Assembly: GCA_020635355.1 (NCBI GenBank)
Contig: JACJZW010000004.1
Coordinates: 129,226-193,225 of the forward strand
Reading direction: 5' to 3'
Source: Flavobacteriales bacterium
Lineage (GTDB): Bacteria > Bacteroidota > Bacteroidia > NS11-12g > UBA9320
Length of the DNA stretch: 64,000 bases
The position numbers were made by a program, and so were the translations under genes. Positions within the stretch are counted from its first letter, which is position 1; every line of letters begins with the position of its first letter. The notes under the pieces were generated by a model that was not told the origin of the DNA, ran no database searches, and saw only the letters and a list, made by a program, of their open reading frames with translations. Shown piece after piece: positions 1 through 64,000 of this stretch.

Positions 1-638
1 CCACTGACTATATGATGTTACTGGTGAGTGATGAAATGCGTATTGGAATGGTTACTGGACATGTGCCCATCTCAAAAGTTGCCGCTTCTATCACCACGGA
101 AAAAATTCGCCACAAACTCACCATTCTCCAGAATAGTTTGATCCAGGATTTTGGCATCGTCAAACCCAAAATTGCGGTCCTGGGCTTAAATCCTCACTCA
201 GGTGATCACGGACTCATCGGCAGTGAAGAGAAGGACATAATTACCCCTGTTATCAATGAGTTCATCCAGAAAGGTGATTTGGTTTACGGTCCGTTCCCTG
301 CAGATGGATTCTTCGGGAAAAAGCTTTTCAGCCAGTACGATGCCGTGTTGGCCATGTATCATGATCAAGGTTTAATTCCATTTAAGCAGCTCTCTTTTTC
401 GGATGGTGTAAATTATACCGCTGGTCTGCCAATAGTACGCACATCTCCGGATCATGGTACGGCATATGATATAGCCGGCAAGAGCGTTGCCGATCCATCA
501 TCATTTATCAATGCGATCTTTCTGACTAAGCATATCTACAACAAACGCATTGAGTTTATGGAATTGAACAACAACCCTTTGGGATTCACCAAACATCGCA
601 GGGAGAAGTTTAGCATTGGCGTTCCGAATCTAAAGTGA
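1..638 (+). CDS. pdxA: 4-hydroxythreonine-4-phosphate dehydrogenase PdxA, C-terminal part (gene starts upstream of window)
   Basis: Translation contains PdxA-like motifs (HSGDHGLIG, YHDQGLIPFK); the ORF runs in from the window edge. Confidence 0.75.
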   Translation, partial: TDYMMLLVSDEMRIGMVTGHVPISKVAASITTEKIRHKLTILQNSLIQDFGIVKPKIAVLGLNPHSGDHGLIGSEEKDIITPVINEFIQKGDLVYGPFPADGFFGKKLFSQYDAVLAMYHDQGLIPFKQLSFSDGVNYTAGLPIVRTSPDHGTAYDIAGKSVADPSSFINAIFLTKHIYNKRIEFMELNNNPLGFTKHRREKFSIGVPNLK

Positions 639-701
639 TTTTGTTCGTTTTTGTCAAATTCAGCACTTAAATTTGCCGACTATTTTTAATCCGGGTCTGA
701 A

Positions 702-1217
702 GTGAAGAATCGATTGCTGGTAAACTTTGGTTCTCTGTCGGTCGGGATGCATGAATACTCATTCGAGCTTACCACAGAGAATTGGAAAGCGCGTGAGTCG
801 GCCCGCATTAAAGATGGAAATGTACTCGTTCTTTTAAAGGTTGATAAATCTGAACGTCACTTAACCTTTGATTACACCATTAAAGGTGAGGTTCAAGTGG
901 ATTGTGATAATTGCTTGAGCAGGTTGCAGTATCCCATTAGTGATCATGTAACGCTGCACATCAAGTTGTCCGATGAGGAGATAGAGGATGAAGTTGATCT
1001 CATTCATTTGCCTTCTCATACCACTCAGTGGGATATGACGGATCATGCTTGTGATTCGGTCGAATTATCGCTGCCGATGAAGACAGTTTGCTCAGATTCA
1101 ATAAACCGTGAAGAATGTGACGAGGAATACATTGAAAGAATGAATGCCCGGTCGGACGATGAAGATACTCATCATCCGGAATGGGATAAACTAAAAGACT
1201 TGTTTAAACAAAATTGA
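702..1217 (+). CDS. yceD: YceD/DUF177 family protein (Cys-rich, CxxC...CxxC)
   Basis: Has a CDNCLSRL...C motif and sits immediately upstream of rpmF as in the conserved yceD-rpmF-plsX-fabH arrangement. The ORF-track start is a GTG; an in-frame ATG at 747 is an alternative start. Confidence 0.65.
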   Translation: MKNRLLVNFGSLSVGMHEYSFELTTENWKARESARIKDGNVLVLLKVDKSERHLTFDYTIKGEVQVDCDNCLSRLQYPISDHVTLHIKLSDEEIEDEVDLIHLPSHTTQWDMTDHACDSVELSLPMKTVCSDSINREECDEEYIERMNARSDDEDTHHPEWDKLKDLFKQN

Positions 1218-1218
1218 T

Positions 1219-1404
1219 ATGGCTCACCCCAAACGAAAAATTTCGAAAACCAGACGGGATAAGCGTCGTACTCACTACAAACTGGGTTCAAAGCAATTAT
1301 TCACCGATCCAAAAACCGGAGAAGTATCGCAATACCACAGACTTAATCTCGAAACAGGCATGTACCGCGGGATGAAAGTACTTGAGGTAGGCGAAGAGGC
1401 ATAA
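1219..1404 (+). CDS. rpmF: 50S ribosomal protein L32
   Basis: 61 aa, starts MAHPKRKISKTRRDKRR..., which is typical of L32. Confidence 0.9.
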   Translation: MAHPKRKISKTRRDKRRTHYKLGSKQLFTDPKTGEVSQYHRLNLETGMYRGMKVLEVGEEA

Positions 1405-1415
1405 GCCCCTCTCTC

Positions 1416-2351
1416 ATGAAAATTGGATTGGACGTAATGGGTGGCGATTTTGCCCCCGCAGAAGCTGTAAAAGGTGTCCTTGAATTGCTGAACGCCCCTG
1501 ATTTGGTGGACGTTCAGTTGACTTTATTTGGGGATGAAGCCCAAATTAAGGAGCATTTGAACGGACACCAATTGCCGGCAAACTATCGTATTGTTCATAC
1601 CGAAGAATCTATCGGTATGGCAGAGCATCCTACTAAGGCGATTTCTCAGAAGCGTCAATCTACGATTAGTCTTGGTTTGAAAATGCTGGCCGAAGGCGAA
1701 TTGGATGCGTTTACTGGTGCAGGTAATACCGGTGCTATGATGGTTGGGGCGCTTTATACCGTTAAAGCAATTGATGGTGTTCTACGTCCATCGCTCACAA
1801 CCCTCGTTCCCAAGATAGATGGATCCACCGGCCTGATGCTGGATGTTGGAGCCAATGCTGATGTTAAACCTGATGTATTGGTTCAATTCGCAGTTCTAGG
1901 GTCACTTTATGCGCAACATGTATTGGGGATAGCAAGTCCCAAAGTTGGCTTATTGAGTATTGGAGAAGAGAAAGAAAAGGGAAACCTCCTCAACCAGGCG
2001 GTATATCCGGTTCTTGAGGAGAAGCGAAACATCAATTTTATCGGCAACATTGAGGGAAGAGACCTGTTTTCAGATAAGGCTGATGTGATCGTATGCGACG
2101 GCTTTACCGGCAACATCGTCCTCAAAACGTGTGAGGGATTCTTCTATAAATTGAAAAAACGCGGCCTGAAGGACGACTTCCTCGACCGCTTTAATTTTGA
2201 GCAATACGGGGGAACAGCAATCCTTGGAGTCAACAAACCTGTAATCATTGGTCACGGTATCTCAAAAGCGAATACATTCGTGAATATGATCCGTTTGGCA
2301 AAACAGGTTGTTTTGTCCAACTTGATCCCGAAAATCAAGTCATCACTCTGA
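1416..2351 (+). CDS. plsX: phosphate acyltransferase PlsX
   Basis: 311 aa with PlsX-like sequence, located in the rpmF-plsX-fabH context. Confidence 0.9.
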   Translation: MKIGLDVMGGDFAPAEAVKGVLELLNAPDLVDVQLTLFGDEAQIKEHLNGHQLPANYRIVHTEESIGMAEHPTKAISQKRQSTISLGLKMLAEGELDAFTGAGNTGAMMVGALYTVKAIDGVLRPSLTTLVPKIDGSTGLMLDVGANADVKPDVLVQFAVLGSLYAQHVLGIASPKVGLLSIGEEKEKGNLLNQAVYPVLEEKRNINFIGNIEGRDLFSDKADVIVCDGFTGNIVLKTCEGFFYKLKKRGLKDDFLDRFNFEQYGGTAILGVNKPVIIGHGISKANTFVNMIRLAKQVVLSNLIPKIKSSL

Positions 2352-2384
2352 TTTAACGTATTTTTACCCCGATATCTTTAACCT

Positions 2385-3383
2385 ATGAGCAACCTTCGAG
2401 CCGCCATTACCGCAGTAAACGGCTATGTTCCCGATGACGAACTTACCAACTTCGATCTCGAAAAAATGGTGGATACAACGGATGAATGGATCCGATCCAG
2501 AACGGGTATTGAAACACGTCACATTCTGAAGGGAGAAGGAAAAGGAGCATCCGATATGGCTGTTCCGGCGGTAGAAGGGCTATTAAAAAAACGAGGAATA
2601 GACGCATCGGAAATTGATCTGCTGATCTGTGCAACGGTAACAGCTGATTACGTTTTTCCCGCAACAGCAAATCTTATTTGTGACCGGATAGGAGCAAAAA
2701 AGGCTTGGGGTTATGATCTTTCTGCTGCATGCTCCGGTTTTTTGTATGCACTGGAAACAGGTCGTAGAATGATCGAATGCGGTCAATACAAGAAAGTAGT
2801 TGTAGTTGGGGTGGATAAAATGTCGTCCATCATTGATTACACCGATCGCACCACCTGTATCATCTTTGGTGATGGTGCGGGCGCCGTCCTTTTAGAACCT
2901 ACTACGGAGGAAGTTGGAATCATAGACAGCATACTCAGATCCGATGGTTCTGGGTTTGATTATCTTCATCAGAAGGCAGGTGGCTCTGTTTTACCTCCAA
3001 CACATGAAACCGTGGACAATCGTCTGCATTACGTGTATCAGGAAGGAACTACTGTATTCAAATTCGCGGTGGTAAACATGGCTGAGGTTAGCTATGAAGT
3101 GATGGAGCGCAATAATTTGACGGGTGATGACATCCAATGGCTGGTGCCTCATCAGGCCAATAAGCGAATTATTGATGCCACAGCCAATCGAATGGGATTG
3201 GATCCTGAACGGGTCATGCTGAACATCCAGCGATATGGAAACACCACTGCAGGAACACTTCCTTTGTGCCTGCACGATTATGAATCTCAACTCAAAAAAG
3301 GAGATAACATCGTACTTGCCGCATTTGGAGGAGGCTTCACTTGGGGGGCGATCTATCTTAAATGGGCGTACGATCCATCCTGA
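2385..3383 (+). CDS. fabH: 3-oxoacyl-ACP synthase III
   Basis: 332 aa; active-site Cys in [11 protein letters not shown] and a FabH-like C-terminal region. Confidence 0.9.
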
Positions 3384-3424
3384 ATTTGAACTTTATATCT
3401 CTCAAATTGGTTTAATTTGAACTT

Positions 3425-3904
3425 ATGAATCTGAAGGAAATTCAACAACTCGTAAAACTCATTTCAACGTCTAATGTTGATGTGCTTGAAATCGAGCAAG
3501 GTGATTTTCACCTTAAAATAAAGCGAAACGACGTGAAACAAACGGTTGTTTCGGCTCCAGCAATGGCACAACCAATGGTGTCTGCTCCCGCGCCGGCACC
3601 TGCTGCAGCTCCAGTTGCAGAAGCTAAACCAGAGAAAGCCGCAGCCTCCGAGCCAGAAGCTCAAGGAGTTCAAATCAAATCTCCGATGATCGGTACTTTC
3701 TACCGCAGTTCGTCTCCGGATAAACCGCCATTTGTAAATGTTGGTGATGAGGTTAAAGTTGGTGACACCCTTTGCATCGTGGAGGCCATGAAGCTCTTTA
3801 ACGAAATCGAATCGGAAGTAGCAGGACGAATCGTTAAGGTTTTGGTTGATGATGCCTCTCCAGTTGAATACGATCAGCCATTGTTTCTGATCGAACCAGC
3901 TTAA
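3425..3904 (+). CDS. accB: acetyl-CoA carboxylase biotin carboxyl carrier protein
   Basis: Ala/Pro-rich linker, biotinyl-lysine motif [10 protein letters not shown], and the gene lies directly upstream of accC. Confidence 0.85.
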
Positions 3905-3930
3905 TTAGTTCACCACGGAATTCCGATTTT

Positions 3931-5268
3931 ATGTTTAAAAAGATCCTAATTGCCAATCGTGGAGAGATCGCTTTGCGCGTTATCCGAACATGCAAGGAGA
4001 TGGGCATCAAGACTGTTGCTGTTTACTCAACAGCCGACAAGGATAGCATCCACCTGAAATTCGCTGATGAAGCCGTGTGTATTGGTCCGGCAGCAAGTAA
4101 GGACTCCTACCTGAATATGCCGAATATCCTGGCGGCTGCAGAAATAACCAATTCTGACGCCATCCACCCGGGTTATGGTTTCTTATCGGAGAATGCCAAA
4201 TTCTCGGAATTGTGCCGGGATAGTGGCATTAAATTCATCGGTGCTTCACCTGAAATGATCAACTCAATGGGGGACAAGGCTAACGCTAAAGCCACCATGA
4301 AGGAAGCTGGTGTTCCATGTGTTCCTGGATCCGAAGGGTTGTTGGAAAGTTTGGAAGAAGGAATCCAGTTGGCCAACGATTTGGTTGGTTATCCAGTGAT
4401 TCTGAAGGCCACTGCCGGAGGTGGTGGTAGAGGAATGAGAATCATCTGGAACGATGACGAATTCCGCACAGCTTGGGATAGTGCCCGAAAGGAAGCCGCC
4501 GCTGCATTTGGTAACGACGGTATGTACCTGGAAAAATTTGTTCAGGAGCCTCGTCACATTGAAATTCAAATTGCTGGCGATCAATATGGTAAGGTATGTC
4601 ACTTGAGTGAACGCGATTGTTCCATTCAACGCCGTCATCAGAAGCTGATTGAGGAAGCTCCTTCACCGTTCATGACAGATGATCTTCGGAAACGAATGGG
4701 TGAGGCTGCCATCAAAGCTGCAAGTGCCATCAGCTATGAAGGGGTGGGAACGGTTGAGTTTCTGGTTGATAAGGATCGCAATTTCTATTTCATGGAGATG
4801 AACACCCGTATTCAGGTGGAACATCCGGTAACAGAGGAAGTGATCAACCACGATTTGATTCTCGAACAAATCAAACTGGCAGCGGGTATACCTATTACAG
4901 GTAAAAATTATCTGCCTCAAGGACATAGCATCGAATGTAGAATTAACGCCGAGGATCCGTATAATAACTTCAGACCTAGTCCTGGAACCATAACGGTTCT
5001 TCATAAACCAGGTGGGCATGGTGTGAGGGTGGATTCACACATCTACGCAGGATATACCATTCCGCCCAATTACGATTCCATGATTGCCAAACTGATTGTG
5101 AAGGCAAATACGCGCGAAGAAGCCATCAAAAAGATGCACAGAGCGTTGAATGAATTTGTGATTGAGGGTATTAAAACCACCATACCTCTTCAGATTAAAT
5201 TGATGGAGGACGAGGATTTCCAATCCGGAAACTTCACAACCAAATTCATGGAAACGTTTAAGTTCTGA
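3931..5268 (+). CDS. accC: acetyl-CoA carboxylase biotin carboxylase subunit
   Basis: 445 aa with ATP-grasp biotin carboxylase sequence ([20 protein letters not shown]...). Confidence 0.9.
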
Positions 5269-5330
5269 TCCGGTCTTCCGGTTTCAGATATTCCACGTAT
5301 TTTTCCGGTTTTTTCTCACTGTAGTAACAG

Positions 5331-8231
5331 ATGAAAATACCGGCGAACGCTTCATACGAGTTAATCTATTCCATAGCGGAACACCCCTATTTGGGACCGC
5401 TCATCGAGGCGTATATCGTTCAGTTAACGTCTTCCGGTAAATTGTCGCTTGTTCATCAGCGTATTCATGCGAACAACGCCGATTTCTATGATCGCAAATT
5501 GGATGAATCTGATTACCAAACTCTAAAATTACTGGATGAGATCACCCCTGAGTTTATTGCGAAAAAGTTCAGCACTAAAGGGCGTATCCGACCAAAGGAT
5601 TTCTTTGATAGGGAATTCCGACTGGATCTTCATCGAAAACAAATCCGTCCCTTTATTGAAAAGCGTCTTGCTCAGGTTCTCAAACTCATTTACGGCAAAA
5701 AGGTATACCGGCGAACAGGCAAAAATGTAATCGCCGAAAGTGCCGATTGGAGCCCTAATCGCGCCACGGTCTTATTTCATCTTCGACGGAATGAGGACAA
5801 TACGCACTACTTCGCAACCATCAAGCACAATGGCGCTCGGATTAACATTACAGGCAGCCATTCATTGATGCTCACCGAATCACCCTGTTATCTGCTCTGC
5901 GGTGGACTGATCATGCAATTCGATGATGAACCGGATGGAGCTAAACTGGCACCTTTTTTAAAGAAGAAGTTCATCGAAATACCCCGGAAGTCGGAGCGGG
6001 AATACTTGCAGAAATTCGTGATTCCATTATTGGAAGAGCATTCCGTTTATGCCGTAGGTTATGAGATCAGTTCTGAAAAGTTCAAGGCCAGACCCAAATT
6101 GAAGATCACCCATTTAGTTGATGGTCAGGTTGGTGCATTGCTTCTCTTTCAATATGGAGAACATGACTTTCCCTTTCAAGCTGGCAAAGAGGTATCCGTT
6201 TTTATGACTCCCGATCGTGGGTCGTATCAATTTACACGGGTACGCAGGTCCCTCGAATGGGAGGGACATAAAAGTGAGGCACTGAAGTCACTTGAGCTGC
6301 AATCTGCAGGAGGAGCCGAGTTTAAGTGGGGAGATCAGTTTGAAGTACACGACGCCATTGGTTGGCTAAAGCAAAATCAGGAATCCCTGCAAAAGGCAGG
6401 CTTCGAGGTTGAAATAGACCTTGATCACCACTATTCTCTTATGGATGGTGAACTAACCTACACCATACGAACAGAGAATGATTGGTTTGATGTCCGGGCC
6501 ATGGTTCGATTTGGAACCGCGGAGATTCCATTCATCACCGTTCGAAAAGCCATTTTATCCGGTGATCGCTTTATCACGTTACCCAATGACCAACGCGCTC
6601 TCATCCCTCAAAAGTGGATCGATCAAATAAAGGGTCTGGATGCGTTCTCCACATCAACCGATGCCTTCAAACTTGACCGACATCACATTGGATTGATTCA
6701 AGAACTGGAATTGGATTCTACCAAAACGTTTAAAACAGAGGAGGCACTCATCCCTCTGGTTGACGTTGAAACCCCTTCCGGTTTTCAAGGATCGTTAAGA
6801 CCTTACCAACATGCGGGGTACAACTGGTTAAATTTCTTATACGCCAATCATTTTGGTGGCTGCCTGGCTGATGATATGGGATTAGGTAAAACGGTTCAGA
6901 CACTGGCTTTTTTGCAACAGATCAAAGAATACGGTTTGAATGATGATCAAATAACAGCCAAAGGGCAAATGCCCTTGTTTGGCGCACCCGCCTCACGAAC
7001 CTCTCTATTGGTTGTTCCAACATCCTTGACCCATAACTGGTATTATGAGTCCAAACGATTTACACCAGATCTGAACATCGGTATTCATGCCGGGCCCGGA
7101 AGGGCGAAAACCTCAGATCGATTTTCATATTATGATCTGATCATTACGACGTACGGGACACTTCGAAACGACCTTAAGATTTTTAAGTCGTTTGATTTTG
7201 AATTGATCATTTTGGATGAAAGTCAGTTTATCAAGAACCCGACTTCCAAAATGGCCCGATCGGCTTATCAGTTGAACGGCCGCATGAAACTAGTATTAAC
7301 CGGTACGCCGGTAGAAAATTCCATCACGGATTTGTGGTCGCAGATGAACATGGTGAATCCGGGAATCCTGGGAGGATTTACGTCCTTCAAGAGTACCTAT
7401 GTGACCCCAATCGAAAAGCATCATCAAACGGACTTGTTGGAACGACTCCAAAAGGTTATTCAGCCTTTTGTGATGCGCAGAACGAAGATGCAGGTAGCCA
7501 CCGATCTTCCTCCCAAAACAGAGCAAATTGTGTATTGCGACATGACGGAAGAACAGGAGGACATCTATGAGAAAACCAAATCAACCTACCGAAATCAGAT
7601 CCTGGACGCCATCCAGTCCAACGGGATGGCCAAGAGTCAGATTCAGATTTTGGCTGGTTTAACCAAGCTTCGACAGATGGCTAACCATCCGTTGTTGTGT
7701 GAGGAAAATTTCAAAGGGGAATCCGGGAAATTCGATGAGGTGGTAAACCGTCTTCACACGGCGTTGGACGAAGGGCATAAAGTGTTAATGTTCTCGCAGT
7801 TTGTTGGACATCTAACCCTATACCGCCATTATTTGGATGAGCGCGGGATTGATTACGCCTATTTGGATGGTGGCACGGCGGCATCGGTGCGGAAGGACGA
7901 AGTCCGAAAGTTTCAACAGGAGGAAGTGAGTTTGTTTCTGATATCCCTGAAGGCCGGAGGGTTTGGACTGAACCTGACTGCAGCGGATTACGTCTTTCTG
8001 TTGGATCCCTGGTGGAATCCGGCGGCTGAAAATCAGGCGGTTGACCGGGCACATCGGATTGGTCAGGACAAGCCCGTTTTTAGCTATAAGTTCGTGACCG
8101 GCAATACGGTAGAAGACAAGATCATACGGCTACAGGAAAAGAAACTTCAGTTGAGTTCTTCTCTCATAAAGACCGAAGAATCGTTCATTAAAAAGATCAA
8201 TATGGATGAACTTCAGGAAATATTGACTTAG
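5331..8231 (+). CDS. SNF2-family helicase/ATPase with a ~480-aa N-terminal extension (RapA/HepA-like)
   Basis: Contains the DDMGLGKT Walker A, an LDESQFIKN DExx box and a helicase-C region (LISLKAGGFGLNLTAADYVFLLDPWWNPAAENQAVDRAHRIGQ). Confidence 0.85.
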   Translation: MKIPANASYELIYSIAEHPYLGPLIEAYIVQLTSSGKLSLVHQRIHANNADFYDRKLDESDYQTLKLLDEITPEFIAKKFSTKGRIRPKDFFDREFRLDLHRKQIRPFIEKRLAQVLKLIYGKKVYRRTGKNVIAESADWSPNRATVLFHLRRNEDNTHYFATIKHNGARINITGSHSLMLTESPCYLLCGGLIMQFDDEPDGAKLAPFLKKKFIEIPRKSEREYLQKFVIPLLEEHSVYAVGYEISSEKFKARPKLKITHLVDGQVGALLLFQYGEHDFPFQAGKEVSVFMTPDRGSYQFTRVRRSLEWEGHKSEALKSLELQSAGGAEFKWGDQFEVHDAIGWLKQNQESLQKAGFEVEIDLDHHYSLMDGELTYTIRTENDWFDVRAMVRFGTAEIPFITVRKAILSGDRFITLPNDQRALIPQKWIDQIKGLDAFSTSTDAFKLDRHHIGLIQELELDSTKTFKTEEALIPLVDVETPSGFQGSLRPYQHAGYNWLNFLYANHFGGCLADDMGLGKTVQTLAFLQQIKEYGLNDDQITAKGQMPLFGAPASRTSLLVVPTSLTHNWYYESKRFTPDLNIGIHAGPGRAKTSDRFSYYDLIITTYGTLRNDLKIFKSFDFELIILDESQFIKNPTSKMARSAYQLNGRMKLVLTGTPVENSITDLWSQMNMVNPGILGGFTSFKSTYVTPIEKHHQTDLLERLQKVIQPFVMRRTKMQVATDLPPKTEQIVYCDMTEEQEDIYEKTKSTYRNQILDAIQSNGMAKSQIQILAGLTKLRQMANHPLLCEENFKGESGKFDEVVNRLHTALDEGHKVLMFSQFVGHLTLYRHYLDERGIDYAYLDGGTAASVRKDEVRKFQQEEVSLFLISLKAGGFGLNLTAADYVFLLDPWWNPAAENQAVDRAHRIGQDKPVFSYKFVTGNTVEDKIIRLQEKKLQLSSSLIKTEESFIKKINMDELQEILT

Positions 8232-8288
8232 AAAAGAGCCTCATTCATTGAATTTTTAGTGATCTTGCCCAACAATTATTTTACGACA

Positions 8289-9050
8289 ATGAGAAAAAGT
8301 TTTACCCTAATGATCATGATGGTATGTGCTGTTACCGCCTTCGGTCAACGAAATGTTGACTGGTCGGTTGATACCATCCTGACGAATGAAGTTACCAGTA
8401 ACACAACTCAAGGTTCCATTTTTAACATCGAAGCGGTGTTCAAGAATAATGGACCAGACACCGTTTTAATGGGCGATACGGTAGCCTATCAATTTGTGGT
8501 GCTCAACTCAAATGATCAGCCTATGATTGCCGTTCCGCAAACCGGTTTAGGCGCGTATCTCTTCAATCGCCGGTTCGAGCCAGGTGATACCATGCATTTT
8601 CACCTTCGATTGGTGTTGAATACCTATTACACCACGTCGTTCAATTGTAAGTTGAGAGTATCATCTGCCATCTTCAACCGAACCACTCCAGGTGGAGTTG
8701 CCTCTGAGCAAACGGCAACTGCCGCGAACAATATTTATGTCAAGCCGGTGATTTGGTATAACCCTCAAGGTTGGGGTGTTGGTATTGATGACGTGGAAGT
8801 GTCGTCCATCATGCTGTATCCAAACCCAGCAGTGAATACAGCCGTAATTTCATTTAATCAAGTGAACGTTACCGAGCAATCGAACGTAGAAGTGTATGAC
8901 CTCAACGGTCGTCTCTTACATTCCCAACAAGTAGTAGCCGGCGCACGCGAGTGTACCTTGAATACAACGAATCTTCAAAATGGATTTTACATCGTTAAAG
9001 TGGGCAATTCTGCCTTCCAAAGCGAGCAAAAAATTCAGATTCAGAAGTAA
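8289..9050 (+). CDS. secreted protein with T9SS (Por) C-terminal sorting domain
   Basis: Signal peptide MRKSFTLMIMMVCAVTAFGQ. The C-terminus ...LYPNPAVNTAVISF...YIVKVGNSAFQSEQKIQIQK resembles a Por secretion tail. The start is taken at the internal ATG; the ORF track extends it to 8259. Confidence 0.6.
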   Translation: MRKSFTLMIMMVCAVTAFGQRNVDWSVDTILTNEVTSNTTQGSIFNIEAVFKNNGPDTVLMGDTVAYQFVVLNSNDQPMIAVPQTGLGAYLFNRRFEPGDTMHFHLRLVLNTYYTTSFNCKLRVSSAIFNRTTPGGVASEQTATAANNIYVKPVIWYNPQGWGVGIDDVEVSSIMLYPNPAVNTAVISFNQVNVTEQSNVEVYDLNGRLLHSQQVVAGARECTLNTTNLQNGFYIVKVGNSAFQSEQKIQIQK

Positions 9051-9073
9051 GAACTTTAGTCAATCTATAAGAG

Positions 9074-9103
9074 GGAGGCCGCCATGGCCTCCTTTTTATT
9101 TTT
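9074..9103 (+). terminator. rho-independent terminator (GGAGGCC-gccat-GGCCTCC followed by a T-run)
   Basis: A 7-bp perfect stem, 5-nt loop and TTTTTATTTTT tract lie directly after the T9SS-CTD gene stop. Confidence 0.6.
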
Positions 9104-9144
9104 GGGGGATTGAGGCGTTATTTGCAACACTAATCGAACGGAGT

Positions 9145-9903
9145 ATGGCAGGGCACAGTAAATGGGCCAATATCAAACATAGGAAGGCAGCTCAGGATGC
9201 CAAACGGGCCAAAGTCTGGACGAGGATTATCAAGGAAATAACTATTGCCGCCCGCGATGGGGGTGGAGAGCAGGAGGCAAATCCTACCCTTCGGTTGGCC
9301 ATCCAAAATGCCAAGGGAGCCAACATGCCAAAGGACACCATTGAGCGTGCCATCAAAAAAGGTGTTGGCGGAGAAGGTGCCAATTTGGAACCTGCCATAT
9401 ACGAGGGGTATGGTCCGCATGGTATTGCCATCATCATTGAAACCATGACCGATAATATCAACCGGACTGTGGCTAATGTGAGATCCATCTTCAATAAATT
9501 TGATGGTAGTCTGGGAACCAATGGGTCGCTTTCGTTCATCTTTGATCAGAAAGGAGTGTTCACCATTCATTCATCCGCTATTGAGGAGATGGACACCGAT
9601 GAATTAGAACTGGAACTCATTGAAGGTGGCGCTGAAGATGTGGAGCATGTAGAGGATAAATTAATCATTACCACGGCATTCGAAGATTTTGGGTTGATGC
9701 AGAAGAAACTGGAAGAACTTTCCCTTGAGGCCGAAAGTGCCGAGCTTCAACGCATCCCAAACAATACGTTGGCTATTGGTGTAGACGAGGCCAAGCGGGT
9801 GCTTGCCATGATCGATAAGTTTGAAGAGGACGATGATGTGAATACCGTTTTTCACAACCTGGAACTCACCGAAGAATTACAAAACGCACTGAACGAGGAA
9901 TAA
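9145..9903 (+). CDS. yebC: YebC/PmpR family transcriptional regulatory protein
   Basis: Starts [21 protein letters not shown], the canonical YebC N-terminus. The ORF-track start at 8980 overlaps the upstream gene and the terminator, so it was rejected. Confidence 0.85.
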
Positions 9904-11468
9904 TGGCAGATCAATCATCCAAATCGGCTGAAACCCGACGGGACTGGCTTTTGCGAAAACGTCGCGAAGCCTTGAAAGGTGGGGGAGAAAGTCGCATCGA
10001 AGCGCAACACGCTAAAGGCAAACTAACAGCCAGAGAGCGGTTGGATTATTTGCTTGATAAAGGAAGTTTCGAAGAGATCGGTGCATTTGTGAAGCATCGA
10101 AGCACGGATTTTGGACTGGATAAAAATCATCCACTGGGCGATGGTGTGGTGACCGGATACGGTACCATCAACGGCCGGTTGGTATATGTGTTCTCCCAGG
10201 ACTTCACGGTTTTTGGCGGATCGCTTTCTGAGACACATGCCGAGAAAATCTGCAAAATCATGGATTTGGCCATGAAGAACGGAGCCCCGGTGATTGGACT
10301 CAATGATTCAGGTGGCGCCCGAATTCAGGAGGGCGTTGTTTCGTTAGGTGGCTACGCCGATATTTTCTACCGAAATACCTTGGCCAGTGGAGTGGTTCCG
10401 CAGATATCAGCGATCATGGGGCCCTGCGCCGGAGGAGCGGTGTATAGCCCGGCCATTACCGACTTCATTATGATGGTGGAAGACACCTCTTATATGTTTG
10501 TGACCGGACCCAATGTGGTGAAAACCGTAACAAACGAAGAAGTAAGTTCAGAAGATTTAGGAGGAGCATCGGTTCATTCATCCAAATCCGGTGTGGCGCA
10601 TTTTACCGCGCCAAATGAGATTGCCTTGATGGATAATCTCCGCAGTTTGCTTTCCTATCTTCCTCAAAATTGTGAAGAGCATGCCGAAATGCTCACCTAT
10701 GATCTAAACGATGAAGTTCGTGCGGAATTGGCCGGTATTGTTCCAGAAAACCCCAATCAGCCGTACGATATCCGTCAGGTGGTAGATGGCATTGTGGATC
10801 CCGATAGCTTTTTTGAGGTACACAGCGCATTTGCTGAAAATATCGTGGTGGGTTTTGCCCGATTGGCGGGAAGAAGTATCGGAATTGTTGCCAATCAACC
10901 GGCCTTCCTCGCGGGGGTGTTAGATGTTAAGTCCAGTCAAAAAGGAGCTCGGTTTGTGCGATTTTGTGATGCCTTCAACATTCCGTTGCTGGTGTTGGAA
11001 GATGTACCTGGCTTCCTTCCGGGAACCGATCAGGAGTGGAACGCCATCATTACAAATGGCGCCAAACTGCTTTATGCGTTTAGCGAAGCTACCGTGCCAA
11101 GGGTAACCGTTATTACCCGCAAGGCCTACGGAGGAGCTTACGATGTGATGAATTCCAAGCACATTGGAGCCGATATGAACTTTGCATGGCCATCGGCAGA
11201 AATCGCTGTAATGGGAGCGAAGGGTGCAGCCGAAATCATCTTCCGACGAGAAATCCAATCGGCCGAAGATCCAGAGGCGGCACTAAAGGAACACGAACAC
11301 GAGTATGCAACGATTTTTGCGAATCCATATCGGGCGGCGGAACGTGGCTTTGTGGATGAAGTAATCCTTCCAGAAGAAACTCGAATTAAGTTGATCAAAG
11401 CATTTAAGATGCTGGAAAACAAGGTTGATCATCTTCCTAAAAAGAAGCACGGAAACATCCCACTTTAA
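9903..11468 (+). CDS. acyl-CoA carboxylase carboxyltransferase subunit (propionyl-CoA carboxylase beta / methylmalonyl-CoA carboxyltransferase family)
   Basis: 521 aa with AccD/PccB-like sequence. The start ATG overlaps the yebC stop by 1 nt (TAATG). Confidence 0.85.
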
Positions 11469-11473
11469 GATTC

Positions 11474-12604
11474 ATGGCAGAAGAGAAGCAGTATGATTTG
11501 TTGATTGTTGGCGCCGGTCCGGTGGGTTGTGTGGTGGCAGAGCGCGCAGCCAGACTTAAAGGTTGGCGATCACTGATCATTGAAAAGCGAAACCACATTG
11601 CTGGGAATTGTTACGATCGGTATCATGAAAGTGGCGTTTTGATTCATCAGTATGGTCCGCATTATTTTAGGACCAATAAGAAAGAACTGTTTGACTACTT
11701 GAGTGAGTTCACCGGATGGATTCCGGGGAATTACATCGTCAAATCGTCAACCCGAGGTGAGTTATTTCCCTTTCCCATCAACCTTAAAACACTGGAGCAG
11801 TTTTTTGGTCGGACCTTTACCGCTGAAGAAGCTGAAGCCTTTCTCGAAGAGATTCGGATTAAAAAGGATCATATAGATAACTCCGAAGACTTCGTCCTAT
11901 CCCGCGTGGGCAAGGAAATGTACGAGGCGTTTTACCTGGGTTATACCCTAAAGCAATGGGAAAAACACCCCCGGGAACTCAATAAGAGTGTATGCGGACG
12001 AATTCCGATCCGGTTTAATCGTGATGAGCGTTACGTGGATCATGATTATCAGTTCACCCCCGACAAAGGATTTACGGAGCTGTTCACCCGTATGACCGAT
12101 CATGAATTGATTGATATCCGGTTAGAAACCGATTTCGAATCAATCCGTGGTGAGATTACGCCTCGGATAGCCACACTTTACAGTGGTCCGGTGGATGCTT
12201 ATTTTAACTATCAATTGGGAAAACTGCCATGGCGATCCCTTGATTTTACTTTTACGGAATATCCCGAAGAATATGTTCAGCCCTGCGTTCAGATCAATTA
12301 CCCCAATGATCATCCCTATACGCGTTCGGTTGAGATCAAGCATGTGACGCAGCAAAAGAGTCCGAATACCGTAGTGAGTTATGAGGTGCCGGTTTCGGAA
12401 GGTGATCCGTATTACCCCATTCCGGCGGATGCCAATGCGGAGTTGTATCAACAATACAAGGTATTGGCCGATGAGGAAAATCGGAAGAATAAGGTCTATT
12501 TTACAGGCCGACTAGCGCGCTATACCTACATCAATACCGATGAGGCTATTGAGATGGCCCTGGATACCATTAATGAGATAATTCGTGACGCAGAAGAAGG
12601 ATAA
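11474..12604 (+). CDS. glf: UDP-galactopyranose mutase
   Basis: 376 aa; N-terminal FAD-binding GxGxxG (LIVGAGPVGCV) and UGM-like motifs (HQYGPHYF, YTLKQWEK). Confidence 0.7.
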   Translation: MAEEKQYDLLIVGAGPVGCVVAERAARLKGWRSLIIEKRNHIAGNCYDRYHESGVLIHQYGPHYFRTNKKELFDYLSEFTGWIPGNYIVKSSTRGELFPFPINLKTLEQFFGRTFTAEEAEAFLEEIRIKKDHIDNSEDFVLSRVGKEMYEAFYLGYTLKQWEKHPRELNKSVCGRIPIRFNRDERYVDHDYQFTPDKGFTELFTRMTDHELIDIRLETDFESIRGEITPRIATLYSGPVDAYFNYQLGKLPWRSLDFTFTEYPEEYVQPCVQINYPNDHPYTRSVEIKHVTQQKSPNTVVSYEVPVSEGDPYYPIPADANAELYQQYKVLADEENRKNKVYFTGRLARYTYINTDEAIEMALDTINEIIRDAEEG

Positions 12605-13313
12605 CGTTTGGATCATCATGCCGGTGTACAACGAGGAGGCATCCATCGGCCATGTGCTGGATGTTTGGATTCCGGTTTTTGATGAACATCTGGAACGCTA
12701 TACCCTGTGCGTTTTAAACGATGGGTCCAAGGACAATACACGGGATATACTGGATGAGTATGCCAATCGGTTCCCGCAACTGAGTGTGGTGCACAAAGAC
12801 AATTCAGGTCATGGGCAAACGTGTATCTACGGATATGAAATCGCGTTGAAAGAAGGGGCAGAATGGGTTTTTCAGATTGATTCAGACGGACAATGTAATC
12901 CAAAGCACTTTTCGGCGGTGTTAACCAAGAGCGAACAAAATCCCGTGGTGTACGGATTTCGAAAAACCCGGGACGATGGCTGGAAACGCTATTATATTTC
13001 GCGTGTCGTGAGCATTTTCATTTGGATTGCCACCGGTGTTTGGGTCCGGGATGCCAATGTGCCGTATCGGTTCATGCATAAATCAACCCTCATTCACATC
13101 TTGCCCTTGGTTCCAAAGGATTTCCATCTGGCGAATATTTTGATCTCGACGTACCAGCAGTATCGATATGGAATCCAATGGGTAAACATTCATTTTGACG
13201 ATCGATTTGGTGGTGAGCCATCGGTAAAGGTGTCGCTTTTTGCCAAGCACGGAATCGTGATGTTTAACCAGTTGAGAAGTGCCTTTAAAGCAGTGAAGGC
13301 TGCGAAGGTTTAG
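12585..13313 (+). CDS. family 2 glycosyltransferase
   Basis: GT2-type N-terminus (IIMPVYNEEASI) and a DxD-like region. It overlaps the glf 3' end; an alternative start lies at the internal Met at 12618. Confidence 0.7.
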   Translation: MTQKKDNVWIIMPVYNEEASIGHVLDVWIPVFDEHLERYTLCVLNDGSKDNTRDILDEYANRFPQLSVVHKDNSGHGQTCIYGYEIALKEGAEWVFQIDSDGQCNPKHFSAVLTKSEQNPVVYGFRKTRDDGWKRYYISRVVSIFIWIATGVWVRDANVPYRFMHKSTLIHILPLVPKDFHLANILISTYQQYRYGIQWVNIHFDDRFGGEPSVKVSLFAKHGIVMFNQLRSAFKAVKAAKV

Positions 13314-13354
13314 CCTTCTTCACATCCTCATCATTCTGATGTATCTTTTGCCGG

Positions 13355-14839
13355 ATGAACCGGCTAATTTCACGTAGCACATCAATTTTTCGTTCTTGGG
13401 GCAGTCAATTGACAATCCTGGCAGTGGTTCTCCTCTCCTTATTCCCCTTATTTGGTCATCTGGATTCACAGCCTCTGCGCCTGTGGGATGAATCCCGATT
13501 AGCCCACAATGCCGCTGAGATGTATAACTCAGAATCGTATTTGGTGGTGCAATTTCAAGGTAAACCGGAACATTGGAGCACCAAGCCCCCGTTAATGATC
13601 TGGCTGCAATGTCTGAGTTATAAGGTGGTTGGTGTGAACGAAATGGGAGTGCGTTTACCCTCCGCATTTGCCGGATTGATGTTGATCATGTGCATGGTTT
13701 GGTTTCTTATCAAAATGCGGCTCAGTCCAGCTTGGGCAATCGTTGCCATGATTCTACTTTTATCCATTCGGGGCTTTAACGGAGAACACGGTATTCGATA
13801 CGGAGAATATGATGGGTTATTAGCCCTCTTTGTATTGATTCAACTTACTGGCTTTACATTTTGGCTGATTCACCCATCCGAACCCGATGCCAAATTTCGA
13901 TGGTTGTTCTATCTGGGAATGGTGGGTGCCGTGTGGACAAAGGGGATTGCCGGATTGTTACTCGCGCCGGTTTACCTGTTTTGGATGATCCGGATGTTAG
14001 GCTGGAGAGAATTAGTCAAATTGATTCCGGAATGGTGTGTCATTTCCATTCTACTTTTTGGCTACTACCCCATTCGGGAGTTATTGGATCCCGGCTATCT
14101 GAAGGCGGTTTGGAATAACGAAATTTCCCAACGGTTTACGGGTAATCTGGAGAACCACCGGGAAGAATGGACGTATTATTTTCATGAATTTCATCATCAA
14201 ACCTCCGGGAGTTGGATAATCATGCTGCTGATTATTACTCTTGGAATATATTACTCCAATAGTCCATTACGGCGGGTACTGATTTTCTTGTCCAGTGCTG
14301 CGTTAATTTTGTTTGTCATACTAAATCTGGCATCCACCAAGATTTATTGGTACCTATTGCCGATATATCCTATCCTCGTTTTAACCACCGTTTTGGTTGT
14401 TTCAAGGGGTCTTCAAACGGTAACCTCAACAAAAAGAAAGGTCGTAAAATGGGGGGTGTACGTTCTTATTGGAGCGGTATCGAGTGTTTTATACGGTCGA
14501 TTGATCATCTCAACTTCCCACATAACCGCCCATGTACCTGGCGATCATGGATTTTATGAAGTCACCAATTTTATACGATCTCAGCTTGGATCAAAGGATA
14601 CACTGCATTGGACGTTCATTGATACGGATTACAGTGGTCATAATTGGTGGTACATTGATCGTTTAAACGAACAAGGACATGATATGGTGTACGATATTCA
14701 CCTGGATTCAGTTGAAAAAGGGGATATTCTCCTTTTACGTCAAAAGGAAATCAGAGATTCCGTTAAGGTGATGTATCATACGCAAAACGTCTTTAATCAC
14801 ACTGACTATAGCCTGATCAAGTTGTACGATCTCAGATAA
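13355..14839 (+). CDS. polytopic membrane glycosyltransferase (ArnT/PMT-like, GT39/GT83-type)
   Basis: 494 aa with many predicted transmembrane segments; it follows glf and the GT2. Confidence 0.5.
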   Translation: MNRLISRSTSIFRSWGSQLTILAVVLLSLFPLFGHLDSQPLRLWDESRLAHNAAEMYNSESYLVVQFQGKPEHWSTKPPLMIWLQCLSYKVVGVNEMGVRLPSAFAGLMLIMCMVWFLIKMRLSPAWAIVAMILLLSIRGFNGEHGIRYGEYDGLLALFVLIQLTGFTFWLIHPSEPDAKFRWLFYLGMVGAVWTKGIAGLLLAPVYLFWMIRMLGWRELVKLIPEWCVISILLFGYYPIRELLDPGYLKAVWNNEISQRFTGNLENHREEWTYYFHEFHHQTSGSWIIMLLIITLGIYYSNSPLRRVLIFLSSAALILFVILNLASTKIYWYLLPIYPILVLTTVLVVSRGLQTVTSTKRKVVKWGVYVLIGAVSSVLYGRLIISTSHITAHVPGDHGFYEVTNFIRSQLGSKDTLHWTFIDTDYSGHNWWYIDRLNEQGHDMVYDIHLDSVEKGDILLLRQKEIRDSVKVMYHTQNVFNHTDYSLIKLYDLR

Positions 14840-14896
14840 ACCATGACTGATCGTCAGGCTACCTACGTGATTCCGATCATTTCAAAATCTACATTC

Positions 14897-14981
14897 AAAA
14901 ACTTAAACGTTTAAAATTCCCACCCAACGCGGTGAAAAGAGGAATCTGTTGTAATCGTAATTTTCTGAGTTGAGCGATTGC
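14897..14981. repeat. ~85-bp direct repeat, copy A (about 93% identical to copy B at 16971..17055)
   Basis: aaaaacttaaacgtttaaaattcccacccaacgcggtgaaaagaggaatctgttgtaatcgtaattttctgagttgagcgattgc; aligned to copy B by eye, with 6 mismatches. Confidence 0.7.
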
Positions 14982-15266
14982 GCTTAACCACGATAGATGT
15001 ATATTATCATAATCTGTCATAGCGAGCATAGATTGGGATAACCGTTAACCTGGCTCAGTTGAACTGAGAATAGATTTGTCATTTTTTCTATTTTTAAACA
15101 GTTCCAAAAACCGATAAGGCTACTAAAACGTGTAGGTTACACGCGGGCAAAAAGCAAATGATTTAGTTTGAATAAGTTTTTACTTTAGAGCAAAAGAGAT
15201 AAATTTACTTGGTGTTGTTCTGATTTTATTGGCAATGTGCACTCAATTATCAATTTGTAGTTTGGC

Positions 15267-15884
15267 ATGAAGCTCTTTTCAATTTTTTGTCTTGTTTTTT
15301 TAGGGCAAATGGCTTTAGGACAAAACCACAACTTAGTACAACATAAAAAGTATTTTAATACAGAGCTGAAGCATTGGGTAGGAAGCTTTAACAATTTCAA
15401 GTTATCAGACTTTAAGCTTGTTGATACTTTGCACTTTGACACTAATTATCCTCAGGAAATTAAGTCGTTAGAGAAGTTCTTGTCCGTTTATAAGCCTATC
15501 ATTACATTTTCTGATGACAGTTCAAAGTTCATTGACATCTATAGTTATCAATTAAACCTTGAAAGGAACGGAAATCATTATCAGGCAAATCCAGACATAG
15601 ATCAAGCAATATTATTGTATGACGCCAAGGCAAAATATTGGAATAGAATTTTCTTTGGAACAAGTTCACAATGGATTGACGAAGTTTTATGGGTTTCAAA
15701 GACACAATTTATCTTAGTTGGTATTACGAAGTCAGAACAGGACAAAAAACAACCACTAGTACTTTTGGGCGACACTAATGAACAGTGGCTGATTAAATAT
15801 GTTGACCTTAATAAACTAACATTTCAAAACAATAATGGGTATTCATCATCAAAGTTGAAGCGAATTAGGATTGAAGGACTCTAG
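15267..15884 (+). CDS. hypothetical secreted protein
   Basis: Signal peptide MKLFSIFCLVFLGQMALGQ. AT-rich gene lying inside the direct-repeat-flanked insert. Confidence 0.5.
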   Translation: MKLFSIFCLVFLGQMALGQNHNLVQHKKYFNTELKHWVGSFNNFKLSDFKLVDTLHFDTNYPQEIKSLEKFLSVYKPIITFSDDSSKFIDIYSYQLNLERNGNHYQANPDIDQAILLYDAKAKYWNRIFFGTSSQWIDEVLWVSKTQFILVGITKSEQDKKQPLVLLGDTNEQWLIKYVDLNKLTFQNNNGYSSSKLKRIRIEGL

Positions 15885-16072
15885 AGTCACATGTTGCCTT
15901 GGAAGACGATTAACATTGGAACCATAATATCATCTCAAACCACTGAATTTGTAAAATGACATTAACGCACGGGCTTTCCAGACGGGTACCATCAAAATCA
16001 GATCAATCCGTTATAAACCGATAAGGCTTCCAGGGTAATCAAATAAGCAATAAACTAATAAGACACTAGCAA

Positions 16073-16732
16073 ATGGCGAAATGTTTCTTGATACTAATCA
16101 TACCATGGGTTCCATTCAAAGTAAAGGGATCGGTTTTTGCCAATAAACCCTATAATTATTCTGTTACTTTTCAATCATCCTCTTACTCCAAATTTGTAAG
16201 ATCGTTCGACTATCCGGAGTGGAAAATTAACCCTAAAACAATGTTGTTTGGTGGGAGAGCGCTATCTTTTACGATGGCTTTAAATGAAAGGTGGAATGTG
16301 GATATTTCTGGGCGCTCGATCGATAAATGGGCAGATTTGGATCTGCTTTTTATCAATGTTCCATTTGGAGTTGTTCCAGATAAACCGGCAGGGATTCTTG
16401 AGTATCAGTTGGAAATTGGGGTGAGTCAGGAGATTGAGCTAATCCCCAAGTTGAATCTATTACCAGAAGTGGGCATAGTTTTTCGTGAGATTACCTATGT
16501 GTACATGATAAGAATACCTGTGGAATATCTTACACTTAAACCGGAACCTCCTATTCATAATGCCGGTTTAAGGTATTCATGTTCCTTACTGTATTCTGCT
16601 GGTAAAAAGGAAAGAGTGCTTCTTGGAATTACTGGGGGATATTGCGATTTTAATGGTCTAGATACTTGGTTACTTGGATACCAGCTCGGAGTGCGATTTA
16701 ATGTTAAGAGAAAAATTGTGATTAATGAATGA
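16073..16732 (+). CDS. hypothetical protein
   Basis: 219-aa ORF in the same AT-rich insert; nothing recognisable in the sequence. Confidence 0.4.
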   Translation: MAKCFLILIIPWVPFKVKGSVFANKPYNYSVTFQSSSYSKFVRSFDYPEWKINPKTMLFGGRALSFTMALNERWNVDISGRSIDKWADLDLLFINVPFGVVPDKPAGILEYQLEIGVSQEIELIPKLNLLPEVGIVFREITYVYMIRIPVEYLTLKPEPPIHNAGLRYSCSLLYSAGKKERVLLGITGGYCDFNGLDTWLLGYQLGVRFNVKRKIVINE

Positions 16733-16970
16733 CTTGTAGGACAATCAGCTAACTATGCGTAGAATACATCGAGAACTACAAATGACTTTGTAGTAAAGGT
16801 GTGTTGTCGATTGGTGTAATTACTCTAACACTTCTAAAAACCCCCTTGTTATTATTCTGAACTAAGGGAGGTTGTGATTTCCGACACGTCGTGATTGAAA
16901 GAAGTAATTGATTTGATGGTGAATTTTGGCAAAATCTTCCTGAAGGTATAACGAATGCACCACCCCACTA

Positions 16971-17055
16971 AAAAACTTAAACGTTTAAAATTTCCACCCA
17001 ACGCGGTGAAATGAGGAATCTGTTGTATTCGTGATTTTCTTCGTTGAGCGATTGC
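16971..17055. repeat. ~85-bp direct repeat, copy B (immediately upstream of ssb; likely includes the ssb promoter/leader)
   Basis: aaaaacttaaacgtttaaaatttccacccaacgcggtgaaatgaggaatctgttgtattcgtgattttcttcgttgagcgattgc; it ends 23 bp before the ssb ATG. Confidence 0.7.
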
Positions 17056-17078
17056 ATTCGCACTAAATCAAATCAACT

Positions 17079-17420
17079 ATGAAAAGTTTACGAAACAGCG
17101 TACGCCTGATGGGCAATCTCGGATCAGATCCGGAGGTGCGCGAAACCAACAACGGGAAGAAACTGGCCAAATTCAGTCTGGCCACTAATGAGACCTATCG
17201 CAAGCAAGATGGGGAACAAGTAACCGAAACACAATGGCACAATCTTGTGGCCTGGGGTAAAACGGCCGAAATCGTTCAGAAGTACCTGTCCAAAGGACGC
17301 GAGGTATCCATCGAAGGAAAACTCACCAACCGCAGTTGGGAAGATGAATCCGGAACCAAGAAATACATCACGGAAATCGTGGTAAACGAATTATTGCTCA
17401 CCGGCAAAAAAGAAGCCTAG
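17079..17420 (+). CDS. ssb: single-stranded DNA-binding protein (short form, OB-fold only)
   Basis: 113 aa with an SSB-like OB-fold (MGNLGSDPEVRETNNGKKLAKFSLATNE...TQWHNLVAWGK...). No C-terminal acidic DDIPF-type tail. Confidence 0.85.
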   Translation: MKSLRNSVRLMGNLGSDPEVRETNNGKKLAKFSLATNETYRKQDGEQVTETQWHNLVAWGKTAEIVQKYLSKGREVSIEGKLTNRSWEDESGTKKYITEIVVNELLLTGKKEA

Positions 17421-17438
17421 AACCGGCAGTGATGTGAT

Positions 17439-17473
17439 AACCCATCCGGTCTTCGGATTGGATGGGTTTTTTG
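17439..17473 (+). terminator. rho-independent terminator after ssb
   Basis: AACCCATCC...GGATGGGTT stem followed by TTTTTT. Confidence 0.6.
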
Positions 17474-17623
17474 TACTTTCGCAGGGCATTAGACAGGGGT
17501 GTCGGACATGAATCCGGCTGAGATTATACCCGTTGAACCTGATGCGGTTCATACCGCCGAAGGGAGTCATTGGAGTGTTCTGCACCGCTTTCCTGCGCGT
17601 ATTTATTATTTATACCCATTGCG

Positions 17624-20080
17624 ATGAACATCAGAAACTCCCTTCTTTTAGTCCTATTTGTTGCGCTGATTGGATCCACCCTTTGTGCCCAACAAGTTGT
17701 GTTTACCCTGGTTGATCGGACAACTAATTTACCTATTGAACATGTTGAGGTTGTTATCATATCGCCCAATAAATCAACTTCAGATCCTGTTGCCAGGTAT
17801 ATCACCAATTCATCCGGAAAGCTCACAGCAAACGTGTCATCGTCCCAACGATATACGGTAATTACACATCATATATCCTACGAGACCGACACCTTTTACT
17901 GGCACAACCAAAACCCGTTCGTGATCCAACTTACACCAACAACGGAGAAAATGGAGGAAGCATTAATTACCGCTGTTCGTCCTTCCAAGGAAGTGCCATC
18001 AACCACCACATTGGTTACCAAGGAGGAGATTGATCGGGTGAATTTTGGTCAGGACATGCCAGTGTTATTATCTCAAACTCCTTCAACCGTCACGAGCAGT
18101 GATGCCGGTTCAGGAGTGGGGTATACCGGTATCCGAATTCGTGGAATAGATCCAACGCGGGTGAATGTGACCATCAACGGCATTCCATTGAATGATGCCG
18201 AGTCCCACGGTGTTTATTGGGTTGACTTGCCCGACTTTGCCAGCAGTTCCAACAGTATTCAGATTCAACGTGGTGTGGGAACCAGTACCAATGGCGCCGG
18301 GGCATTCGGGGCGAGCATTAACATCAAATCAGATCATGTTGAGCGCAATCCGTTCGTAGTAGCTGATGTCGGATATGGGTCATTTAACACAAGAAGAATC
18401 TCAATCCAACAAGGTACTGGCGTATCAAAAACTGGTTGGGGGCTGCAATCCCGGTTGTCCTTGATTCAATCGGACGGCTTTATTGATCGCGCCTCATCGG
18501 ATTTGCGATCGCTTTTTCTGACTGCCGCACATTACGGGAAGCGGGATCTGTTAAAATTCAATGTAATTCTGGGTCACGAACGCACGTATCAAGCCTGGTA
18601 TGGCGTTCCGCAACCCTATTTTAATCAGGATAAGGACGGCACAGAAGCCTTCATGAATGAGTTGTATTTCACTCCGGAAGATCGAGATCACCTATATGCC
18701 AGCAAATACAACCGATACAATCCATATACCTATGAAAATGAAGTTGACAATTACGACCAACATCACTTCCAGGGATTCTATAACCGACGATTAAAAGGAG
18801 GCATTCACTTAAATACAGGTTTACACTACACCAAGGGTTTTGGTTATTATGAGCAGTATCGTCCGGATGATGAGTTTGCCACCTATGGGTGGGATACTGT
18901 AATGCTTGGTGGTGATACCATTAGGTCTGGTGATTTTATCCGACGAAGATGGTTGGATAATGATTTCTATGGAATGATCTTCTCCCTGAACATTCCGGTT
19001 GATCATATAAATCTAATCGCAGGTGGCGGCGTACATCGTTACATCGGCAGGCATTGTGGAGAAGTGATCTGGGCACAATTTGGCTCTGACGGCTTCCTCG
19101 GAGATCGATATTACAACCAGGACGCCAGAAAAGATGATGCCAATCTTTACCTCAAGTTAACCACCAATTACCAGGACCATCTTTTCTTTTATGGCGACAT
19201 GCAGGTCAGAACGGTGACCTATGACCTTGATATGGTGAGTGGACATCTCAATGAACAACTCACATTCTTCAATCCCAAGGCTGGGGCAACGTACGGATGG
19301 GGAGCAAAACGAAATCATACGGCTCATATTATGCTGGCTGTGGCCAACAGGGAACCCGTTCGGGACGATTATGTCTCAGCACCTAATAGTTTCAAACTTC
19401 GACATGAAAACCTTCGGAATCTGGAGGTTGGAAACGAATGGCAATTCCGAAAAGTGACGGGGCGAATCAATGGGTACTACATGTATTACCGATACCAATT
19501 GGTTTTAACAGGAGAGATCAATGATGTGGGCGATTACATCCGAACCAATGTCCCTAAAAGTTATCGGGCCGGGGTAGAAACAGAGGTGGCCTATGAGCCC
19601 AATTCATCCTGGAGGATCACCGCAAATGCCACCTTTAGCCAGAATAAAATTGTTGAATTCACGGAGTATGTGGATGATTGGAGTACGGGTGATCAAGTGG
19701 CGTTTGATCATGTGAAAAGTGATTTAGCCTTTTCCCCGGCGTTGATTGGGTTCGCGTCCATCGAGTATCGGGTTAAACCGCAAATAAATCTGAATCTAAA
19801 TGGGAAATATGTCTCCCAACAATACCTGGATAATAGCCAAAGTGCAGAACGAAGTTTACCTGCCTTCTACGTAACCAACTTTACGGCCTCCAAGGACTGG
19901 GTTCTAAAGAAAGGTACCCAAATTTCATTGGGACTTCAGGTGAATAATTTACTGGATGTGGATTATGCTCCAAATGGGTACACCTTTGGGACCATGGATG
20001 CCGGTGTACGAAAGAGCTACAACTACGTTTACCCGATGGCAGGCAGACACGGGATGATTCGATTAAAAGTTAAAATCTGA
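17624..20080 (+). CDS. TonB-dependent outer-membrane receptor with N-terminal carboxypeptidase-regulatory-like domain
   Basis: Signal peptide MNIRNSLLLVLFVALIGSTLCAQQ, plug and barrel regions, and a C-terminal aromatic-rich beta-barrel end. The ORF-track start at 17570 is probably too early. Confidence 0.8.
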   Translation: MNIRNSLLLVLFVALIGSTLCAQQVVFTLVDRTTNLPIEHVEVVIISPNKSTSDPVARYITNSSGKLTANVSSSQRYTVITHHISYETDTFYWHNQNPFVIQLTPTTEKMEEALITAVRPSKEVPSTTTLVTKEEIDRVNFGQDMPVLLSQTPSTVTSSDAGSGVGYTGIRIRGIDPTRVNVTINGIPLNDAESHGVYWVDLPDFASSSNSIQIQRGVGTSTNGAGAFGASINIKSDHVERNPFVVADVGYGSFNTRRISIQQGTGVSKTGWGLQSRLSLIQSDGFIDRASSDLRSLFLTAAHYGKRDLLKFNVILGHERTYQAWYGVPQPYFNQDKDGTEAFMNELYFTPEDRDHLYASKYNRYNPYTYENEVDNYDQHHFQGFYNRRLKGGIHLNTGLHYTKGFGYYEQYRPDDEFATYGWDTVMLGGDTIRSGDFIRRRWLDNDFYGMIFSLNIPVDHINLIAGGGVHRYIGRHCGEVIWAQFGSDGFLGDRYYNQDARKDDANLYLKLTTNYQDHLFFYGDMQVRTVTYDLDMVSGHLNEQLTFFNPKAGATYGWGAKRNHTAHIMLAVANREPVRDDYVSAPNSFKLRHENLRNLEVGNEWQFRKVTGRINGYYMYYRYQLVLTGEINDVGDYIRTNVPKSYRAGVETEVAYEPNSSWRITANATFSQNKIVEFTEYVDDWSTGDQVAFDHVKSDLAFSPALIGFASIEYRVKPQINLNLNGKYVSQQYLDNSQSAERSLPAFYVTNFTASKDWVLKKGTQISLGLQVNNLLDVDYAPNGYTFGTMDAGVRKSYNYVYPMAGRHGMIRLKVKI

Positions 20081-20986
20081 TCAAAAGAGCGATACCTCGT
20101 TCATAAATAACCAGATCGGCGTGGGGACTACATAAATAAAATCACCCCAAAACCGGAACCACTCCTGATCCCTAAAGCGTTCTTCAAATTGTAAGGTCAA
20201 AAGCAGGACATTCAACATCACCAAGACCGAAATGGTGGCAGATATCTTCAAATCGGCTTTGCCAAAAAACGCATACAGTGTTAACAGGGTGAAGGCCAGA
20301 GTAAGCATGGAGTAAATCCGACCTCGTATCCGGTCAGGTCCAATGATTCCGGACCCGGAAAGTAACTGGTTGGTTTGATCACCCTCGTGATCAAAGTAGG
20401 TAAATATCAATAGGTTGGCATAGTTTATTACGGCAAACAAGGCTATAATGGTAAGATCGGTGAGGTCCCAGCTTAATTGTCCGCATAGCCCGGGATACAC
20501 AATCATCCCAACCGCCACCATCACCGCGATGAACACTTCTTTCACCGTGCCGGCGAGTCCGGTTTTCCAACGCCAGAAAAGAACGAAGTAGATGGCAACC
20601 ATCCCAAGAAGAATCAAACCGTTCTCGAGCATCCACCACGGAAAAAACTGAATCACCACATACACATCAAAAAGGGCAATGGCACAAACCGTTGGTATCA
20701 GGATTTGGCGGTACTGGTAGTGGATCGCGTGCCTCAAAAAAATGGCGTCGTCCTTTAACCGAAGACCGTCCAACAAATGGTCGGAGGTGTAAATGATCCA
20801 AACCCCGGATCCAATAATCCAATATAAAGATAAGGGTACTACTGCGTGAAAGTACTGGACAAAGAAGTAGGCGGTGGATACGGAACCCAACACCACCATG
20901 ACACTAAAGGTATTGACAAAGGAAACGATGGAAAGGTCGCGAATGGAAGTAGCCTCTCCGTCGGAGCGCATATCAGTCAACGGCAA
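20081..20986 (-). CDS. polytopic membrane protein (possibly a divergent UbiA-like prenyltransferase)
   Basis: 301 aa with ~8 hydrophobic segments and Asp-rich loops (SDHLLDGLRLKDD, YFDHEGD). Confidence 0.4.
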   Translation of the reverse strand: MPLTDMRSDGEATSIRDLSIVSFVNTFSVMVVLGSVSTAYFFVQYFHAVVPLSLYWIIGSGVWIIYTSDHLLDGLRLKDDAIFLRHAIHYQYRQILIPTVCAIALFDVYVVIQFFPWWMLENGLILLGMVAIYFVLFWRWKTGLAGTVKEVFIAVMVAVGMIVYPGLCGQLSWDLTDLTIIALFAVINYANLLIFTYFDHEGDQTNQLLSGSGIIGPDRIRGRIYSMLTLAFTLLTLYAFFGKADLKISATISVLVMLNVLLLTLQFEERFRDQEWFRFWGDFIYVVPTPIWLFMNEVSLF

Positions 20987-21242
20987 TCACCCCTTTGAGT
21001 TCGGGGTATACTTTACGGATGCTGTCTTCAATGCCGGCCTTCATGGTAATGTGGCTGATTTCACAACTCCCGCATGCTCCCAACAATTTAAGATGAACAA
21101 CATCTTCACTGTCCACCTCAATGAGTTGAACATCGCCGCCATCGGCTTTCAGAAATGGGCGAATGGAATCGAGCGCACCTTCAATGCGTTCAACCAATTC
21201 ACCTCGATTCACCTTAGTTTCCATCGGTTCGAAATTACGCAA
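20973..21242 (-). CDS. NifU-like Fe-S cluster assembly domain protein
   Basis: 89 aa with a CxxC motif (LGACGSC) typical of the NifU C-terminal domain; adjacent to mrp. Confidence 0.75.
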   Translation of the reverse strand: MRNFEPMETKVNRGELVERIEGALDSIRPFLKADGGDVQLIEVDSEDVVHLKLLGACGSCEISHITMKAGIEDSIRKVYPELKGVIAVD

Positions 21243-21244
21243 AT

Positions 21245-22315
21245 TTATACTGCAGCACTGTTGCGGATGGCAACGTATCGGGCAACCTCTCCGGCCAATT
21301 GATCATAGGCCAATTGCACCGCTACGTGTTCGGTGAGTGGTTCACCGGAATCCGCAGAACTCATGATGCGTTCAACGAGGGGAATCTGGCTGAGCAGAGG
21401 AAGGTCAAATTGTTGGGCAATCTTGCGTCCACCATCTTTGCCAAACAAGTAGTACCGCTTGCTTTTGTCATCGTCCGGTGTGAACCACGCCATGTTCTCT
21501 ACGATACCCAAAACGGGTACCTGAATATGTTGATTGTTGAACATTCCAATTGCCTTGCGGCAATCTGCGGCAGCAACTTCCTGAGGAGTAGTGACCACCA
21601 CTGCACCGGTAAGCGGCACTTTTTGAGCGATGGTTAGATGGATATCGCCTGTACCCGGGGGTAAATCCATAATCAGATAGTCCAATTCACCCCAATCCAC
21701 ATCAGTGGTGAATTGGTTGATGGCCGAACTGGCCATAGGCCCCCGCCAGATAATAGCTTGATTATCCTCAACCAGAAATCCGATGGAGATCACCTTGATA
21801 CCGTCTTTCTCAACAGGCACCATTTTGCCTTCGCTTGATTCCGGTCGGGATCCTTTTAAACCCATCATAGTTGGTATGGACGGGCCATAAATATCGGCAT
21901 CCAACAACCCAACTTTTGCACCTGTACGGGCAAGTGACCGAGCCAAATTCACGGCAACGGTGGATTTACCTACACCGCCTTTGCCACTGGCTACGGCAAT
22001 GACATTTCGAACTTCCGGGAGAACGGCTTTCTCCTGGCGATTCGACGTCACACGGGAAGTCATATTTGGAGCAACTTCCAGGGATTTGTCAACAAAGTGA
22101 TGAACCGCGTTCACACAGGCATTTCGAATCATATCCTTAAGCGGACATGCCGGCGTGGTGAGTTCCACGTCAAACGAAACCCGTCCGGTTTCAATCACAA
22201 TATTTTTAATCATGTTCAAGGTCACCAGATCTTTTTTCAGATCCGGATCGTCTACATGACGTAATGCGTCCAGTACAGCAGCTTCTGTAACCATCTTATT
22301 CCGTTTTCTTTCCAA
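21245..22315 (-). CDS. mrp: Mrp/ApbC family Fe-S cluster carrier ATPase
   Basis: N-terminal DUF59-like domain and P-loop SGKGGVGKST. An alternative start at 22294 (MVTEAAV) would remove the overlap with the upstream gene. Confidence 0.85.
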   Translation of the reverse strand: MERKRNKMVTEAAVLDALRHVDDPDLKKDLVTLNMIKNIVIETGRVSFDVELTTPACPLKDMIRNACVNAVHHFVDKSLEVAPNMTSRVTSNRQEKAVLPEVRNVIAVASGKGGVGKSTVAVNLARSLARTGAKVGLLDADIYGPSIPTMMGLKGSRPESSEGKMVPVEKDGIKVISIGFLVEDNQAIIWRGPMASSAINQFTTDVDWGELDYLIMDLPPGTGDIHLTIAQKVPLTGAVVVTTPQEVAAADCRKAIGMFNNQHIQVPVLGIVENMAWFTPDDDKSKRYYLFGKDGGRKIAQQFDLPLLSQIPLVERIMSSADSGEPLTEHVAVQLAYDQLAGEVARYVAIRNSAAV

Positions 22316-22619
22316 TCATCCTGCGATTCATCTTTTTGATAAACCACCAGAAAAATTTGTGTTCGCCCAGTAGGGTGCCCAATGTAAATAGCAACAACTG
22401 ATAGATGAAATAGATTGCAACTAGTTTGATGAAGAAAGCCAGCACGGGTGATTCAATTTCAATTCCCAACGCTCTGAACAAGCCTTTGCGAACGAATACA
22501 GTAGCCGAACCGGTTATGGCGAAAATCACAAAAATCCAGATCATTCGTCGATCCGATTCTATTCCCCACTTAATCTTCCATTTCGTCCAGATTTTTTTCA
22601 TGGCCGCGCAAAAGTACAA
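22296..22619 (-). CDS. small hypothetical membrane protein
   Basis: 107-aa ORF with two hydrophobic segments. Confidence 0.4.
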   Translation of the reverse strand: MYFCAAMKKIWTKWKIKWGIESDRRMIWIFVIFAITGSATVFVRKGLFRALGIEIESPVLAFFIKLVAIYFIYQLLLFTLGTLLGEHKFFWWFIKKMNRRMIGKKTE

Positions 22620-23003
22620 CCGGTGGAGTTGAAGACGTTGGATTCAGGATGGAATAAAACCGGTGATGATATTGGCGCCCTTTTTCGGCGGTGGTAGAGT
22701 TAAGCGTTTAAGGAGTGATGCGGTGGTGAACAGGTTGACTTTTTTCGCTATCTTTCTACGGGGTAGGGGTGATTGCATCCCTCGCGAAAAAAATTTGAAT
22801 GGCAATCATCGGTTGGAAAGGTTGTCCAGCAATTGGTTTTTAATTTGTCTAATTCGTCACTCAACCCACATTGAGAACATGGGATAGCTGAGCGTTTTGG
22901 TGAATTAGATGGGGCATGACGCTTCACATATTAATTTATGGTGAACCGCTTTCAATTCGCGGTTTAGCATGTAACATTGTGTTCACTTCCACACCTATTG
23001 AAT

Positions 23004-24959
23004 ATGAAACGATTTTTAAAATGGTTTCTCCTTGTTGCCGCGATTGGGATTACGATCGTAGTGGGGTATTTGTATCTAAGCCCGGATAAGAATATCAACG
23101 GTTTGTACCTCGTCCCGTCTGATGCCTTTTATATCCTCGAGTCCGATGATCCGATTTCCGATTGGAAAACAATGAGTGAGAGTGATGTCTGGACGTTCCT
23201 CAAACAACATCCGGAGTTCAAGGACATTACGGATGATGCGAATTACCTGGATCAACTTATTCAGGATAATAACTTCCTGTTTAAACTCTTTGGATCCCGG
23301 AAGTTTATTCTATCGGCCCATCAAACACGTCCGGCAGATTATGATTTCCTGTTTGCCATCGACCTTAAGCGCACCGCAAAAGCAGGTATCCTGTACAATA
23401 CGCTGGAGAAAACACTCAAGTCAGGCGGTTACAAGGTCACCTTCCGGAAATACGGTGATTATGAACTGCTGGAATCCATGGATAACATGAAGGACGTCCT
23501 CACCATGTGCAAGATTGAGAACTTCTTAGTGTGTTCGTACACTCCGTCTTTAGTTGAAAAGTCTATTGATGAATGGGGCAAATCGGCTGATAAGCTCGCC
23601 AGGGATATTTATTTCCAGGACGTGTACAAACGGGTAAAAACGAAAGGAATTGGGCGTTTATACATCCAATATTCCCGGATTGATGAGATGATGAAATGCT
23701 ATATGAGCGAACCTAACGATCTCATCAACGGATTGAGCACCTCACTTCGATTTACGGCGCTCGATTTGAAATCTGAGGGAGATTTTTGGCGGGTAGATGG
23801 CTACTCGAATATCAACGAGGGAACCAAGTCCTATTTAAGAGCCTTGATGCGTTCTGGAACCAGCAAGCATCTATCGTCCGATATCTTACCCAATCGCACG
23901 GCCTACTATTTAAGTTTTAACTTCAGTTCGATGGACAAGTTCTACAACGAACTGAATGAGGTTTTTAAGCAGGATCAAAAGGCTTACGCCGATTTTCAAA
24001 AATCGCAGAAGCGCCTTGAAAACCTGTTGGGAATTTCGGTGCAGGACCAATTACTGAGTTGGATTTCGGATGAGGTTACCGTTGCTCAGATGCGAAGCAA
24101 TGATTACACCCAACGCCAGGATAATTTGGTGGTTTGCCTGCACTCCAACGATATCGGCAAAGCCAGAAAGGAACTCAATAAGGTTGCGCAACAGGTAAAA
24201 CGCAGAACACCGGCAAAATTCAAGCGCATTGAATACCGCAACTACGAAATTCAATACCTCGATATCAAAGGCTTTTTCAGAACCTTTTTTGGGAAGGCGT
24301 TTGAAAAATTGGAGAAACCATACTTTACCATCATCGGCGATTATGTGGTATTTAGCAACAGTCCGCTAACGTTGATAGGCGTCATCGAAGATTACGAGAA
24401 TTTTAGAACCTTAAGCCTGGATCCTGCCTACAAACGTTTTCTGGAAAATGGGAGTAGTTCCAGTTCACTTACGCTCTACATCTCACCCAAAAATACGTAC
24501 CCTTTGATGACGAAATATGCGAACAGTGAAACGCGCAAGAGTTTGGCTAAAAGCAAGATGTACTTTGAGGGATTTGAGGGACTTGCCCTGCAACTCACGC
24601 CCAAGGGTGATCTGATCGATACTAAAGCCTATCTTCATAGAACAGTTGAAACAACCGCCCAGCCCGAACTGGTTGAAAAGGTGATGGTAGAGAAATATCA
24701 AGACTACGCAGTAGTTGCCATTGACACCCAATTTGCTGTTGAGTTGATCGAAGACGGGATATTTAAAAAGTACTTTCCCGACGGACAGCACCTACGGATT
24801 GAAGCCGACATGAAGAATGGGGAACTTCATGGACGTTACACCGAATTTTATCTCAATGGAAAGGAACACATCACGGGTAAATACAAGCGGGGTAAAAAGA
24901 CCGGGACGTGGAAGACGTATGATCTGTCCGGAGATGTGATCGAAAAGGAACGCTATTGA
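23004..24959 (+). CDS. membrane-anchored hypothetical protein with C-terminal MORN-type repeats
   Basis: N-terminal transmembrane segment MKRFLKWFLLVAAIGITIVVGYLYL. The C-terminus carries repeated G-x-x-x-G-x-[YW]-x-x-[YF] units (LHGRYTEFYLNGKEHITGKYKRGKKTGTWKTY). Confidence 0.6.
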   Translation: MKRFLKWFLLVAAIGITIVVGYLYLSPDKNINGLYLVPSDAFYILESDDPISDWKTMSESDVWTFLKQHPEFKDITDDANYLDQLIQDNNFLFKLFGSRKFILSAHQTRPADYDFLFAIDLKRTAKAGILYNTLEKTLKSGGYKVTFRKYGDYELLESMDNMKDVLTMCKIENFLVCSYTPSLVEKSIDEWGKSADKLARDIYFQDVYKRVKTKGIGRLYIQYSRIDEMMKCYMSEPNDLINGLSTSLRFTALDLKSEGDFWRVDGYSNINEGTKSYLRALMRSGTSKHLSSDILPNRTAYYLSFNFSSMDKFYNELNEVFKQDQKAYADFQKSQKRLENLLGISVQDQLLSWISDEVTVAQMRSNDYTQRQDNLVVCLHSNDIGKARKELNKVAQQVKRRTPAKFKRIEYRNYEIQYLDIKGFFRTFFGKAFEKLEKPYFTIIGDYVVFSNSPLTLIGVIEDYENFRTLSLDPAYKRFLENGSSSSSLTLYISPKNTYPLMTKYANSETRKSLAKSKMYFEGFEGLALQLTPKGDLIDTKAYLHRTVETTAQPELVEKVMVEKYQDYAVVAIDTQFAVELIEDGIFKKYFPDGQHLRIEADMKNGELHGRYTEFYLNGKEHITGKYKRGKKTGTWKTYDLSGDVIEKERY

Positions 24960-25720
24960 GCGGTTGCTTTTTGCTGATCGGCGTACTTGAATACTTTTTT
25001 CAGTAAGGCCGTGGTCCGTTCAACCGGATTTTCACGAATCTTATCTTCCTGAGTTCGGATTTCGGAAAACAAACCAATCATAGCTCGTTCGGTAACGTAG
25101 GCATTCAAATCAGTGGTAACATTTTTTCCGGTGGCAATCTTGTATCCGGTGCTCACGTTGCTCCAGAGTTCATTGATTCCCAATGGTTCCAAAGACTTCG
25201 CAATGATGGGTTGAAATTTGGCCTTCAGCTGGGCAGTTGTAGCATTTTCAAGATAGGAGGTCGCCGCTCCATCACCTCCGGTAACAATGGACACAGCATC
25301 CTGAATTGTCATTTGTTTAATAGCATCGGCAAAAACGGGCTTGGCTTCTTCCATGGCGTTTTCAGCTCCTTTGTTCATGGCGGCAATCAGCTTATCCATA
25401 TAGGGTGCATAGGCAGCGGAAAACATGGAATTTCGGATCTTCTGATCAGCCTCTTGAACTTCCGGAGGAAGTAAGATCTTATACGCAGCATTGTTAAAAA
25501 ATCCGTTCTCTTTTCCCAACAGATCAACACCGGTTAAAACGCCCTTTTGCAAGGCTTCTTTTAATCCGCCTGCTGCCTCGTCTTCTGTGATGGAAGAGAC
25601 CAATCCTCCAGAAGTTTCCAATGTTTTCAGCAAGGTGTCACATGAAGTGAGGGTGAGAGTTAGCCCAACAATCAAGGCTGTTTTTCCAAGTTTTAACATG
25701 CTCGTAATATTTGCGTTCAA
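24953..25720 (-). CDS. hypothetical lipoprotein (Bacteroidetes-type, helical)
   Basis: Signal peptide plus a lipobox (LTLTSCDT). Confidence 0.5.
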   Translation of the reverse strand: MNANITSMLKLGKTALIVGLTLTLTSCDTLLKTLETSGGLVSSITEDEAAGGLKEALQKGVLTGVDLLGKENGFFNNAAYKILLPPEVQEADQKIRNSMFSAAYAPYMDKLIAAMNKGAENAMEEAKPVFADAIKQMTIQDAVSIVTGGDGAATSYLENATTAQLKAKFQPIIAKSLEPLGINELWSNVSTGYKIATGKNVTTDLNAYVTERAMIGLFSEIRTQEDKIRENPVERTTALLKKVFKYADQQKATAQ

Positions 25721-25722
25721 AG

Positions 25723-28644
25723 TTACTGCTCTGGCTCAATCGACTGGTAGATGGCGTCCATAATTTTCGTGCGAACGCTCATACTTATTAATGATTTATT
25801 AGAGGCGGTGGGGTGAACCCGGTTCGACAAAAAGATAAAAATGAGATCGTTTTGAGGATCGGCCCACATCTGAGTCCCGGTGAATCCGCTGTGTCCAAAG
25901 GTTTGGTTGGATGCCAATCGTGAGCAGGGGCTGATGTAGTTTAATCGGGATTCGGGTTTGTCAAATCCCAATCCTCTACGACTGTCACGGGATTGATAGC
26001 TGGTGAAGGTTCGAATCGTATTTTCATGCAAAAACGTATGACCGTTGTATGAGCCACCGTTCAGCAGCATTTGCATCACAGCCGCCAGATCACCAGCATT
26101 TGAAAATAATCCGGCATGACCCGAAACACCCCCCAACATGGCAGCAGCTGGATCATGAACGTACCCATGAATCAGTGTTCGTCTGAAATCGGCATTGTCT
26201 TCGGTTGGGATAATCCGGTCTTTACTGAATTTGTTGAGCGGATTGAATGTGAGGGTTCTCAAACCCATGGGTTGATAGAAAACACTATCAACATAGCGGT
26301 CAAAGGACGTGTGAGTGACTTTCTCAATAACATACCGCATGAGGATCATGCCCAAATCGCTGTATCGATAATCACCCTGATTTTTTATCTCTGAGCTTTC
26401 AATCTCCCCAATAATTACCTGCTGAAAATCCTTACACATGTAAAGGTTATCGTCTACTTTGATGCAGAATCGGTCGTCTGGTGTTTTGTGATAAGTGGTG
26501 TCATAAGCGGTCTGATCAGACACGGTTACTTCATAAAATGGAATCCAATCCTTCAACCCAGCGGTGTGTGTTAGAATTTCCCGTAGAGTGATATCGGCCT
26601 TATTGGTGGTGTCCAGATTCTTGAGGTATTTGGATATCGGATCATCCAATTTCAAGATAGAGTCCTCAGTAAGTTTCATAACCGCTAAGGTGGTTGCCAT
26701 GATCTTTGTTAGCGAAGCCAGATCATAGAGATCATCCACCGAAACCGCTTTGGAGTTAACTGCATAGGTATGGTGACCGAAGGCCTGTTCATATACGATC
26801 TTTCCATGACGGGCAACAAGGATCTGAGCACCAGGAGTGGCTTTGGCTTTGATGGCATCCTGGATGATGCTATCAACCTTCGTCAAACCATTCGGACTCA
26901 TAAATACTTCTTCCGGCTCACCATAGTCCAGGATATTTCGATCCGGGACAATGTAATTGCTGTGAAGTTTGAATTCTGTGCTTACCGTAACCGGCAAAAA
27001 GGCATCGGCCGGAATGGCGCCGAAGATGAGTTGTGCGGCCTTGCGTTGATTGGTGACATTGTCTTCATACCCCATCACAACGGTTTTCATTCCTTCAAAG
27101 AATTTTAGGTTGTAGGGATTGCCAAAGTCAACAAAAACACATGGCTGCAGGTTATCCAGCTCCTTGATGAATCGGGCTGATCGAAGTGAAACGCGGTAGT
27201 TGTTCTTAGGATATTTACTGGTTTCGTGCAGGGATATCAGCACTAAATCATACGGCTTAAGCTTCTTAATCATGCTCTTAGCCGATTCCGGGCTGATATC
27301 GGAAGGCAAATGGAAATGATCGGCCTGATGGTACCGATTAATCATTTGCTGAAACGCATTGTTGGCTGATCCACCAATGGATATCGTGGCGATTTTCTGT
27401 TGATCGTTGATCGCTACCGGCAAGGTGGAGAGCTTGTCCTGTACCACGCAAAGTTGTTTCTCAATGAGCTTGTTTAGCAGGAAGGTGGCATACGATGAGT
27501 TTAAATCTTCCAGTAAATTTTCCGTTGAGATGGTATCGCGTTTAGCTAATCCTGCCCAATACTTGTTGCGCAGAACCTTTTTAACTTTTTGCTCCAGATA
27601 AGCCGGTTTAATACTTCCGTCCTTTAGTCCGGCTTTGATTAATTCGATGGCTTTGGGAATATTTCCTGGAGCCAGCAAAATATCGTTTCCGGCCACAAAT
27701 GCCATCTTTTCGAGTTCACCTGCTTCGTGGAATTTAGCTACGCCTTGCATGTTCAAGGCATCGGTAAACGACAATCCTTTAAACCCCAGTTCGGTTCGAA
27801 GTAATCCGTTGATTCCTCGATCCGAAACCGAAATAGCTTGATTTGGTCGGTTGTCAATGGCTGGGATAAACAGGTGGGCGGTCATCACGCTCATCACTCC
27901 GCTATCGATCAATACCCGGAACGGATACAGTTCAACAGAATCCAATCGGGCCCGACTGTGATTAATCACCGGCAAGCCCAGATGGGAGTCCACATCGGTG
28001 TCTCCATGACCGGGGAAATGTTTGGCGCAAGCAATCACATTCTCGGCTTGCATGCCCTTCGCATAGGCCCATCCTTTTTGCGCTACATTGAATTTATCTT
28101 CACCAAAAGATCGGTAGTTGATCACCGGATTGTTCGGGTTGTTATTGATATCAATAACCGGAGCGAAGTTTACATGGATACCCATTCTTCGGCATTGTCG
28201 GCCAATTTCCCGACCCATATCGTATATCAGGGTATTGTCCCGAATGCCTCCAAGTCCCATCTGATAAGGAAAGGTGGTGGTGTTGCTTAGTCGCATAGCC
28301 AAGCCCCATTCACCATCTATTGCGATCATGAGTGGTGTTTGGGATCGCTTTTGATAGGCGTTGGTGAGCTGAACCTGTTCCAAAGGATCGCCTTTGAAAA
28401 AGATCAATCCACCTACCTTATATCGATCGATGTCGGATTCAACCTGTTTCAGATGGGCGGCTCCCAGGGTTGGACGCACCTCAATCATCATCAATTGGGC
28501 GATCTGCTCATCTGTCGATAGTGAGTTGTAAACGGAGTCCACCCAGGAAACATCCTTTGCAACCGGAACCGGAGGTCGGGACGTGAGGATGCCCGTCATG
28601 AACAACAGACATATAAGCAGGTATCGCATTCGGATTGAAATCAT
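25723..28644 (-). CDS. fusion protein: GH3 beta-N-acetylhexosaminidase (NagZ-like) N-terminal domain + serine beta-lactamase/PBP-like C-terminal domain
   Basis: The GH3 half carries the KHFPGHGDTDVDSHLGLP motif. The C-terminal half carries an SxxK motif (LASLTKIMATT), as in beta-lactamase-family hydrolases. Confidence 0.8.
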   Translation of the reverse strand: MISIRMRYLLICLLFMTGILTSRPPVPVAKDVSWVDSVYNSLSTDEQIAQLMMIEVRPTLGAAHLKQVESDIDRYKVGGLIFFKGDPLEQVQLTNAYQKRSQTPLMIAIDGEWGLAMRLSNTTTFPYQMGLGGIRDNTLIYDMGREIGRQCRRMGIHVNFAPVIDINNNPNNPVINYRSFGEDKFNVAQKGWAYAKGMQAENVIACAKHFPGHGDTDVDSHLGLPVINHSRARLDSVELYPFRVLIDSGVMSVMTAHLFIPAIDNRPNQAISVSDRGINGLLRTELGFKGLSFTDALNMQGVAKFHEAGELEKMAFVAGNDILLAPGNIPKAIELIKAGLKDGSIKPAYLEQKVKKVLRNKYWAGLAKRDTISTENLLEDLNSSYATFLLNKLIEKQLCVVQDKLSTLPVAINDQQKIATISIGGSANNAFQQMINRYHQADHFHLPSDISPESAKSMIKKLKPYDLVLISLHETSKYPKNNYRVSLRSARFIKELDNLQPCVFVDFGNPYNLKFFEGMKTVVMGYEDNVTNQRKAAQLIFGAIPADAFLPVTVSTEFKLHSNYIVPDRNILDYGEPEEVFMSPNGLTKVDSIIQDAIKAKATPGAQILVARHGKIVYEQAFGHHTYAVNSKAVSVDDLYDLASLTKIMATTLAVMKLTEDSILKLDDPISKYLKNLDTTNKADITLREILTHTAGLKDWIPFYEVTVSDQTAYDTTYHKTPDDRFCIKVDDNLYMCKDFQQVIIGEIESSEIKNQGDYRYSDLGMILMRYVIEKVTHTSFDRYVDSVFYQPMGLRTLTFNPLNKFSKDRIIPTEDNADFRRTLIHGYVHDPAAAMLGGVSGHAGLFSNAGDLAAVMQMLLNGGSYNGHTFLHENTIRTFTSYQSRDSRRGLGFDKPESRLNYISPCSRLASNQTFGHSGFTGTQMWADPQNDLIFIFLSNRVHPTASNKSLISMSVRTKIMDAIYQSIEPEQ

Positions 28645-28923
28645 GGACGCTAGTACAAATGCAACTTTTATACCTGCAATGTTAGTATGGGTGAATACGG
28701 AGCATCGGAAATGTTATCAACTTGTTAACCAGGTTGTCCGATCTGTTTCACGTCTTATTGCGCCTAAAAAGTTGACCTATATACTAGTCAGTATTTTTCG
28801 TGATTAATTTTCACACTATTTCGTAAGAAACTGTTTTTCAATTCAATAGGGATAAAAGTGTCCAGGGGGTATATCACTTGAAACGTTGTCGGAAACAAGT
28901 CAAACAATTTAAAGAGGACCATT

Positions 28924-29682
28924 ATGAAAAAAATCTACACACACATCTTAGTATTCGTCATGGCCTCACTTGGAAGCGTAAGTTTCAGTGCGGCACAATC
29001 CCGACTTCATCTCGACCTGTTCCACGATGGAAATTTCGAGGTTCAGTTGGATGGGATTCGATACACCGCCTATTCGGGGGGTGTTGACATTGGCGGTTTG
29101 GCACCCGGAACACACAGCATTCGGGTGGTTGAAGTTTTCCGTGGGCGGGCATATCGGGGACGAGGCCGATCTGTTCTGTACAACGGAAGTATTAACATTC
29201 CATTTCGGTCTGCGGTATTTGCCCGCCTTAACCCAAACAACCAGTTACGGGTAACGGAGGTACGATCCATTGCACCACCACCGGTTGTGCGGAAACCTGC
29301 TCCAACTCGGGGAGGCCAGGGTTACCGGCGCGGACATGGATCAAGTCGGGGTAATGGCGCAGGAAGAGGGCCAGCTGTAAATGCCTTTGAATTAACCCGT
29401 ACTCAAATCATCCATACACCGATGGATCGGGATAAGCTTGCCTTGGCAACCCAATATGTTTCATCCGGACGAGTGACGTCCTCTGAGGTGGCATCCTTGA
29501 TGAACCTTCTCACTTTTGAAAAGAACAAATTGGCGCTGGCCAAACAGGCATATGCAAATACCATCGACAAACAAAACTACCATTTGGTGAATAGCTCGTT
29601 CACATTTGACAGCAGCGTGCGTGAACTGAACCGGTTTATTATCGGTCATCGAACGGCGCCCACCAATAGACGAGGCAAATAA
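28924..29682 (+). CDS. hypothetical secreted protein with Gly/Arg-rich linker
   Basis: Signal peptide MKKIYTHILVFVMASLGSVSFSAAQ. Confidence 0.55.
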   Translation: MKKIYTHILVFVMASLGSVSFSAAQSRLHLDLFHDGNFEVQLDGIRYTAYSGGVDIGGLAPGTHSIRVVEVFRGRAYRGRGRSVLYNGSINIPFRSAVFARLNPNNQLRVTEVRSIAPPPVVRKPAPTRGGQGYRRGHGSSRGNGAGRGPAVNAFELTRTQIIHTPMDRDKLALATQYVSSGRVTSSEVASLMNLLTFEKNKLALAKQAYANTIDKQNYHLVNSSFTFDSSVRELNRFIIGHRTAPTNRRGK

Positions 29683-29702
29683 TTTCTATTCATTCGTACT
29701 CG

Positions 29703-29738
29703 AGGCCCAACGACCAATCCGGCGTTGGGCCTTTTTTA
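29703..29738 (+). terminator. rho-independent terminator
   Basis: AGGCCCAACG-loop-CGTTGGGCCT followed by TTTTTT. Confidence 0.65.
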
Positions 29739-29784
29739 TATGCTGAATTCTTTGAATTGATTTATCTTCACGTTTCAATCACGA

Positions 29785-30204
29785 ATGAAAAACTTCAACT
29801 GGCAGTTTGTTTTAGCCATCATCGCCTCCTTAATCAGTGTTCTTCTGGTTGTGGAATTGGTTCAATCGGGAACCGCATTAAACATGGATCAGACGGGTTT
29901 GGACATGGAAGCCTATCGGTCTTCTGTGCACGATGTTTTGACAAGCATGACCAGAAATGATTTGCTTTTAGTGCCTATTGCCTGGATTCTTGCTGCCTTT
30001 GTGGGTGCCATGGTGGGCAGTGTCATTACCCGGGACCGACGACGTCAAATTTTCTTTGTCGTTGCCTTGTTCACCTTGTCTGCCGCGGTGATGTTCATGT
30101 TGATGTTTCAACCACCTTCCTGGGTTTGGATTGCGGTGATATTCATCTTTCCATCGTCCTTGTTGGGCAGCAGGCTCATCAGGCGGGTGCCTGCGAAACG
30201 CTAA
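29785..30204 (+). CDS. small hypothetical membrane protein
   Basis: 139 aa with 3-4 hydrophobic segments. Confidence 0.45.
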   Translation: MKNFNWQFVLAIIASLISVLLVVELVQSGTALNMDQTGLDMEAYRSSVHDVLTSMTRNDLLLVPIAWILAAFVGAMVGSVITRDRRRQIFFVVALFTLSAAVMFMLMFQPPSWVWIAVIFIFPSSLLGSRLIRRVPAKR

Positions 30205-32999
30205 TGAGCTTCCAGCCAGTTCATACCTTGACCAATATCCACTACGGTAGGAACATTCAACGGCATGGCATGTTCCATTAAGGGCTTCACCAATTCCTTT
30301 AAACGATCCAATTCATCACGATGCACATCAAAGAGCAATTCATCGTGTACCTGTAGGATCATCTTAGACTTGAAATTCTGAACCCGAAGGGCTGTGTCAA
30401 TGTTGATCATGGCCAGCTTGATCATGTCGGCAGCGGAGCCTTGAATGGGCGCATTGATGGCGTTTCGTTCAGCAAAGCCAACTACGGTTCTGTTTTGTGA
30501 GTTGATGTCGCGAATTCTGCGTTTTCGTCCCATGATGGTTTGAACATAACCGTGATCGCGGCAGAAGGAAATCGTGTCGTCCATGTACTGCTTGATACCG
30601 GTAAACTGCTCGAAATAGGCATCGATGAGTTCGCTGGCTTCCCGGCGGGTGATGCCCAGGTTTTGAGATAGACCTGTGGCACCCTGTCCATAGATCAACC
30701 CAAAATTTACACTCTTGGCTTTGTATCGTTGATCTTTGGTAACCTCTTCCGGTTTTACACCAAATACGCGTGCTGCCGTTGCCGTGTGAACATCCTGACC
30801 GGTATTGAACGCTTCGGTCATACCCGGATCCCCACTCATGGAGGCTACAATCCGAAGTTCAATCTGACTGTAATCGGCGGCGAGTAGGATGTGCTCTTCA
30901 TTTCGGGGAATGAAGGCCTTTCGGATTTCCCTTCCACGTTCAGTGCGTACCGGGATGTTCTGAAGATTGGGGTTGTTACTACTCAATCGGCCTGTGGCCG
31001 CAACAGCCTGAGCAAAACTGGTGTGAACCCGATGCGTTTTTGAATCCACCAATTTAGGAATGGCGTCTACATAGGTGCTTTTCAGTTTTTGAACCTGTCT
31101 GAAATCGAGTATGAGTTGGGGCAATTGATGCTGATTGGCCAAGTTGCTCAGAACAGCCTCATCGGTTTTATACTGACCCGTTTTGGTTTTTTTTGCTTTG
31201 GGATCGAGTTTGAGATGATCAAACAACACTTCCCCCAATTGCCGCGGAGAGGCAATGTTAAACCGGACACCGGCCACATCGTAAATCTGCTTTTCCAATT
31301 CCACGGCTTCGCTTCCCAGCTGAACCGAGTATTCGTTCAGAAAATCGACATCCACATTAACGCCTTCCCGTTCCATCCGACCCAATACCGGAATCAATGG
31401 TGCTTCAATCCGATCGTACACTTTACGCAGATCTTCTGATGCCAGCATCGGTTCAAACGTGTTCCGTAATTGTAAGGTGATATCGGCATCTTCAACAGCA
31501 TATTCAGTGGCTTTATCTAATGAAACAGAATCGAAACTGAGCTGATTCTTTCCTTTTTTGCCAATGAGGGACGTGATGGAAATAGGTTGGTACCGCAAGA
31601 ATTTCTCAGCCAGCGTATCCATGTTATGACGCTGATCAGGCTCCAGCAAATAATGCGCAAGCATGGTGTCCAATACCGGCCCTTTTATATCCACGCCATA
31701 ATTCCACAAGATTTGCATATCGTACTTGGCGTTTTGCAGAACCTTTTCAATGGATTCATTCGAGAAGAATGACTCAAACTCCAATAATCGGTTTCGTCTG
31801 TCTTCATGGCTTCCCTCGAAGTTTACATAGTAACCCGAGCCGCTTTCAAAACTGAAGGCGCAACCTAATATCTCAGCATTGAGCGCATCCAGATCAGTGG
31901 TTTCCGTATCAAAGCACACCACGGTTTTACTGAGCAATTGTTGAAGGAGTTCAGCACGACCTGACGCCGTATCTACCAGGGTGTAGGTGTGATCGGTGGT
32001 ATCAATGGTCTTGACCTCGCCAACGGCTTCTTTGACCACCGGGGCTGTGGCAGCCGAACTAGGTGCAAAATCTCCGAACAGGGATTGCTGTCCGCCACTT
32101 ATGGTAAATGAAGGATCTTCGCCGGTGATGCGCTTATACAGCGTTTTAAATTCAATTTCTTCAAAGATTTGCTTGATGGCCTCTTTGTTCGGTTCTTCCA
32201 CAATCAGAGCCTCTTCGTCCAGTTCAACCGGTGCATCTAAAAGAATGGTGGCCAATTTTTTACTGATAAAGGCCTGTTCTTCATGTTCTTCAACCCGTTC
32301 TTTCAGCTTACCTTTCAACTCGTTGGTGTGCTGATAGATGTTCTCAATGGAACCGTATTGTTTAAGCAAATTGCTGGCGGTTTTGGGACCTACTCCCGGA
32401 ATTCCGGGAATGTTATCCACGGCGTCGCCCATCAGCCCGAGATAATCAATGACCTGTTTTACATCGTCTAATCCAAACTTCGCACACACCTCGGCCTTTC
32501 CCCAAATTTCGTGCTCTCCGCCGCCTCGTCCCGGACGCAGCATCAGCACCTTATCGGTCACTAATTGCCCAAAATCCTTATCCGGTGTCATCATGTAGGT
32601 GAGAAACCCTTTCTTTTCTGCCTGAACGGATAGCGTTCCGATTACATCATCAGCTTCATACCCTTCGGCCTCCAGAATGGGAATTCGAAAAGCTTCGATG
32701 ATCCGGCGGATGTATGGTTCGGAAGACTTGATGTCTTCCGGAGTTTCATCTCTGTTGGCTTTGTAGAAATCAAATTCCTGTTTTCGAACATTCTCCGATT
32801 TATGATCAAAAACCACCGCAAGGTGGGTGGGTTTTTGATTTTGGAGAACGTCCAGGAGGGTATTGGTAAATCCAAAGATGGCCGAAGTATTCAAGCCATA
32901 GGAAGTTATTCTTGGATTCTTGATGAACGCGTAGTAGGCCCGAAAAATGAGGGCATATGCGTCCAACAGGTAGAGTTTTTTTTCTGCTGATTCCGTCAT
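30201..32999 (-). CDS. polA: DNA polymerase I
   Basis: 932 aa with 5'-3' exonuclease, 3'-5' exonuclease and polymerase motif regions (RRxAKxxNFGxxYG-like KAKSVNFGLIYG). Confidence 0.9.
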   Translation of the reverse strand: MTESAEKKLYLLDAYALIFRAYYAFIKNPRITSYGLNTSAIFGFTNTLLDVLQNQKPTHLAVVFDHKSENVRKQEFDFYKANRDETPEDIKSSEPYIRRIIEAFRIPILEAEGYEADDVIGTLSVQAEKKGFLTYMMTPDKDFGQLVTDKVLMLRPGRGGGEHEIWGKAEVCAKFGLDDVKQVIDYLGLMGDAVDNIPGIPGVGPKTASNLLKQYGSIENIYQHTNELKGKLKERVEEHEEQAFISKKLATILLDAPVELDEEALIVEEPNKEAIKQIFEEIEFKTLYKRITGEDPSFTISGGQQSLFGDFAPSSAATAPVVKEAVGEVKTIDTTDHTYTLVDTASGRAELLQQLLSKTVVCFDTETTDLDALNAEILGCAFSFESGSGYYVNFEGSHEDRRNRLLEFESFFSNESIEKVLQNAKYDMQILWNYGVDIKGPVLDTMLAHYLLEPDQRHNMDTLAEKFLRYQPISITSLIGKKGKNQLSFDSVSLDKATEYAVEDADITLQLRNTFEPMLASEDLRKVYDRIEAPLIPVLGRMEREGVNVDVDFLNEYSVQLGSEAVELEKQIYDVAGVRFNIASPRQLGEVLFDHLKLDPKAKKTKTGQYKTDEAVLSNLANQHQLPQLILDFRQVQKLKSTYVDAIPKLVDSKTHRVHTSFAQAVAATGRLSSNNPNLQNIPVRTERGREIRKAFIPRNEEHILLAADYSQIELRIVASMSGDPGMTEAFNTGQDVHTATAARVFGVKPEEVTKDQRYKAKSVNFGLIYGQGATGLSQNLGITRREASELIDAYFEQFTGIKQYMDDTISFCRDHGYVQTIMGRKRRIRDINSQNRTVVGFAERNAINAPIQGSAADMIKLAMINIDTALRVQNFKSKMILQVHDELLFDVHRDELDRLKELVKPLMEHAMPLNVPTVVDIGQGMNWLEAH

Positions 33000-33117
33000 A
33001 ATAAAGGGAGGTAAAAGTACACATACAGGGTCAGGTGGTCAAACAAGATGTCGATCAAAATCTTGTCTTTGTGCCAAACGTGACTGAACTCCCACCGTAC
33101 GCGCTAATTTTGTTTCG

Positions 33118-34452
33118 ATGAATAAAACCATACGAATCGTAAATGCCCTCATTATCAATGAAGGCCGAGAAATTGAAGGAGAGGTCCGACTTTCCAACGG
33201 ACGAATTGATCAGGTTGGGACCACCGTAAACGATGCCGACGAGACCATTGACGCCGGAGGAAAAATCCTCATGCCCGGCGTGATTGATGATCAGGTCCAT
33301 TTTCGTGAACCGGGCCTCACACACAAGGCTACCATCGCAACAGAATCTCGTGCCGCAGTGGCCGGAGGTACCACGTCGTTCATGGAGATGCCCAATACGG
33401 TTCCCCAGGCGGTTACCCAGGAGCTTTTAGCCGATAAGTATGTTATTGGTCAGCATTCATCACTGGCCAATTACTCCTTTTTTATGGGTGCCACCAACAA
33501 CAACCTGGATGAGATTCTAAAGACCGATCCCAAATCGGTTTGTGGCGTTAAGATATTCATGGGATCCAGTACCGGGGACATGCTGGTAGACAATGACCAA
33601 ACACTCAACAACGTGTTCGCAAATTGTCCCATGCTCATTGCCTTGCACTGTGAAGACGAGCAAACCATTCGTGACAATATGGAGCGAGCCATCCAACAGT
33701 ATGGTGAGGATATTCCGATGTCTCAACATCCGGTTATCCGGAGCCGGGAAGCCTGTTATTTGTCTTCATCCAAGGCTGTGGAGCTGGCGAAAAAGCACGG
33801 AACACGTATCCACGTATTACATATCAGCACCGCGGAAGAACTGGCACTTTTTGAAGCAAACCGGGATCCGTCCAACAAGCGCATTACATCAGAGGTATGC
33901 GTGCATCACCTGAGCTTTGATGCGTCGCAGTACGACGCACTTGGAAGTAAAATTAAGTGCAATCCGGCCATCAAGTCCAAAACGGATCAGGATGCATTAT
34001 GGCAGGGATTGCGCGATGGCAGGCTCGATGTCATTGCCACGGATCATGCTCCTCATACCTGGGAGGAGAAGTCCAACAAATATGCCAAGGCACCTTCTGG
34101 TTTGCCTCTGGTACAACACAGTTTGCAGATGATATTGGATGCCTCGCGCTCAGGTAAAATTGATCGTACGGATGTGGTTGATCGGATGTGTCATAAGCCG
34201 GCAGAGCTTTTTGCCGTTGATCAACGCGGATTTATCCGCGAAGGATATTGGGCTGATCTGGTCTTAGTTGATCCAACTACACCCTACCGGGTGAGTTCAT
34301 CCAATCTCCTGTACAAGTGTGGCTGGTCGCCCATCGAGGGACATGAATTCGGACATACCATCACCCACACCTTTGTGAACGGTCATTTGGCATTTCACAA
34401 TGGACGATTAGACGATTCGGTACTGGGAAAACGATTGACGTTCAACCGATGA
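33118..34452 (+). CDS. pyrC: dihydroorotase (cyclic amidohydrolase family)
   Basis: 444 aa with metal-binding H-x-H region (DDQVHFREPGL) and other amidohydrolase motifs. Confidence 0.75.
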   Translation: MNKTIRIVNALIINEGREIEGEVRLSNGRIDQVGTTVNDADETIDAGGKILMPGVIDDQVHFREPGLTHKATIATESRAAVAGGTTSFMEMPNTVPQAVTQELLADKYVIGQHSSLANYSFFMGATNNNLDEILKTDPKSVCGVKIFMGSSTGDMLVDNDQTLNNVFANCPMLIALHCEDEQTIRDNMERAIQQYGEDIPMSQHPVIRSREACYLSSSKAVELAKKHGTRIHVLHISTAEELALFEANRDPSNKRITSEVCVHHLSFDASQYDALGSKIKCNPAIKSKTDQDALWQGLRDGRLDVIATDHAPHTWEEKSNKYAKAPSGLPLVQHSLQMILDASRSGKIDRTDVVDRMCHKPAELFAVDQRGFIREGYWADLVLVDPTTPYRVSSSNLLYKCGWSPIEGHEFGHTITHTFVNGHLAFHNGRLDDSVLGKRLTFNR

Positions 34453-36050
34453 GATTTCAATTAACCATGTTGAGTTTTTGGCTCATCGGGCAGGTAGTGG
34501 CTCAGGTTGAGGTGCAGGTGAATCATACCGGAAATGCCAACTACCCCAATGAACCTACCATTTGTATTGACCGGCAAAATCCACTAAACATTACCGTTGG
34601 GGCCAACATCAACAACCACTATGTTAGTGATGATGGTGGAAGAACGTGGTCCGACAGCCTTTTTACCAGTAAGTACGGGGTGTATGGCGATCCGGTATTG
34701 CAGTCCACCAGTTATGGCGGCATAACCCTATTGGCTCATTTGGCGTTCAATACGGAGAAATCCATCAAGGCCAAAAACTATGACTTTATCGATCGCATCG
34801 TGGTTCAACGATCCAAGGATGGTGGTAAGTCGTTTGATGATGGAAACTACGCCGGACTCAATGGAGATCGGATGCAGGATAAGCCCTGGATCACCGTAGA
34901 CGAGTCGATTTTTTATGGGCAAACGTATCTCACGTGGACCGAGTTTGATAAACTCGGCAGTAAACGAAAGAAGTATAAGAGCCGCATCCGCTGTGCGGTA
35001 TCTCCTAATCTGGGCGAAACCTGGGGCACGGCCATCACCATTTCAGATTCTACCGGCGATTGTGTGGATGATGATCATACCCTGGAAGGCGCCACCACGG
35101 CTGTTGGAGCGGATGGCGAAGTATATTGTGCCTGGGCTGGTCATCATAAAATATGGTTCGACAAAAGTTCAGACCGGGGAGTGACCTGGGGAACCGATAA
35201 GGTGATTGCACAACAATATGCCGGTTGGGCCATGGATGTGGAACACGTGTATCGAACCAACGGCATGCCCTTTCTGCTGAGTGACCTTTCCCATGGAAAG
35301 TTTCACGGACGATTGTATTTGGTCTATGGTGATCGGGTTGGGGAAGATGCCAATATCTACCTCATCCATTCCGATGATAAGGGATCCACCTGGAGCAAGC
35401 CGGTGATTGTTCACCAGGGATCGCGGGGTGGTGGTAAGGAGCAGTACATGCCCAATATGGCCATTGATCAGAGTGACGGCACCTTGGCAGTAGTCTATTA
35501 TGACCGAAGGAATGTAATCAACAACGCCTTTTCGGACGTGTATATGTCGGTCTCCCGCGATGGAGGAGAAACCTTTCAGGATGTACGGCTCAATTCACTG
35601 ATCACGGCATCCCACGGAGCTGGAACATTCTCAGGTGATTACATTGACATTGATATGTATCAAGGTAAGGTTGCGGTTGTGTGGGCATCGTATGACGAAT
35701 ATCAAAAGATCTTTACCCGGGTAGGAAGCCTGGAGGAGGTGATGCAGGAACCCAACTGGTTGCCAAATCAATTCTGTTTTGAAACGGTGGTTGAGGGGAA
35801 CACTATGCACATGTACATGCGAACAACCCAACCGCTTGAAATAGGATATGGCTATTCAAAACGCATCTTTCCGTTCGGAAGAAGGACCGTGGTAAAAACG
35901 GTGCAGGTTCTCTGTGCCGATGACGGAACAGCCACGAATGATGTTCATCAACAATGGCCAATGCGGGCCCGATTTGACCAGGCGCTGATTGTTCGCAACG
36001 GTGACCGGATTGTCTTTCAACGCACAGAGGTAAACAACAAACGCAAGTAA
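34449..36050 (+). CDS. BNR/Asp-box repeat protein, sialidase-like glycoside hydrolase
   Basis: Signal peptide and at least five Asp-boxes (SDDGGRTWS, SKDGGKSF, SDRGVTWG, SDDKGSTWS, SRDGGETF). The start overlaps the pyrC stop (ATGA). Confidence 0.75.
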   Translation: MRFQLTMLSFWLIGQVVAQVEVQVNHTGNANYPNEPTICIDRQNPLNITVGANINNHYVSDDGGRTWSDSLFTSKYGVYGDPVLQSTSYGGITLLAHLAFNTEKSIKAKNYDFIDRIVVQRSKDGGKSFDDGNYAGLNGDRMQDKPWITVDESIFYGQTYLTWTEFDKLGSKRKKYKSRIRCAVSPNLGETWGTAITISDSTGDCVDDDHTLEGATTAVGADGEVYCAWAGHHKIWFDKSSDRGVTWGTDKVIAQQYAGWAMDVEHVYRTNGMPFLLSDLSHGKFHGRLYLVYGDRVGEDANIYLIHSDDKGSTWSKPVIVHQGSRGGGKEQYMPNMAIDQSDGTLAVVYYDRRNVINNAFSDVYMSVSRDGGETFQDVRLNSLITASHGAGTFSGDYIDIDMYQGKVAVVWASYDEYQKIFTRVGSLEEVMQEPNWLPNQFCFETVVEGNTMHMYMRTTQPLEIGYGYSKRIFPFGRRTVVKTVQVLCADDGTATNDVHQQWPMRARFDQALIVRNGDRIVFQRTEVNNKRK

Positions 36051-36207
36051 CCGTTTGTAAATCAGGAGTTTGCGATAAAGGAAAAAGCACATTTCCCTTC
36101 TGTGGGATTAACCGCTCAAAGCATTGATTTTTAGTGTATAAAACCCGTATTTTGCGGACTATTTTAACAAAATGGCAGCGAATAAGAACGAAGAAACCGG
36201 AGTGATC

Positions 36208-38304
36208 ATGAAGATCCAAAAACAATCAGGCTGTTTGCTGATTGTAATTGGAGCTGCGATGTTGGCCTTTGTATTAACAGACTTACTGAAAAGCGGTCCT
36301 TCCGTTTTCAGTGGAAGTCAAAATGTGATCGGCGAAATTGCCGGTGATAAAGTATCCTATGAGGAATATTCCAATAAGGTGGAAGACCTGAAGGCATTCT
36401 ATCAGGGAGATCTTGGTGGATCGGGCGACGAAAGTCAATTCCGGGAAATGGCCTGGAATCAAATGATTCAGGATAAGATCATCAAACGGGAGCATCAACT
36501 CCTCGGTATTCAGGTAGGACCTGAGGAATTCAAGGATATTACAACCGGAGCACATCCGGATCCAAGTATTATTCAGGCATTCCAGGATCAGGAAACCAAA
36601 GAATTTAACCGCAATCAACTGATCAACTTCCTCGAAGTACAAATGCAGGAGGATGAGCGCAAATACCGTATTTGGTACAACTACTATGAAATGCCTTTGC
36701 GTGAGCGTACCGAAGGAACCAAGTACGACAAGATGGTGAAATCCGGTGTGTATGTAACCAAGCTGGATGCCAACTACGACTTGAAACGTGAACAATATGA
36801 GGTTGCCGGTGAGGCGGTTGGTTTGTCATACGCTAGTGTTAGCGATTCATCCATCACCTATACGGATGATGATTTGAAAGCCTATATCCGCGAGCATGCC
36901 GATCGGTACGATCAGGTAGCATCACGTGACATCGACTTTGTGGTGATCAATGTATTGCCAAAAGCGGAGGATACGTTGGAAGCTAAAAAATGGGCAGAAG
37001 GATTCGTTGACAAATTCAAGAACGCCAAACGCGATAGCAACTTCGTGATGATCAATCGTTCATCTACTCCGTTTGATGCCAACTTCAAACCTCGTGGATC
37101 ATTCCCACCGGTTGTTGAAGATCAACTTTTTGCAGCCGATACCGGCACAGTGATTGGCCCAATCTTCCAGGAAGGAACCTATAGCCTGTACAAGGTAACA
37201 GCCATCAAAAATGATTCAGTAGGTCGCATCAAGGCACGTCACGTGTTGATTCCGTTGACCGAAATTGAGAACGATGCCGATGGTTTAACCAAAGGAAATA
37301 AATTGATGGCCGAGTTGCGATCCGGAGCGAAAGACTTTAATGAGCAAGCCCGAAGCAACTACGATGGAACCGGCGGAACCAATGGTGATTTGGGCTGGAT
37401 TTCAGAAGAAGGCTACACCAGTGTTCCAAGCGAATTGCGCGACAAATTATTCGAGCATCGCACAGGCGATTGGTTCGTACTCAAAACCTCCCGAGGTGTT
37501 CACGTGGTGAATGTGACCGAAGGCCCAAGCTTTAAAACCATTCAGGTTGCTGTTATGAGCCGAAGCATTACACCAGGTACCAAAGCCGATCAGGAAGCTG
37601 TTCGACTGGCAGCCGACATTCAATATCAAGCTCAGGAAAACGAAGATTTCATGGCCGTTGTAGAAGGTCTGGGTCAGCGGGTACGTGAAGCCACCAAGAT
37701 TCGCGTTCAAAACCCGAGCATTCCGGGTATCCAGGATCCAAAGGATATCATCCGATGGCTGTACGACGACAAAACGGCTGAGGGTAGTGTCTCTGACGTA
37801 ATTGATTTACAGGATCGATATGTAGTGGCAAAATGTCGGGTGGTTCGTGAAAAAGGAACGGCTAAACTCAACGATGTACGAGATGGAGTGATCACGGATT
37901 ACATCCAGACTAAAAAAGCAGAACAGTTGATTGATCAACTCAATGCTGAACTAGCCAAGAATTCGGATGCTGAAACGGTTGCCAAGAATTTGAACACCGC
38001 GGTACGTGTTATCCCAACGGTATCCATGTCGTCTCCTCAGGTTACAGGAATTGGACCGGAACCAAAGGTCCAAGGTGTGCTGCTCGGTTTGAAAGACGGT
38101 CAGCGATCTGAGCCTATTGAAGGAGGAACAGGCGTATACGTGGTATGGAATAAAGGTCAGGTGAAAACAGAAGGTCACGACGGTACCGTTGATGAACGAC
38201 TTACCTTCCTTCGAGCTAATTCCGATCAGATGGTAGATGCCACGGTGTTGGAGGCTCTCCGATCCAAAGGTGAAATCGTAGATAACCGATACAAATTCTA
38301 TTGA
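36208..38304 (+). CDS. SurA/PpiD-like periplasmic peptidyl-prolyl cis-trans isomerase (parvulin domain)
   Basis: N-terminal membrane/signal anchor MKIQKQSGCLLIVIGAAMLAFVL, a long chaperone-like region and a PpiC-type domain. Confidence 0.7.
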   Translation: MKIQKQSGCLLIVIGAAMLAFVLTDLLKSGPSVFSGSQNVIGEIAGDKVSYEEYSNKVEDLKAFYQGDLGGSGDESQFREMAWNQMIQDKIIKREHQLLGIQVGPEEFKDITTGAHPDPSIIQAFQDQETKEFNRNQLINFLEVQMQEDERKYRIWYNYYEMPLRERTEGTKYDKMVKSGVYVTKLDANYDLKREQYEVAGEAVGLSYASVSDSSITYTDDDLKAYIREHADRYDQVASRDIDFVVINVLPKAEDTLEAKKWAEGFVDKFKNAKRDSNFVMINRSSTPFDANFKPRGSFPPVVEDQLFAADTGTVIGPIFQEGTYSLYKVTAIKNDSVGRIKARHVLIPLTEIENDADGLTKGNKLMAELRSGAKDFNEQARSNYDGTGGTNGDLGWISEEGYTSVPSELRDKLFEHRTGDWFVLKTSRGVHVVNVTEGPSFKTIQVAVMSRSITPGTKADQEAVRLAADIQYQAQENEDFMAVVEGLGQRVREATKIRVQNPSIPGIQDPKDIIRWLYDDKTAEGSVSDVIDLQDRYVVAKCRVVREKGTAKLNDVRDGVITDYIQTKKAEQLIDQLNAELAKNSDAETVAKNLNTAVRVIPTVSMSSPQVTGIGPEPKVQGVLLGLKDGQRSEPIEGGTGVYVVWNKGQVKTEGHDGTVDERLTFLRANSDQMVDATVLEALRSKGEIVDNRYKFY

Positions 38305-38325
38305 TTCATCTCACTTAAGATGTAG

Positions 38326-38360
38326 AAACCGCCGAATATTTCATTCGGCGGTTTTTTTTT
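38326..38360 (+). terminator. rho-independent terminator
   Basis: AACCGCCGAAT-atttc-ATTCGGCGGTT followed by TTTTTTTTT. Confidence 0.7.
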
Positions 38361-38365
38361 GCAGT

Positions 38366-39100
38366 ATGAACGAGGTCATACTACTACACGGTTTTTGTGA
38401 AAACCATTCCATCTGGGATCCAGTGAAGGATGTCTTAGACGCCTACTCGGTAAATGCGTTTGATCTTCCCGGATTTGGTACCAACGAAACGGTTATCGAA
38501 ACGATGGATGACCTCGCGGATGATGTGATCCGGCAAATGGATCAGGCAAAGATTACTGCCGCCTGTGTGATTGGACACTCGATGGGCGGATATGTGGCTT
38601 TGAATCTGTTAAAGCGATACCCGCACCGATTAACCGGATTGGGTTTATTCCATTCAACAGCCTATTCCGATTCAACGGAGCGAAAGGAAGCTCGCAACCG
38701 GGCAATTGAGCACATCACTCAGTATGGTGCCGATGGGTATTTAAAAGAAATGGCTTCCAATCTGATATGGATCAATCATCCGGAACATGATGATCTGGCG
38801 AGCCGGGTACATGAGTTGATAAAAAATGAGCGCTCGGAAGGTTTGATCCAGGCACTCAAAGCCATGCGAGATCGGTCAGCCGAAACGGAGGTCCTGCAAC
38901 AAACCGAATTGCCTGTATTGATGGTTGCGGGCTTTCACGATACGTTCATACCGTGGAAGGATATGTTTACGCAGGCTTCCCAATGCCGTCAGGTCATGCT
39001 ACACCGCATGAATCATTGCGGCCATCTCGGACCATTTGAAGCGGTCTCTGAAAGTCGTCAGATACTCCTGGAATTTGTGAACTGGGTTTACCAGCGTTGA
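38366..39100 (+). CDS. alpha/beta-fold hydrolase
   Basis: 244 aa with a GHSMGG nucleophile elbow. Confidence 0.7.
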   Translation: MNEVILLHGFCENHSIWDPVKDVLDAYSVNAFDLPGFGTNETVIETMDDLADDVIRQMDQAKITAACVIGHSMGGYVALNLLKRYPHRLTGLGLFHSTAYSDSTERKEARNRAIEHITQYGADGYLKEMASNLIWINHPEHDDLASRVHELIKNERSEGLIQALKAMRDRSAETEVLQQTELPVLMVAGFHDTFIPWKDMFTQASQCRQVMLHRMNHCGHLGPFEAVSESRQILLEFVNWVYQR

Positions 39101-41200
39101 TTATTCCTCCTTATCTGAGGTGTCTTCTTCGGCTGATTCCTTCTGTTCTGTTTCGATGATTTCAGCTTCCTGAACATCGGCAACAGGTTCAACGTGGGTA
39201 CCGTTACCATTCACGAAATCGTCGTAGGTGGTTTTCTGCTCAAACGGTCGTTTACCGATTAATCGTTCCAAATCCGACTGGAAGATGATCTCTTTCTGAA
39301 GCAATTCCTGAGCGATTGTCTCCAGCTGTTCGCGCTTCTCTTCAATCAGTTTTTTGGTACGCTCATAGGCATCGGCGATGAGCTTTCGTACTTCCTGATC
39401 AATCAGTTCAGCGGTTTCATCTGAGTAGGGTTTTTGGAAGCCGTATTCGTTTTGTGGATCGTGGAAAGACACATTACCCACCTTCTCGTTCATGCCGTAC
39501 ATGGTTACCATGGCATACGCCATTTTGGTAATTCGTTCGAGATCGTTTTGAGCACCAGTGGAGATTTTACCAAAGAAAACTTCTTCTGCGGCGCGTCCAC
39601 CCAGGGTCATGCACATGGCATCGATCAACTGCTCGGTGCGATACAAGTATTGTTCTTTAGGGAGATATTGGGCGTAACCCAATGCCGCCACCCCACGTGG
39701 AACGATGGATACCTTCACCAACGGATCGGCGTGTTCCAGGAACCAGCCAACAATGGCATGCCCCGCTTCGTGATAGGCAACAATTTTCTTTTCCTCCGGG
39801 GAGATGAGTTTATTCTTTTTCTCCAGACCTCCGATCACCCGATCAATGGCATCCTGGAAGTCCTGCATCTCCACTTTTTGCTTGTTCTTACGAGCGGCAA
39901 TCAAGGCTGCTTCGTTACATACGTTGGCAATTTCTGCACCGGCAAAACCAGGTGTTTGAGCAGCGAGTTTTTTAGGATCAACGTCATCATCCAGCTTCGT
40001 GAGGGGAGCCAAATGCACATTGAAGATTTGCTCGCGACCAATGATATCCGGTTTGTCGATGGAGATCTGACGGTCAAACCGACCGGGACGCAACAAGGCC
40101 GAATCCAGAATATCCGGACGATTGGTGGCCGCCAGTATGATGACACCGGTATCGGTTCCAAAACCATCCATTTCGGTGAGCAATTGATTCAGCGTATTCT
40201 CACGCTCATCATTGGCACCTTGCATGGCATTTCGTCCTCGCGCCCTTCCAATTGCATCAATCTCATCAATAAAGATGATACATGGAGCCTTTTCCTTGGC
40301 TTGTTTAAAGAGGTCACGAACCCGGGATGCTCCAACGCCTACAAACATTTCAACGAAGTCGCTACCGGAGAGTGAGAAGAAAGGTACACTAGCCTCACCG
40401 GCTACGGCCTTGGCCAACAACGTTTTACCCGTACCTGGAGGGCCTACCAATAAGGCGCCTTTTGGAATCTTACCACCCAGATCGGTGTATTTCTTTGGAT
40501 TTTTTAGGAAGTCAACAATTTCCATGACTTCTATTTTGGCCTCTTCCAGACCAGCCACATCGGCGAACGTAACGTTCACCTTCGTGTCCTTATCAAAGAG
40601 TTGCGCCCGCGACTTTCCGATGCTGAAGATTTGTCCGGCACCACCACCGGATGGTCCGCCCATGCGGCGCATCATCAGGTACCAAAAACCAAAGATCAAC
40701 GCGAAGATGAAGATCCAGTTCAGGATCCCATCGTATTGGGGTTCGGTTCGTGCGGTGACAAAAACCACCCCGGAAGTCCGGTCTTTTTGCGCTTCAGCAA
40801 CTTGTTTGGAGAACTCATCGTAGCTCCCAATGTCGTCCATCACGTATGAATAACCATCGGTAGACAACGACCAAAACCCACGTTCCTGAGCTTTTTGCTT
40901 ATGTTTTTGAAGTGTTTTGGCGGTATCGGTAAGATAGATGTAGGCCTTTTCGCGATTGATTACTTCAATGCTTTTTACCTCACCATTTTTAAGCATCTCA
41001 TGCAATTCTCCCATAGTTGGGCCTTTGGCATCACTGCCAGGCAAGAGAAAAACGCTAAGAAAGAACGCGCCAATGATGAAGTAGATCCAATAAAAATTAA
41101 AGCGAGGCAGGTTGCTTCTGTTTTTCGGGTCTTTTTCAGATGACCCGTCTCCTCCTTTTTTGTAAACGACTTTAGGCCGTTTGTTTTCGTTTTCTGACAT
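39101..41200 (-). CDS. ftsH: ATP-dependent zinc metalloprotease FtsH
   Basis: AAA+ motifs ([13 protein letters not shown]) and the HEAGHA zinc site. Confidence 0.9.
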
Positions 41201-41432
41201 AATGTTTGAGTGCAGTGCGTCAAAACTGCCTACATTTCGCGCAAGACGGCAAAAGTAGCCTTTTTTGACGTCAACTTTCAGTAAACGGAATACGGCTGGT
41301 TAAGTTCATCTGCCGGTGAAAAATTAGTGCTATTTTGATCGATTCCAAGGCAGGACTCATCGGAACAAAAGCTCCTGCCAAACTCGTTTGCCCTGATGGA
41401 ATTCGCCTAATTTTGCCCGAAACACATTTGAC

Positions 41433-42623
41433 ATGTACGATACCCTCAAACCCATTTTGGTCAAGGAACTTGAGAACATCAAGGAATCAGGCCTATACAA
41501 GAACGAACGCATAATTGCCACCCCACAGGGAGCAGACATTCGGCTGGAAGATGGTCGGGAAGTAATCAACTTCTGCGCGAACAACTACCTGGGATTATCC
41601 TCCCACCCACGAGTTGTTGAAGCTGCAAAAGCCGCCATTGATTCCCATGGTTATGGATTGTCGTCTGTACGATTCATTTGTGGCACACAGGATATTCACA
41701 AAACATTGGAAGCCAAAATTGCTGAGTTTTTGGGTACGGAAGATACCATTCTCTATGCGGCTGCCTTCGACGCCAACGGCGGTGTTTTTGAACCCATTCT
41801 GGGTCCGGATGATGCCATCATTTCGGATGCGCTCAATCATGCGTCCATCATTGACGGTGTGCGCTTGTGTAAAGCCAAACGTTTTCGCTATGAGCACAAT
41901 GATATGGCAGATCTGGAGCGATGTCTTCAGGAAAGTCAGGATTGCACCAATCGGATCATTGTAACGGATGGGGTGTTCTCCATGGACGGCACCATTGCTC
42001 AATTGGATAAGATTTGTGATCTGGCCGATCAGTATAAGGCCTTGGTGATGATTGATGAATGTCATGCCAGCGGATTTATGGGTAAAACGGGTCGTGGGAC
42101 GCATGAGTATCGAAACGTGATGGGTCGCATCGATATCATTACCGGAACCCTGGGTAAAGCCTTAGGCGGAGCCTCTGGTGGATTTACCTCTGGACGAAAG
42201 GAAATCATCGACATGCTGCGTCAACGGAGTCGGCCGTATTTGTTCTCCAATACCGTGGCACCATCCATTGTTGGAGCGTCCATTGCGGTGTTGGATATGT
42301 TGAGTGAAACAACGGATTTGCGCGATAAGCTTGAGGAGAATACAACGTATTTCCGCGCACAGATGACAGCGGCCGGATTTGATATAAAACCCGGCGTCCA
42401 CCCGATTGTCCCCATTATGCTGTACGATGCCAAACTCTCTCAGGATTTTGCTTCTATGCTGCTTGACGAGGGCATTTATGTGATTGGATTCTACTTCCCG
42501 GTTGTACCGCAGGGGCAAGCCCGAATTCGCGTTCAGGTTTCTGCCGGGCATGATCGTCATCATCTCGATAAAGCCATTGCCGCCTTTACCAAGGTGGGTC
42601 GGGCACTAAAGGTGATTGACTGA
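41433..42623 (+). CDS. kbl: glycine C-acetyltransferase (2-amino-3-ketobutyrate CoA ligase)
   Basis: 396 aa; the N-terminal region ...[16 protein letters not shown] is typical of Kbl/BioF-class PLP enzymes. Confidence 0.75.
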
Positions 42624-43528
42624 TGTTGATTAAGGCCTATGTGAAAGCAGCGCGTTTGCGAACCTTGCCGTTGGCATTGGCGGCTGTGGCACTGGGCGGT
42701 ATTCTGGCAGCTCATTTTGGTCAACATAACTGGTCCATTACCGTGTTGGCAGCGCTTACAGCCATCCTACTTCAGATACTTTCCAATTTTGCGAATGACT
42801 ATGGTGATTTTCGTTCAGGCGTAGATGCCAACCGAACCGATCGCGCGTTGGGAGGTGGGGATTTAACCCTGCAACAGATGAAAACGGCATTGGTAATTAT
42901 CACGACGCTCTCTACCATCTGTGGCGTTTCGTTAATCGTGATTTCATTCAAGGAACTATCGGTTTTATCTGTTCTTTATTTCATTATCGGGCTGCTGGCC
43001 ATTGCGGCGGCCTTTAAGTATACAGCGGGTAAGAATCCCTATGGTTATCGCGGGTTGGGTGATCTGGCTGTTCTGATATTCTTCGGACTGGTTCCCGTAA
43101 CCGGATTGTACTACATGCATAATCCGGTGGTAGATTATGCGTTCTATCACTCCTTACTTCCGGCAGCCGCCTTTGGGTTGCTGAGTGCCGGTGTATTGAA
43201 CATCAATAATATCCGGGACATCGATTCGGATTTGGCCATGAACAAACGTACGTTGGCTACGTATCTGGGCGCCACCCGAGCCTTGTGGTATCAGTTGGTG
43301 TTATTGGTGTTGGCCTACGGGTTGATGATGTGGTTTATCCGTTCGTCCAGTGCCGAAGTTGGTTTTACCATGTGGTTGGTTTTACCCGTTCATCTTCTTC
43401 AATGGATTGCCTTGCGAAATGCGGTTCGATCCGCTGCAGAACGATCAGTATTCAACAAATTGCTGAAATTCCTGGTCCTGACCAACCTCGTCTTTGTGAT
43501 CGTATTCGGCATTCTGCTTTTAGCGTGA
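42623..43528 (+). CDS. menA: 1,4-dihydroxy-2-naphthoate octaprenyltransferase
   Basis: 301 aa, UbiA superfamily with a MenA-like N-terminus (AARLRTLPLALAAV). Confidence 0.8.
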   Translation: MLIKAYVKAARLRTLPLALAAVALGGILAAHFGQHNWSITVLAALTAILLQILSNFANDYGDFRSGVDANRTDRALGGGDLTLQQMKTALVIITTLSTICGVSLIVISFKELSVLSVLYFIIGLLAIAAAFKYTAGKNPYGYRGLGDLAVLIFFGLVPVTGLYYMHNPVVDYAFYHSLLPAAAFGLLSAGVLNINNIRDIDSDLAMNKRTLATYLGATRALWYQLVLLVLAYGLMMWFIRSSSAEVGFTMWLVLPVHLLQWIALRNAVRSAAERSVFNKLLKFLVLTNLVFVIVFGILLLA

Positions 43529-44577
43529 AGATCGATCTCTACCGATATCGATTGCGTTTTATTAAACCGGCGGTTACCAGCCGTAATGTGTTTGAACATC
43601 GCGATGTGTTCTACGCCATTTTTTCTCAGGGCGATGCCACGGGCGTTGGTGAAATGGCACCCTTATCCCTGTTGAGCACGGATGATGTATCTGATTATCA
43701 GCAGCGGATTATCTCACGGTTGGAAATGTATCTGAAACAACCCGAGGACGTACTGAGGATGGATGATTTACCGTCCTTCACCTTTGGATTGGAAACGGCG
43801 ATGATGGACCTGCAATCGGCCAAAGTTCCGGGAAATTTTGAGGTTGGATCGGCCATTGCCATTAACGGATTGGTTTGGATGAATACCACCGCCGAAATGT
43901 TGGACGAGGCCTTTCAAAAAATTGAATCCGGTTTCCGGTGCATTAAGTTCAAGGTTGGAGCGCAGGATTTTGATGCCGAGTGCCGCATGTTGGAAGCTGT
44001 TCGCAAACGCTACTCGGCCTTTAAGGTAGAATTGCGGTTGGATGCCAACGGGGCCTTTGATAACCAGAACGCTGCCGAACAACTGAGCGAGCTCAAGCGA
44101 TTTGATATTCACAGTATTGAGCAACCTATAGCAAAAGGCGATTGGTGGACCATGGCCGATCTGGTTTCCCGAAAGCTGATCGACATTGCGCTGGATGAGG
44201 AACTCATCGGCCTCAATCCATCCCAACAAGGCGAAAAGCTGCTAAACGAAGTACACCCGGCATACCTCATTCTCAAGCCCAATTTGCTGGGTGGGTTTAA
44301 AAAGAGTGACCAGTGGATCCAACTGGCCAATCAGCATTCTGTGAATTGGTGGGCCACATCGGCATTGGAATCCAATGTGGGATTGAACGGTATTGCCCGC
44401 TGGGTGAGTAAATACCCGCTAACTCTACCTCAGGGATTGGGTACAGGTAGTTTATTTCAGAACAATATCTCTTCGCCGTTAACCATTGATCCGCCCTTTC
44501 TTCGATCCACCAATCGGGGTTGGGACTATCAGCGCATTCGCGAAGAAGGGGAACCTATTGGACGTTGGGAAGGATAG
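43525..44577 (+). CDS. menC: o-succinylbenzoate synthase (enolase superfamily)
   Basis: A GTG start (VKIDLYRYRLRF...) overlaps the menA stop in a GTGA junction. The ORF-track extension back to 43285 lies inside menA and was rejected. Confidence 0.65.
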   Translation: MKIDLYRYRLRFIKPAVTSRNVFEHRDVFYAIFSQGDATGVGEMAPLSLLSTDDVSDYQQRIISRLEMYLKQPEDVLRMDDLPSFTFGLETAMMDLQSAKVPGNFEVGSAIAINGLVWMNTTAEMLDEAFQKIESGFRCIKFKVGAQDFDAECRMLEAVRKRYSAFKVELRLDANGAFDNQNAAEQLSELKRFDIHSIEQPIAKGDWWTMADLVSRKLIDIALDEELIGLNPSQQGEKLLNEVHPAYLILKPNLLGGFKKSDQWIQLANQHSVNWWATSALESNVGLNGIARWVSKYPLTLPQGLGTGSLFQNNISSPLTIDPPFLRSTNRGWDYQRIREEGEPIGRWEG

Positions 44578-45465
44578 ATGAAGACGCCATTAAAAGTACA
44601 TCTCGCCCTTTTGTTGGTTGCCTTGATCTACGGCACCACCTACGTCATTGCCAAAGGTGTGATGCCTGATCATCTTGGTCCGTCGGCCTTCATCTTCATT
44701 CGGGTAACCATTGCCGGAATTCTTTTTTTCATCTTGAGCCGGATCGTGAGCAAAGAACGCATTCGCGACAAACGGGATTATTTGGATCTGGGCATCGCTG
44801 CCTTTTTTGGGGTGGCGGCCAATATGTTGCTGTTCTTTAATGGGTTGGCCCATACCACCGAACTGAATGCATCCGTACTCATGTTGAATGCACCGGTGTT
44901 TGTATTGATTTTTTCCCGAATGGTGCTGAAGCAAAAGGTGAGCAATCTCCAGATTGTTGGCATCGCCTTGTCGACCCTGGGGGCGGTGTTATTGTTGGGC
45001 GGACGAAAGCTTTCATTTTCCGGAGACACGCTACAAGGAGATCTCATGGTGTTGTTAAATGCCACCAGTTTTGCCTTTTACCTTGTGTACGTGAAGCGCC
45101 TGCTGGTGAAGTATTCGGCTCTAACCGTAATCCGAAATGCCTTTCTATTCGGTTGGATATTCGTGCTGCCTTTTGCCTGGAATGAACTAATGGAGGCGGA
45201 TTACGCTGCGTTTGCTCCCCGAATCTGGTGGGCAATCATCTATGTTTCGTTTGGCACAACCTTCGTGGCTTATGCCTTGAATGCGTGGGCCATCAAGAAT
45301 GCATCTCCGGTAGTGGCAGGATCGTATATCTACCTTCAACCGGTGATTGCAACCGGCGTGAGTGAGCTGCTTGGAAATCAACTGCTTTCGGTCGAAAAAG
45401 TTATCTTTGCCCTTCTGATCTTTGTTGGGGTATTTCTCGTAAACACATATAAAAGAGCGAATTAA
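44578..45465 (+). CDS. EamA/DMT-family transporter
   Basis: 295 aa with ~10 transmembrane segments and two EamA-like halves. Confidence 0.75.
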   Translation: MKTPLKVHLALLLVALIYGTTYVIAKGVMPDHLGPSAFIFIRVTIAGILFFILSRIVSKERIRDKRDYLDLGIAAFFGVAANMLLFFNGLAHTTELNASVLMLNAPVFVLIFSRMVLKQKVSNLQIVGIALSTLGAVLLLGGRKLSFSGDTLQGDLMVLLNATSFAFYLVYVKRLLVKYSALTVIRNAFLFGWIFVLPFAWNELMEADYAAFAPRIWWAIIYVSFGTTFVAYALNAWAIKNASPVVAGSYIYLQPVIATGVSELLGNQLLSVEKVIFALLIFVGVFLVNTYKRAN

Positions 45466-46328
45466 TGCGATCCATGACCGGTTATGGGAGTGCTGAGATG
45501 CACACCGAGCACATTGACGTAAAGGTCGAGATCAAATCGCTCAACGGGAAGTTTCTGGAACTCAATCTCAGAACACCTAGAAATTTAGGGGATCGGGAGA
45601 TTGAACTCCGACAATTCTTCACCAAACAATTGGAACGCGGATCGGTGCTTTGTACGGTTTCCATCGACCAAAAGGCGGGAACGTCATCCGTGCAAATCAA
45701 CAGGGAACTGGCTGCTGCGTATTACTCAGCTCTACGCGAATTGGCAACCGATCTGGGTGCCGCAGATAGAGATATTTTTCGTACGGTGGTGAACATGCCC
45801 GATGTGCTTAAAAATGACGAGGGTTCATTGAATGACGACCAATGGGCATTGGTGAAAACTTGCTGTGAACAGGCACTTGAAAAGTTTAACCAATTTAGAA
45901 ATACGGAAGGCGAGGAGTTGCGACAGATGCTTCTCGGACATAATGCCCTGATTATGCAGTCACTTCCGGAGATAGAGCCCTTGGAAGCAGCCCGAAAGAA
46001 GCAGGTAACCGATAAACTACGATCGGCACTGGAAGAAAATAAGGACTTGACAAACGATGCCAACCGGTTTGAGCAGGAGTTGATTTACTACCTGGAAAAG
46101 CTGGACATCAGCGAGGAGAAGAACCGGTTAACGGCACACTGCAAACTCTTTGACGAGGAAATTCGGGGTACCGGAAATGGCAAGAAGCTTGGTTTCATTG
46201 CCCAGGAGATGGGCCGTGAAATCAATACCCTGGGATCAAAAGCCAACTATGCCCCCATTCAGGAGATCGTAATCCGAATGAAGGAGGAACTCGAAAAGAT
46301 CAAGGAACAAACCCTAAACGTTTTGTAA
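45465..46328 (+). CDS. yicC: YicC family protein
   Basis: Starts MRSMTGYGSAE, the typical YicC N-terminus. There is a 1-nt overlap with the preceding stop. Confidence 0.8.
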   Translation: MRSMTGYGSAEMHTEHIDVKVEIKSLNGKFLELNLRTPRNLGDREIELRQFFTKQLERGSVLCTVSIDQKAGTSSVQINRELAAAYYSALRELATDLGAADRDIFRTVVNMPDVLKNDEGSLNDDQWALVKTCCEQALEKFNQFRNTEGEELRQMLLGHNALIMQSLPEIEPLEAARKKQVTDKLRSALEENKDLTNDANRFEQELIYYLEKLDISEEKNRLTAHCKLFDEEIRGTGNGKKLGFIAQEMGREINTLGSKANYAPIQEIVIRMKEELEKIKEQTLNVL

Positions 46329-46894
46329 TGAGTGGAAAGCTGATCATCTTTTCCGCTCCAAGTGGATCGGGCAAAACAACTGTCGTTCGTCATCTCCTAT
46401 CGGTCAATCCAAAACTGGCTTTTTCCGTATCGGCAACCACCCGCGCCAAGCGACCGAACGAAGTTCATGGGGTAGATTACTACTTTCTGAGTGAGGAGGA
46501 ATTTCGTCAGCGATTGGCCAATGATGAATTTCTTGAACATGAAGAAGTGTATCAAGGATTGTTTTATGGCACCTTAAAATCAGAGGTAGAACGCATTTGG
46601 AAAGAGGGTAAAACAGTGATCTTTGATGTGGATGTGGTTGGCGGGTTAAACATCAAGAAATACTATGGTAATCAGGCACTTGCGATCTTTCTACGACCAC
46701 CTTCGGTATCGGCTTTGATGGATCGTTTGAAGGGGCGTGAGACCGAGGTTGAACACCAATTACAGGAACGTATTTCAAAGGCTGAGACGGAACTGGGTTT
46801 TGAGAAAGAATTTGATATTGTGCTGATTAATAATATTTTAGCACATACTCTAACAGAAGCCGAAAGTATAGTAACTTATTTTTTGTCGATATAA
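46328..46894 (+). CDS. gmk: guanylate kinase
   Basis: P-loop SAPSGSGKTT; 188 aa. There is a 1-nt overlap with the yicC stop. Confidence 0.9.
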   Translation: MSGKLIIFSAPSGSGKTTVVRHLLSVNPKLAFSVSATTRAKRPNEVHGVDYYFLSEEEFRQRLANDEFLEHEEVYQGLFYGTLKSEVERIWKEGKTVIFDVDVVGGLNIKKYYGNQALAIFLRPPSVSALMDRLKGRETEVEHQLQERISKAETELGFEKEFDIVLINNILAHTLTEAESIVTYFLSI

Positions 46895-46897
46895 TTC

Positions 46898-47461
46898 ATG
46901 AGGATCGGATTGTTTTTTGGTTCCTTTAACCCCATTCACCAGGGGCATTTAATCCTGAGTCAGTTTATCCTGAATCAAACGGATCTGGCCGAAATATGGT
47001 TTGTGGTTTCACCCCAAAACCCCCTAAAATCGGGAGCAGACCTCTATCCGGAGAAGGACCGGTTGGAGATGGTAAAACTGGCCATCAAGCCTCAAAAGCA
47101 GTTCAAGGCGTGCGATGTTGAGTTTGATATGCCTCGGCCTTCATACACGTACAATACACTGATTGAGCTGGGTGAAAAGCATCCGGATAAGGAGTTTGTA
47201 TTAATTCTGGGATCGGATAACCTTCAGCACTTCGATAAGTGGAAGGATCATGAAAAGATCTTGTTGGAATACGACCTGATCGTGTACAACCGCGAGAATA
47301 ATCCGGGTGGTGATTTTGCCAAAAATCAAAAGGTTCGGTTGCTTAAGGGACCGATGCTCAATATCTCATCTACTCAAATTCGAAGCTATATGCGCCTCGG
47401 GCGATCGATCAAATTTATGGTTCCCGAAGAAGTAGAAGCCTATCTCGAAAAACTGGTTTAA
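46898..47461 (+). CDS. nadD: nicotinate-nucleotide adenylyltransferase
   Basis: Contains the GSFNPIHQGHL (HxGH) motif. Confidence 0.85.
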   Translation: MRIGLFFGSFNPIHQGHLILSQFILNQTDLAEIWFVVSPQNPLKSGADLYPEKDRLEMVKLAIKPQKQFKACDVEFDMPRPSYTYNTLIELGEKHPDKEFVLILGSDNLQHFDKWKDHEKILLEYDLIVYNRENNPGGDFAKNQKVRLLKGPMLNISSTQIRSYMRLGRSIKFMVPEEVEAYLEKLV

Positions 47462-47965
47462 TCAACCGGCTGAAGCCGGAATAAATCTCGAAAGCCAGGT
47501 TTCCTGAACCGGTTTTACAGAGCTTGATTTCAGAACACCAAACCATTGAATGGTGGTGTCAAACACCGGTGTATCCGAATGGTAGGTTCCATCGGCGAGT
47601 CCATTTTTAAACTCAGAAGTGGAGCAAATTTTCCAGTGATCACCGTCCATGATGTAAACCCGCAAACGGTTAAACAGATCAAGTTGGTAATCGGCATCCA
47701 AGGTTCGGATGATGGCCACGGAAGAATCGATGCTGCATCCACTGGCCAAGGCTTGCTGTTCGTCCACAGCTAACACGATGAGGGAATTGTGCAGGATGGT
47801 AAACCCACATCGGAGTTTTTCACCATGCGCCGACCACTCCCCGCAAAACGTCCCTAATGCTTCCGAGATGGCAACTTGTTCATCTGCATTCAGTATTCGG
47901 TTGGCGCCGTAAATCCAAAGACGGGCGCTATCGGGTAGGGTATTCCATTCGTTGTGCATAGCCAT
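47462..47965 (-). CDS. hypothetical protein
   Basis: 167-aa ORF; nothing recognisable in the sequence. Confidence 0.4.
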   Translation of the reverse strand: MAMHNEWNTLPDSARLWIYGANRILNADEQVAISEALGTFCGEWSAHGEKLRCGFTILHNSLIVLAVDEQQALASGCSIDSSVAIIRTLDADYQLDLFNRLRVYIMDGDHWKICSTSEFKNGLADGTYHSDTPVFDTTIQWFGVLKSSSVKPVQETWLSRFIPASAG

Positions 47966-47981
47966 TGTTTAACAAATAGGA

Positions 47982-48773
47982 TTAGAGATCGTTTGCCTTG
48001 CTAACCAGTTCGGCCAGATCCAGAACTTCCACATCGTCCTCTTTATTGAAGTGTTTCACACCGTCGCGCAGCATGGTCATGCAGAACGGGCAGTTGGACG
48101 CAATAACACCTGCTCCCGTTGAAAGCGCTTCTTCGGCGCGTTCCACATTGATTTCCTTATCACCCGATTCAGATTCCTTGAAGACCTGAGCCCCTCCTGC
48201 ACCACAACACAAACCATTGGCCCGGCAGCGTTTGAGCTCAACTAATTCGCCGTCCAATGCTTCCAGGACGCGTCTTGGAGCTTCGTAAATGTTGTTCGCC
48301 CTGCCCAGGTAACAGCTATCGTGATAGGTGATTTTTCGACCCTTGAACGATCCGCCTTCCACGGTTAACTTACCGGAATCAATTAATTCCTGTAGGTAGG
48401 AGCTGTGATGGACCACGTCGTAATTACCGCCCATTTGGGGGTATTCATTTTTAAGGGTATTGAAACAATGCGGGCAGGTGGTGATGATCTTTTTAATTCC
48501 GTAGCCATTGAGAATGGCAATGTTGTTCATGGCCTGCATCTGATACAGGAATTCATTCCCGGCGCGTTTGGCCGGATCTCCCGAGCAACTTTCTTCCTTA
48601 CCCAGAATGGCGTAACTGATTCCAACATGGTTCAAAATTTTAACCATGGCCTTGGTTACTTTTTGTGCCCGCTCATCAAAGCTTCCGGCACAACCCACCC
48701 AGAATAGAACTTCGGGAGTTTCGCCGCGTTGTGCAAATTCAGCTACGGTGGGTACGTGTACAGGTTCAGACAT
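47982..48773 (-). CDS. cysteine-rich (CCG-domain) Fe-S oxidoreductase subunit, HdrD/GlcF C-terminal-like
   Basis: Two CCG-type Cys clusters (CAGSFDE...CSGDP and TTCPHC...; DSCYLGR, CCGAGG, NCPFC). Confidence 0.7.
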   Translation of the reverse strand: MSEPVHVPTVAEFAQRGETPEVLFWVGCAGSFDERAQKVTKAMVKILNHVGISYAILGKEESCSGDPAKRAGNEFLYQMQAMNNIAILNGYGIKKIITTCPHCFNTLKNEYPQMGGNYDVVHHSSYLQELIDSGKLTVEGGSFKGRKITYHDSCYLGRANNIYEAPRRVLEALDGELVELKRCRANGLCCGAGGAQVFKESESGDKEINVERAEEALSTGAGVIASNCPFCMTMLRDGVKHFNKEDDVEVLDLAELVSKANDL

Positions 48774-48784
48774 AAATCAATCCG

Positions 48785-49243
48785 TTATTCTTCTTCTTCC
48801 AATTCTTCAAACAGTTCAACATTCACCTTCTTGGTTCGGAAGTTTTCCGAAAAGTTGCCCTTGAATTCCGTGGCCCGCACCCGGTGATTGTCGATCCAGT
48901 GATAGTTACCCCCCCGGGGTTTATTCATCAACAAATTCTGGTATTTAAATCCATGCCGGTTCAACCATTCTTCGGTGATGGCCCGAAGATCCTCCGTTCG
49001 TGAGGTGAAAAAGGTGATGATATGCCCTTCGTCATACCACTTGTTACAGGTGCGCAGGGCATCCGGAAAGGGTTCAACGGTTAACATACGTTCGGGTTCC
49101 TCATTCGGGACATCTTCCGTGATGGTACCATCAATATCAATCAGATAATTCTTGATACTGGGGTCCAACACCGGACTTTGGTGTTTACCATCCTTGATGA
49201 GATCGTTTAACTTATTACTCATTGTTATACCTGATTGGCCCAT
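48785..49243 (-). CDS. HAD-superfamily hydrolase
   Basis: HAD motif I, DIDGTIT (DxDGT). Confidence 0.5.
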   Translation of the reverse strand: MGQSGITMSNKLNDLIKDGKHQSPVLDPSIKNYLIDIDGTITEDVPNEEPERMLTVEPFPDALRTCNKWYDEGHIITFFTSRTEDLRAITEEWLNRHGFKYQNLLMNKPRGGNYHWIDNHRVRATEFKGNFSENFRTKKVNVELFEELEEEE

Positions 49244-50529
49244 GCATCCCGGTCAGAAGCCGGAAACTGCCATGGAGCGCCGTTGTTTTCAATGTTGTTG
49301 AACATCATATTCAGTTCGTTGGGCGCCTCGGATTTTTCCATTACGAGGTACTGTCTCATTTGAACGATGATGTTTAACGGATTGATATTTATCGGACAAG
49401 CCTCAGCACAGGCATTGCAACTGGTACATGCCCAAAGTTCTTCTTTGGAGATGTAGCTATGCAGATTTTTTTCTTCAGTTGGTTGAACGCCGGAATCCAT
49501 TTCCTTACCCACTTCTTCCAATCGGTCTCGGGTGTCCATCATGATTTTCCGGGGCGATAGGACTTTGCCAGTTAAGTTGGCGGGACATACCGAGGTACAT
49601 CGGCCACATTCCGTGCAGGAATAGGCATCCATGAGATTCTTCCAGGTGAGATCCTGAACATCCTTGGCTCCAAAACTTTCTGGTGGCGGAGCGTTGGTGT
49701 CAACATCGGGCAAGCCCAACATCATTTTCACCTCGTTGGTGACGGATTCAATATTGGCAAATCGTCCTTTTGGGGTGAGATCGGCGTAATACGTATTGGG
49801 AAAGGCCAGGATGATGTGAAAGTGCTTGGAGTACGGCAGAAAGTTCAGGAAAAGCAGGATGCCGATGATGTGAAACCACCAACACGCACGCTCTATAAAG
49901 ATCAATTGTCCTTCCGAGAATGTGCCATGCATCCAACCGGCATACAGGCCGCTAACCGGATTGGCACCTGCATCGATATAGTGCGGGTTCCCCAGCATCT
50001 GCAAGGCCTGATCGGCGCCATTCATGATGAGAAGTGCCGTCATCAAAACGATCTCGGAGATCAGGATGATGGTGGCATCCCGCGTTGGCCAACCGGCCAT
50101 TTCCGGTTTATGAAAACGGGGAATTCGGCTAATAAAACGGCGGGTAAGGAATAATACACATGCGATGAGAACACCCAGGCCAAGAATCTCAAAAAAGCCT
50201 ATGGCCACATCGTATATCGGCCCCATGAACGACAGGATCCGATGCGTTCCAAACAAACCATCGAGGATGATTTCAAGCACTTCGATGTTAATCAGAATAA
50301 ATCCGGCATAGACAATGAAGTGCAGGATGAAAGGGATGGGACGTGCCGCCATTTTGGATTGCCCAAAGGCCACACGCAGCATATTCCTCCAGCGTTGTGG
50401 TTTATTATCGGATCGGTCTTCATCCCGACCCAATAAAATGTTCCTTCGAATTTTCCCGACGTTGCGGCTGAAAAAGTAGATGGCCGCAATGAGAATCAGG
50501 GCAAAAACAACCTGAGAAATCCACTGCAT
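49225..50529 (-). CDS. membrane-anchored Fe-S oxidoreductase (NarI-like N-terminal membrane domain fused to a two-[4Fe-4S] ferredoxin domain)
   Basis: About 6 N-terminal transmembrane helices, then CTECGRCTSVCP and CTSCNACAEACP motifs. Confidence 0.7.
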   Translation of the reverse strand: MQWISQVVFALILIAAIYFFSRNVGKIRRNILLGRDEDRSDNKPQRWRNMLRVAFGQSKMAARPIPFILHFIVYAGFILINIEVLEIILDGLFGTHRILSFMGPIYDVAIGFFEILGLGVLIACVLFLTRRFISRIPRFHKPEMAGWPTRDATIILISEIVLMTALLIMNGADQALQMLGNPHYIDAGANPVSGLYAGWMHGTFSEGQLIFIERACWWFHIIGILLFLNFLPYSKHFHIILAFPNTYYADLTPKGRFANIESVTNEVKMMLGLPDVDTNAPPPESFGAKDVQDLTWKNLMDAYSCTECGRCTSVCPANLTGKVLSPRKIMMDTRDRLEEVGKEMDSGVQPTEEKNLHSYISKEELWACTSCNACAEACPININPLNIIVQMRQYLVMEKSEAPNELNMMFNNIENNGAPWQFPASDRDAWANQV

Positions 50530-50779
50530 GGGGCGAAGATAGGAATCGAATTGGATTGACGTGTCAGAGCACTCTGTGGATTATCCAGAATCCTCCAATC
50601 GGCATTTACCCCAGACCATGGTGTTGGATAAACCAGCATGGTTTCCAAGGGCAAACGACATTTATCTGCAGCGCATGAACGTGCAAAACATCTGCGTCCA
50701 TTTCTAAAACGACTGTTCTGGAAATCAGAGCGTCGCGCTGAAAAACAGCAAACGAAAAAAGAATCTGAGCAGGATTAAC

Positions 50780-52711
50780 CTACCTCGATTCGGATGTCAT
50801 TCCCATGTGCTTGCCCAGGAACGATTCCATCGCCCGATAGAAGTCGTAACGGTTTTCCTGGTTGTGGAAGCCGTGACCTTCGTTTTCTTTCAGCAGGTAC
50901 TCCACTTCCACACCGCGATCTTTCAACGCCTTCACCATCTGATCGCTTTCGGATTGCTTTACCCGCGGATCGTTGGCACCTTGTGCAATGAGCAAGGGCG
51001 CTTTGATTTTATCGGCATGAAGGGAAGGAGAATAGGCCGACAGCATGGCTGAATCCTGTTGAGGATGGCCAACCATTTCATGCAACATATCCAGGTATTG
51101 TGTCCAATAAGGCGGGATGGTTTCCATAAAAGTGAAGAGGTTGCTCACACCTACGTAATCAACCGCGCAGGTATAGAGATCGGGTGTAAAGGTTACCCCG
51201 GCCAGGGTGGCATATCCTCCGTAACTTCCACCGTAGATGGCAATTCTGTTTTGATCGGCAATGCCTTCATCAACCAACCAGCGCACGCCATCGCTGATAT
51301 CGTTTTGCATGGTTTGACCCCATTGTTTAAACGAGGCTTCCCAGAACTTACGACCGTAACCCGTGCTTCCCCGGAAGTTCATTTGCAACACCGCATATCC
51401 CCGATTGGCCAGGAACTGAACTTCAGGATTGAATCCCCAGTTATCGCGTGCCCATGGTCCGCCATGCGGATTAATTACCACCGGAAGATTTTTGGCTTCC
51501 ACGCCTTTAGGTAAGGTGAGGTAGCCGTGGATGGTGAGGCCATCCCGACTTTTATATTCAATGGGCTTCATCTCCGCCATGTGATCTTCGTTGATCCATG
51601 GGCTAAGATCTGCCAGTTTGTTCAGCTCTTTTGAGTTGGCGTCATAGGAGTAGAAAGATCCTCTGGAACGATCGGAATAGGTTCGAACAATCCAGTGATT
51701 TTCCGCTTTATCGTGGGAGGTGAGATACACTTCCACATTGGGAAGTTTTTGCTCGAGATCGGTGTACATATCGCCCACCGTTTTGTCGAGGTACTTCCGG
51801 TTCATTTTATCGCCGTACCAGTACACGGAAGTAAGAACCTTTCTCTTTTTGGAATAGCCTACACCTGTTACATCGTTCTGTTCATCCTGAAAGAGGGTTT
51901 CCAGTTCCTCGCCGGTATTCATATCTACCTTAACCAATGCCGCCTTATCGCGTCCGATGTTGGAAACACCGTACATCACATTCGAGTCGTTGAAGTCGAA
52001 CAACTCCGGTGAGAAAGATTCTTTGAAGTTGGTGGTAATCACCGTACGGAAGTTGGAATCCTCTGATGAACGGTAGAGGATGCTGGTATTCACACCATCG
52101 GTTACCGTAGCCACACGCAATCGGCCATCGTGATCCGTCATCCAGCCTGAAATGTTTCCGGGGTTCTCAGCAATCAGTGATTTTTCGCCGGTGTTGATAT
52201 TAAGGCGGTAGGCATCAAAGATTCGCGTATCCCGGCTATTCAATCCTACAATTACATGTTCAGGATCGTCTTCCAGGTCGTCAATGATTTGGGTTCGCAC
52301 CTTCGGGGCATAGGTGAGGGAACGGGCAGATCCGCTGTCGATGTCAACGGCATATAACGCGAAGTTTTCATCGCCTCCATTATCACGGGTGAAGAGGATG
52401 GTATGATCCCCTTTCCAAAAATAGCCTTGAATGTCGCGATCGGTTTCGGATGTTAATCGGCGAGCCGAATCGGCGCCCACTTCCTGAATAAACACGTTCA
52501 TCCGATCCTTGTACGGAGCTGTGAAGGCGTAGTATTTTCCGTTGTCAGAGAGTTTAAACGAACTTTTTTCCGAATTCTTGAAGAAGTCTTCCAACGCAAT
52601 GGTTGGTACTTGCTCATGGTTTTCCTTTTTCATAGTGCACGAGGCAGCTGATAGCGTCAGCAAACCTAACACAACCAAAGCATGGACTGTTTTAAACCGA
52701 TTCATTTTCAT
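50780..52711 (-). CDS. S9-family serine peptidase (prolyl oligopeptidase / dipeptidyl aminopeptidase-like) with N-terminal beta-propeller
   Basis: Lipoprotein-type signal, GGSYGGY nucleophile motif and a C-terminal alpha/beta hydrolase domain. Confidence 0.8.
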   Translation of the reverse strand: MKMNRFKTVHALVVLGLLTLSAASCTMKKENHEQVPTIALEDFFKNSEKSSFKLSDNGKYYAFTAPYKDRMNVFIQEVGADSARRLTSETDRDIQGYFWKGDHTILFTRDNGGDENFALYAVDIDSGSARSLTYAPKVRTQIIDDLEDDPEHVIVGLNSRDTRIFDAYRLNINTGEKSLIAENPGNISGWMTDHDGRLRVATVTDGVNTSILYRSSEDSNFRTVITTNFKESFSPELFDFNDSNVMYGVSNIGRDKAALVKVDMNTGEELETLFQDEQNDVTGVGYSKKRKVLTSVYWYGDKMNRKYLDKTVGDMYTDLEQKLPNVEVYLTSHDKAENHWIVRTYSDRSRGSFYSYDANSKELNKLADLSPWINEDHMAEMKPIEYKSRDGLTIHGYLTLPKGVEAKNLPVVINPHGGPWARDNWGFNPEVQFLANRGYAVLQMNFRGSTGYGRKFWEASFKQWGQTMQNDISDGVRWLVDEGIADQNRIAIYGGSYGGYATLAGVTFTPDLYTCAVDYVGVSNLFTFMETIPPYWTQYLDMLHEMVGHPQQDSAMLSAYSPSLHADKIKAPLLIAQGANDPRVKQSESDQMVKALKDRGVEVEYLLKENEGHGFHNQENRYDFYRAMESFLGKHMGMTSESR

Positions 52712-52835
52712 TCAATTTAGGTGCGAACGAAGGTATTGAATTGGTACAGAGAGTTGGTCGGATTGCGTTTGACGTGCAAAGATTCTCGACAAGCAAGGAG
52801 GGGGTGGGGAGTACCTTTCGGCTTAAAATTTCGAG

Positions 52836-53933
52836 ATGCGCGTTCCAACTCCGCGAATACCCAGTTTACGAATTAAGCGAAAGCCGTACTACCGACAATC
52901 CGCCAAGTCCGGCTTGCCACCCGGCACCTTGGTACACATTGGTGCCGAGCGGGAAGAACCCGTTACCATAACCTATGTGCGTTACAACGAAACGGAGTTT
53001 ACCCGGGAAGAGATAACGCTTGAACAACTGGAGGAGTTAAAAACTGATGGCGGTTCGATACATTGGATAAACGTGGATGGCTTAACCAATCCGGATGTCA
53101 TTGCGCGAACGGGAGAGAAATTCAATCTTCCGCATCTGATGCTGGAAGACATCATGAACACCGAACACATTCCTAAGGTGGAGGTGTTTCGGGATTTTAT
53201 CTTCTTTACTCTAAAGGCCCTGCACTTCAATACGAATTCGTTGGAGTTGGACACGGAGCAGGTGAGTTTTGTTCTCGGTAGAAACTACGTATTGTCCTTT
53301 CAGGAGCGCCCGGAAAATGTGTACGAAGGCATTTTGAGACGGATGGAAGAAGGGAAGTTCAAGAACCGTCCGGCTGATTTTCTGGTGTATCGGTTGTGCG
53401 ATGTGATTGTTGACAGTTACTATCAGGTACTGGAACACCTGGAAGAGAATATTGACGTGAGTGAGGAAGCCATTTTCGAACGTCCGGTTCCTTCGCAATT
53501 ACAGGATATTCAGAGTTTGAAGCGGGTATTGCTGGTACTTCGGAAGAGTATATACCCGTTGCGGGAAGCCATCAACCAGTTGCAAAAGCGCGACAATGAC
53601 TTGATTCACGCCGAGACCGTTCAATACTTTAAGGATTTATACGATCACACCGTTCACATTGTAGAGGCCATTGAAACCGCGCGGGATCTCAATTCGGGGC
53701 TGAAAGACATCTATCTGAGCAGTCTGAGCAATAAGATGAACCGGGTGATGCAGGTGCTTACCATTATCTCAACCGTGTTCATTCCGTTATCCTTTATCAC
53801 CGGCCTTTACGGAATGAATTTCGATCACATGCCCGAACTGCATTGGCAAAACGGATATTTTGGTATTCTGGCCATCATGTTTGCCGTAACCATGGTTCAA
53901 TTGTATTTCTTCCGAAGGAAAGGTTGGTTTTAA
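52836..53933 (+). CDS. corA: magnesium/cobalt transporter CorA
   Basis: GMNF motif (YGMNFDHMP), two C-terminal transmembrane helices and an N-terminal region KSGLPPGTLVHIG resembling CorA. The exact start is uncertain. Confidence 0.85.
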   Translation: MRVPTPRIPSLRIKRKPYYRQSAKSGLPPGTLVHIGAEREEPVTITYVRYNETEFTREEITLEQLEELKTDGGSIHWINVDGLTNPDVIARTGEKFNLPHLMLEDIMNTEHIPKVEVFRDFIFFTLKALHFNTNSLELDTEQVSFVLGRNYVLSFQERPENVYEGILRRMEEGKFKNRPADFLVYRLCDVIVDSYYQVLEHLEENIDVSEEAIFERPVPSQLQDIQSLKRVLLVLRKSIYPLREAINQLQKRDNDLIHAETVQYFKDLYDHTVHIVEAIETARDLNSGLKDIYLSSLSNKMNRVMQVLTIISTVFIPLSFITGLYGMNFDHMPELHWQNGYFGILAIMFAVTMVQLYFFRRKGWF

Positions 53934-54027
53934 GTGTAATGAGATCGTTATCAATGGCCTGTCGGCGCTGATTTTGCTTGCTTATATCGAGGTTATTGGT
54001 CAAATTTGAAATTCTCAAAGAAATAAT

Positions 54028-54558
54028 ATGAAAGGAAAAATTGTTTTGGCAGCTTTAGCCTCCGTGGTGATGTTTGCCTCATGCGATGAATTGGCAGATC
54101 TGGGAATTAAAGTAAACCTTGATCGATCCGCTGATTTCACCATCTACCCATCAACGGTAGCCGATACTACTTATACGGAAACAACCGATACCATGCGATT
54201 TGACGATATTGTTGGCGAGGTTCAGGCTTCGATTCCGGCATTTTCGAAAGAAAATCTACACGGATTTTTGGTTGACTCAGTGGTGTTTACCCTTCAGGAG
54301 CCACAATCTGGTAACTTTAATTGGGCAAAAAGCTCATCGGTAACCATCCGAAGTGCCAACCATCCTGCACCTGTTGTTGTGGGTGAACTTGCCGACTACC
54401 CAATGGATGTTATGAAAGTAACTGTTCCCGGTGGTGGTGTGGATTTCGCTGATCGTCTGAAGGATGATTGGTTCATTTTTGAAGTAGTCACTGCCAGTGA
54501 TGAAGTAATTTTGGTTGAACATAAGATCAACGGAAAATTCTTCATGAAGGTCTGGTAA
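54028..54558 (+). CDS. hypothetical lipoprotein (tandem paralog 1)
   Basis: Signal peptide + lipobox (MFASC). Confidence 0.55.
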   Translation: MKGKIVLAALASVVMFASCDELADLGIKVNLDRSADFTIYPSTVADTTYTETTDTMRFDDIVGEVQASIPAFSKENLHGFLVDSVVFTLQEPQSGNFNWAKSSSVTIRSANHPAPVVVGELADYPMDVMKVTVPGGGVDFADRLKDDWFIFEVVTASDEVILVEHKINGKFFMKVW

Positions 54559-54581
54559 GAATTAATCAATGAATAGATAAA

Positions 54582-54609
54582 AAGCCTCGACTTAGTTGAG
54601 GCTTTTTTT
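54582..54609 (+). terminator. rho-independent terminator between tandem lipoprotein paralogs
   Basis: AAGCCTC-gacttagtt-GAGGCTT followed by TTTTTTT. Confidence 0.6.
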
Positions 54610-54614
54610 ATGAT

Positions 54615-55154
54615 ATGAAACAACTCATTTTTAGCACAATTCTCCTTGCGACGTTGTTTACGTCAGCCTGCAAAAAACTAAACAAGATTGTTCAGTTTAA
54701 TTTGGACTATAAAACCCAGGTCACCATTCCTTCTACGACGGGGATTGACTTGCCGTTCAACGTGCTCACGCCGGATATTGAGACCAATGCCCAGTCCAGC
54801 TTTGAGGCCAATGATACCCGAAAGGACTTAATTAATTCCATTGAATTGTCGAAACTCACCTTAACGGTGAAATCACCCCAGGGTGAGGATTTTTCGTTTT
54901 TGAAATCGGCTAAAGTATTTATTGATGCCGATGGGTTGGACGAAAAGGAAGTGGCGGTTATTGATCCCGTTCCATCCAATGCCGGATCGGTGATTGAGCT
55001 GGTTCCAACAGGGGCTGATTTGGCACCGTATATAAAGGCCGATCAATTCACGTTAAAGGTGCGAACCATTACCGACGAGGCACTAACGCGCGATCATACC
55101 ATTGAGGTGTTTAGTCGGTTTCACGTAGAAGGCCGACTCATAGGTTCCGATTAA
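54615..55154 (+). CDS. hypothetical lipoprotein (tandem paralog 2)
   Basis: Lipobox FTSAC; similar domain layout to the 54028 gene (FTLQEPQSGNFNWAKSSSVTI vs LTVKSPQGEDFSFLKSAKVFI). Confidence 0.55.
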   Translation: MKQLIFSTILLATLFTSACKKLNKIVQFNLDYKTQVTIPSTTGIDLPFNVLTPDIETNAQSSFEANDTRKDLINSIELSKLTLTVKSPQGEDFSFLKSAKVFIDADGLDEKEVAVIDPVPSNAGSVIELVPTGADLAPYIKADQFTLKVRTITDEALTRDHTIEVFSRFHVEGRLIGSD

Positions 55155-55171
55155 CCCATCGGATACGTGCT

Positions 55172-55888
55172 CTACAGATTGAGCGTTGCGTTGTGGAAGA
55201 CGTTTTGAACATCTTCATCTTCCTCCAGCTTCTCGATAAGTTTATTTACCGTTTCGGCTGATTCACCGGAAAGCTCAACAAAGTTGTGAGGGATGCGTTC
55301 CTTATCCACTGATATAATGGTTACGCCCATAGTCTCGAGCATTTTCTGCATGTTGCCAAAATCCGAGAAGGAGGTGTATACCAGGGTCTCATCTTCCTGC
55401 TGCTCAATTTCTTCGAGTCCGCCTTCGATCAGTTCCAGTTCCAGTTCTTCCAGGTCATGGTCAGCGGGATCGATGCGGAAGATGCACTTGCGCTCGAAGA
55501 GGTAATCCAGCGAACCCGACTTGCCCAATTCGGCCTGATTACGGTTGAGGATGGCTCGAATGTTGGCCACTGTTCGATTGGTATTATCCGTAGCCGTTTC
55601 AATCACCACACCCACTCCGGATGGGCCCACAGCCTCGTAAACCACTTCCTCGTAATTACTTGAATCCTTCTCGCTGGCGCGCTTAATTGCGGCTTCCACG
55701 CGGTCTTTGGGCATATTCTCCGACTTGGCATTTTGAATGGCCACGCGGAGGCGGGAATTGTGTTCCGGATCCGGTCCGCCATCTTTAACCGCCATGGCGA
55801 TTTCTTTTCCAATGCGGGTAAAGGTCACGGCCATTTTACCCCATCGTTTCATTTTGCGCTCTTTCCGGAATTCAAATGCTCTTCCCAT
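55172..55888 (-). CDS. YebC/PmpR family protein, second paralog
   Basis: 238 aa, alignable by eye to the 9145..9903 yebC (KDRVEAAIKRAS, TDNTNRTVANIRAI). Confidence 0.8.
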   Translation of the reverse strand: MGRAFEFRKERKMKRWGKMAVTFTRIGKEIAMAVKDGGPDPEHNSRLRVAIQNAKSENMPKDRVEAAIKRASEKDSSNYEEVVYEAVGPSGVGVVIETATDNTNRTVANIRAILNRNQAELGKSGSLDYLFERKCIFRIDPADHDLEELELELIEGGLEEIEQQEDETLVYTSFSDFGNMQKMLETMGVTIISVDKERIPHNFVELSGESAETVNKLIEKLEEDEDVQNVFHNATLNL

Positions 55889-55933
55889 AATGTGTTTTCA
55901 AGTGGTGCAAAATTCGGTGGAAAGTTTGAGAAT

Positions 55934-55972
55934 AGGAATGGGGAATGGGGAATGAGGAATGAGGGATGGGGG
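55934..55972. repeat. heptanucleotide tandem repeat (RGGRATG x5-6), G-tract rich, in yebC-2 promoter region
   Basis: aggaatg gggaatg gggaatg aggaatg agggatg gggg, 46-84 bp upstream of the yebC-2 start codon. Confidence 0.65.
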
Positions 55973-56370
55973 ACGCCTTCGGAGGATTAGAGTTCAGAGT
56001 TTGGAGTTCAGGAATGGGACACCTTCGCTAAGGCTTCGGTGACTGAGAGAAATGACACACCTTCGCTGAAGCTACGGCGTGTGAAAAAAAACCCGGGTCA
56101 TGAAAGAAGTTTGAGTGGTTTAACCCTACTCATTTCTATTGTAGGTTGTAGTAAGCAGCACAACCCGGGTGTTGGCTATGGCACCGCCTCACGGCGGTAT
56201 TCCATTGATCTTCTATGTCTTGAACGTTGAAGCAAATGTGTTTGCACCAATCGTTAAAATTTTTGTCAAAAGTTTGTCGGCTTCAGAAACGGGGCACGAC
56301 AACGCAGATTGAACAGAATTTGAGGGGCAAATCCATCACCTTTCCGGGTGAAGTTGGAACACAATCACGT

Positions 56371-56439
56371 TCACGATTTAAGCGTGCAAAACACGAATTC
56401 TTCAATGAGTTCATGGTATTGGCGTTGAAATTTATTCAT
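56371..56439 (-). pseudogene. 5' remnant of lipoprotein paralog (MNKF... then frameshift/stop after 22 codons)
   Basis: The minus strand reads ATG AAT AAA TTT..., preceded by the same conserved upstream module and hairpin element as the intact paralogs. Confidence 0.4.
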
Positions 56440-56490
56440 TGGTATACAGTCAGATGGTTAAGTTGTTGGTTTAGGATGGTTTGGAATCAT

Positions 56491-56530
56491 CCGTAGACTT
56501 CCTGCCCACGGGGCTAGGCTAAGTCTACGG
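56491..56530. repeat. hairpin repeat element copy 1 (CCGTAGAC-24 nt-GTCTACGG)
   Basis: ccgtagacttcctgcccacggggctaggctaagtctacgg; an 8-bp perfect inverted-repeat stem. Confidence 0.7.
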
Positions 56531-56664
56531 AAGGGTGTCGACTTAAGACTGTTTTATGGAGTTAATTTGGTGCAAGAAACTCGGCGTAGTGTTCCATCCG
56601 CCGAAGAAGGCGAATGGCTAAATCGTTCGTGGATCTTGCTAAAGAGTGGTTAAATCAGCGGATC

Positions 56665-56705
56665 CGTACATATCCTACGCATGGGCTGGAAGCTAAGTCT
56701 CAGGA
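56665..56705. repeat. hairpin repeat element copy 2 (degenerate)
   Basis: ccgtacatatcctacgcatgggctggaagctaagtctcagg. Confidence 0.5.
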
Positions 56706-56736
56706 ACCTGTGGTGCGATTGAAGTCAATGCAGGTT

Positions 56737-56781
56737 TATTCACCCATCAATTCATAATCCTTAGGATTATCCAGGATCGAT
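56737..56781 (-). pseudogene. 3' remnant of lipoprotein paralog (encodes ...SILDNPKDYELMGE*)
   Basis: Near-identical to the 3' ends of the genes ending at 60546 and 62367. Confidence 0.45.
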
Positions 56782-57225
56782 GGTATAGGTTAGTTTTACC
56801 AGACCATATTTCGGTGATAATATTATTAAGCGATTGAGTCTGATTTATTATTGAATATGTATTCAGAGTTACTACGATAGACAGCTGAGACTGTTAAGTA
56901 CCCCTGATATGGTAAATCCTTCTTCATTTGAACACAATCAAATACCGTCCTATCATATAACTGTATCCTTAAACACATTTTTGACTAAAAGAAACCAGAA
57001 CCGTTGGTTAACCATAACCTTTGCTTAACTTTCGAAAAGTGTTGGTCCGTTTTGAACTGAATCAAATCTATGACGTAGGGAGTCCTCTCCTCTTTCATTC
57101 GGAGTTTTTAAAACTTTGTGTACACGTTCTTTACACATTGGTTTTAGACAAGCTTTTACCTCAAATCCAAATTGAATGAACAATCAGTTCTCCCAAAAAA
57201 ATAGGAGGAATTGTCAATATTTCCG

Positions 57226-57417
57226 TTAAACGATGCAGTATCTTGACGAATACAATTCGTCAAAAAGTTCAACTACATCTTGCTCAGTCGGTTGAATCTT
57301 ATGTGACGCAGGTAATACCCAAAATTGTGGAGGCCCGTCATCCACGCCGCAGGAGGAGAAACTGCCAAGACAAAGACTTATGAGGAAGTATAGAATGATA
57401 TGTTGAGTAGAAGACAT
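57226..57417 (-). pseudogene. N-terminal remnant of lipoprotein paralog (63 codons)
   Basis: Translation ...LCLGSFSSCGVDDGPPQFWVLPAS...EQDVVELFDEL matches the SSCGSDENPNNECPPQFFELQPSVEDMIESL region of the intact paralogs. Confidence 0.5.
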
Positions 57418-58290
57418 AGGTAGGTTATGGTTTTTCTAATGCTATAACACAGCGGTTAGAACCAATGCCTGTTCACTTAATCATTTCGTACCCATAATCG
57501 GGATCAAACCAAAAGATCAGAAAAGTCGGCTTTAAGATGGAGTATATCCTCTGCTTCTATAATGATATCTCCGTAAGCTGAAAATTACCCCCCCAAATCG
57601 CGAAAGGTTTGGTTCCTATTGTATGTTGGGGTTATATCCAATGCTAGAATAGTCACCAATTCCAGAAAGACATTGCCTGCAAAATTCACATAGTACAAGT
57701 CTTCGCAAAGAAAACGTAAACTAAAGATTCCTGAGCCCTCATTTAAATTTGTACTTCAAATGGTGAAGAAACCTTCGTATTGTGATAAAGTGCTGTTTTT
57801 CTTTCAATGTGAACTATCTCGTTGATCTCCCTGGAATGGTTGATTTGCTTCGTTCAAGGGTATCTATTTCATTTCTTAACTAAGTAATAGGTTGAGGTGT
57901 CTACAACCATCCCATTTACCTGTCTTTTTTCCAAATACCAGGGAATCTAGGGTATTAAAACATGAAAGTGACAAGTCGGTCAAGTGTATTGGGTTTGAAC
58001 CTTACATAGAAATGTATGATATTTAGTGTGGGATCCTCTTTACAGGGAATGGATTCTAGAAACAAAGATAAAAACAACTGAGTATACAGGTTTTTCATGA
58101 TTTAGGTTGAACCAGAATACTTACGAGTTGTTTTATTGTCCATTGTTTTTTTGGTTGAATTCTCCATTGTTCTGCTGTACCTTTAAAAGTTGGTATGTTT
58201 TACTCAGTATGAAAAATTATAATCAAGGGAGTTAGGGTAGATGTGTTTGGGACGATATGGCACATTTTATAGTGTTGTAGTTTACCTTTT

Positions 58291-58893
58291 GTGCAACTTC
58301 CGTCCTGCACATCAGATGACGGCAAGACGGATTGCGAAAATCTGGAATTTAAATTTCAAGGTACATTGGATGACCTGATTACCGATCTTTTAGTCGGCAT
58401 GCTGTTTGAACGTAGTTTAGATGGCCTGTTGGTTGACACTGTTTCTCTTAAATTGGAATCATTTGAAACCGATTTCATTCATCTTCACCACTGTAATAAT
58501 GCTACCCGTTCGATGGAGTTGAAATGGCTCCAGTACAGGTGGTCAGCGGATTTAGAAGATATATCTCTTGCTTTTATTAAATCGGGATCAACGTCAACAG
58601 ATGCCTTTGCCACCTGGGGGGAACTCGACCTGTATAGTCGAAATTTCTTCCATAAAAGCGGGTATACGATTGTCTTCCAAAAGGATACTTTCTTTGATTG
58701 TAGGAGTTTTGATGATGTGTTGTCTCCGGTCAATAATATTGTGGGTTTAGGGAAGTATTTTGATTCAAATGCCAACGTCCAATTCAAGCCAAACACCTCG
58801 AAGGCCTTTGTATACCTCAAGCGGGAATCCGGACTTGTTTTGCTGAAACGGATAAATCCGGACGGGGTTATAGAATCGTATAAGCGAATTTGA
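58291..58893 (+). pseudogene. lipoprotein-family ORF lacking signal peptide (possible 5'-truncated paralog, GTG start)
   Basis: Begins (V)QLPSCTSDDGKTDCENL, a lipobox with no preceding signal peptide, and resembles LLSCKDDASDTNCEETI of the 59721..60422 gene. There is no ATG; an in-frame stop lies 7 codons upstream. Confidence 0.35.
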
Positions 58894-58966
58894 ACGGTAT
58901 CTCAATTAATTTGCATGAGTTCGAATAATTAGATCCTTGGTTAAATAAGGTTGTTAATTTCGTGTT

Positions 58967-59005
58967 CCGTAGACATCCTACGCACGGGCTGGGCTAAGGC
59001 TACGG
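58967..59005. repeat. hairpin repeat element copy 3
   Basis: ccgtagacatcctacgcacgggctgggctaaggctacgg. Confidence 0.7.
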
Positions 59006-59701
59006 AGAGTTAGAGTGGGATGAGGATAAACGTCTGATTCGAAACATATCCTTATCAAATTTTATATTGAATTGCGTTGAGATGGATGCTCCAACGAGCC
59101 AGGTATTCAATCGGCGTTGCAGAACGTTGTATTGAACAAACATCCCTGCGGATAACCGATTGTTGGGGAAGAAATAATATCTGGGAGAAAGGTTAATGGC
59201 CATCATACTTACGAGCTGACCAGTTCGGTAGTGTACTTGAAGTGGCTCGATGGGGTATTTTATTTCATGCGCGGTTGTCATTGACCTTCTTCCATACGAT
59301 GCCCAGATTGGAATTTTCAGATGTTCCAGAGCATTCAGGGAGTAACCTAAACCAATGAAATGCGTTTTGTAAGCCCACGTCACCGGCCGACTGGTAACTT
59401 TACCATTTGGCCAGTTCTTGTAATAGTTCGTGTTATATAATTCGGAATATTCCTTTTGTCTTATAAGGCAAAAGAACAGCCCATTAGGCAAGTGATACTT
59501 GAATGAGATACCCCGATTGGTCCAGGTTGGGACTGGAGGAACCGAATGCTCAAAAATGGTAGCTAAATCATTGTTGTAGTCTCCGGAGTGAGTTAACAGT
59601 TCGATTTCGAACGAAGTGGTTGATTTTTGTGCCCATAGTATAGTGTTGGAATACATAAATCCAACGAACGCAATTACAAAATGGAGTAGGTAATTGGGCA
59701 T
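59000..59701 (-). CDS. hypothetical secreted protein (Tyr/Asn-rich, possible beta-barrel)
   Basis: Start taken at the signal-peptide-like MPNYLLHFVIAFVGFMYSNTILWAQ; the ORF track extends it to 59773. Confidence 0.45.
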   Translation of the reverse strand: MPNYLLHFVIAFVGFMYSNTILWAQKSTTSFEIELLTHSGDYNNDLATIFEHSVPPVPTWTNRGISFKYHLPNGLFFCLIRQKEYSELYNTNYYKNWPNGKVTSRPVTWAYKTHFIGLGYSLNALEHLKIPIWASYGRRSMTTAHEIKYPIEPLQVHYRTGQLVSMMAINLSPRYYFFPNNRLSAGMFVQYNVLQRRLNTWLVGASISTQFNIKFDKDMFRIRRLSSSHSNSP

Positions 59702-59720
59702 TTTATAGAGGATTGGTTGT

Positions 59721-60422
59721 TCAGTTAATCCGTTCGAGATAAGCTGGTGTTGCATCTTGTTCAACCATCTCAAGATGTATAAGTCCTACCTTGTTGCTAA
59801 AATACCCAGTGATAGTTAAGTTGTTGCCAAGAGGTAAATTATCATATTCCCCCCATTGATTAAGCACAGACATGAAACTCGAGATAGGCCCATTAGACAT
59901 TTTTATACCAAGATAAAATGGATAACACTCCTCGTACACATGGTTGGTTATTACTATGGAAGTGTCTTTTGAAGGCCCAATGTTTCCGGTTTTATAAGTG
60001 TAAAAGTGTGGATATCCGTGGTAGGTTACTATGAACATATGCCAAATATCAGAGGCCATCGCATCAACCTCGAATGAATCAGAACCATCAGTCGAAATGT
60101 ATTTGAAATTTATTCTTTCAACGAACAAAACATCCTTATCCTCGCATTCATGAAGTAACGCTATGGTTCTACTTCTGAATTCAGGAAATGTTTTAGCGCT
60201 AAATACATTTGTAAACTTTATCGTGTCGGTTTTTAAACCGATTATTTTCCTAAATACGAGTGTGTCCTTGAACATCAATGCCGGGATGAGGGTATCTGCA
60301 ATTCGTTCACTAAGCAAAATTGTCTCCTCACAATTTGTGTCGCTTGCATCATCCTTGCAGGATAGGAGGAATGAAGCTAATGCAGCCAAGGAGGCGAGTA
60401 GGATAGGATTTAACTTAAGCAT
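59721..60422 (-). CDS. hypothetical lipoprotein (LLSCKDD lipobox; distant member of the paralog family)
   Basis: Signal peptide + LLSCKDD. The C-terminal ITGYFSNKVGLIHLEM resembles FSGYYKRGVGLLKMTY of the paralogs. Confidence 0.55.
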   Translation of the reverse strand: MLKLNPILLASLAALASFLLSCKDDASDTNCEETILLSERIADTLIPALMFKDTLVFRKIIGLKTDTIKFTNVFSAKTFPEFRSRTIALLHECEDKDVLFVERINFKYISTDGSDSFEVDAMASDIWHMFIVTYHGYPHFYTYKTGNIGPSKDTSIVITNHVYEECYPFYLGIKMSNGPISSFMSVLNQWGEYDNLPLGNNLTITGYFSNKVGLIHLEMVEQDATPAYLERIN

Positions 60423-60478
60423 TCAATTCACAGTCTTCCAAAAATACGTAGATGGTGCAAATGTGCTACAGGCGTGTT

Positions 60479-60521
60479 CCGTTGACATCCTTCGAACGGG
60501 CTGGGCTAATTCTTCGGAACG
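60479..60521. repeat. hairpin repeat element copy 4 (degenerate stem)
   Basis: ccgttgacatccttcgaacgggctgggctaattcttcggaacg; lies 25 bp after the upstream gene stop and 57 bp before the 60422 start. Confidence 0.55.
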
Positions 60522-60545
60522 TGTGGCGGGATTGATCACTGCGGT

Positions 60546-61205
60546 TTATTCACCCATCAACTCATAATCCAACGGATTATCTTCATCCAGGTAGTACGTC
60601 ATTTTGAGTAATCCGACCCCTCTTTTATAATAACCTGAAAAAGGGACATAACCATTCTTAAGATTTAAATCACCAATGGAGTTAAATCCCTCTTTTGATG
60701 AGATAAAGTGTCCCTGAAGTGCTAATATGTTAAAAAGTTTAAAACAATTAGATTCGGTACGATTGTACAACTGTAATTCTGTTAACGAATTGGACCAAAA
60801 AAATGTACTTGCTGTGGTTAGGGCATATGACTTACGTACGACAAAAAGGACTGGTGAGCCTCTATATTGCACCAATTCAACACTAAATGAATCTTCGCCA
60901 TTTTCAGACCGAAAGAATGTACGCAAGCGTTCATAAAAGAGATTTGTCCTCGCACAAGGTGCTTCATCAAATTCAATGGTATCTCTTATTGAACCTGAGT
61001 TGAGGAATAGAACCGTGTCAATTTTGCCGTATTGGGATACCCGATAATAAATTGAATCTCTTGTTTGTAAACTTTCAATTATATCCTGAACGGAAAGATG
61101 AAAACCAAAGAACAGAGGTTGACATTCATTACTGGGAGTTTCATCCGGTCCGCAACTTGGAAGGATCAACGCGAGTCCACAAAGGAGCCATAGAAATTTG
61201 TTCAT
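60546..61205 (-). CDS. hypothetical lipoprotein, paralog A
   Basis: Start placed at MNKFLWLLCGLALILPSCGPDE (signal + lipobox); the ORF track extends 60 codons upstream to 61385. About three-quarters identical by eye to the 62367..63023 product. Confidence 0.6.
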   Translation of the reverse strand: MNKFLWLLCGLALILPSCGPDETPSNECQPLFFGFHLSVQDIIESLQTRDSIYYRVSQYGKIDTVLFLNSGSIRDTIEFDEAPCARTNLFYERLRTFFRSENGEDSFSVELVQYRGSPVLFVVRKSYALTTASTFFWSNSLTELQLYNRTESNCFKLFNILALQGHFISSKEGFNSIGDLNLKNGYVPFSGYYKRGVGLLKMTYYLDEDNPLDYELMGE

Positions 61206-61265
61206 TGGATAGATTGTTAAACAAGTATAGTGTTTACGGTTGGTTAATTGTAGGATTCGGTAATC

Positions 61266-61296
61266 ATCCTCCACACGGGTCGGGCTAAGGCTAAGG
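61266..61296. repeat. hairpin repeat element copy 5 (5'-truncated)
   Basis: atcctccacacgggtcgggctaaggctaagg. Confidence 0.5.
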
Positions 61297-61351
61297 AAAG
61301 TGGGGGAGCAGGAAATAGTAATGCCAGTCATCAGTTGTTCGTATTTTTGGA

Positions 61352-62332
61352 ATGAAAGCGAATCGTCTAATGAGGTTACAGGCATACTACATTCTGATGA
61401 TCACATCAGTGATTTGTTTTCAGCTCCTTTCATGTAAGGATGATTCTAACCTAAATAGCTCCACGTGCACTCCCTTTGACGAACTATATCCTAAATCGGG
61501 TAATTCAGGTAGTACAACCTTTACCTATAGGTACCCGCTCCACTCCAAACCAATGTTTTCCGAATCTCCCTCAGCGAAGTTTTATCTTCTGTTGAATGAT
61601 ACGGTCCAAAGGTATCGTTTGATAGCTATGCGGGACGGAGAATCTGAACGGAGAGAGACTGATCTGACGTTGCCTTATGATGTTCAGATCACAATGAATT
61701 CACGAGAAGAATTTGCCTACATCTTAGTTGGAAGTCTATTTGTTGTGGATACCCTTGGGAGCCCGCTTCATTCGTTCAATGACGAGGGGTATTATAGGTC
61801 TCCATGTTGGTTTGATGATTCAACGATTATTTGTGAATACTCCGAAACCGGTGGCGTACCATACCACACAATAAGGATTCATTTGAATTCAGGGAGAAAG
61901 GACACATTAAATTTTCCTTTCATGAAGGGGAGAATGTCGGTTGATAAACTTCACATTGCCATTGATGTTGATCGCATGGGAGAAGTACTTGCCATTTATG
62001 ACAAAGAGGGTATGCAACGTAAGTTGTTAAAATTTGCAACAGATGACGGACGAAATAACCTGATTGCTTTTGAGTGGTTAAGTTCAAATGAAATCATCTA
62101 CATTCTGGAGTCGGATGGTGTCTTTATGTACGATATAAACACCGACAGACATACCAAATTGCTTTCTCACTGCAGATATGAACGGTATGATGAACTAAGT
62201 GTTGATCCTGAACAAAAACAACTATTATTGATCAAGCGTACAACCAGCTATCTCAGCGAATTTCATCACATCATATCTACAGAGATTTATCATTATAATC
62301 TGCTGTCCAAAGAGTTAAGGAAGGTATTCTAA
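61352..62332 (+). CDS. hypothetical lipoprotein, possible beta-propeller fold (LLSCKDD lipobox)
   Basis: Signal peptide + LLSCKDDSN. A perfect TAnnTTTG-type motif (TATTTTTG) lies 11 bp upstream, so the internal Met at 61370 is an alternative start. Confidence 0.55.
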   Translation: MKANRLMRLQAYYILMITSVICFQLLSCKDDSNLNSSTCTPFDELYPKSGNSGSTTFTYRYPLHSKPMFSESPSAKFYLLLNDTVQRYRLIAMRDGESERRETDLTLPYDVQITMNSREEFAYILVGSLFVVDTLGSPLHSFNDEGYYRSPCWFDDSTIICEYSETGGVPYHTIRIHLNSGRKDTLNFPFMKGRMSVDKLHIAIDVDRMGEVLAIYDKEGMQRKLLKFATDDGRNNLIAFEWLSSNEIIYILESDGVFMYDINTDRHTKLLSHCRYERYDELSVDPEQKQLLLIKRTTSYLSEFHHIISTEIYHYNLLSKELRKVF

Positions 62333-62366
62333 TCATGCGACTATATCCGGAGAATGATCAAGGTTT

Positions 62367-63023
62367 CTAGTCCATCAACTCATAATCCAGCGGATTATCC
62401 TGATCCAGGTAAAATGTCATTTTAAGCAGGCCAACACCCCTTTTGTAATAACCAATAAAAGGGACATAACCTCCTTTGAGATTTAAGTCACCATTGGAGT
62501 TAAATCCCTCTATTGATGAGGTAAAGTGCCCTTGATGTGTTAACATGTTGAAAAGTTTAAAACTATTGGATTCTGTGCGATCGTACAACTCTAAATCTGT
62601 TAATGAATTGGTCCAAAAAAATTGACTTGCCGTGGTTAGAGCATAAGACTTACTTACCACAAAAAGAACAGGTCCGGACTTATCTTGCACCAATTCAACA
62701 CTAAATGAATCTTCGCCATTTTCAGATCGAAAGATTGTCCGAAATCGTTCATAGAATAAATTCTCTTCAGCACAGAACCCATCTGCAAAACTCAAAGTAT
62801 CTCTTTTTGAACCTGAGTTGAGGAATAGAATGGTGTCTGTTTTGCCGTATTGGGAAACACGATAGGCAACGGAATCTCTTGATTCCAAGCTTTCAATCAT
62901 ATCCTCGACAGATGGCTGCAACTCGAAGAATTGAGGGGGGCATTCATTATTTGGATTTTCATCAGACCCGCAACTTGAAAAGATCAACGCGAGTCCACAA
63001 AGGAGCCATGGAATTTTGTTCAT
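62367..63023 (-). CDS. hypothetical lipoprotein, paralog B
   Basis: Start placed at MNKIPWLLCGLALIFSSCGSDE; the ORF track extends it to 63122. Confidence 0.6.
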   Translation of the reverse strand: MNKIPWLLCGLALIFSSCGSDENPNNECPPQFFELQPSVEDMIESLESRDSVAYRVSQYGKTDTILFLNSGSKRDTLSFADGFCAEENLFYERFRTIFRSENGEDSFSVELVQDKSGPVLFVVSKSYALTTASQFFWTNSLTDLELYDRTESNSFKLFNMLTHQGHFTSSIEGFNSNGDLNLKGGYVPFIGYYKRGVGLLKMTFYLDQDNPLDYELMD

Positions 63024-63103
63024 TGGATAGATTGTTAAACAAGTATAGGGTTTACGGGTGGTTAATGGTAGGATTCGGTAATCATGCTTCGCGCAGGCAA
63101 GTT

Positions 63104-63142
63104 CCGTAGACATCCTGCGCACGGGCTGGGCTAAGTCTACGG
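63104..63142. repeat. hairpin repeat element copy 6 (best copy)
   Basis: ccgtagacatcctgcgcacgggctgggctaagtctacgg. Confidence 0.7.
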
Positions 63143-63429
63143 AACGTTTGAATTGCCATGATGGGCTGATATAAATCAGGTTGACGCATCCGGTTTGGTA
63201 TTTATACTTTGAATAACTAAACTTGGATTCTAAAGCGAAGTCGACTTATGAACGTCTCTTTAAGCAGGAGAAAGTGGTGCATCGCTGGTAGGTTGAACTA
63301 AAAGTATTACTAGCCGATCAGGTTGTGTAGGATGATCCACCTTTGCGGTTAACGCATAGGTCCCGATCAGTCGGTTTATTACATCGAACATGCCCATCAC
63401 AGACCTGCTGCTGTTGTTATCAGATAGTC

Positions 63430-64000
63430 ATGACGCATCTTTTTCCGACCCTTGGAAATCGGGTTTTCCATTTAACCACGGGTGTTTTTATCTTTTTAAT
63501 GGGGTATAGTAATCCCATCCAGGCACAACAGGTAGAATTACCGGAAGAGGCTTCTCAAAGTTGGTGGGAATCTGTGACCAAAGACATCGAAAGCCGGGAG
63601 TATCATTTCTCACAAATGGACGAGCAGCATTACCGTTGCCCCAATCGGGCCAACAACCTGTTGGCCGTGGTTGAGCCAGGAAACTTAACACTGAGTCCGC
63701 ACCGGGATTCAACGGCTAACTGGTCGTTAAGACTGGACTTGAACGGGATTTATGCCGATGGCATCAGACTGTATGGCACGGAGAATATTCCGGTGAATAA
63801 GGTGGTTATGGAGGATGCGCGACTTGTTTTTGATCATACATACGTGCAGGAAGAGTACATCAACACCAAAGAAGGTGTGCGACAAAACTTCATCTTGAAG
63901 CATGGTCCGACCGATGCAACCGAGATTGAAGTGCGATTAAACGTTGCCGGTCTTATCCCCAACAAGGTACATGATACCGAAATCCATTTGTGCCAGCGCC
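63430..64000 (+). CDS. secreted protein, N-terminal part (continues beyond window end)
   Basis: ATG at 63430 opens a frame with no stop through 64000: MTHLFPTLGNRVFHLTTGVFIFLMGYSNPIQAQQVELPEEASQSWWESVTKDIESREYHF... It is absent from the ORF track because no stop falls inside the window. Confidence 0.5.
   Translation, partial: MTHLFPTLGNRVFHLTTGVFIFLMGYSNPIQAQQVELPEEASQSWWESVTKDIESREYHFSQMDEQHYRCPNRANNLLAVVEPGNLTLSPHRDSTANWSLRLDLNGIYADGIRLYGTENIPVNKVVMEDARLVFDHTYVQEEYINTKEGVRQNFILKHGPTDATEIEVRLNVAGLIPNKVHDTEIHLCQR

Follow-up and report, generated by a model that had tools for sequence, protein, structure and literature searches.

How did two AT-rich genes come to lie between two copies of what appears to be the ssb promoter region, and was a mobile element involved? 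We addressed this question in a 64-kb stretch of DNA (hereafter the window) from an uncultured Flavobacteriales lineage, in which two genes, ORF1 and ORF2, are bracketed by a direct repeat, R, with one copy (R_A) behind a glycosyltransferase gene and the other (R_B) in front of the essential gene ssb (Table 1). The initial annotation had read this arrangement as an insertion or the remnant of a site-specific integration, and had offered a promoter duplication as the alternative. As argued below, R_A most likely stems from ordinary recombination, without the involvement of a mobile element, and the alternative wording proved correct as a description of what the repeat is.

Table 1. Features of the locus between the glycan cluster and ssb, in window coordinates
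Feature	Position	Strand	Remarks
GT39 / ArnT-like glycosyltransferase, left flank	13355..14839	+	Pfam PMT_2/PMT, weak NCBIfam ArnT
R_A, putative derived copy of the ssb promoter region	14892..14981	+	286 nt upstream of ORF1
Perfect 12-bp palindrome TTAAACGTTTAA in R_A	14903..14914	.	
14-mer AAACCGATAAGGCT, left copy	15108..15121	+	perfect repeat
ORF1, 205 aa, signal peptide	15267..15884	+	conserved ~205-aa mostly beta family, function unassigned
14-mer AAACCGATAAGGCT, right copy	16015..16028	+	lies 44 nt ahead of the ORF2 start codon
ORF2, 219 aa	16073..16732	+	rare fast-evolving family, signal-peptide-like N-terminus
R_B, putative native ssb promoter / upstream regulatory region	16966..17055	+	ends 23 nt short of the ssb start codon
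Perfect palindrome TTAAACGTTTAA in R_B	16977..16988	.	
ssb, 113 aa	17079..17420	+	Pfam SSB E 2e-35, TIGR00621
Strong intrinsic terminator after ssb	17439-17468		terminator scan

In the repeat search, R_A and R_B formed a direct repeat of 90 nt with 82 identical positions (91%, 8 mismatches), the longest identical stretches in the alignment being 22, 18, 15 and 13 nt, and the two copies are 1,984 bp apart. Recounting the 85-bp version of the repeat first described (14897-14981 / 16971-17055) gave the same 6 mismatches, and the placement of both copies was borne out by the coordinates, as 23 bp separate the end of copy B from the ssb ATG (17079) and the stop of the ArnT-like gene (14839) is followed 52 nt later by the start of copy A. 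Homology stops sharply at both ends of R, where the similarity of the flanking sequences does not exceed the shuffle mean. Using a profile built from the two copies, only these two were found in the window (nhmmer E ~1e-30 each; next match E ~2), and an 18-mer taken from R matched twice in the window, against 0.02 expected. A third copy proposed at 22700 was rejected, because only the palindromic 12-mer matches there and the extended alignment was no better than shuffles. R was also rejected as a structured RNA (folding z -0.6 and -1.2; no Rfam match even at E <= 1). Neither an ssb remnant or pseudogene downstream of R_A nor ORF2-3'-like sequence upstream of R_A was detected, and the whole unit is not repeated head to tail, the repetition being limited to the 90 nt of R.

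An assembly artefact can be excluded, because independent metagenome assemblies have yielded 17 contigs of the same species, each collinear with the window (identity 99.1-100%), and all R copies present in them are 100% identical to that of the window. The insert site is occupied in 17 of the 17 contigs. The contig ends of L005, L016 and L017 were considered as alternative junctions and discarded, all three being collinear with the window. Strain-level SNPs are restricted to sequence left of position 13741, where strain L001 carries a tract of 2-3% divergence that ends at this position; from this tract, homologous recombination is active here in the population.

The gene to the right of R_B was assigned to SSB by its OB-fold domain, with scores over the curated cut-offs (PF00436, 121 bits vs 26; TIGR00621, 132 vs 54). 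Counted from the ssb ATG, R_B spans -113 to -24, and the palindrome TTAAACGTTTAA with its core AAACGTTTA lies in the 5' part of R. In other Flavobacteriales, AAACGTTTA is strongly enriched ahead of ssb: 12 of 52 loci have it in the interval from -150 to -50 (background, 0.0038 per 100 nt). The string TTAARCGTTTA occurred 11 times in 1.5 Mb of loci, 4 of them at most 160 nt upstream of ssb; and in the relative L022, similar palindromes precede the ssb ATG at both -93 and -73. Judged from this distribution, the AAACGTTTA palindrome is a conserved, putatively cis-acting element associated with ssb in Flavobacteriales, and it matches no described Bacteroidota operator and no known binding protein. 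Its presence in R_B, together with the position of R_B, agrees with the initial statement that the repeat duplicates the ssb promoter region. As for the promoter itself, no clear match to the Bacteroidota consensus (TTTG / TAnnTTTG) was found within R, and the best candidates by eye were TAATTTTC in R_A and TGATTTTC in R_B, with 4-5 of the 6 TAnnTTTG positions. A sigma-70 promoter scan was set aside, as it performed at chance level and its model is ill-suited to Bacteroidota. We infer promoter activity of either R copy from position only, and R_A may still act as the promoter of ORF1 and ORF2. LexA-like SOS operators described in Bacteroidota are GGA-N5-TCC and CTAA-N5-TTAG, and ssb is regulated by this system in several species (PMC8565304). 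No exact SOS box was found in R, and no site with one mismatch in R_A or in L022; the single near-match is CTAAAAAACTTAA at 16968 in R_B, which departs from CTAA-N5-TTAG at one position (sites of this quality number 18 in the window, 0.04 per 145 nt), and in R_A the two 5'-most differences abolish the CTAA half-site.

The compositional shift reported initially was confirmed by the GC and codon figures. The GC content between the repeats is 0.359 vs 0.455 in the left flank and 0.459 in the right flank (window 45.5%), and the GC3 values of ORF1 (0.346) and ORF2 (0.347) rank 2nd and 3rd lowest among the 48 window genes (mean 0.483, sd 0.065). As a sign of recent arrival, however, the shift does not hold, since the gene families concerned are GC-poor elsewhere too. 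In each host checked, genes of the ORF1 family have a GC content of about 33%, the ORF2 ortholog of L022 and its neighbours are equally GC-poor beside a higher-GC ssb, and native low-GC genes at 59-63 kb in the window share the GC3 level of ORF1 and ORF2. The low GC of the segment would therefore be equally expected if the segment were native.

The two genes differ in their history. ORF1 has 100 homologs at 41-78% identity, which occupy unrelated genomic contexts, and it shares 78% nucleotide identity with a Chitinophagaceae MAG over the gene alone (15230-15893). Because the window copy nests within the Chitinophagaceae diversity, ORF1 was probably acquired horizontally from a Chitinophagaceae-like donor. 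Its AF2 model (pLDDT 89.6) matched no solved structure significantly in a Foldseek search of the PDB, the one library covered, and no family was found for it in Pfam, NCBIfam or PHROGs. ORF1 alone is enclosed by the AAACCGATAAGGCT pair, with a spacing of 907 bp. This pair had been given as a 13-mer at about 15102 and about 16011; the repeat is real and extends to a perfect 14-mer, and its positions are corrected here to 15108 and 16015. An exact repeat of at least 14 nt from flank to flank arose in 8 of 2000 shuffles. The idea of ORF1 as a mobile cassette was dropped, as its homologs at L102, L104 and L105 have no flanking repeats.

ORF2 is a much rarer gene. A word-index search of 5.8e9 proteins returned no homolog but ORF2 itself, and a comparison with 1.84e9 representatives returned one clear homolog, P0222 (E 9e-28). 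A single-sequence structure model of ORF2 (pLDDT 26.5) was unusable. By an SSB scan of the genome collection, the nearest available relative is L022, whose SSB is 78% identical (range across the order, 61-78%); an SSB scan of metagenomes gave no match above 68%, a scan of genomes with the GT39 protein gave no relative, and no relative closer than L022 was found in the genome or metagenome collections searched. In L022, an ORF2 ortholog is located directly upstream of ssb, and the order ssb - TonB receptor - 301-aa membrane protein of the right flank is kept, with ORF1 and the second R absent. The orthology is supported by a Smith-Waterman score of 99 vs 31.8 +/- 4.9 for shuffled sequences, which 0 of 2000 shuffles reached, and the L022 protein aligns better with ORF2 (z 13.6) than with the window's paralog at 59 kb (z 0.5). 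Among about 160 loci, L022 was the only one with an ORF1-like or ORF2-like gene beside ssb. Because of this ortholog, we regard the adjacency of ORF2 and ssb as ancestral, and the two genes cannot be treated as one foreign unit: the reading as a foreign insert very probably holds for ORF1, with its Chitinophagaceae-like sequence and variable contexts, and falls for ORF2, an ancestral neighbour of ssb. The left flank shows no such conservation. The famX cluster, which adjoins the ORF2 ortholog in L022, is 42 kb distant in the window, and the GT39 gene, which closes a glf-GT2-GT39 glycan cluster, has its nearest homologs at 41% and 37% identity, neither of them syntenic.

For the origin of the duplication, we favour, with a probability of roughly 0.4, a reading in which R_B is the native ssb promoter and R_A is a scar of general recombination left by import from a relative. 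Import is favoured because an independent locus with the only other clear ORF2 homolog (L107, the locus of P0222) shows the signature of such an event. At this locus, the 3' end of comM is present twice, as copies of 554 nt on either side of a low-GC segment of 5.1 kb, and between the two copies there are 44 synonymous vs 6 non-synonymous codon differences, which indicates that one copy came from another genome. Applied to the present locus, the ancestor would have had the order GT39 - R - ssb, its glycan cluster directly abutting the ssb promoter, and would have received DNA from a relative (strain or species) in which the older order ORF1 - ORF2 - R' - ssb persisted. The right end of this DNA would have been anchored by homologous recombination in or beyond the conserved ssb, and the left end would have been closed by an illegitimate join just downstream of the resident R (homology-facilitated illegitimate recombination, HFIR); a circular fragment with a single crossover within R would be an equivalent route. 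The resident R would thereby have become R_A, ORF1 and ORF2 would have been imported, and the imported R' would have become R_B. ORF1 would have entered earlier from the Chitinophagaceae-like donor, possibly as a piece of about 0.9 kb marked by the 14-bp direct repeat, and the region upstream of ssb in this lineage would be a place of rapidly evolving, GC-poor genes whose products are secreted or located at the surface. Import of this kind would explain why the repeat ends sharply and why its copies are 9% divergent in a nearly invariant population, and a conserved anchor, R_B with ssb, lies immediately right of the segment. Several points count against it. First, the recipient must have lost ORF2 and then regained it. 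Second, R is non-coding and has no alignable outgroup, and it is not amenable to the synonymous/non-synonymous count used on L107. Third, L107 is one case only, and belongs to another lineage. The collections searched contained no donor-like genome and none with an empty site, and we thus infer the import route.

A close rival to import, possible but somewhat less probable, is a local tandem duplication followed by deletion. Here, starting from an ancestral order ORF2 - R - ssb, duplication of a stretch with its limit at the 3' end of R would have produced ORF2 - R - ORF2 - R - ssb, and the first ORF2 would later have been lost when the rearrangement that introduced the glycan cluster deleted it up to the 5' edge of R_A. 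ORF1 would have been inserted between R_A and ORF2, the R copies would have diverged in place, and R_A would have been co-opted as an ssb-type promoter for ORF1 and ORF2. This history suits the ancestral adjacency of ORF2 and ssb and the low GC native to these gene families, and the displaced famX cluster shows that the left flank was in fact rearranged relative to L022. Two breakpoints would explain both ends of R with no loss and regain of ORF2, and the 14-mer around ORF1 alone fits a separate, later insertion of this gene. However, since only R is repeated, the later deletion is indispensable, three separate events are needed in all, and no trace of a first ORF2 remains upstream of R_A. Direct repeats lying near each other tend towards homogenisation or deletion, yet the R copies are 9% apart despite near-zero population diversity here. 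The parallel at L107, where one copy is demonstrably foreign, also lends this history no support.

An integrase-borne island at the ssb promoter, with R_A and R_B as attL and attR, ORF1 and ORF2 as cargo and an integrase lost since, is improbable. Direct repeats of tens of bases around compositionally distinct DNA, and the perfect 12-bp palindrome inside R, speak for it. However, by Pfam annotation no recombinase, integrase, transposase or excisionase is encoded in the segment or within about 10 kb of it, in agreement with the absence of an integrase noted initially; the families found over ~9.1-24.7 kb were YebC, carboxyltransferase, GLF, GT2, GT39, SSB, TonB receptor, NifU, Mrp, DUF6787 and DUF3352, with ORF1 and ORF2 in between. 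No tRNA or tmRNA that might serve as a target is present in the 64-kb window, and no R-like site was found in 1.5 Mb of other loci. The palindrome is conserved upstream of ssb in genomes without the insert, as a cis-element of ssb and not an att core, and ORF2 is the ancestral neighbour of ssb and not cargo. Homologs of ORF1 elsewhere lack such repeats, and neither ORF1 nor ORF2 had matches in phages, plasmids or viral contigs. The att interpretation of the initial annotation is therefore not upheld. Least probable of all is a transposon-like insertion in which staggered cuts in the ssb promoter and fill-in left a 90-bp target-site duplication: the repeats do abut the segment exactly and their homology ends sharply, but target-site duplications are usually 2-14 bp, far short of 90 bp, no terminal inverted repeats were listed at 14982 / 16965 and no transposase was annotated, fill-in would give identical copies and not copies 9% apart, the 2-kb segment occurs once in the window, and ORF1 and ORF2 have separate histories.

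As to possible function, it is conceivable, though unlikely, that a working copy of the ssb control region was placed before newly gained genes for secreted or surface proteins, and that ORF2 belongs to integrase-free cassettes captured through housekeeping homology. If so, ORF1 and ORF2 would come under ssb-type control, linked to replication or DNA damage, through a regulator binding to AAACGTTTA, with the SOS-box-like half-site lost from R_A, and captures of the ORF2 family (at ssb here, at comM in L107) would each leave a duplicated anchor. More generally, the locus is a worked example of how a GC dip with direct repeats can mimic a mobile-element insertion without being one, its parts being an old AT-rich resident gene, a probable inter-order transfer and a duplicated housekeeping promoter. 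By-products of the analysis are the ssb-upstream palindrome, the secreted beta-rich family of about 205 aa, and L107 as a case of homology-anchored import. The event is of an ordinary kind, and the current view of gene transfer is unchanged.

The locus can be compared with four known systems. With tyrosine-recombinase islands it has in common a direct repeat of tens of bases around low-GC accessory DNA, but it has no integrase and no target in a tRNA or gene 3' end (R is non-coding and upstream of ssb), the R copies are 91% alike, short of the full identity of an att core, and ORF2 is ancestral at the site. As regards the SOS operators of Bacteroidota, R_B has a near-match, CTAAAAAACTTAA, upstream of ssb, of which chance alone would give about 0.04 in a region of this size, and TTAAACGTTTAA/AAACGTTTA is a different motif. 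As in cases of promoter duplication and co-option, an entire housekeeping upstream region stands in the same orientation before an acquired gene; in contrast to them, R_A ends 286 nt before ORF1, and AT-rich near-consensus boxes lie closer to ORF1. The remaining comparison is with HFIR and Campbell-type single-crossover integration. HFIR is well established (PMC3240628) and also serves as a model in PMC5361080, which cites de Vries & Wackernagel 2002 and Prudhomme et al. 2002 for it. In both, as proposed here with ssb, foreign or allelic DNA is added beside a conserved anchor gene, one junction is homologous and the other abrupt, and the anchor-adjacent sequence is duplicated directly without a dedicated recombinase. 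The same signature is seen at L107, where one copy is demonstrably foreign. The present locus differs in that the duplicated piece is a promoter and not coding sequence.

The direct repeat beside ssb is a genuine feature of this genome, and the initial annotation, which had counted six mismatches over an 85-nt span, described it accurately. In a repeat search of the window, its full length was 90 nt, with 82 of 90 positions identical between the left copy (R_A) and the right copy next to ssb (R_B). A profile of both copies detected only these two sites in the 64 kb (E about 1e-30 each; next best E about 2). Independent metagenome assemblies supplied 17 contigs that run collinear with the window (99.1-100% identity), and every repeat copy present in them is identical to its counterpart in the window; this rules out an assembly artefact and shows the arrangement to be fixed in the population sampled. 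Sequence similarity past either end of the repeat (R) was not detected, and no ssb remnant was found 3' of R_A. The longest identical stretch between the copies is 22 nt; efficient homologous recombination requires about 22 nt at minimum, which would fit the lack of deletion (empty-site) variants among the sampled contigs. The DNA between the copies is AT-rich as reported (35.9% GC across 1,984 bp, against 45.5% and 45.9% in the flanks) and holds two genes, ORF1 (205 aa) and ORF2 (219 aa). In the most divergent strain (contigs L001 and L014), all 72 SNPs lie at 10226-13741, in the carboxyltransferase gene, glf, GT2 (peak 3.3%) and the first quarter of GT39, the ArnT-like glycosyltransferase gene left of R_A, and none at 13742-18060. 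The limit at 13741 is a recombination boundary inside GT39, and the pattern suggests that the glycan genes vary between strains.

Coordinates of the features discussed (window positions unless a locus is named)
Feature	Position	Strand	Remark
R_A	14892-14981		begins 52 nt past the GT39 stop
ORF1	15267-15884	+	
ORF2	16073-16732	+	
R_B	16966-17055		ends 23 nt short of the ssb ATG
Palindrome sites	14903-14914; 16977-16988; 22700-22711		in R_A; in R_B; outside R
TPP riboswitch	17485-17582	+	Rfam RF00059, 65.8 bits
TonB-dependent receptor gene	17570-20080	+	downstream of ssb
Second low-GC island	about 56700-63200		
Distant ORF2 paralog	59000-59773	-	profile E 5e-7
Three paralogous lipoprotein-like genes	59721-60422; 60546-61385; 62367-63122	-	last two very similar
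Further gene in the island	61352-62332	+	
ORF1-family genes in L102, L104, L105	6001-6618 each		compared for GC
comM 3'-end duplicates in L107	2616-3169; 7753-8301		

The repeat duplicates the promoter region of ssb, as had been proposed. R_B spans -113 to -24 from the ssb start codon, where the promoter is expected, with the perfect palindrome TTAAACGTTTAA in its 5' part. In the closest available relative (L022, MAG WGNA01000002; SSB 78% identical), where ssb, the TonB receptor gene and the 301-aa membrane protein gene are all in synteny with the window, TTTAAACGTTTAC and CTTAAGCGTTTAAA are located at -93 and -73 from the ssb ATG. TTAARCGTTTA was counted 11 times in the 1.5 Mb of fetched loci, and four of these sites are upstream of ssb at a distance of no more than 160 nt. 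Among 52 full-length loci, 12 have the core AAACGTTTA between -150 and -50 of ssb; with a background density of 0.0038 per 100 nt, the enrichment is about 60-fold across Flavobacteriales (ssb upstream regions of L022-L101). Many Flavobacteriaceae carry TACAAACGTTTACAAACGAAAGTAA, often containing this core, upstream of ssb, followed by Bacteroidota-style ...TTTG boxes. Because the palindromic core recurs upstream of ssb in relatives, R carries a conserved ssb cis-element, with R_B as the native control region and R_A as its derived copy. The core fits neither of the published Bacteroidota LexA-like motifs. R was rejected as a structured RNA (folding z = -0.6 and -1.2; zero Rfam matches) and as a dispersed element (none in 1.5 Mb of other loci). 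A one-mismatch copy of the palindrome, TTAAGCGTTTAA, is present at 22700, in the intergenic stretch between a DUF3352 gene and its divergently oriented neighbour, and a third extended copy of R was ruled out there.

R_A probably still functions as a promoter and, if active, could drive ORF1 and ORF2; its 3' end is 286 nt from the ORF1 start. The best TAnnTTTG-like boxes are TAATTTTC in R_A and TGATTTTC in R_B, neither of which matches the full consensus. R_B, unlike R_A, also has a site that differs at one position from the Bacteroidota SOS box CTAA-N5-TTAG; chance alone would yield about 0.04 such sites in a stretch of that length, so this candidate is a weak lead. Downstream of ssb, a TPP riboswitch lies directly upstream of the TonB-dependent receptor gene and overlaps its start, a position which suggests thiamine-regulated outer-membrane uptake.

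The initial annotation had regarded both genes as one foreign insert, and this reading does not hold for ORF2. A word-index search of 5.8 billion proteins returned only ORF2 itself, and when 1.84 billion representatives were scanned in full with HMMER, P0222 was the single clear relative (31% identity, E = 9e-28). In addition, L022 has an ORF2 homolog as the immediate upstream neighbour of its ssb (BLASTP 26% identity over 121 aa, pairwise E 8e-10); its Smith-Waterman score of 99 was reached by none of 2000 shuffles (31.8 +/- 4.9), and its z is 13.6 to ORF2 versus 0.5 to the distant paralog at 59.0-59.8 kb of the window. On these alignments, the ORF2-ssb adjacency is judged older than the split of the two lineages, which makes ORF2 a resident, fast-evolving gene. 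The compositional shift is likewise no sign of a recent arrival: in L022 the ORF2 ortholog and its upstream neighbours have a GC of 0.33 against 0.46 for the adjoining ssb, so the GC step at ssb is ancestral. In the NCBI MAG annotation (H6608_06190, 152 aa), Met68 is taken as the first residue of ORF2; since the alignment with P0222 begins near residue 20 and includes the conserved motifs PYxY and F(D/S)YPEW ahead of Met68, the 219-aa reading is probably correct. A second low-GC island (0.35-0.42), for whose genes no Pfam family was found, contains the distant ORF2 paralog and three lipoprotein-like paralogs. In L022, homologs of these three directly precede the ORF2 ortholog, which is itself followed by ssb; in the window, 42 kb separate ssb from the low-GC cluster that adjoins the ortholog in L022, so the window lineage has moved the island away.

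ORF1 has a well-populated family: 100 matches share 41-78% identity with it, and almost all are about 205 aa long. Most of the named members come from Chitinophagaceae (Taibaiella, Lacibacter, Ferruginibacter), and one further Flavobacteriales MAG matches at 54%. At the DNA level, the match of ORF1 to a Chitinophagaceae MAG (78% identity) is confined to 15230-15893, essentially the gene alone, and homologs occur in unrelated contexts: after rodA, a beta-lactamase-fold gene or a GldM-domain gene, and beside a two-component system or an IS3 transposase. ORF1 is 67% identical to the Taibaiella protein and 72% to that of the Chitinophagaceae MAG, and Ferruginibacter is 55-58% identical to either. 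Because the window copy is nearer to these two than Ferruginibacter is, ORF1, alone of the two genes, was probably acquired by transfer between orders, the host order being the submitter's Flavobacteriales label on the MAG. ORF1-family genes have a GC of 0.33-0.34 in all four loci checked (the window, L102, L104 and L105; loci overall 0.39-0.46), constant across 54-78% protein identity; as a family property, low GC gives no date for the arrival. The AlphaFold model of ORF1 is of high confidence (pLDDT 89.6) and mostly beta behind a signal peptide, with zero significant matches in the PDB. In L105 (7024-8209; sister MAG H6607), the second gene downstream of the ORF1 homolog, hypothetical and 420 aa long, has about 600 nt of its own sequence duplicated in tandem, at 79-88% identity. 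The short internal repeat, which had been given as a 13-mer at about 15102 and about 16011, is present as a perfect 14-mer, AAACCGATAAGGCT, at 15108 and 16015; spaced by 907 bp, it flanks ORF1 alone, and an exact repeat of that length between the ORF1 flanks arose in 8 of 2000 shuffles. It may mark the ORF1 insertion junctions or may be a shared regulatory site; nothing like it flanks ORF1 homologs in other genomes.

The duplicated housekeeping promoter is most likely a leftover of general recombination beside ssb, and the repeat encloses one ancestral fast-evolving gene (ORF2) and one probably acquired horizontally (ORF1). As the origin of the duplication, we favour import from a relative, with a probability of about 0.4. 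A recipient with the order GT39-R-ssb would have taken up DNA carrying ORF1-ORF2-R'-ssb; the right end would be anchored by homology in ssb, and the left end would be joined illegitimately directly after the resident R (homology-facilitated illegitimate recombination), or a circular fragment could have entered by a single crossover within R. Import would account for both the sharp repeat boundaries and the 9% copy divergence in an otherwise near-invariant population. A local origin also fits the data and is only somewhat less probable: a segment reaching up to the 3' edge of R would have been tandemly duplicated, and the first copy later deleted to the 5' edge of R_A by the same rearrangement that brought the glycan cluster in. 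Both models need that rearrangement, given the 42 kb that lie in the window between ssb and the low-GC gene cluster adjacent to the ORF2 ortholog of L022. The collections searched held no genome near enough to separate import from local duplication. At the 3' junction of R_A (14965-14988), a near-perfect hairpin, GTTGAGCG-ATTG-CGCTTAAC, is formed half by repeat and half by non-repeat sequence, and the equivalent position of R_B makes a 4-bp stem only; the hairpin might be linked to junction formation or be due to chance. Site-specific integration, with the repeats as an att duplication, is not supported: integrases, as already noted, and also transposases and excisionases are not annotated within about 10 kb of the segment, the window has no tRNA, the segment ends lack terminal inverted repeats, and no PHROGs, viral, phage or plasmid matches were found.

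The preference for import over local duplication is modest and comes from an independent parallel. P0222, the sole other clear ORF2 homolog, is encoded in a 5.1-kb low-GC segment of L107 (JGI Ga0535667_0001706), together with a 177-aa ORF and a T9SS-tailed M4 peptidase and with no integrase. On either side of this segment lies a 554-nt duplicate of the 3' end of comM (Mg-chelatase-like), with copies of a hairpin repeat (CGCCATGGTTGGTGTTATCACCAACCAT) after each duplicate, and the same structure is found in L108-L110. The comM duplicates share 86% nucleotide and 96% amino-acid identity; since their codon differences are 44 synonymous versus 6 non-synonymous, one copy evolved in the functional comM of another genome and was imported with the cargo.

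Follow-up and report, generated by a model that had tools for sequence, protein, structure and literature searches.

Six paralogous lipoprotein genes in a low-GC island of an uncultured Flavobacteriales bacterium, and an apparent gene decay attributed to assembly error

Genes and repeats of the island

The window, a stretch of 64,000 nt from the NCBI MAG "H6608" (Flavobacteriales bacterium, an uncultured Bacteroidota; locus tags H6608_*), contains between 56.0 and 63.2 kb an island with a GC content of 38-42%, where the flanks have 45-50%. The population consensus shows this island to contain two unrelated secreted-protein genes, a 57-nt palindromic REP element in six copies, and six paralogues, all intact, of a single family of small lipoproteins (LpB, LpA, Lp233, LpE, LpD, and LpC). 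A preliminary description of this DNA was right to see an expanded paralogous family, but it counted two members as intact where there are six, and Lp233, LpE, and LpD were missing from it, as were the six REP palindromes of the spacers. The features are as follows, in window coordinates.

56222..58400, no strand: low-quality stretch of about 2.2 kb, separated from four independent, mutually identical assemblies by about 103 substitutions and 110 indels (1-6 nt each)
56371..56439, minus: 22-codon "MNKF" ORF, spurious
56481..56539, plus: REP inside the low-quality stretch (nhmmer E 1.5e-15)
56647..56717, plus: REP just 3' of the LpC stop, inside the low-quality stretch (nhmmer E 8e-16)
56737..57417, minus: LpC, 223 aa, intact in the consensus (family profile E 3.8e-64)
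57442..58098, minus: LpD, 221 aa, intact in the consensus (family profile E 2.3e-42)
58209..58893, plus: LpE, member on the opposite strand; consensus frame open, 228 aa (family profile: consensus E 1.6e-57, window copy E 3.4e-50)
58951..59017, plus: REP between convergent orf233 and LpE (nhmmer E 8e-20)
59000..59701, minus: orf233, ORF for a secreted protein, unrelated, whose signal peptide is of type I
59721..60422, minus: Lp233, intact divergent member, 233 aa, …LLSCKDDAS (tblastn against LpA E 3.6e-7; family profile E 1.3e-59)
60462..60530, plus: REP between LpA and Lp233, degenerate stem (nhmmer E 9e-19)
60546..61205, minus: LpA, intact ORF, 219 aa
61242..61308, plus: REP between LpA and Lp326, degenerate stem (nhmmer E 1e-16)
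61352..62332, plus: Lp326, ORF between LpA and LpB for a 326-aa predicted lipoprotein (…LLSCKDDS) unrelated to the family
62367..63023, minus: LpB, intact, 218 aa, with signal peptide, lipobox ...FSSC, then GSDE (family profile E 2e-68)
63094..63154, plus: REP upstream of LpB, its 11-bp stem perfect (GTTCCGTAGAC...GTCTACGGAAC; nhmmer E 1e-19)
63499..64000, plus: start of the gene for a 1402-aa FG-GAP repeat protein, which runs off the window (coordinate mapped from the alignment; the gene is 4110-8318 of contig L001)

LpA and LpB are indeed two intact genes of about 220 codons whose products are some three-quarters identical, as had been judged by eye: 164 of 217 residues agree without a gap (76%), the DNA is 83% identical (two 300-nt blocks), and the ORF translations give the signal peptides and lipoboxes as first quoted. 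The pair has a dS of 0.64 and a dN/dS of 0.23, which indicates an old duplication that has been under purifying selection, and on that ratio both copies are maintained. An ENA assembly holds an identical 218-aa LpB protein (P0025). The NCBI annotation of LpA (P0001) is a 279-aa form that begins at an upstream ATG and reads through a REP.

The REP palindrome occurs in every island spacer longer than about 120 nt and has no copy in positions 1-56000 of the window. The copy upstream of LpB has a DNA hairpin z-score of -3.3; the one at 60462 folds no better than shuffled sequence, and at neither 60462 nor 61242 is the fold still formed. About 5 kb past the end of the window lies a gene for a Y1/HUH transposase (RAYT; 98 bits against NCBIfam NF047646, cut-off 80) with the palindrome on both sides. 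As to the two unrelated genes, Lp326 gave zero matches in Pfam, NCBIfam, PDB, PADLOC, and PHROG, and a homologue is absent from the loci of distant family members. orf233 has an OMP beta-signal-like "...QFNIKF", after which the reading frame continues into a REP; it has neither a family match nor a PDB match.

The damaged stretch at 56222-58400

Three of the six genes are damaged in the window. LpC and LpD each carry 33 frame-shifting indels, and the sole survivor of LpD is a 47-aa N-terminal ORF (57955-58098). The first 190 nt or so of LpE are corrupted by 9 substitutions and 13 indels at the 5' end, leaving a 200-aa frame with a GTG start at 58291. The product of 58291-58893 is P0027, deposited as MCB9240732.1 (H6608_06360) with the window-specific changes included, and this 200-aa version is encoded by no other contig on record. 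In the cluster records LpE has a 228-aa call on 5 contigs and a 219-aa call on 7, and the 221-aa LpD is counted on 9. Lp233, outside the stretch, has an identical copy on 9 independent contigs.

Two of the three pieces that had been read as separate fragments of the family belong together. The 63-codon ORF at 57226-57417 exists and so does the ...DYELMGE* piece at 56737-56781 (90% DNA identity with the 3' end of LpA, over 39 nt), but both are parts of one gene, LpC, and mark its two ends. Within the window tblastn places residues 98-219 of LpA at 57104-56739 (E 7e-8) and residues 15-137 of LpB at 57360-56995 (E 4e-5). The same interval of the sister MAG is one open frame, and the 223-aa lipoprotein that it encodes has 41-43% identity with LpA and LpB in alignments of 215-217 residues (E 1e-51); LpC is intact in three independent short-read contigs besides. 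The "MNKF" stub has no place in the family: it has four residues in common with it and no further similarity at the protein level. The consensus at that site reads ATG then TGA, and the ORF is present only because the window is missing 2 nt there (event at 56437). One 1.6-kb metagenome contig (L015) has a different 76-nt sequence upstream of LpC, and this junction is the sole hint of genuine structural variation.

Is the damage real? The comparison contigs were L002 (the sister MAG, NCBI GCA_020437705.1) and L004, L005, and L006, from three SRA runs. The last three are 100% identical to one another and 99.98% identical to the first, and across 56222-58400 all four are identical. The same 97 mismatches and 117 gap openings separate the window from each of L002, L004, and L005. 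Over 50533-64000 there are 2 SNPs between the window and the sister MAG outside the stretch and about 210 events inside it.

It could be argued that LpC, LpD, and the 5' end of LpE are true pseudogenes of the H6608 strain, whether selection on them was relaxed or they came through recombination from a donor whose genes had already decayed. The damaged version does sit in a deposited public MAG, the island is of low GC and adjoins a transposase, and natural allelic variation is known at LpC from another sample. Such decay would nonetheless have to produce a stretch some 9% diverged between flanks of about 5 kb and 6 kb in which the window and the other assemblies are otherwise identical, with sharp edges at 56222 and 58400 that ignore gene boundaries and with spacers and REPs damaged as densely as genes. 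Indels (110) outnumber substitutions (103), a ratio of about 1:1; insertions and deletions are balanced (56 and 54); a homopolymer adjoins 52 of the 110 indels. The events are evenly distributed, 4-16 per 100 columns, and the substitutions are strand-asymmetric (C<->T 49 vs G<->A 13). The natural variant of LpC, on L015, looks quite different: 15 substitutions, a gap of a single base at the edge of the alignment, and a deleted block of 22 nt (split over six gap openings), with the frame still open. No other assembly of this organism that was compared carries the damaged version. Real decay is thus very unlikely. Judged from the assembly comparison and the error spectrum, the stretch is most probably uncorrected long-read (single-molecule) error, of which this profile is typical. 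On this reading LpC, LpD, and the start of LpE look broken because about 2.2 kb of the H6608 assembly is error-ridden, and the "ongoing decay" of the preliminary description falls away with it.

The same description took the locus to be typical of contingency or surface variation. Several paralogous genes for surface lipoproteins with similar 5' regions might well be switched, or shuffled by recombination between copies, giving phase or antigenic variation. One would then look for homopolymer or short tandem tracts in genes and leaders, for long inverted repeats bracketing promoters, and for a site-specific recombinase, and the island has none of these. Outside the LpA-LpB pair, identity between copies is only 20-42%, too low for homologous exchange, and the dN/dS of that pair also speaks against such variation. 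Gene order is constant in all assemblies, although they come from a near-clonal population, in which invariant copy number is a weak test. I regard a variation locus as extremely improbable.

The family and its predicted place at the cell surface

A profile search of 1.84 billion (1.84e9) protein representatives gave 23 matches, all of 161-255 aa, and each match whose N-terminus is not truncated has a lipobox followed by acidic residues. No model in Pfam, NCBIfam, PADLOC, or PHROG matches the family. Profile searches connect it to nothing characterised. In the six-way alignment the S-C of the lipobox, D+3, DS..YR, G..DT, and G198 are invariant. In every member a signal peptide leads up to the lipobox cysteine, and an acidic pair follows at +3/+4 or +4/+5.

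This arrangement resembles the lipoprotein export signal (LES) of Bacteroidetes, defined experimentally as K-(D/E)2, or a polar residue then (D/E)2, next to Cys+1 (PMC5080379). In the members, as in the LES lipoproteins of that study, the cysteine is followed by a residue of polar or basic character and then by an acidic pair (CKDDA, CKEDP, CTSDD, CGSDE, CGVDD); LpA (CGPDE) deviates from the minimal motif that was tested, with P in place of K, Q, or S ahead of D-E. If the resemblance is a guide, the proteins would be lipid-anchored at the cell surface. They are unrelated in fold and in sequence to lipoproteins of the SusD/SusE type.

An AlphaFold2 model of LpA (m81eb7aeaf7b4, from a 24-sequence alignment; pLDDT 88, pTM 0.81) is a beta-barrel. 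For the mature domain, some 190 residues long, the prediction is a closed or half-closed antiparallel barrel that has a helix at its N-terminus and contains conserved cysteines. Among solved folds, nitrobindin/FABP-like and LolA/LprG-like barrels come closest, with Z no higher than 7.5, and Foldseek returned weak LolA/LprG/ependymin matches only, with TM-scores of 0.2-0.3 and none at E < 1e-3. Nitrobindin/Rv2717c, the FABP-like proteins, LolA, LprG, YmcC, and BDI_3050 are antiparallel barrels of similar size, several of them lipoproteins themselves; they are only 3-9% identical to the family and have no sequence-level relation to it. These being ligand-binding barrels, the family most likely serves as a surface binding protein for a small hydrophobic ligand or for a partner protein, a guess from fold class, because the fold matches are modest.

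I propose, with a probability of roughly 0.8 for the whole, that the apparent decay was caused by error, that the island bears REPs, and that its six lipoproteins are a maintained family of surface-lipidated, beta-barrel binding proteins. The copies would have arisen by old duplications, with the REP-containing spacers as candidate sites of recombination, and purifying selection would keep them.

Neighbouring genes and known systems

The neighbours of the family suggest other roles. The lipoproteins might be partners of adjacent type IX secretion (T9SS) cargo, serving as inhibitors, chaperones, or surface anchors, after the manner of the potempins that inhibit the KLIKK proteases of Tannerella forsythia. 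LpB is divergent from the 1402-aa FG-GAP protein, which has a weak T9SS C-terminal sorting domain (Pfam, NCBIfam). Elsewhere the genes of the family member P0010 and of a 1415-aa M4 peptidase, which bears a T9SS domain of type B, are transcribed divergently, and after P0015 comes a protein of 308 or 332 aa whose T9SS domain is of type A (two contigs). T9SS cargo genes are, however, common in environmental Bacteroidota, two of the five contexts lack a T9SS neighbour, and five is too small a sample. Here a single cargo gene lies beside six paralogues. Potempin A (PDB 8b2m) is the only PDB sequence match of the family profile, but the match (E 0.07) is limited to residues 1-42, which is the signal peptide. 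Potempins are likewise small Bacteroidota lipoproteins encoded next to T9SS-secreted proteins; potempin A, however, has 118 residues, and the window offers no protease neighbour. A partnership with T9SS cargo is therefore unlikely.

The island has also the look of an immunity or defence island, in which paralogues would neutralise toxins of competitors that act in the periplasm or at the surface, and cassettes would be captured at spacer repeats. The model is rAID-1 of gut Bacteroidales, with its skewed GC, conserved recombinase, and integron-like repetitive spacers (bioRxiv 10.1101/471110). The two are alike in being low-GC clusters of small genes with repeated spacer elements and, adjacent, an enzyme that breaks and rejoins DNA. 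Moreover, in another genome four family members lie in an island with a tyrosine integrase and a Kiwa defence system (L017), and a further member lies a few genes from GmrSD (L018). Here, though, the enzyme is an HUH Y1 transposase and not a recombinase of the XerD type, the paralogues are of one family rather than mixed immunity families and use both strands, and the genes show no similarity to known immunity families. PADLOC gave no match in the island, no cognate toxin gene was seen, no turnover was observed, and the REP family was found, in the searches made, in this species only. An immunity island seems distinctly unlikely.

The closest parallel to the repeats themselves is the REPtron (PMC3733652, PMC3116915), in which a transposase of the RAYT model is flanked by a palindrome that is also scattered through nearby spacers. 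A survey in 2013 recorded GTAG REPs from Proteobacteria, Cyanobacteria, Chloroflexi, and the PVC superphylum, but none from Bacteroidetes. The palindrome described here, with its 11-bp stem, also contains GTAG. It differs in having GTAG inside the stem instead of as a tag left unpaired, in its long loop of 22 nt, and in that all copies seen are in one orientation, clustered within about 13 kb of the transposase gene.

The noisy stretch and the genes beneath it

In clean sequence, the island that houses the family extends over about 56.0-63.2 kb of the window; its GC content is 38-42%, whereas the DNA on either side has 45-50%. Its genes are listed below as the minus strand of the window is read, with YebC following. 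Lengths for LpC, LpD and LpE are those of the consensus, i.e. the sequence common to other assemblies of the same organism, as found on the sister-MAG sequence L002.

Genes of the island
62367-63023, minus strand: LpB, family lipoprotein, 218 residues, intact
61352-62332, opposite strand to LpB: Lp326, unrelated lipoprotein
60546-61205, minus strand: LpA, family lipoprotein, 219 residues, intact
59721-60422, minus strand: Lp233, family lipoprotein
between Lp233 and LpE: orf233, unrelated secreted protein
58291-58893 in the window's version, opposite strand to LpC and LpD: LpE, family lipoprotein, 228 aa
57442-58098, minus strand: LpD, family lipoprotein, 221 aa
56737-57417, minus strand: LpC, family lipoprotein, 223 aa

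The preliminary description saw two intact lipoprotein genes here, together with at least three decayed fragments of the same family. The intact genes are just as claimed. LpA and LpB proteins are identical at 164 of 217 residues without a gap, and their DNA is 83% identical over the gene and some 75 nt upstream. As a pair they are neither recent nor degenerating, judging by a dS of 0.64 and a dN/dS of 0.23.

The fragments are another matter. Both pieces do exist, the 63-codon open reading frame (57226-57417) and the C-terminal one (56737-56781, 90% identical to the 3' end of LpA over 39 nt), but they are not two fragments. In tblastn of the window, residues 98-219 of LpA align with 57104-56739 (E 7e-8) and residues 15-137 of LpB with 57360-56995 (E 4e-5). 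So the pieces are the ends of a single full-length divergent paralogue, LpC, interrupted in the window by frameshifts. The same search finds two relatives that the preliminary description had overlooked, Lp233 (E 4e-7) and, as a weaker plus-strand match at 58276-58839, LpE. The N-terminus of LpD also persists in the window, as a 47-codon frame at 57955-58098 (minus strand; MKNLYTQLFLSLFLESIPCKEDP...) with recognizable signal peptide and lipobox, a further "fragment" that had not been listed.

What do other assemblies say? A protein identical to LpA is encoded by an ENA scaffold as well as by contig JAGQVZ010000001.1 (L002) of the sister MAG (GCA_020437705.1, 'Bacteroidetes bacterium'). Over window positions 50533-64000, L002 is identical to the window but for two SNPs near 52.3 kb and the stretch 56222-58400, inside which there are about 103-105 substitutions and 109-110 indels of 1-6 nt. 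Over this interval L002 has three open frames, LpC, LpD and LpE, each beginning with a lipoprotein signal peptide, and its LpC is 41-43% identical to LpA and LpB (E 1e-51). Three SRA runs each yield a short-read contig (L004, L005 and L006) with these three genes intact; the contigs are 100% identical to one another and 99.98% identical to L002. The window is the odd one out among the assemblies, because L002, L004 and L005 depart from it in exactly the same way, each by 97 mismatches and 117 gap openings. Cluster records give the 221-aa LpD on nine contigs and LpE as a 228-aa call on five and a 219-aa call on seven, while the window's 200-residue version of LpE is encoded by no other contig on record. 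As for the 22-codon MNKF stub, also taken for a fragment, it goes with the noisy stretch: the consensus there, ...CCAATGTGAATAAATTT..., reads ATG then TGA, and the window is short by two bases (56437).

Gene calls in the sister MAG (L001/L020) are badly truncated within the island although the frames are fully open: 173 of 218 aa for LpB, 136 of 326 for Lp326, 161 of 221 for LpD and 63 of 223 for LpC. On genes of such low GC, it seems, gene finders pick the wrong start.

I propose that the noisy stretch is uncorrected single-molecule sequence in the H6608 assembly, and would put the probability of this at about nine in ten. The spectrum of the differences points to sequence error. There are 103 substitutions to 110 indel events. 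Insertions and deletions are nearly balanced (56 and 54), and 52 of the 110 adjoin a homopolymer. Events number 4-16 per 100 columns and are evenly distributed, with sharp edges. Genes and spacers suffer alike, as the counts below indicate. Substitutions on the same strand are C<->T in 49 cases and G<->A in 13.

Differences from the consensus within the noisy stretch (substitutions; indels; frame-shifting indels)
LpC: 35; 35; 33
LpD: 21; 35; 33
LpE, 5' end: 9; 13; 12
Spacer 56222-56732: 27; 25; not applicable (non-coding)

The rival explanation is that the genes have truly become pseudogenes in the H6608 strain. It is improbable: the disruptions are not reproduced in independent data, and four other assemblies carry intact frames. 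The notion of a family in dynamic decay is not supported. Diversity-generating retroelements make adenine-specific substitutions and no indels, and I reject them as the origin of this stretch. Deliberate or synthetic alteration of the window can be rejected too, as the product of 58291-58893, window-specific changes included, is NCBI protein MCB9240732.1 (locus tag H6608_06360).

A natural variant gives an idea of how real divergence appears in this region. On L015, a contig from another sample, there are 15 substitutions, one single-base gap at the edge of the alignment and one deleted block of 22 nt, and LpC stays open. L015 1-80 and 72-743 belong to ENA ERZ27309371 k141_44194. Its LpC allele has 11 amino-acid changes, all in the first 45 residues; an unrelated 76-nt sequence lies upstream, at the place expected for LpD, and the 22-nt deletion lies downstream. 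This may reflect true structural variation in the island, or the short contig may be a chimera. An apparently truncated LpD of 147 aa (P0030, on L048, Logan SRR28385526) is an artefact of the unitig end at 1953-1990: its last 38 nt or so are an inverted copy of sequence found 30-70 nt further on in the true LpD.

The observation as a whole survives in its intact paralogues and in the presence of the pieces but not as decay, its most eye-catching element being an assembly artefact in a public MAG. Scans of the H6608 record for pseudogenes, contingency loci or strain variation would be misled by this 2.2-kb stretch of poor quality.

A narrow family of lipoproteins

By inspection of their alignment, all six members have an invariant lipobox S-C after a hydrophobic segment of 12-20 residues, and an acidic residue stands at +3 or +4. 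They share the motifs DS..YR, G..DT..F, ER and G(L/V)(L/V)K and conserved cysteines, and the family profile scores all six at E 2e-42 to 7e-70. The lipoprotein export signal (LES) of Bacteroidota, as determined by experiment, is K-(D/E)2, or a polar residue plus two acidic residues, next to Cys+1 (PMC5080379). The corresponding residues are CKDD in Lp233, CKED in LpD, CTSDD in LpE, CGSDE in LpB, CGVDD in LpC and CGPDE in LpA, i.e. two acidic residues at +3/+4 or +4/+5, in LpA and LpC without the polar or basic residue. Because this N-terminal pattern matches the LES, the members are best read as surface-exposed lipoproteins.

No model in Pfam, NCBIfam, PADLOC or PHROG matches any member. Word-indexed protein searches, with LpA alone or with a profile of the six paralogues, returned only the species' own proteins. 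HMMER, run in full over 1.84 billion cluster representatives (E <= 1e-3), gave 23 proteins, five from this species. The other 18 are distant relatives of 172-255 residues, in all of which, by inspection of the alignment, a lipobox is followed by acidic residues (SCKDD, GCKDD, SCNDD and so forth) unless the protein is truncated at the N-terminus. With 23 representatives among 1.84 billion, the family is uncurated and very narrowly distributed.

AlphaFold2, given an alignment of 24 sequences, predicts an N-terminal helix and then about eleven beta-strands (pLDDT 88, pTM 0.81); this model replaced one built from five sequences (pLDDT 48), which was discarded. Foldseek found nothing below E 1e-3, a viral fold library gave no match, and the family profile's one PDB sequence match, potempin A, is confined to the signal peptide.

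REP elements and the rest of the island

The island holds six copies of a repeat about 57 nt long, all in one orientation (56481, 56647, 58951, 60462, 61242 and 63094); the window's remaining 56 kb has none. Its core is GTTCCGTAGAC, 22 nt, then GTCTACGGAAC. Each spacer of the island longer than about 120 nt holds a copy, and the unit repeated between LpA and LpB extends into the element. The best-kept copies form a hairpin of 11 bp (z about -3), with GTAG inside the stem; those at 60462 and 61242 are degenerate.

Beyond the window's end, the sister contig encodes a Y1 transposase of 183 residues (L001 3340-3891) with a copy of the repeat, accompanied by part of a second unit, on either side (3165-3219 and 4003-4055). 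The protein scores 98.2 bits against the NCBIfam model for REP-associated tyrosine transposases (RAYTs; NF047646, cut-off 80), fails the IS200 model (29.7 bits, cut-off 55) and shows an HVH motif. The locus as a whole, with its REP doublets, occupies L001 3150-4110, about 4-5 kb past the end of the window. No REP copy in the roughly 72 kb of genome examined is more than about 13 kb from the RAYT. The strict pattern had no match in a collection of genome contigs (genome_contigs). A looser 19-mer had 7 and 13 single matches in unrelated taxa; in these the REP model covered only the word searched for, hence they are chance matches. In pattern scans of genome and metagenome collections, then, the element is seen in this species alone.

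Near the end of orf233 (59000-59060) an OMP-like C-terminal signal, ...GASISTQFNIKF, is followed by 18 further codons, the frame passing on into the REP of 58951-59017, as though insertion of that REP had displaced the original stop. Neither orf233 nor Lp326 has homologues beside distant family members, and I reject them as conserved partners.

Might the locus be phase-variable? A contingency locus was one of the readings first offered, and on it simple repeats or invertible promoters would switch the genes. Within the island, Tandem Repeats Finder lists only two arrays: 2.2 copies of a 17-nt unit (56993-57029) in the corrupted part of LpC, and 1.9 copies of an 11-nt unit in Lp233. It gives no other in the intact family genes or ahead of them, the remaining arrays being upstream of YebC. 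Long-range inverted pairs number four, all weak (71-86% complementary). The simple-sequence tracts and invertible promoters of contingency loci are absent, and phase variation is very improbable indeed. Scans for sigma-70 promoters and terminators gave no enrichment over shuffled sequence, and Rfam found no RNA family over 55000-64000.

A few other features of the window deserve mention. Upstream of YebC (55930-56085) the heptamer GGAATGG occurs about five times at 55935-55971, and two tandem units of 38 nt follow at 56010-56085, with a core, GCTAAGGCTTCGG, weakly like the 3' half of the REP. At 54028-54558 and 54615-55154 (plus strand) are adjacent genes for two paralogous small lipoproteins of 176 and 179 aa (25% identity, E 1e-9), which have no relation to the present family and no Pfam match. 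A second low-GC patch (34-38%) lies at 15000-17000, with frames at 15267-15884 (205 aa) and 16073-16732 (219 aa) whose products have hydrophobic N-termini; orf233 has a weak tblastn match in this patch (E 0.014).

Possible roles and known systems

What emerges is a family of six members with lipoprotein signals, maintained by selection, whose island is low in GC, rich in REPs and adjacent to a RAYT. As to what the proteins do, I would suppose that a lipid anchor fixes them to the outside of the outer membrane, that the predicted beta-barrel would bind either some hydrophobic ligand or another protein as partner, and that the divergence between copies (20-76% identity) would give them different specificities.

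The surroundings of relatives bear on more particular roles. In another organism (L017 2199-8627, ENA ERZ650152 NODE_81) four members lie in one island with other unannotated small genes between them, and a tyrosine integrase and the Kiwa defense genes KwaA and KwaB follow. P0015 is a few genes from GmrSD, with a protein bearing a type IX secretion (T9SS) tail directly after it. P0010 shares a divergent arrangement with an M4 peptidase of 1415 residues that has a T9SS type-B domain; the 180-aa neighbor of P0010 is not a family member (hhalign probability 23%). P0009 has no informative neighbors. From these contexts, multi-copy clustering in variable islands looks like a trait of the family, which tends to such clusters in wastewater Bacteroidota.

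LpB itself is in divergent orientation to an FG-GAP protein of 1402 residues, whose T9SS tail is weak, so that a T9SS neighbor occurs in three of five contexts. This association is only suggestive, and that the proteins are partners of T9SS cargo is unlikely. An immunity or defense array, to which the Kiwa and GmrSD neighbors might point and which was also among the first suggestions, is improbable: of the marks of the rAID-1 (recombinase-associated AID) or integron type, recombinase, immunity families and cassette turnover were each sought and none was found. These two, and phase variation, I rank below the generic binding role.

A bolder view joins the two halves of the island: it would accumulate cassettes, with REP hairpins and RAYT as machinery of capture and duplication and a lineage-specific set of surface beta-barrel lipoproteins as cargo, serving as immunity or receptor-masking factors. 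If so, the island would be the counterpart, built on an HUH transposase, of the integron-like rAID-1 arrays known from gut Bacteroidales. I consider this a long shot. In contrast to those arrays, there is no XerD-family or integron tyrosine recombinase here, the sole recombination enzyme nearby being the Y1 transposase, and no match in Pfam, NCBIfam or PADLOC to immunity families. Gene content is identical in all assemblies, but the assemblies are near-clonal. The island does not belong with rAID-1 or integron-type arrays. Nor are the spacer palindromes attC sites of an integron: there is no integron integrase, and the palindrome flanks a Y1 transposase.

The evidence suggests no new mechanism. 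Lineage-specific paralogues of surface lipoproteins are an ordinary kind for Bacteroidota, and while the family is worth a description or a Pfam entry, its residual biology is not surprising. The REP elements and RAYT likewise belong to a known kind, the REPtron (PMC3733652), matching it in a Y1 transposase above the curated cut-off and in the same palindrome on both flanks, with two caveats: GTAG lies within the stem here and is an unpaired tag there, and that 2013 survey did not find GTAG REPs in Bacteroidetes. REP elements interleaved with such a family, beside a RAYT, are a pairing little documented in this phylum.

Follow-up and report, generated by a model that had tools for sequence, protein, structure and literature searches.

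The "triplicated promoter module" to which the first-pass annotation had drawn attention in this 64,000-nt stretch of DNA (the window) is very probably a recently duplicated lipoprotein gene pair, A and B, carrying along a copy of a REP-type hairpin repeat that belongs to a nearby REP-associated tyrosine transposase (RAYT) gene. It is an ordinary genome feature and not a switchable promoter. This removes a false lead: what had looked like one regulatory unit present three times comes down to a gene duplicated in tandem and a REP-type repeat, while the third "copy" is an artefact that arose where the assembly is of poor quality. The features discussed below are collected in Table 1.

Table 1. 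Coordinates of genes, upstream blocks and repeat copies in the window
Feature	Position	Strand	Remarks
Gene B	62367..63023	-	218-aa predicted lipoprotein, N-terminus MNKIPWLLCGLALIFSSC; ATG at 63023; from ORF and translation
Gene B conserved spacer, putative promoter/leader	63024..63072	-	near -7 box TATACTTG at 63040-63047; function predicted
Degenerate extra 5' arm (63073-63085) and linker of about 15 nt	63073..63100	+	arm attcggtaatcat, linker gcttcgcgcaggcaa; from alignment with sister contig L001
Full REP-like hairpin near gene B	63101..63145	+	78 nt upstream of B, in the divergent region between B and an FG-GAP gene
Gene E	61352..62332	+	326-aa predicted lipoprotein, between the A and B units on the opposite strand
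Degenerate REP copy upstream of gene A	61255..61299	+	within the 146-nt divergent A/E intergenic region
Gene A conserved spacer, putative promoter/leader	61206..61254	-	TATACTTG at 61222-61229
Gene A	60546..61205	-	219-aa predicted lipoprotein, N-terminus MNKFLWLLCGLALILPSC; ATG at 61205; from ORF and translation
REP copy between A and C	60476..60520	+	co-directional genes; 27 nt from the A stop, 54 nt from the C start
Gene C	59721..60422	-	233-aa lipoprotein, distant A/B paralogue (about 22% identity)
REP copy between D and F	58964..59008	+	convergent genes; D stop at 59000, F stop at 58893
REP copy at gene G	56661..56707	+	just downstream of the A/B paralogue G
REP copy before the "remnant start"	56488..56534	+	best-folding copy (-27 kcal/mol, z = -5.0)
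"MNKF" pseudo-start	56425..56439	-	ATGAATAAATTT, then a 22-codon ORF lacking a signal peptide; no gene start
Degraded or low-quality stretch	56222..58398	.	2.2 kb; 172 edits relative to L001, mostly 1-3-nt indels

Genes A and B and their common upstream block

The proteins encoded by A and B share 76% amino-acid identity (dS 0.64), and with a dN/dS of 0.23 both genes look functional and under purifying selection. Their likeness is a portion of a tandem duplication with a spacing of 1818 bp that covers the whole gene at 83% (families D1/D2), and the duplication did take in upstream DNA, as had been proposed: it brought along about 110 nt, comprising the spacer and the hairpin repeat, and this 5' block has diverged less than the remainder of the gene. 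The spacer between the ATG and the repeat is identical at 48 of 51 nt (a score reached by none of 500 shuffles; P = 0.005 for three or fewer mismatches in 51), the half-arm ggattcggtaatcat (13-15 nt) is identical in the A and B copies, and between -62 and +40 the identity is 90-97%, as against 80% at the nucleotide level across the coding sequence. Set against a dS of about 0.7 at synonymous sites elsewhere, the conservation of this block would reflect either selection on the promoter/leader and signal peptide or a recent gene-conversion patch. Gene B has no significant Pfam match (the top match, at E = 0.07, is under the curated cutoff), and its relatives in the database are only the same genes in two MAGs. 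The database entry for gene A (P0002) has its start farther upstream, at 61385, so that its reading frame runs across the REP; this start was probably mis-called.

The spacer is the most likely place for the true promoter of A and B, and positions -24 to -17 would hold its -7-like box. The near -7 box reported earlier is indeed present there in both genes (TATACTTG, one mismatch from TAnnTTTG); since a match to TAnnTTTG with at most one mismatch occurs in 45% of random 120-mers drawn from the window, the A/B match carries no statistical weight. Gene C has an exact TAnnTTTG (TATTTTTG) at 60439-60446, which is again -24 to -17, the same position as the A/B box.

The third site, at 56439, is of a different kind. 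When the three upstream regions are aligned precisely, the A/B similarity stays high and that of 56439 falls to shuffle level: its 50-nt spacer gives 32 matches over 54-55 columns against A and B, with scores reached by 61 and 33 of 500 shuffles, respectively. The 16-mer around its ATG also matches the interior of gene C at 60103 (D12), and the likeness of the ATG region is thus at chance level. Its genuine likeness to A and B is confined to the hairpin repeat and the left flank of that repeat, "ggtttggaat"; no paralogue coding sequence was found downstream of the site, and an insertion of 2 nt in L001 changes ATGAATAAATTT to ATGTGAATAAATTT, so that the "MNKF start" reads ATG-TGA. Further, the site falls in the degraded stretch, outside which all compared sequence is 100% identical to L001. 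In the L001 counterpart of this stretch, the lipoprotein genes G and H are intact and the N-terminus of F is also encoded. Gene G, frameshifted in the window (56739-57360) and intact in L001 (14405-15076), is the actual third A/B paralogue; it begins 22 nt after gene H and has no module. On the grounds of the chance-level spacer, the degraded stretch and the broken start in L001, we therefore reject 56439 as a third copy, and with it the claim that the unit was copied at least three times: the third "module" is another REP copy followed by non-coding, error-ridden sequence.

The hairpin repeat and its RAYT gene

The hairpin element was rightly recognized as a real repeat. It is about 45 nt long and has the form GTTCCGTAGAC-(23 nt)-GTCTACGGAAC; by nhmmer and pattern scans, six copies and one half copy are present in the window, all in a single orientation and all within 56.4-63.2 kb, and the other 56 kb contain none. 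The intergenic regions that hold them are divergent, co-directional or convergent, so that the repeat is not tied to gene starts. Its supposed role as part of a promoter unit does not survive this distribution, as copies also lie between the convergent genes D and F, downstream of A and G, and on both sides of the RAYT gene. All eight full copies (those of the window and those of the RAYT flanks) are extragenic, one of them overlapping a stop codon by a few nt. The repeat was not found in a species-representative genome set, and a metagenome scan gave a single match that we judged to be due to chance; the host genome is in neither collection.

The copy near gene B is the top nhmmer match, and all 11 bp of its stem are paired (-21.4 kcal/mol, z = -2.8). 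Good folding is retained by three copies only (z = -2.8, -5.0 and -1.4), and in half of the copies the stem has been lost with no compensating changes; folding of the copy upstream of gene A is not above background (z = -0.85), and the stem of the copy between A and C is weakened by two non-compensated changes. Pairing across the stem amounts to 81%, as against 30-41% when the 3' partners are slid, and the RAYT 3' copy shows one clean A-U to U-A compensatory change; covariation supports the stem only weakly, with 24 of 500 shuffles reaching the observed score. GTAG and CTAC sit in the arms, with GTAG internal to the stem and not at its foot, which is atypical. The extra 5' arm and linker next to gene B (nhmmer half-copy match 63069-63094) form, together with the full hairpin that follows, a composite unit that is also present on both flanks of the RAYT gene (L001 4091-3994 and 3254-3157). 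The copy in front of gene A has as its 5' arm the degenerate attcggtaatcat that is also found in the half copy of gene B, which fits a deletion between the two direct arms of the composite unit.

The RAYT gene itself (L001 3340-3891) lies about 3.9-4.5 kb past the right end of the window. Its 183-aa product scores 98.2 bits on the NCBIfam model NF047646, "REP-associated tyrosine transposase" (cutoff 80), and 29.7 bits on the IS200 model NF033573, under the cutoff of 55; its HUH motif (NHVH) and tyrosine motif (YLHNNP) match it to the Bacteroidetes TnpA-REP subclasses 2.6 and 2.4. The gene is flanked by full copies of the repeat at L001 4003-4055 and 3165-3218 and by half copies at 4059-4085 and 3227-3248. 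There are 1384 homologues at E <= 1e-10, and among those listed with a source name almost all come from Bacteroidota MAGs or isolates, many of them named RayT. Homologues at 54-59% identity have structured repeats of their own on both flanks, two-sided flanking by repeats is also seen in five independent metagenome contigs, and one of the homologues at 54-59% identity (L013/L014) has nearly the same repeat arms (TCCGTAGAG/CTCTACGGA).

Origin of the arrangement and rival explanations

From the position of the repeat around the RAYT gene and in its neighborhood, we infer that the RAYT is what moves it, and that REP copies would have been seeded in one orientation into intergenic regions of the adjacent island, 12 kb of low-GC orphan lipoprotein genes. 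If it acts like the Y1 transposases that have been characterized, the RAYT would bind the hairpin in its folded, single-stranded form, with GTAG/CTAC in the arms, and would cut and rejoin beside it, on one strand, during replication; such one-strand activity would account for the uniform orientation of the copies. The segment duplicated to give A and B ran from the stop codon through the start codon and the spacer of about 50 nt into a pre-existing REP, so that the combination of hairpin, spacer and MNK start now occurs twice. A later deletion of about 29 nt, from one direct copy of the REP 5' arm to the other, would have shortened the A copy.

Identity within the lipoprotein family is patchy. 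In addition to the conserved 5' block of A and B, there is a patch of 111 nt at the 3' ends of genes A and G (the end of the coding sequence plus the REP) that is 84% identical, as against about 55% for the genes, which suggests local recombination or gene conversion; REP copies may mark recombination or gene-conversion tracts in a fast-evolving lipoprotein family. These two contrasts (the A/B block set against its synonymous divergence, the A/G patch set against its genes) also underlie a bolder reading, in which the REP half-arm and the spacer of about 50 nt would be a portable promoter/leader and REP-guided recombination or conversion close to the RAYT gene would continually homogenize and re-assort the 5' and 3' ends of a family of surface lipoprotein genes. 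We regard this as unlikely; if true, the RAYT and its REPs would be a local engine of surface-protein diversification and not a passive passenger.

The earlier suggestion that the upstream block is a mobile regulatory unit shared within a surface-protein locus that undergoes phase variation or recombinational switching (by an invertible promoter or by cassette switching) could appeal to the A/G patch, with its hint of recombination or gene conversion, and to the conserved 5' block of about 100 nt common to predicted surface lipoprotein paralogues, an arrangement also seen at the invertible-promoter surface loci of Bacteroidota. It is nevertheless very unlikely, since the module, unlike those loci, is not bracketed by inverted repeats (the 11-bp hairpin being the sole inverted repeat), the called genes within about 10 kb include neither a tyrosine nor a serine recombinase (precomputed Pfam hits), and both modules are 100% identical in the window, L001 and L003, with no orientation variants in these assemblies. 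A tandem-repeat scan of 55800-64000, not tuned to homopolymer tracts, found no simple-sequence repeats in or near the two modules; further, A and B are apparently working genes under constraint, and the third copy is not genuine. An integron-like array, in which the island would consist of promoterless cassettes and the hairpins would be attC-type sites between them, is extremely improbable, even though same-orientation imperfect palindromes between small orphan genes, mostly on one strand, do recall attC arrays and CALINs. There is no integrase (IntI) in the 20 kb around the island or in L001; the 45-nt element is too short for an attC site, and its ends (GTTCC...GGAAC, i.e., GTT...AAC) are not the R''/R' core sites RYYYAAC...GTTRRRY. 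The association of the copies with the flanks of the RAYT gene speaks against such an array as well, and several of the "cassettes" would contain two genes or genes on opposite strands.

A further possibility is that the hairpin is a host cis-acting element (an RNA stabilizer, a terminator or an operator for a palindrome-binding regulator) spread by gene duplication only. The copies are restricted to the lipoprotein island, three of them lie 15-30 nt past stop codons (those of A, D and G), the unusually long 23-nt loop is as conserved as the arms, and the next ATG follows at a similar distance (49-54 nt) in four cases; REPs and terminators alike commonly sit shortly after stop codons (PMC3733652). 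We consider this account improbable, given that the composite element stands on either side of the RAYT gene, a gene with no relation to the lipoproteins, that none of the copies is terminator-like or has a T-run, that half of them lack the stem with no compensation, and that copies occur in divergent and convergent regions adjoining the non-paralogous E, F and FG-GAP genes. A REP could have been co-opted secondarily for a cis-acting role, which is in that sense no strict alternative to a RAYT-associated repeat caught up in a gene duplication.

Comparison with known REP systems

Genome-wide dispersal is a hallmark of REPs, and classic REPINs and BIMEs are inverted pairs. The RAYT-associated repeat described here differs from such "REPtrons" in both respects: all copies are direct, with no inverted REPIN/BIME doublets and a direct repeat of the 5' arm as the sole doublet, and it is documented as a local cluster, with all eight full copies within 12 kb of the RAYT in the roughly 72 kb of genome in hand, and not as genome-wide abundance. 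The GTAG inside an 11-bp stem, the long conserved 23-nt loop and the extra direct copy of the 5' arm likewise set it apart. In its basic organization it nonetheless resembles REPtrons such as E. coli TnpA-REP, the REPINs of Pseudomonas fluorescens and the GTAG REPs (Di Nocera et al., 2013), with a single Y1 HUH RAYT gene, a short palindromic repeat on both of its flanks and in nearby intergenic regions, GTAG in the 5' arm, and copies that are often just downstream of genes. REP clusters that drag flanking DNA along have been described, and singletons predominate in some REP families (PMC3733652).

With IS200/IS605 elements and their hairpin-only derivatives (PATEs/MITEs), the system shares a Y1 transposase and same-orientation subterminal hairpins on both sides, and by analogy would share a single-strand, orientation-biased chemistry; unlike them, it failed the IS200 equivalog model and passed the RAYT model, only one copy of the gene was seen, and its hairpins also occur alone, apart from the gene. 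TnpA-REP subclasses 2.6 (Bertels group 5) and 2.4 (group 4) of Quentin et al. (2018) have WQ as their W-motif, unlike the LWYQ found here. They agree with the present RAYT in phylum, in length (means of 179 and 194 aa vs 183 aa) and, as a likeness by motifs and not by phylogeny, in NH[LIV]H and YI(H/x)NNP-like sequences, and their flanks carry either "atypical secondary structures" with copies elsewhere or "double foot" GTAG...CTAC REPs (PMC6006769). This Bacteroidota class of RAYTs with atypical hairpins has so far received only brief descriptions, and the locus described here provides a clean example of it: a RAYT gene and its cognate hairpin, with all copies direct and clustered beside the gene.

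A hairpin repeat family and its probable transposase gene

The hairpin element described by the first-pass annotation is a real repeat family: a profile built from its copies and run across the window recovered six full copies and one half copy, all in the same orientation and with none in the other 56 kb. The consensus is GTTCCGTAGAC-ATCCTnCGCACGGGCTGGGCTAA-GTCTACGGAAC, and over eight copies the stem pairs at 81% versus 30-41% in slid controls. Three copies fold well (z = -2.8, -5.0 and -1.4); in the others, including the one upstream of gene A, pairing has been lost without compensation. The stem shows one clean A-U to U-A double change, and the covariation is statistically weak (24 of 500 shuffles reach the observed score). 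The intergenic regions that hold copies are divergent at B/FG-GAP and A/E, co-directional from A to C, and convergent at D/F; copies also occur downstream of G, a lipoprotein gene intact in the sister contig. They are not a gene-start feature.

No Rfam family matched the hairpins at gathering thresholds in a scan of the whole window, none of the copies was called terminator-like, and an exact-pattern scan of loop plus arm gave 0 matches in species-representative genomes. The one match to arm plus loop start in a metagenome scan lay in a coding start without a hairpin and was dismissed as chance. An integron attC reading of the hairpins was likewise rejected, the element having no attC architecture and the sister contig no integrase. 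The TPP riboswitch elsewhere in the window overlaps the 5' end of a long ORF (17570-20080, listed from a TTG at 17570), and is effectively just upstream of it.

The sister contig, JAGQVZ010000001.1 (L001), matches the window at 100% identity wherever the two were compared, save for 56222-58398, and reaches 7.8 kb beyond the window's right end; the hairpin's copy number and orientation refer to ~72 kb of genome. On this contig the gene for a 1402-aa FG-GAP protein is followed by that for a Y1 transposase, which scores 98.2 bits (cutoff 80) against the NCBIfam model NF047646, "REP-associated tyrosine transposase" (RAYT; REP, repetitive extragenic palindrome), falls below the IS200 equivalog cutoff (29.7 bits; cutoff 55) and carries the motifs NHVH and YLHNNP. 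Its flanks, on both sides, hold two more full and two more half copies of the hairpin element. These flanks and the element upstream of B share one composite layout: a left flank (GGTTTGGAAT..), an extra 5' arm, a linker of ~13-16 nt (..CGCAGGCAAG) and the full hairpin. The 5' arm of gene A's copy is the exact degenerate sequence of B's half copy; the gene A copy and the copy at 56488 look like deletion products between two direct arm copies.

The RAYT protein has 1384 homologues at E <= 1e-10, and among those listed with a source name almost all are from Bacteroidota, many of them named RayT by JGI; a phmmer search of PDB sequences gave no match at E <= 0.01. Three of the homologues, sharing 54-59% identity and located on long contigs, each have their own structured repeats on both sides, and the hairpin arms of contigs L013 and L014, TCCGTAGAG/CTCTACGGA, are close to those found here. 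Short RAYT contigs that end just past the 3' REP were discarded as evidence of repeat copy number, since the adjoining duplicated tRNA-Met 3' end explains these breaks equally well. This region (L001 2698-3160, ~4.7-5.1 kb past the window's right end) contains a second tRNA-Met 3' end and an upstream stem-loop (aaaaaaaaggcccttcaacgaagagcctttt agttgcgggaacaggactcgaa). In the independent metagenome contig L006, compared by gene calls, the RAYT-CHAT gap is shorter and no gene is called in it. Together with the tRNA 3' end copies around the GIY-YIG gene, this pattern points to insertion of a small, polymorphic GIY-YIG element at the 3' end of tRNA-Met.

Features of the lipoprotein/REP island and its surroundings (window positions unless L001, the sister contig, is named)
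Feature	Position	Strand	Description
Gene B	62367-63023	minus	218 aa; lipoprotein-type N-terminus (MNK..LLCGLALI..SC)
Gene B, long form in ORF list	62367-63122	minus	251 aa; GTG start
Gene A	60546-61205	minus	219 aa; lipoprotein-type N-terminus (MNK..LLCGLALI..SC)
Gene A, database entry P0002	60546-61385	minus	279 aa; upstream ATG at 61385, runs through REP, overlaps opposite-strand gene E
Gene C	59721-60422	minus	distant A/B paralogue, ~22% identity
Gene G	L001		223 aa; third A/B paralogue, 42% identical to A/B
Gene H	L001		221 aa; another lipoprotein
A/G similarity patch	60520-60581 vs 56707-56771; L001 11240-11348 vs 15040-15148
Full hairpin copies (6)	56488-56534, 56661-56707, 58964-59008, 60476-60520, 61255-61299, 63101-63145	all same
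Half hairpin copy (1)	63073-63085	same
RAYT gene	L001 3340-3891		183 aa; ~3.9-4.5 kb past window end
tRNA-Met gene	L001 2698-2770
GIY-YIG gene	L001 2815-3069		84 aa; bracketed by the two tRNA-Met 3' end copies
TPP riboswitch	17485-17582	+	Rfam RF00059, 65.8 bits; sole Rfam match in window (gathering thresholds)

Lipoprotein genes of the island

Genes A and B lie within a tandem duplication (spacing 1818 bp, DNA identity 83%) and their proteins are 76% identical. The two genes have diverged at synonymous sites by dS = 0.64 overall (0.71 beyond codon 20) at a dN/dS of 0.23; purifying selection acts on both. With B as query against 5.8 billion proteins, the only matches were A and B themselves, in two Bacteroidota/Flavobacteriales MAGs. 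In a Pfam scan, all six island proteins tested (A-F) stayed below the curated family cutoffs. D, E and F are small orphans too; E and F carry lipoprotein-like signal sequences.

The upstream-extended ORFs of A and B (279 and 251 aa) were rejected because the lipoprotein signal peptide starts at MNK (61205 and 63023), pointing to the shorter starts as the true ones; the extended frame is also disfavored in that all three A/B spacer differences, checked by hand from the spacer sequences, are non-synonymous there. The sister contig's gene calls, by contrast, truncate B to 173 aa and E to 136 aa. Most island lipoproteins have acidic residues after the lipobox Cys (C-K-D-D, C-G-S-D-E, C-T-S-D-D), which we take to resemble the Bacteroidota surface-lipoprotein export signal.

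The island (56000-64000) has a GC content of 0.40-0.41 versus 0.42-0.48 elsewhere in the window. Its boundary is marked by yebC at one end, and by FG-GAP, RAYT and tRNA-Met at the other, so the island may be horizontally acquired or fast-evolving. In the yebC-proximal non-coding region (55930-56090), GGAATGG heptamers form a short tandem array at 55935-55971. Two direct repeats of ~38 nt come next (56010-56085); they contain small hairpins of the "CACCTTCGCTAAGGCTTCGGTG" type that bear a weak likeness to the REP's right half (nhmmer E = 1.3).

A module shared by two genes

The first-pass annotation had proposed that a unit of hairpin, spacer and start codon was copied at least three times, upstream of 61205, 63023 and 56439. 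For A and B the module is real: from ATG to hairpin repeat the spacers agree at 48 of 51 positions, a score reached by 0 of 500 shuffles, and in a sliding comparison identity from -62 to +40 is 90-97%, against 80% across aligned codons. Set beside dS, this block is better conserved than neutral sites of the same genes, and the duplication did, as proposed, take in the leader. Either a gene-conversion patch or selection on promoter, leader and signal peptide may account for the conservation. A second stretch of similarity joins A and G: over 111 nt, made up of the last ~35 nt of coding sequence, the brief 3' flank and the REP behind it, identity is 84% in genes otherwise ~55% identical in DNA; this is possibly a gene-conversion tract, or a REP co-copied with flanking DNA.

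The putative promoter of A and B would sit in the spacer. The sequence TATACTTG at -24 to -17 of both genes is one mismatch from TAnnTTTG, a match without statistical weight since 45% of random 120-mers contain TAnnTTTG with at most one mismatch; gene C has the exact motif, TATTTTTG, at the same position. A sigma-70 promoter scan gave chance-level results only.

The third module did not hold. The spacer at 56439 aligns with those of A and B no better than shuffles (scores equaled by 61 and 33 of 500, respectively) and is not followed by coding sequence of a paralogue, so that it is not a copy of the A/B module; the ATGAAyAAATTT likeness belongs to a 16-mer family with one match inside gene C. 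It lies in the one stretch where the window and the sister contig differ, by 172 edits that are mainly 1-3-nt indels but also adjacent-base swaps. Here the window is without long ORFs, whereas its counterpart carries intact G and H plus the signal-peptide end of F, which is longer there; the two hairpin copies align gap-free to the family consensus, and the supposed MNKF start reads ATG-TGA. With ORFs and hairpins intact in the sister contig, the window's version looks degraded, for which uncorrected assembly error is the simplest explanation, rather than real pseudogenisation. The true third paralogue, G, has neither hairpin nor spacer module and starts 22 nt after H.

The shared leader had also been read as the mark of a phase-variable or recombination-switched locus. 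We rejected an invertible promoter: no inverted repeats bracket the A/B module, the genes called within ~10 kb include no recombinase, and a tandem-repeat scan of 55800-64000 (not tuned to homopolymer tracts) reported no simple-sequence repeat in or near the modules. Nor do the window, the sister contig and the independent metagenome contig L003 differ in sequence or orientation across them, and both genes are under purifying selection.

Comparison with known REP/RAYT systems

The feature is best read as a Bacteroidota REP/RAYT system adjoining tandemly duplicated lipoprotein genes, and fits a known class. By analogy with the Y1 HUH transposases IS608 and E. coli TnpA-REP, the RAYT would recognize the folded single-stranded hairpin and, on the same basis, would act on one strand at the replication fork, which would give a uniform hairpin orientation; GC skew of the plus strand is positive throughout the window. 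The A/B duplication itself includes the REP, which would have been carried along with the gene.

For the Bacteroidetes TnpA-REP subclasses 2.6 and 2.4, Quentin et al. (2018, PMC6006769) describe genes flanked by "atypical secondary structures" or by "double foot" REPs; the latter, in subclass 2.4, have GT[AG]G at one end and its complement at the other. Di Nocera et al. (2013, PMC3733652) describe GTAG-tagged REPs, REPtrons (a RAYT with its REPs) and REP clusters including flanking DNA, and place REPs mainly downstream of genes; Bacteroidetes are not among the groups for which they report GTAG REPs. Compared with this class, the present element has particulars of its own: a long conserved loop, GTAG within the stem, an extra 5' arm, and copies that are all direct and tightly clustered beside the RAYT gene.

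Follow-up and report, generated by a model that had tools for sequence, protein, structure and literature searches.

REP-like hairpins of an orphan lipoprotein array in a Bacteroidota genome, probable satellites of a nearby RAYT gene

The closest described relatives of the locus reported here are the REPtrons of TnpA-REP subclass 2.6 (Quentin et al. 2018, PMC6006769), equivalent to RAYT Group 5 (Bertels et al. 2017, PMC5581495) and found mostly in Bacteroidetes. In these, 'atypical' hairpins bracket a gene whose ~180 aa product combines the motifs NH[LIV]H, Y[IL]H[QN]NP and SS with a long HuH-to-Y spacing; the published Pedobacter saltans entry (ADY50670.1) reads CTGT-CCGTAGAG-N13-CTCTACGG (PMC6006769). 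Classical systems, namely E. coli REP/BIME (4ER8) and Pseudomonas REPIN/RAYT (PMC3116915, PMC2817692), likewise consist of short extragenic palindromes that are cognate to the single-copy Y1/HUH gene they flank.

The window analysed here, a 64 kb stretch of a Bacteroidota MAG, contains six same-strand copies of a hairpin element of 45–57 nt. We conclude that these are probably the REP-like hairpins of a REPtron, whose single RAYT gene, bracketed by cognate hairpins, lies ~3.9 kb past the window. The identity is a fairly ordinary one: satellites belonging to a type of selfish DNA that is already known, rather than a new regulatory or recombination system. As a primary identity for the hairpins, terminator, operator and attC-type site all lack support.

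The RAYT gene is located after an FG-GAP repeat gene and adjoins a tRNA-Met gene. It lies outside the window itself and is linked to it through a near-identical contig: the sequence that carries the gene is 100% identical to window positions 53000–64000, except for a 2.2 kb patch (56222–58397). In addition, the identical RAYT protein and lipoproteins A and C share one figure for their longest contig (200,421 bp). The preliminary description, which reported no RAYT or transposase, was thus right about the window, where we also find none, and wrong about the locus. The encoded protein (Y1_Tnp) passes the NCBIfam model NF047646 'REP-associated tyrosine transposase' (98.2 bits; cut-off 80) and fails the IS200 model (29.7; cut-off 55). 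A family profile compared with solved structures matches E. coli TnpA-REP (4ER8) best (E 9.5e-7), while a single-sequence query gives no match. Judged by motifs rather than by a tree, its sequence features (NHVH, YLHNNPV, YSSA, size, and a HuH-to-Y spacing of ~84 aa) fit subclass 2.6 of Quentin et al. 2018 (PMC6006769). The gene forms one protein cluster at one genomic position across nine contigs from several samples, and no tnpB was found near it. To our knowledge, no experimental activity has been described for any subclass 2.6 RAYT.

Both sides of the RAYT gene carry the window's hairpin (nhmmer E 1e-13 to 1e-16). These two copies share the strand of the RAYT coding sequence (the window + strand), and each is preceded by a half copy, as at window 63069–63150. 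Since the same hairpin brackets a RAYT ~3.9 kb past the window edge, the element extends beyond the lipoprotein locus, contrary to what had been thought; of a RAYT-centred cluster of at least eight copies, six lie in that locus. The bracketed gene also supports a REP/MITE-like identity, an option that had been discounted for lack of a RAYT.

Four further Bacteroidota contig sets encode homologues of the RAYT (54–59% identity), and in every case hairpins lie on both sides of the gene. The comparator hairpins read CTGTCCGTAGTC-TGA-GACTACGGACAG (locus L033), CTGTCCGTAGAG...CTCTACGGA in 2+2–3 direct units (L040/L041), TCCTTAGTC...GACTAAGGA (L034) and GAGTC-TAA-GACTC (L030). A CCGTAG stem core (CCGTAG...CTACGG) is common to the window family, L033, L040/L041 and the published Pedobacter saltans example. 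Unlike subclass 2.6 REPtrons, the locus has a long (21–24 nt), conserved loop, and a half copy before the hairpin. The hairpins of all four comparator loci lie within ~0.5 kb of the RAYT gene, whereas six extra copies are found here, 4.5–12 kb from the gene and among an orphan lipoprotein array; a 12 kb spread is therefore atypical for the subfamily.

As in the classical REP systems, the hairpins are presumed, by analogy, to be recognized on single-stranded DNA. However, three differences are apparent: (i) the protein is only remotely related to E. coli TnpA-REP, (ii) GTAG is located within the stem instead of at the hairpin foot, and (iii) the copies are all direct, rather than the inverted doublets of REPINs and BIMEs. 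Genome-wide copy number and dispersal are the hallmark of classical REPs; hundreds of dispersed copies are not in evidence in the 80.4 kb of contiguous sequence scanned here, and a hairpin scan of two large DNA collections, from both of which the organism is absent, returned chance matches only.

The six window copies have cores beginning at 56491, 56665, 58967, 60479, 61266 and 63104 (copies 1–6; Table 1), where the preliminary description had placed them. A degenerate pattern covering all six matches only at 56500, 56673, 58976, 60488, 61267 and 63113, all on the + strand (no matches in shuffled sequence), and the family's own profile HMM recovers them at E 1e-13 to 1e-19. Beyond the six and the half copy at 63069–63098, the profile finds nothing at E<=10 in the 64 kb; all matches fall between 56482 and 63150, in agreement with the reported absence from the first 55 kb. 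The perfect stem ascribed to the best copies is confirmed, in that exact CCGTAGAC-N23/24-GTCTACGG occurs only in copies 1 and 6, but the stem size is not: the true stem of the best copy is 10–11 bp (TTCCGTAGAC/GTCTACGGAA). Overall, the stem is perfect in two copies, nearly so in copy 3, and decayed in copies 2, 4 and 5, which fold no better than shuffled sequence. The repeat unit exceeds the ~40 bp first proposed, reaching ~12 nt further 5' (GGTTTGGAATGA) and ~6 nt further 3' (AGTGGG). The complete unit begins with a half copy (5' arm and part of the loop) ahead of the hairpin and measures ~80–95 nt: window 63066–63143 aligns with the RAYT-upstream unit over 79 nt (83.5% identity, E 3.7e-17). 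The altered 5' arm of copy 5 is consistent with a ~28 nt deletion between half copy and full copy.

Table 1. Hairpin copies and neighbouring features. Positions past 64000 lie outside the window and are extrapolated from the alignment of contig L015 with the window.
Feature	Position	Strand	Remarks
Hairpin copy 1	56482–56536	+	Core 56491–56530; perfect stem CCGTAGAC/GTCTACGG; ssDNA fold -16.1 kcal/mol, z = -5.5; left end of gene-less miniature RAYT unit
Spacer between copies 1 and 2	56574–56634	+	Homologous to sequence directly 3' of RAYT stop codon
Hairpin copy 2	56659–56713	+	Degenerate: 5' arm CCGTACAT, 3' arm GTCTCAGG; right end of miniature; ~20 nt past 3' end of G2 remnant
Lipoprotein gene remnants G2, G1	56720–58100	-	Frameshifted in window; intact in L007 and L015
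Orphan gene array	58291–63023		Genes E, D, C, B, F, A
Gene E	58291–58893	+	
Hairpin copy 3	58958–59014	+	Core 58967–59005; one stem mismatch; between convergent genes E and D
Gene D	59000–59701	-	
Gene C	59721–60422	-	
Hairpin copy 4	60470–60526	+	Degenerate stem; ~26 nt past B stop, 56 nt before C ATG (minus-strand genes)
Gene B	60546–61205	-	
Hairpin copy 5	61249–61305	+	5' arm replaced by half-copy arm TTCGGTAATC; divergent B/F promoter region
Gene F	61352–62332	+	
Gene A	62367–63023	-	
Half copy before copy 6	63069–63098	+	5' arm and part of loop; alone E 0.048
Hairpin copy 6 (best)	63096–63150	+	Core 63104–63142; 11-bp stem; 80 nt upstream of A ATG, divergent region between A and FG-GAP gene
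FG-GAP repeat gene (1402 aa), start	63499–64000	+	Separates window hairpin cluster from RAYT gene
RAYT-flanking hairpin, upstream	~67762–67812	+	
RAYT gene	~67926–68477	+	L015 3340–3891; 183 aa; Y1/HUH
RAYT-flanking hairpin, downstream	~68599–68651	+	
tRNA-Met	~69047–69119		

Genes A, B, C, G1 and G2 are paralogues; lipobox-like L-x-x-C motifs in the translations of the array point to predicted lipoproteins. The hairpin-bearing array is a low-GC stretch, in which every intergenic space longer than ~110 nt holds a hairpin, and copies occur just past the minus-strand genes G2, D and B. The copies are generally intergenic, as described before; the exception is copy 3, whose 3' arm contains the stop codon of gene D (TAG, 59000–59002).

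All eight full copies lie within ~12.2 kb of the 80.4 kb of contiguous sequence. A scan-statistic estimate puts the probability of such clustering at ~1e-5 for eight independent placements and ~2e-3 for five. Within this sequence, to which the refuting case named earlier (genome-wide dispersal without local enrichment) could be applied, the copies are strongly clustered. Copies 1 and 2, together with their spacer, make up a miniature RAYT unit that lacks the gene (hairpin, RAYT 3'-flank, hairpin; 56482–56713), a layout also seen in non-autonomous derivatives of IS200/IS605-type elements, which supports the REPtron reading. The 5' extension of copy 1, GGTTTGGAATCA, matches that of the hairpin upstream of the RAYT gene. 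The spacer holds a second small hairpin (CGTAGTG...CCGCC-GRAG-GGCGG...) and is 80% identical to L024 10568–10625 (61 nt, E 1.5e-9); the version in other assemblies matches the RAYT 3' flank at 81% over 100 nt, reaching into copy 2 (E 8e-22).

If the RAYT acts like E. coli TnpA-REP and the TnpA of IS200/IS605, it would bind the hairpin folded on single-stranded DNA, and then cut and rejoin it, seeding copies into nearby intergenic DNA. Some copies would have multiplied through tandem duplication of lipoprotein genes, and copies may now be degenerating through point mutations and short deletions.

It is conceivable, if unlikely, that the Y1 gene and its two hairpins form an insertion sequence of the IS200/IS605 type rather than a domesticated RAYT; the window copies would then represent its solo ends and a deletion derivative of the MITE/PATE kind. 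Resemblances include the Y1 transposase, the same-strand, subterminal hairpins in direct orientation (as in LE/RE), the miniature that retains both ends, and the unrelated neighbourhoods of RAYT homologues in other genomes. Against this, the protein scores above the cut-off of the curated RAYT model and below that of the IS200 model; its motifs are those of TnpA-REP subclass 2.6, not subclass 1.1 (Y motif Y---Q); tnpB is absent; and the single cluster and position across the nine contigs give no sign of multiple gene copies.

Returning to the REPtron reading, hairpin cores are 67–93% identical between pairs of copies, while 120-nt flanks are at random level (45–55%) in all but two pairs; this marks the hairpin as a discrete unit. 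The exceptions, copies 6/5 and 4/2, probably arose by gene duplication rather than transposition (at least these two pairs), because flanking gene sequence is common to both members: the upstream regions of A and B, hairpin included, are paralogous segments (82–83% identical), and the 3' ends of B and G2, again with the hairpin, match at 84% over 111 nt. That all copies spread only in this way, by tandem duplication of hairpin-bearing lipoprotein cassettes with no involvement of the RAYT, is nevertheless quite improbable. The remaining pairs have random-level flanks, and copies adjoin non-homologous genes (D/E, the YebC-side spacer, both RAYT sides). Moreover, protein identity between the paralogues A and C is only 26%, against 88% for their hairpins; neutral DNA duplicated along with such old genes is expected to be unrecognizable.

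E. coli REPs are known to stabilize upstream mRNA. A role for the hairpins as selected cis signals of the lipoprotein genes (terminators or attenuators, mRNA-stabilizing 3' hairpins, or operators) would accord with this, with their presence in all the longer array spaces and with the three copies directly past minus-strand genes, but we consider it very unlikely. An unrelated gene, that of the transposase, carries the same element on both sides. None of the copies is predicted to be an intrinsic terminator (they lack a T tract and have loops of 21–24 nt), and copies 6 and 5 lie upstream of divergent genes, with nothing there to terminate; the terminator option raised earlier is thus not borne out. 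Three of six stems have been lost without compensation, only one compensatory pair is present, covariation is not above the shuffle control, and an Rfam search with the hairpin gave no match. If the satellites do affect neighbouring genes, through mRNA 3'-end stabilization or the new stop codon of gene D, this would be a by-product.

An integron attC site needs RYYYAAC on its 5' side and GTTRRRY on its 3' side. Site-specific recombination sites (attC-like, or of a shufflon or invertase) that shuffle lipoprotein cassettes, also raised earlier and suggested by a layout reminiscent of attC/CALIN arrays (imperfect palindromes in one orientation between one- or two-gene orphan modules of low GC), are extremely improbable: core sites are missing and the order is instead GTT...AAC, with heptamers (GTTCCGT/ACGGAAC) that do not match, no IntI, other integrase, invertase or other recombinase occurs among window ORFs >=150 aa or in the flanking 16 kb, Y1 transposase ends bear the same hairpins, and the window runs collinear with L015 and L007, showing neither inversion nor cassette exchange. 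The 1–2 nt indels in copies 1 and 2 are private to the window sequence, being absent from four other assemblies of the same organism.

The hairpin copies in the window, together with a transposase gene that lies just beyond its right-hand end, very probably constitute a REPtron (a RAYT gene, encoding a REP-associated tyrosine transposase, plus its cognate hairpins), placed by its motifs in RAYT subclass 2.6/Group 5. Within the window, the strict form of the hairpin, CCGTAGAC-N20-28-GTCTACGG, matches twice, at 56491 and 63104, where shuffled sequences lead one to expect no match; a 39-nt consensus with up to three mismatches adds the copy at 58967, and a degenerate pattern that tolerates small indels gives exactly six matches, all on the + strand, against an expectation of zero. 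A profile HMM recovers all six, and its sole further match at E<=10 within the 64 kb is a half copy. The preliminary description had placed six copies at these positions and noticed none in the first 55 kb, and both statements hold. The elements have a G+C content of 51–60%, compared with 40% for the copy-bearing stretch and 45–49% for most of the remaining window. They are short, palindromic and, as first described, extragenic; the exception is copy 58967, which overlaps and supplies the stop codon of gene D.

That description also reported that no RAYT or transposase is present. Inside the window this is correct: neither a RAYT gene nor a remnant of one was detected by tblastn or hmmsearch, and no recombinase or transposase was found. 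For the locus it is wrong, and stems from where the window happens to end; a decisive gene can fall just beyond a scanning window. A contig that overlaps the window and continues beyond it, JAGQVZ010000001.1 (GCA_020437705.1), was retrieved by exact-protein look-ups and is collinear with the window, to which it is 100% identical across 53000–64000 except in one patch (56222–58397). Past an FG-GAP gene that starts at window position 63499, there is a gene encoding 183 aa with a Y1_Tnp domain. Its product scores 98.2 bits with the NCBIfam model NF047646, 'REP-associated tyrosine transposase' (cut-off 80), and 36.6 bits with Pfam Y1_Tnp. The single sequence gives no match in the PDB; among solved structures, a profile of 20 homologues matches E. 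coli TnpA-REP (4ER8) best. Full hairpins lie on either side of the gene (4005–4055 and 3166–3218 of L015, a contig piece of the same organism that runs past position 64000), each preceded by a half copy and each on the RAYT coding strand, which is the + strand of the window. A second sample (contig piece L025) has the same order of FG-GAP gene, hairpin, RAYT gene, hairpin and tRNA, and the identical RAYT protein and lipoproteins A and C are recorded with the same 200,421-bp longest contig. Among the options first raised for the hairpins, the REP-like one is thus the one that survives, given that a RAYT gene adjoins them and carries the same hairpin on both sides.

Hairpin copies and neighbouring features. 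Window copies are named by core start and delimited by profile HMM (full copies, E 1e-13 to 1e-19); positions beyond 64000 are window-equivalent.
Feature	Position	Strand	Remark
Copy 56491	56482-56536	+	
Copy 56665	56659-56713	+	
Copy 58967	58958-59014	+	
Copy 60479	60470-60526	+	
Copy 61266	61249-61305	+	
Half copy	63069-63098		
Copy 63104	63096-63150	+	
RAYT upstream hairpin	~67762-67812	+	
RAYT gene	~67926-68477	+	~3.9 kb past window
RAYT downstream hairpin	~68599-68651	+	
tRNA-Met	~69047-69119		

The association of RAYT and hairpin extends across the family. More than 1,300 relatives of the RAYT were found, mostly in Bacteroidota; several are named RayT in their source records, and the nearest are 54–60% identical. 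In all four homologue contig sets that were fetched, the RAYT homologue has hairpins on both sides. These are (i) CTGTCCGTAGTC-TGA-GACTACGGACAG in L033, (ii) two units upstream and two to three downstream, in direct orientation and of ~155 nt each, with CTGTCCGTAGAG...CTCTACGGA in L040/L041, (iii) TCCTTAGTC-N22/31-GACTAAGGA in L034, and (iv) GAGTC-TAA-GACTC with long extensions in L030. RAYT and hairpin co-vary, in that, in this small sample, each set has its own hairpin, two of the sets having the CCGTAG core in common but differing in loop and stem extension. The window stem core, TCCGTAGAC/GTCTACGGA, reappears in L033 and L040/L041, and so recurs across RAYTs at 54–59% identity. It also matches a published hairpin, CTGT-CCGTAGAG-N13-CTCTACGG, listed for the subclass 2.6 gene of Pedobacter saltans (Quentin et al. 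2018, PMC6006769).

Subclass 2.6, equivalent to Bertels' Group 5, comprises proteins of ~179 aa, mostly from Bacteroidetes, with the motifs NH[LIV]H, WQ, YIH[QN]NP and SS and a HuH-to-Y distance of ~82 aa; its genes have atypical flanking secondary structures without the usual GT[AG]G at the foot, with further copies elsewhere in the genome (Quentin et al. 2018, PMC6006769). At the level of motifs, our RAYT appears to fit this subclass: it has SNHVH, YLHNNPV and YSSA, ~84 aa separate H60/H62 from Y145, and WY stands where homologues have WQ. What the locus shares with REP/RAYT systems is a Y1/HUH gene of the RAYT clade flanked by the same short extragenic palindrome. It differs from them on two points. 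Firstly, GTAG is found inside the stem (CCGTAGAC) and not at the 5' foot, which reads TT, AT or GATT. Secondly, there are no inverted doublets (REPIN/BIME), since all eight full and all three half copies share one orientation. The hairpin family is cognate to the adjacent RAYT, which belongs to a described Bacteroidota subclass.

Two of the comparator loci have peculiarities of their own. At 9650–11100 of L040/L041, the RAYT homologue (54% identical) lies between arrays of composite direct repeats, whose ~155-nt units each contain three different hairpins and number three in one sample and two in the other on the downstream side. In L034, another gene (8068–8598) weakly matches Y1_Tnp; it is located 1.4 kb upstream of P0007, the RAYT homologue of this set, and adjoins tyrosine recombinase and ribosomal protein genes.

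The full unit consists of a 5' extension (GGTTTGGAATGA), a half copy (5' arm + ATCCT...CGCAGGCAAG), the hairpin (TTCCGTAGAC - ATCCTNCGCACGGGCTGGGCTAA - GTCTACGGAA) and a 3' extension (AGTGGG). One pair of copies forms a miniature derivative. The spacer between copies 56491 and 56665 (56574–56634) is 80% identical to the 61 nt directly after the RAYT stop codon (E 1.5e-9), the version of this spacer in other assemblies gives a 100-nt alignment that continues into copy 56665 (81% identity, E 8e-22), and copy 56491 and the RAYT-upstream copy have matching 5' extensions. Judged by this homology and the shared extension, 56482–56713 is a gene-less miniature of the RAYT unit, comprising its left end, the RAYT 3'-flank and its right end, minus the gene. 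Deletion derivatives of the IS200/IS605 type have the same layout, with both ends and no gene, and the hairpins could accordingly be read as solo ends of such an insertion sequence. We consider this unlikely. An IS200/IS605 element has an IS200 TnpA match, several near-identical copies and, often, tnpB; the RAYT falls short of the IS200 model (NF033573; 29.7 bits, cut-off 55), no tnpB adjoins its gene, and the contigs of this organism place it at a single genomic position.

The REPtron reading also has to be weighed against purely passive co-duplication of the hairpins with the genes beside them. Two pairs of copies do have related flanks: 60479 and 56665 each carry the 3' end of a gene, B and G2 respectively, which are paralogues, and 63104 and 61266 both carry the A/B upstream region. 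In all other comparisons, the 120-nt flanks are 45–55% identical, which is the random level, while the cores of the eight copies are 67–93% identical and the hairpins are much more alike than the adjacent genes. With similar cores in unrelated flanks, the unit is a discrete one, and gene duplication fails to account for at least four or five copies. Co-duplication as the whole explanation is hence also improbable, and slightly more so than solo insertion sequence ends.

A further reading is that of a terminator or operator under selection. Copies 56491 and 63104 fold, as RNA or ssDNA, well above shuffled sequence (z = -3.6 to -5.5); 58967 only marginally beats shuffled sequence, and 60479, 56665 and 61266 show no gain over it. 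Stems are 8–11 bp long, perfect in four of eight copies and with one mismatch in a fifth, and 84% of stem cells are paired across the eight. A single change in the family is compensatory: in the RAYT-downstream copy, an A-T pair has become T-A (L033 uses the same variant). Stem covariation shows no excess over controls. Copy 61266 has lost its 5' arm, with an apparent ~28-nt deletion between half and full copy. The pairing level, the single compensation and the lack of excess covariation fit recent, decaying copies and do not suggest a structure maintained by selection at each site. Intrinsic terminators combine a GC-rich, short-looped stem with a T tract after it; the terminator proposed initially is not supported, as a scan for Rho-independent terminators called none of the six copies, their loops are 21–24 nt long and a T run is absent. 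Decay goes uncompensated, the same element surrounds a transposase gene, and some copies lie upstream of divergent genes, making a selected terminator or operator very unlikely.

An attC or shufflon site can hardly be credited. In attC, the core sites run R''(RYYYAAC)...R'(GTTRRRY), accompanied by an IntI integrase or a cassette array; our element, GTTCCGT...ACGGAAC, has the wrong order and the wrong heptamers, and no integrase was found in the annotated 80 kb. The suggested role as a recombination site thus finds no recombinase and no rearrangements: between assemblies there are no inversions or deletions with hairpins at their breakpoints, the sole difference being the patch at 56222–58397, whose edges do not coincide with hairpin copies. 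Irregular spacing between copies (173–2303 nt) dismisses a CRISPR array, and indels of 1–2 nt between copies break any reading frame. At the elements, Rfam returns no match even at E<=10 (gathering and E-value modes), and a protein search with their open frames, insensitive at a maximum E of 10 against a database of 5.8e9, yields no matches.

The copies of this REPtron are locally clustered. The window, L015 and L036 together make up 80.4 kb of one contig, in which all eight full and three half copies lie within ~12.2 kb; the other 68 kb contain none. Our own scan-statistic estimate for such clustering is ~1e-5 with eight independent placements and ~2e-3 with five. Classical REPs occur in many copies around the genome, typically tens to hundreds. 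At the four comparator loci, where +/-10 kb was covered, no hairpin is more than ~0.5 kb away from the RAYT gene, so the 12-kb spread here exceeds that in those relatives. Scanning 185,579 species genomes, which do not include the source organism, with the loop pattern gave four matches in unrelated taxa; all are stemless and hence chance matches. In JGI metagenomes, also without the source organism, a pattern fitting all six window copies gave one chance match.

Should the RAYT act in the way of E. coli TnpA-REP and IS200/IS605 TnpA (reviewed in PMC6006769 and PMC3733652), it would recognise the hairpin on single-stranded DNA, cleave it and rejoin it, and might thereby place new copies in intergenic DNA close by while it is single-stranded. 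Some copies would afterwards be multiplied by gene duplication, and effects on neighbouring genes—3'-end stabilisation, or the altered C-terminus of D—could arise as by-products. Every copy is on the sense strand of the RAYT, which across the whole window is the strand richer in G; this agrees with targeting of the lagging-strand template, although GC skew over 64 kb is a weak guide. A more far-reaching reading, to which we give slightly less credence than to a selected terminator, is that RAYT and hairpins are a local diversification device for the adjacent array of orphan surface-lipoprotein genes, in which the hairpins would delimit modules and make paralogues more liable to be duplicated, deleted or left to decay. 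In keeping with it are the duplication of A/B, the loss of 28 nt at copy 61266, the stop codon that D has newly gained and the miniature beside the decayed G1 and G2. If true, it would mean that a domesticated Y1 transposase serves one particular locus instead of spreading selfishly through the genome.

With the REPtron assignment, an apparent locus-specific 'regulatory hairpin family' becomes an identifiable mobile-DNA system, and a documented REPtron is added to the little-studied subclass 2.6/Group 5 of Bacteroidota RAYTs. Its long conserved loop, half-copy architecture and local spread, over 12 kb of an array of orphan lipoprotein genes, are mildly unusual; the last is worth following if whole-genome scans confirm it. 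The CCGTAG core common to RAYTs 54–59% identical, the half-copy-plus-hairpin unit and the miniature could help to explain how hairpins are recognised and moved.

The stretch in which the window copies lie (56.7–63.0 kb) contains eight small genes, five of which (A, B, C, G1 and G2) are paralogues of a ~220-aa family assigned as lipoproteins from L-x-x-C motifs read off the translations. No Pfam domain was found in this family, which has only same-species relatives in a word-indexed search of 5.8e9 protein clusters and 14 matches among 1.84e9 representatives; its AlphaFold model, with a mean pLDDT of 35, is too poor to use. G1 and G2 are intact in other assemblies only: over the 2.2-kb patch at 56222–58397, the window differs by 192 mismatches and 123 gap positions from four assemblies of the same organism, which are mutually identical there and 100% identical to the window at 53000–56221 and 58398–64000. 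The patch, which breaks the G1 and G2 ORFs and the N-terminus of E, is an allele that has decayed or diverged, or else poor sequence. Many short-read contigs of this organism (L016–L019, L026–L029) begin or end within the gene for lipoprotein B or close to the RAYT gene on its outside; with breaks at the A/B paralogous repeat and at hairpins, the locus is prone to fragmented assembly.

Downstream of the RAYT, in one assembly (L024 10730–11200, equivalent to ~69.0–69.5 kb), an 84-aa GIY-YIG ORF separates the RAYT-downstream hairpin from the intact tRNA, and the 3' part of tRNA-Met(CAT), duplicated, flanks this ORF on both sides. Another sample (L025 3400–3520) lacks the ORF and has the tRNA immediately after the hairpin; this tiny cassette in a tRNA gene is a presence/absence polymorphism. 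Just upstream of the hairpin cluster, 55925–56100 contains a simple repeat of the GAATGGG type and, after it, two imperfect direct repeats of 38 nt in which CTTCGCTAAGGCTTCGG and CTTCGCTGAAGCTACGG occur. The window encodes two YebC/TACO1-family paralogues (~9150–9900 and 55172–55888), the second bordering the hairpin/lipoprotein stretch. The remainder is housekeeping in character (PolA, FtsH, fatty-acid synthesis and similar) and includes a TPP riboswitch at 17485–17582 (+; Rfam RF00059, 65.8 bits), which precedes a TonB-dependent receptor gene at 17570–20080.
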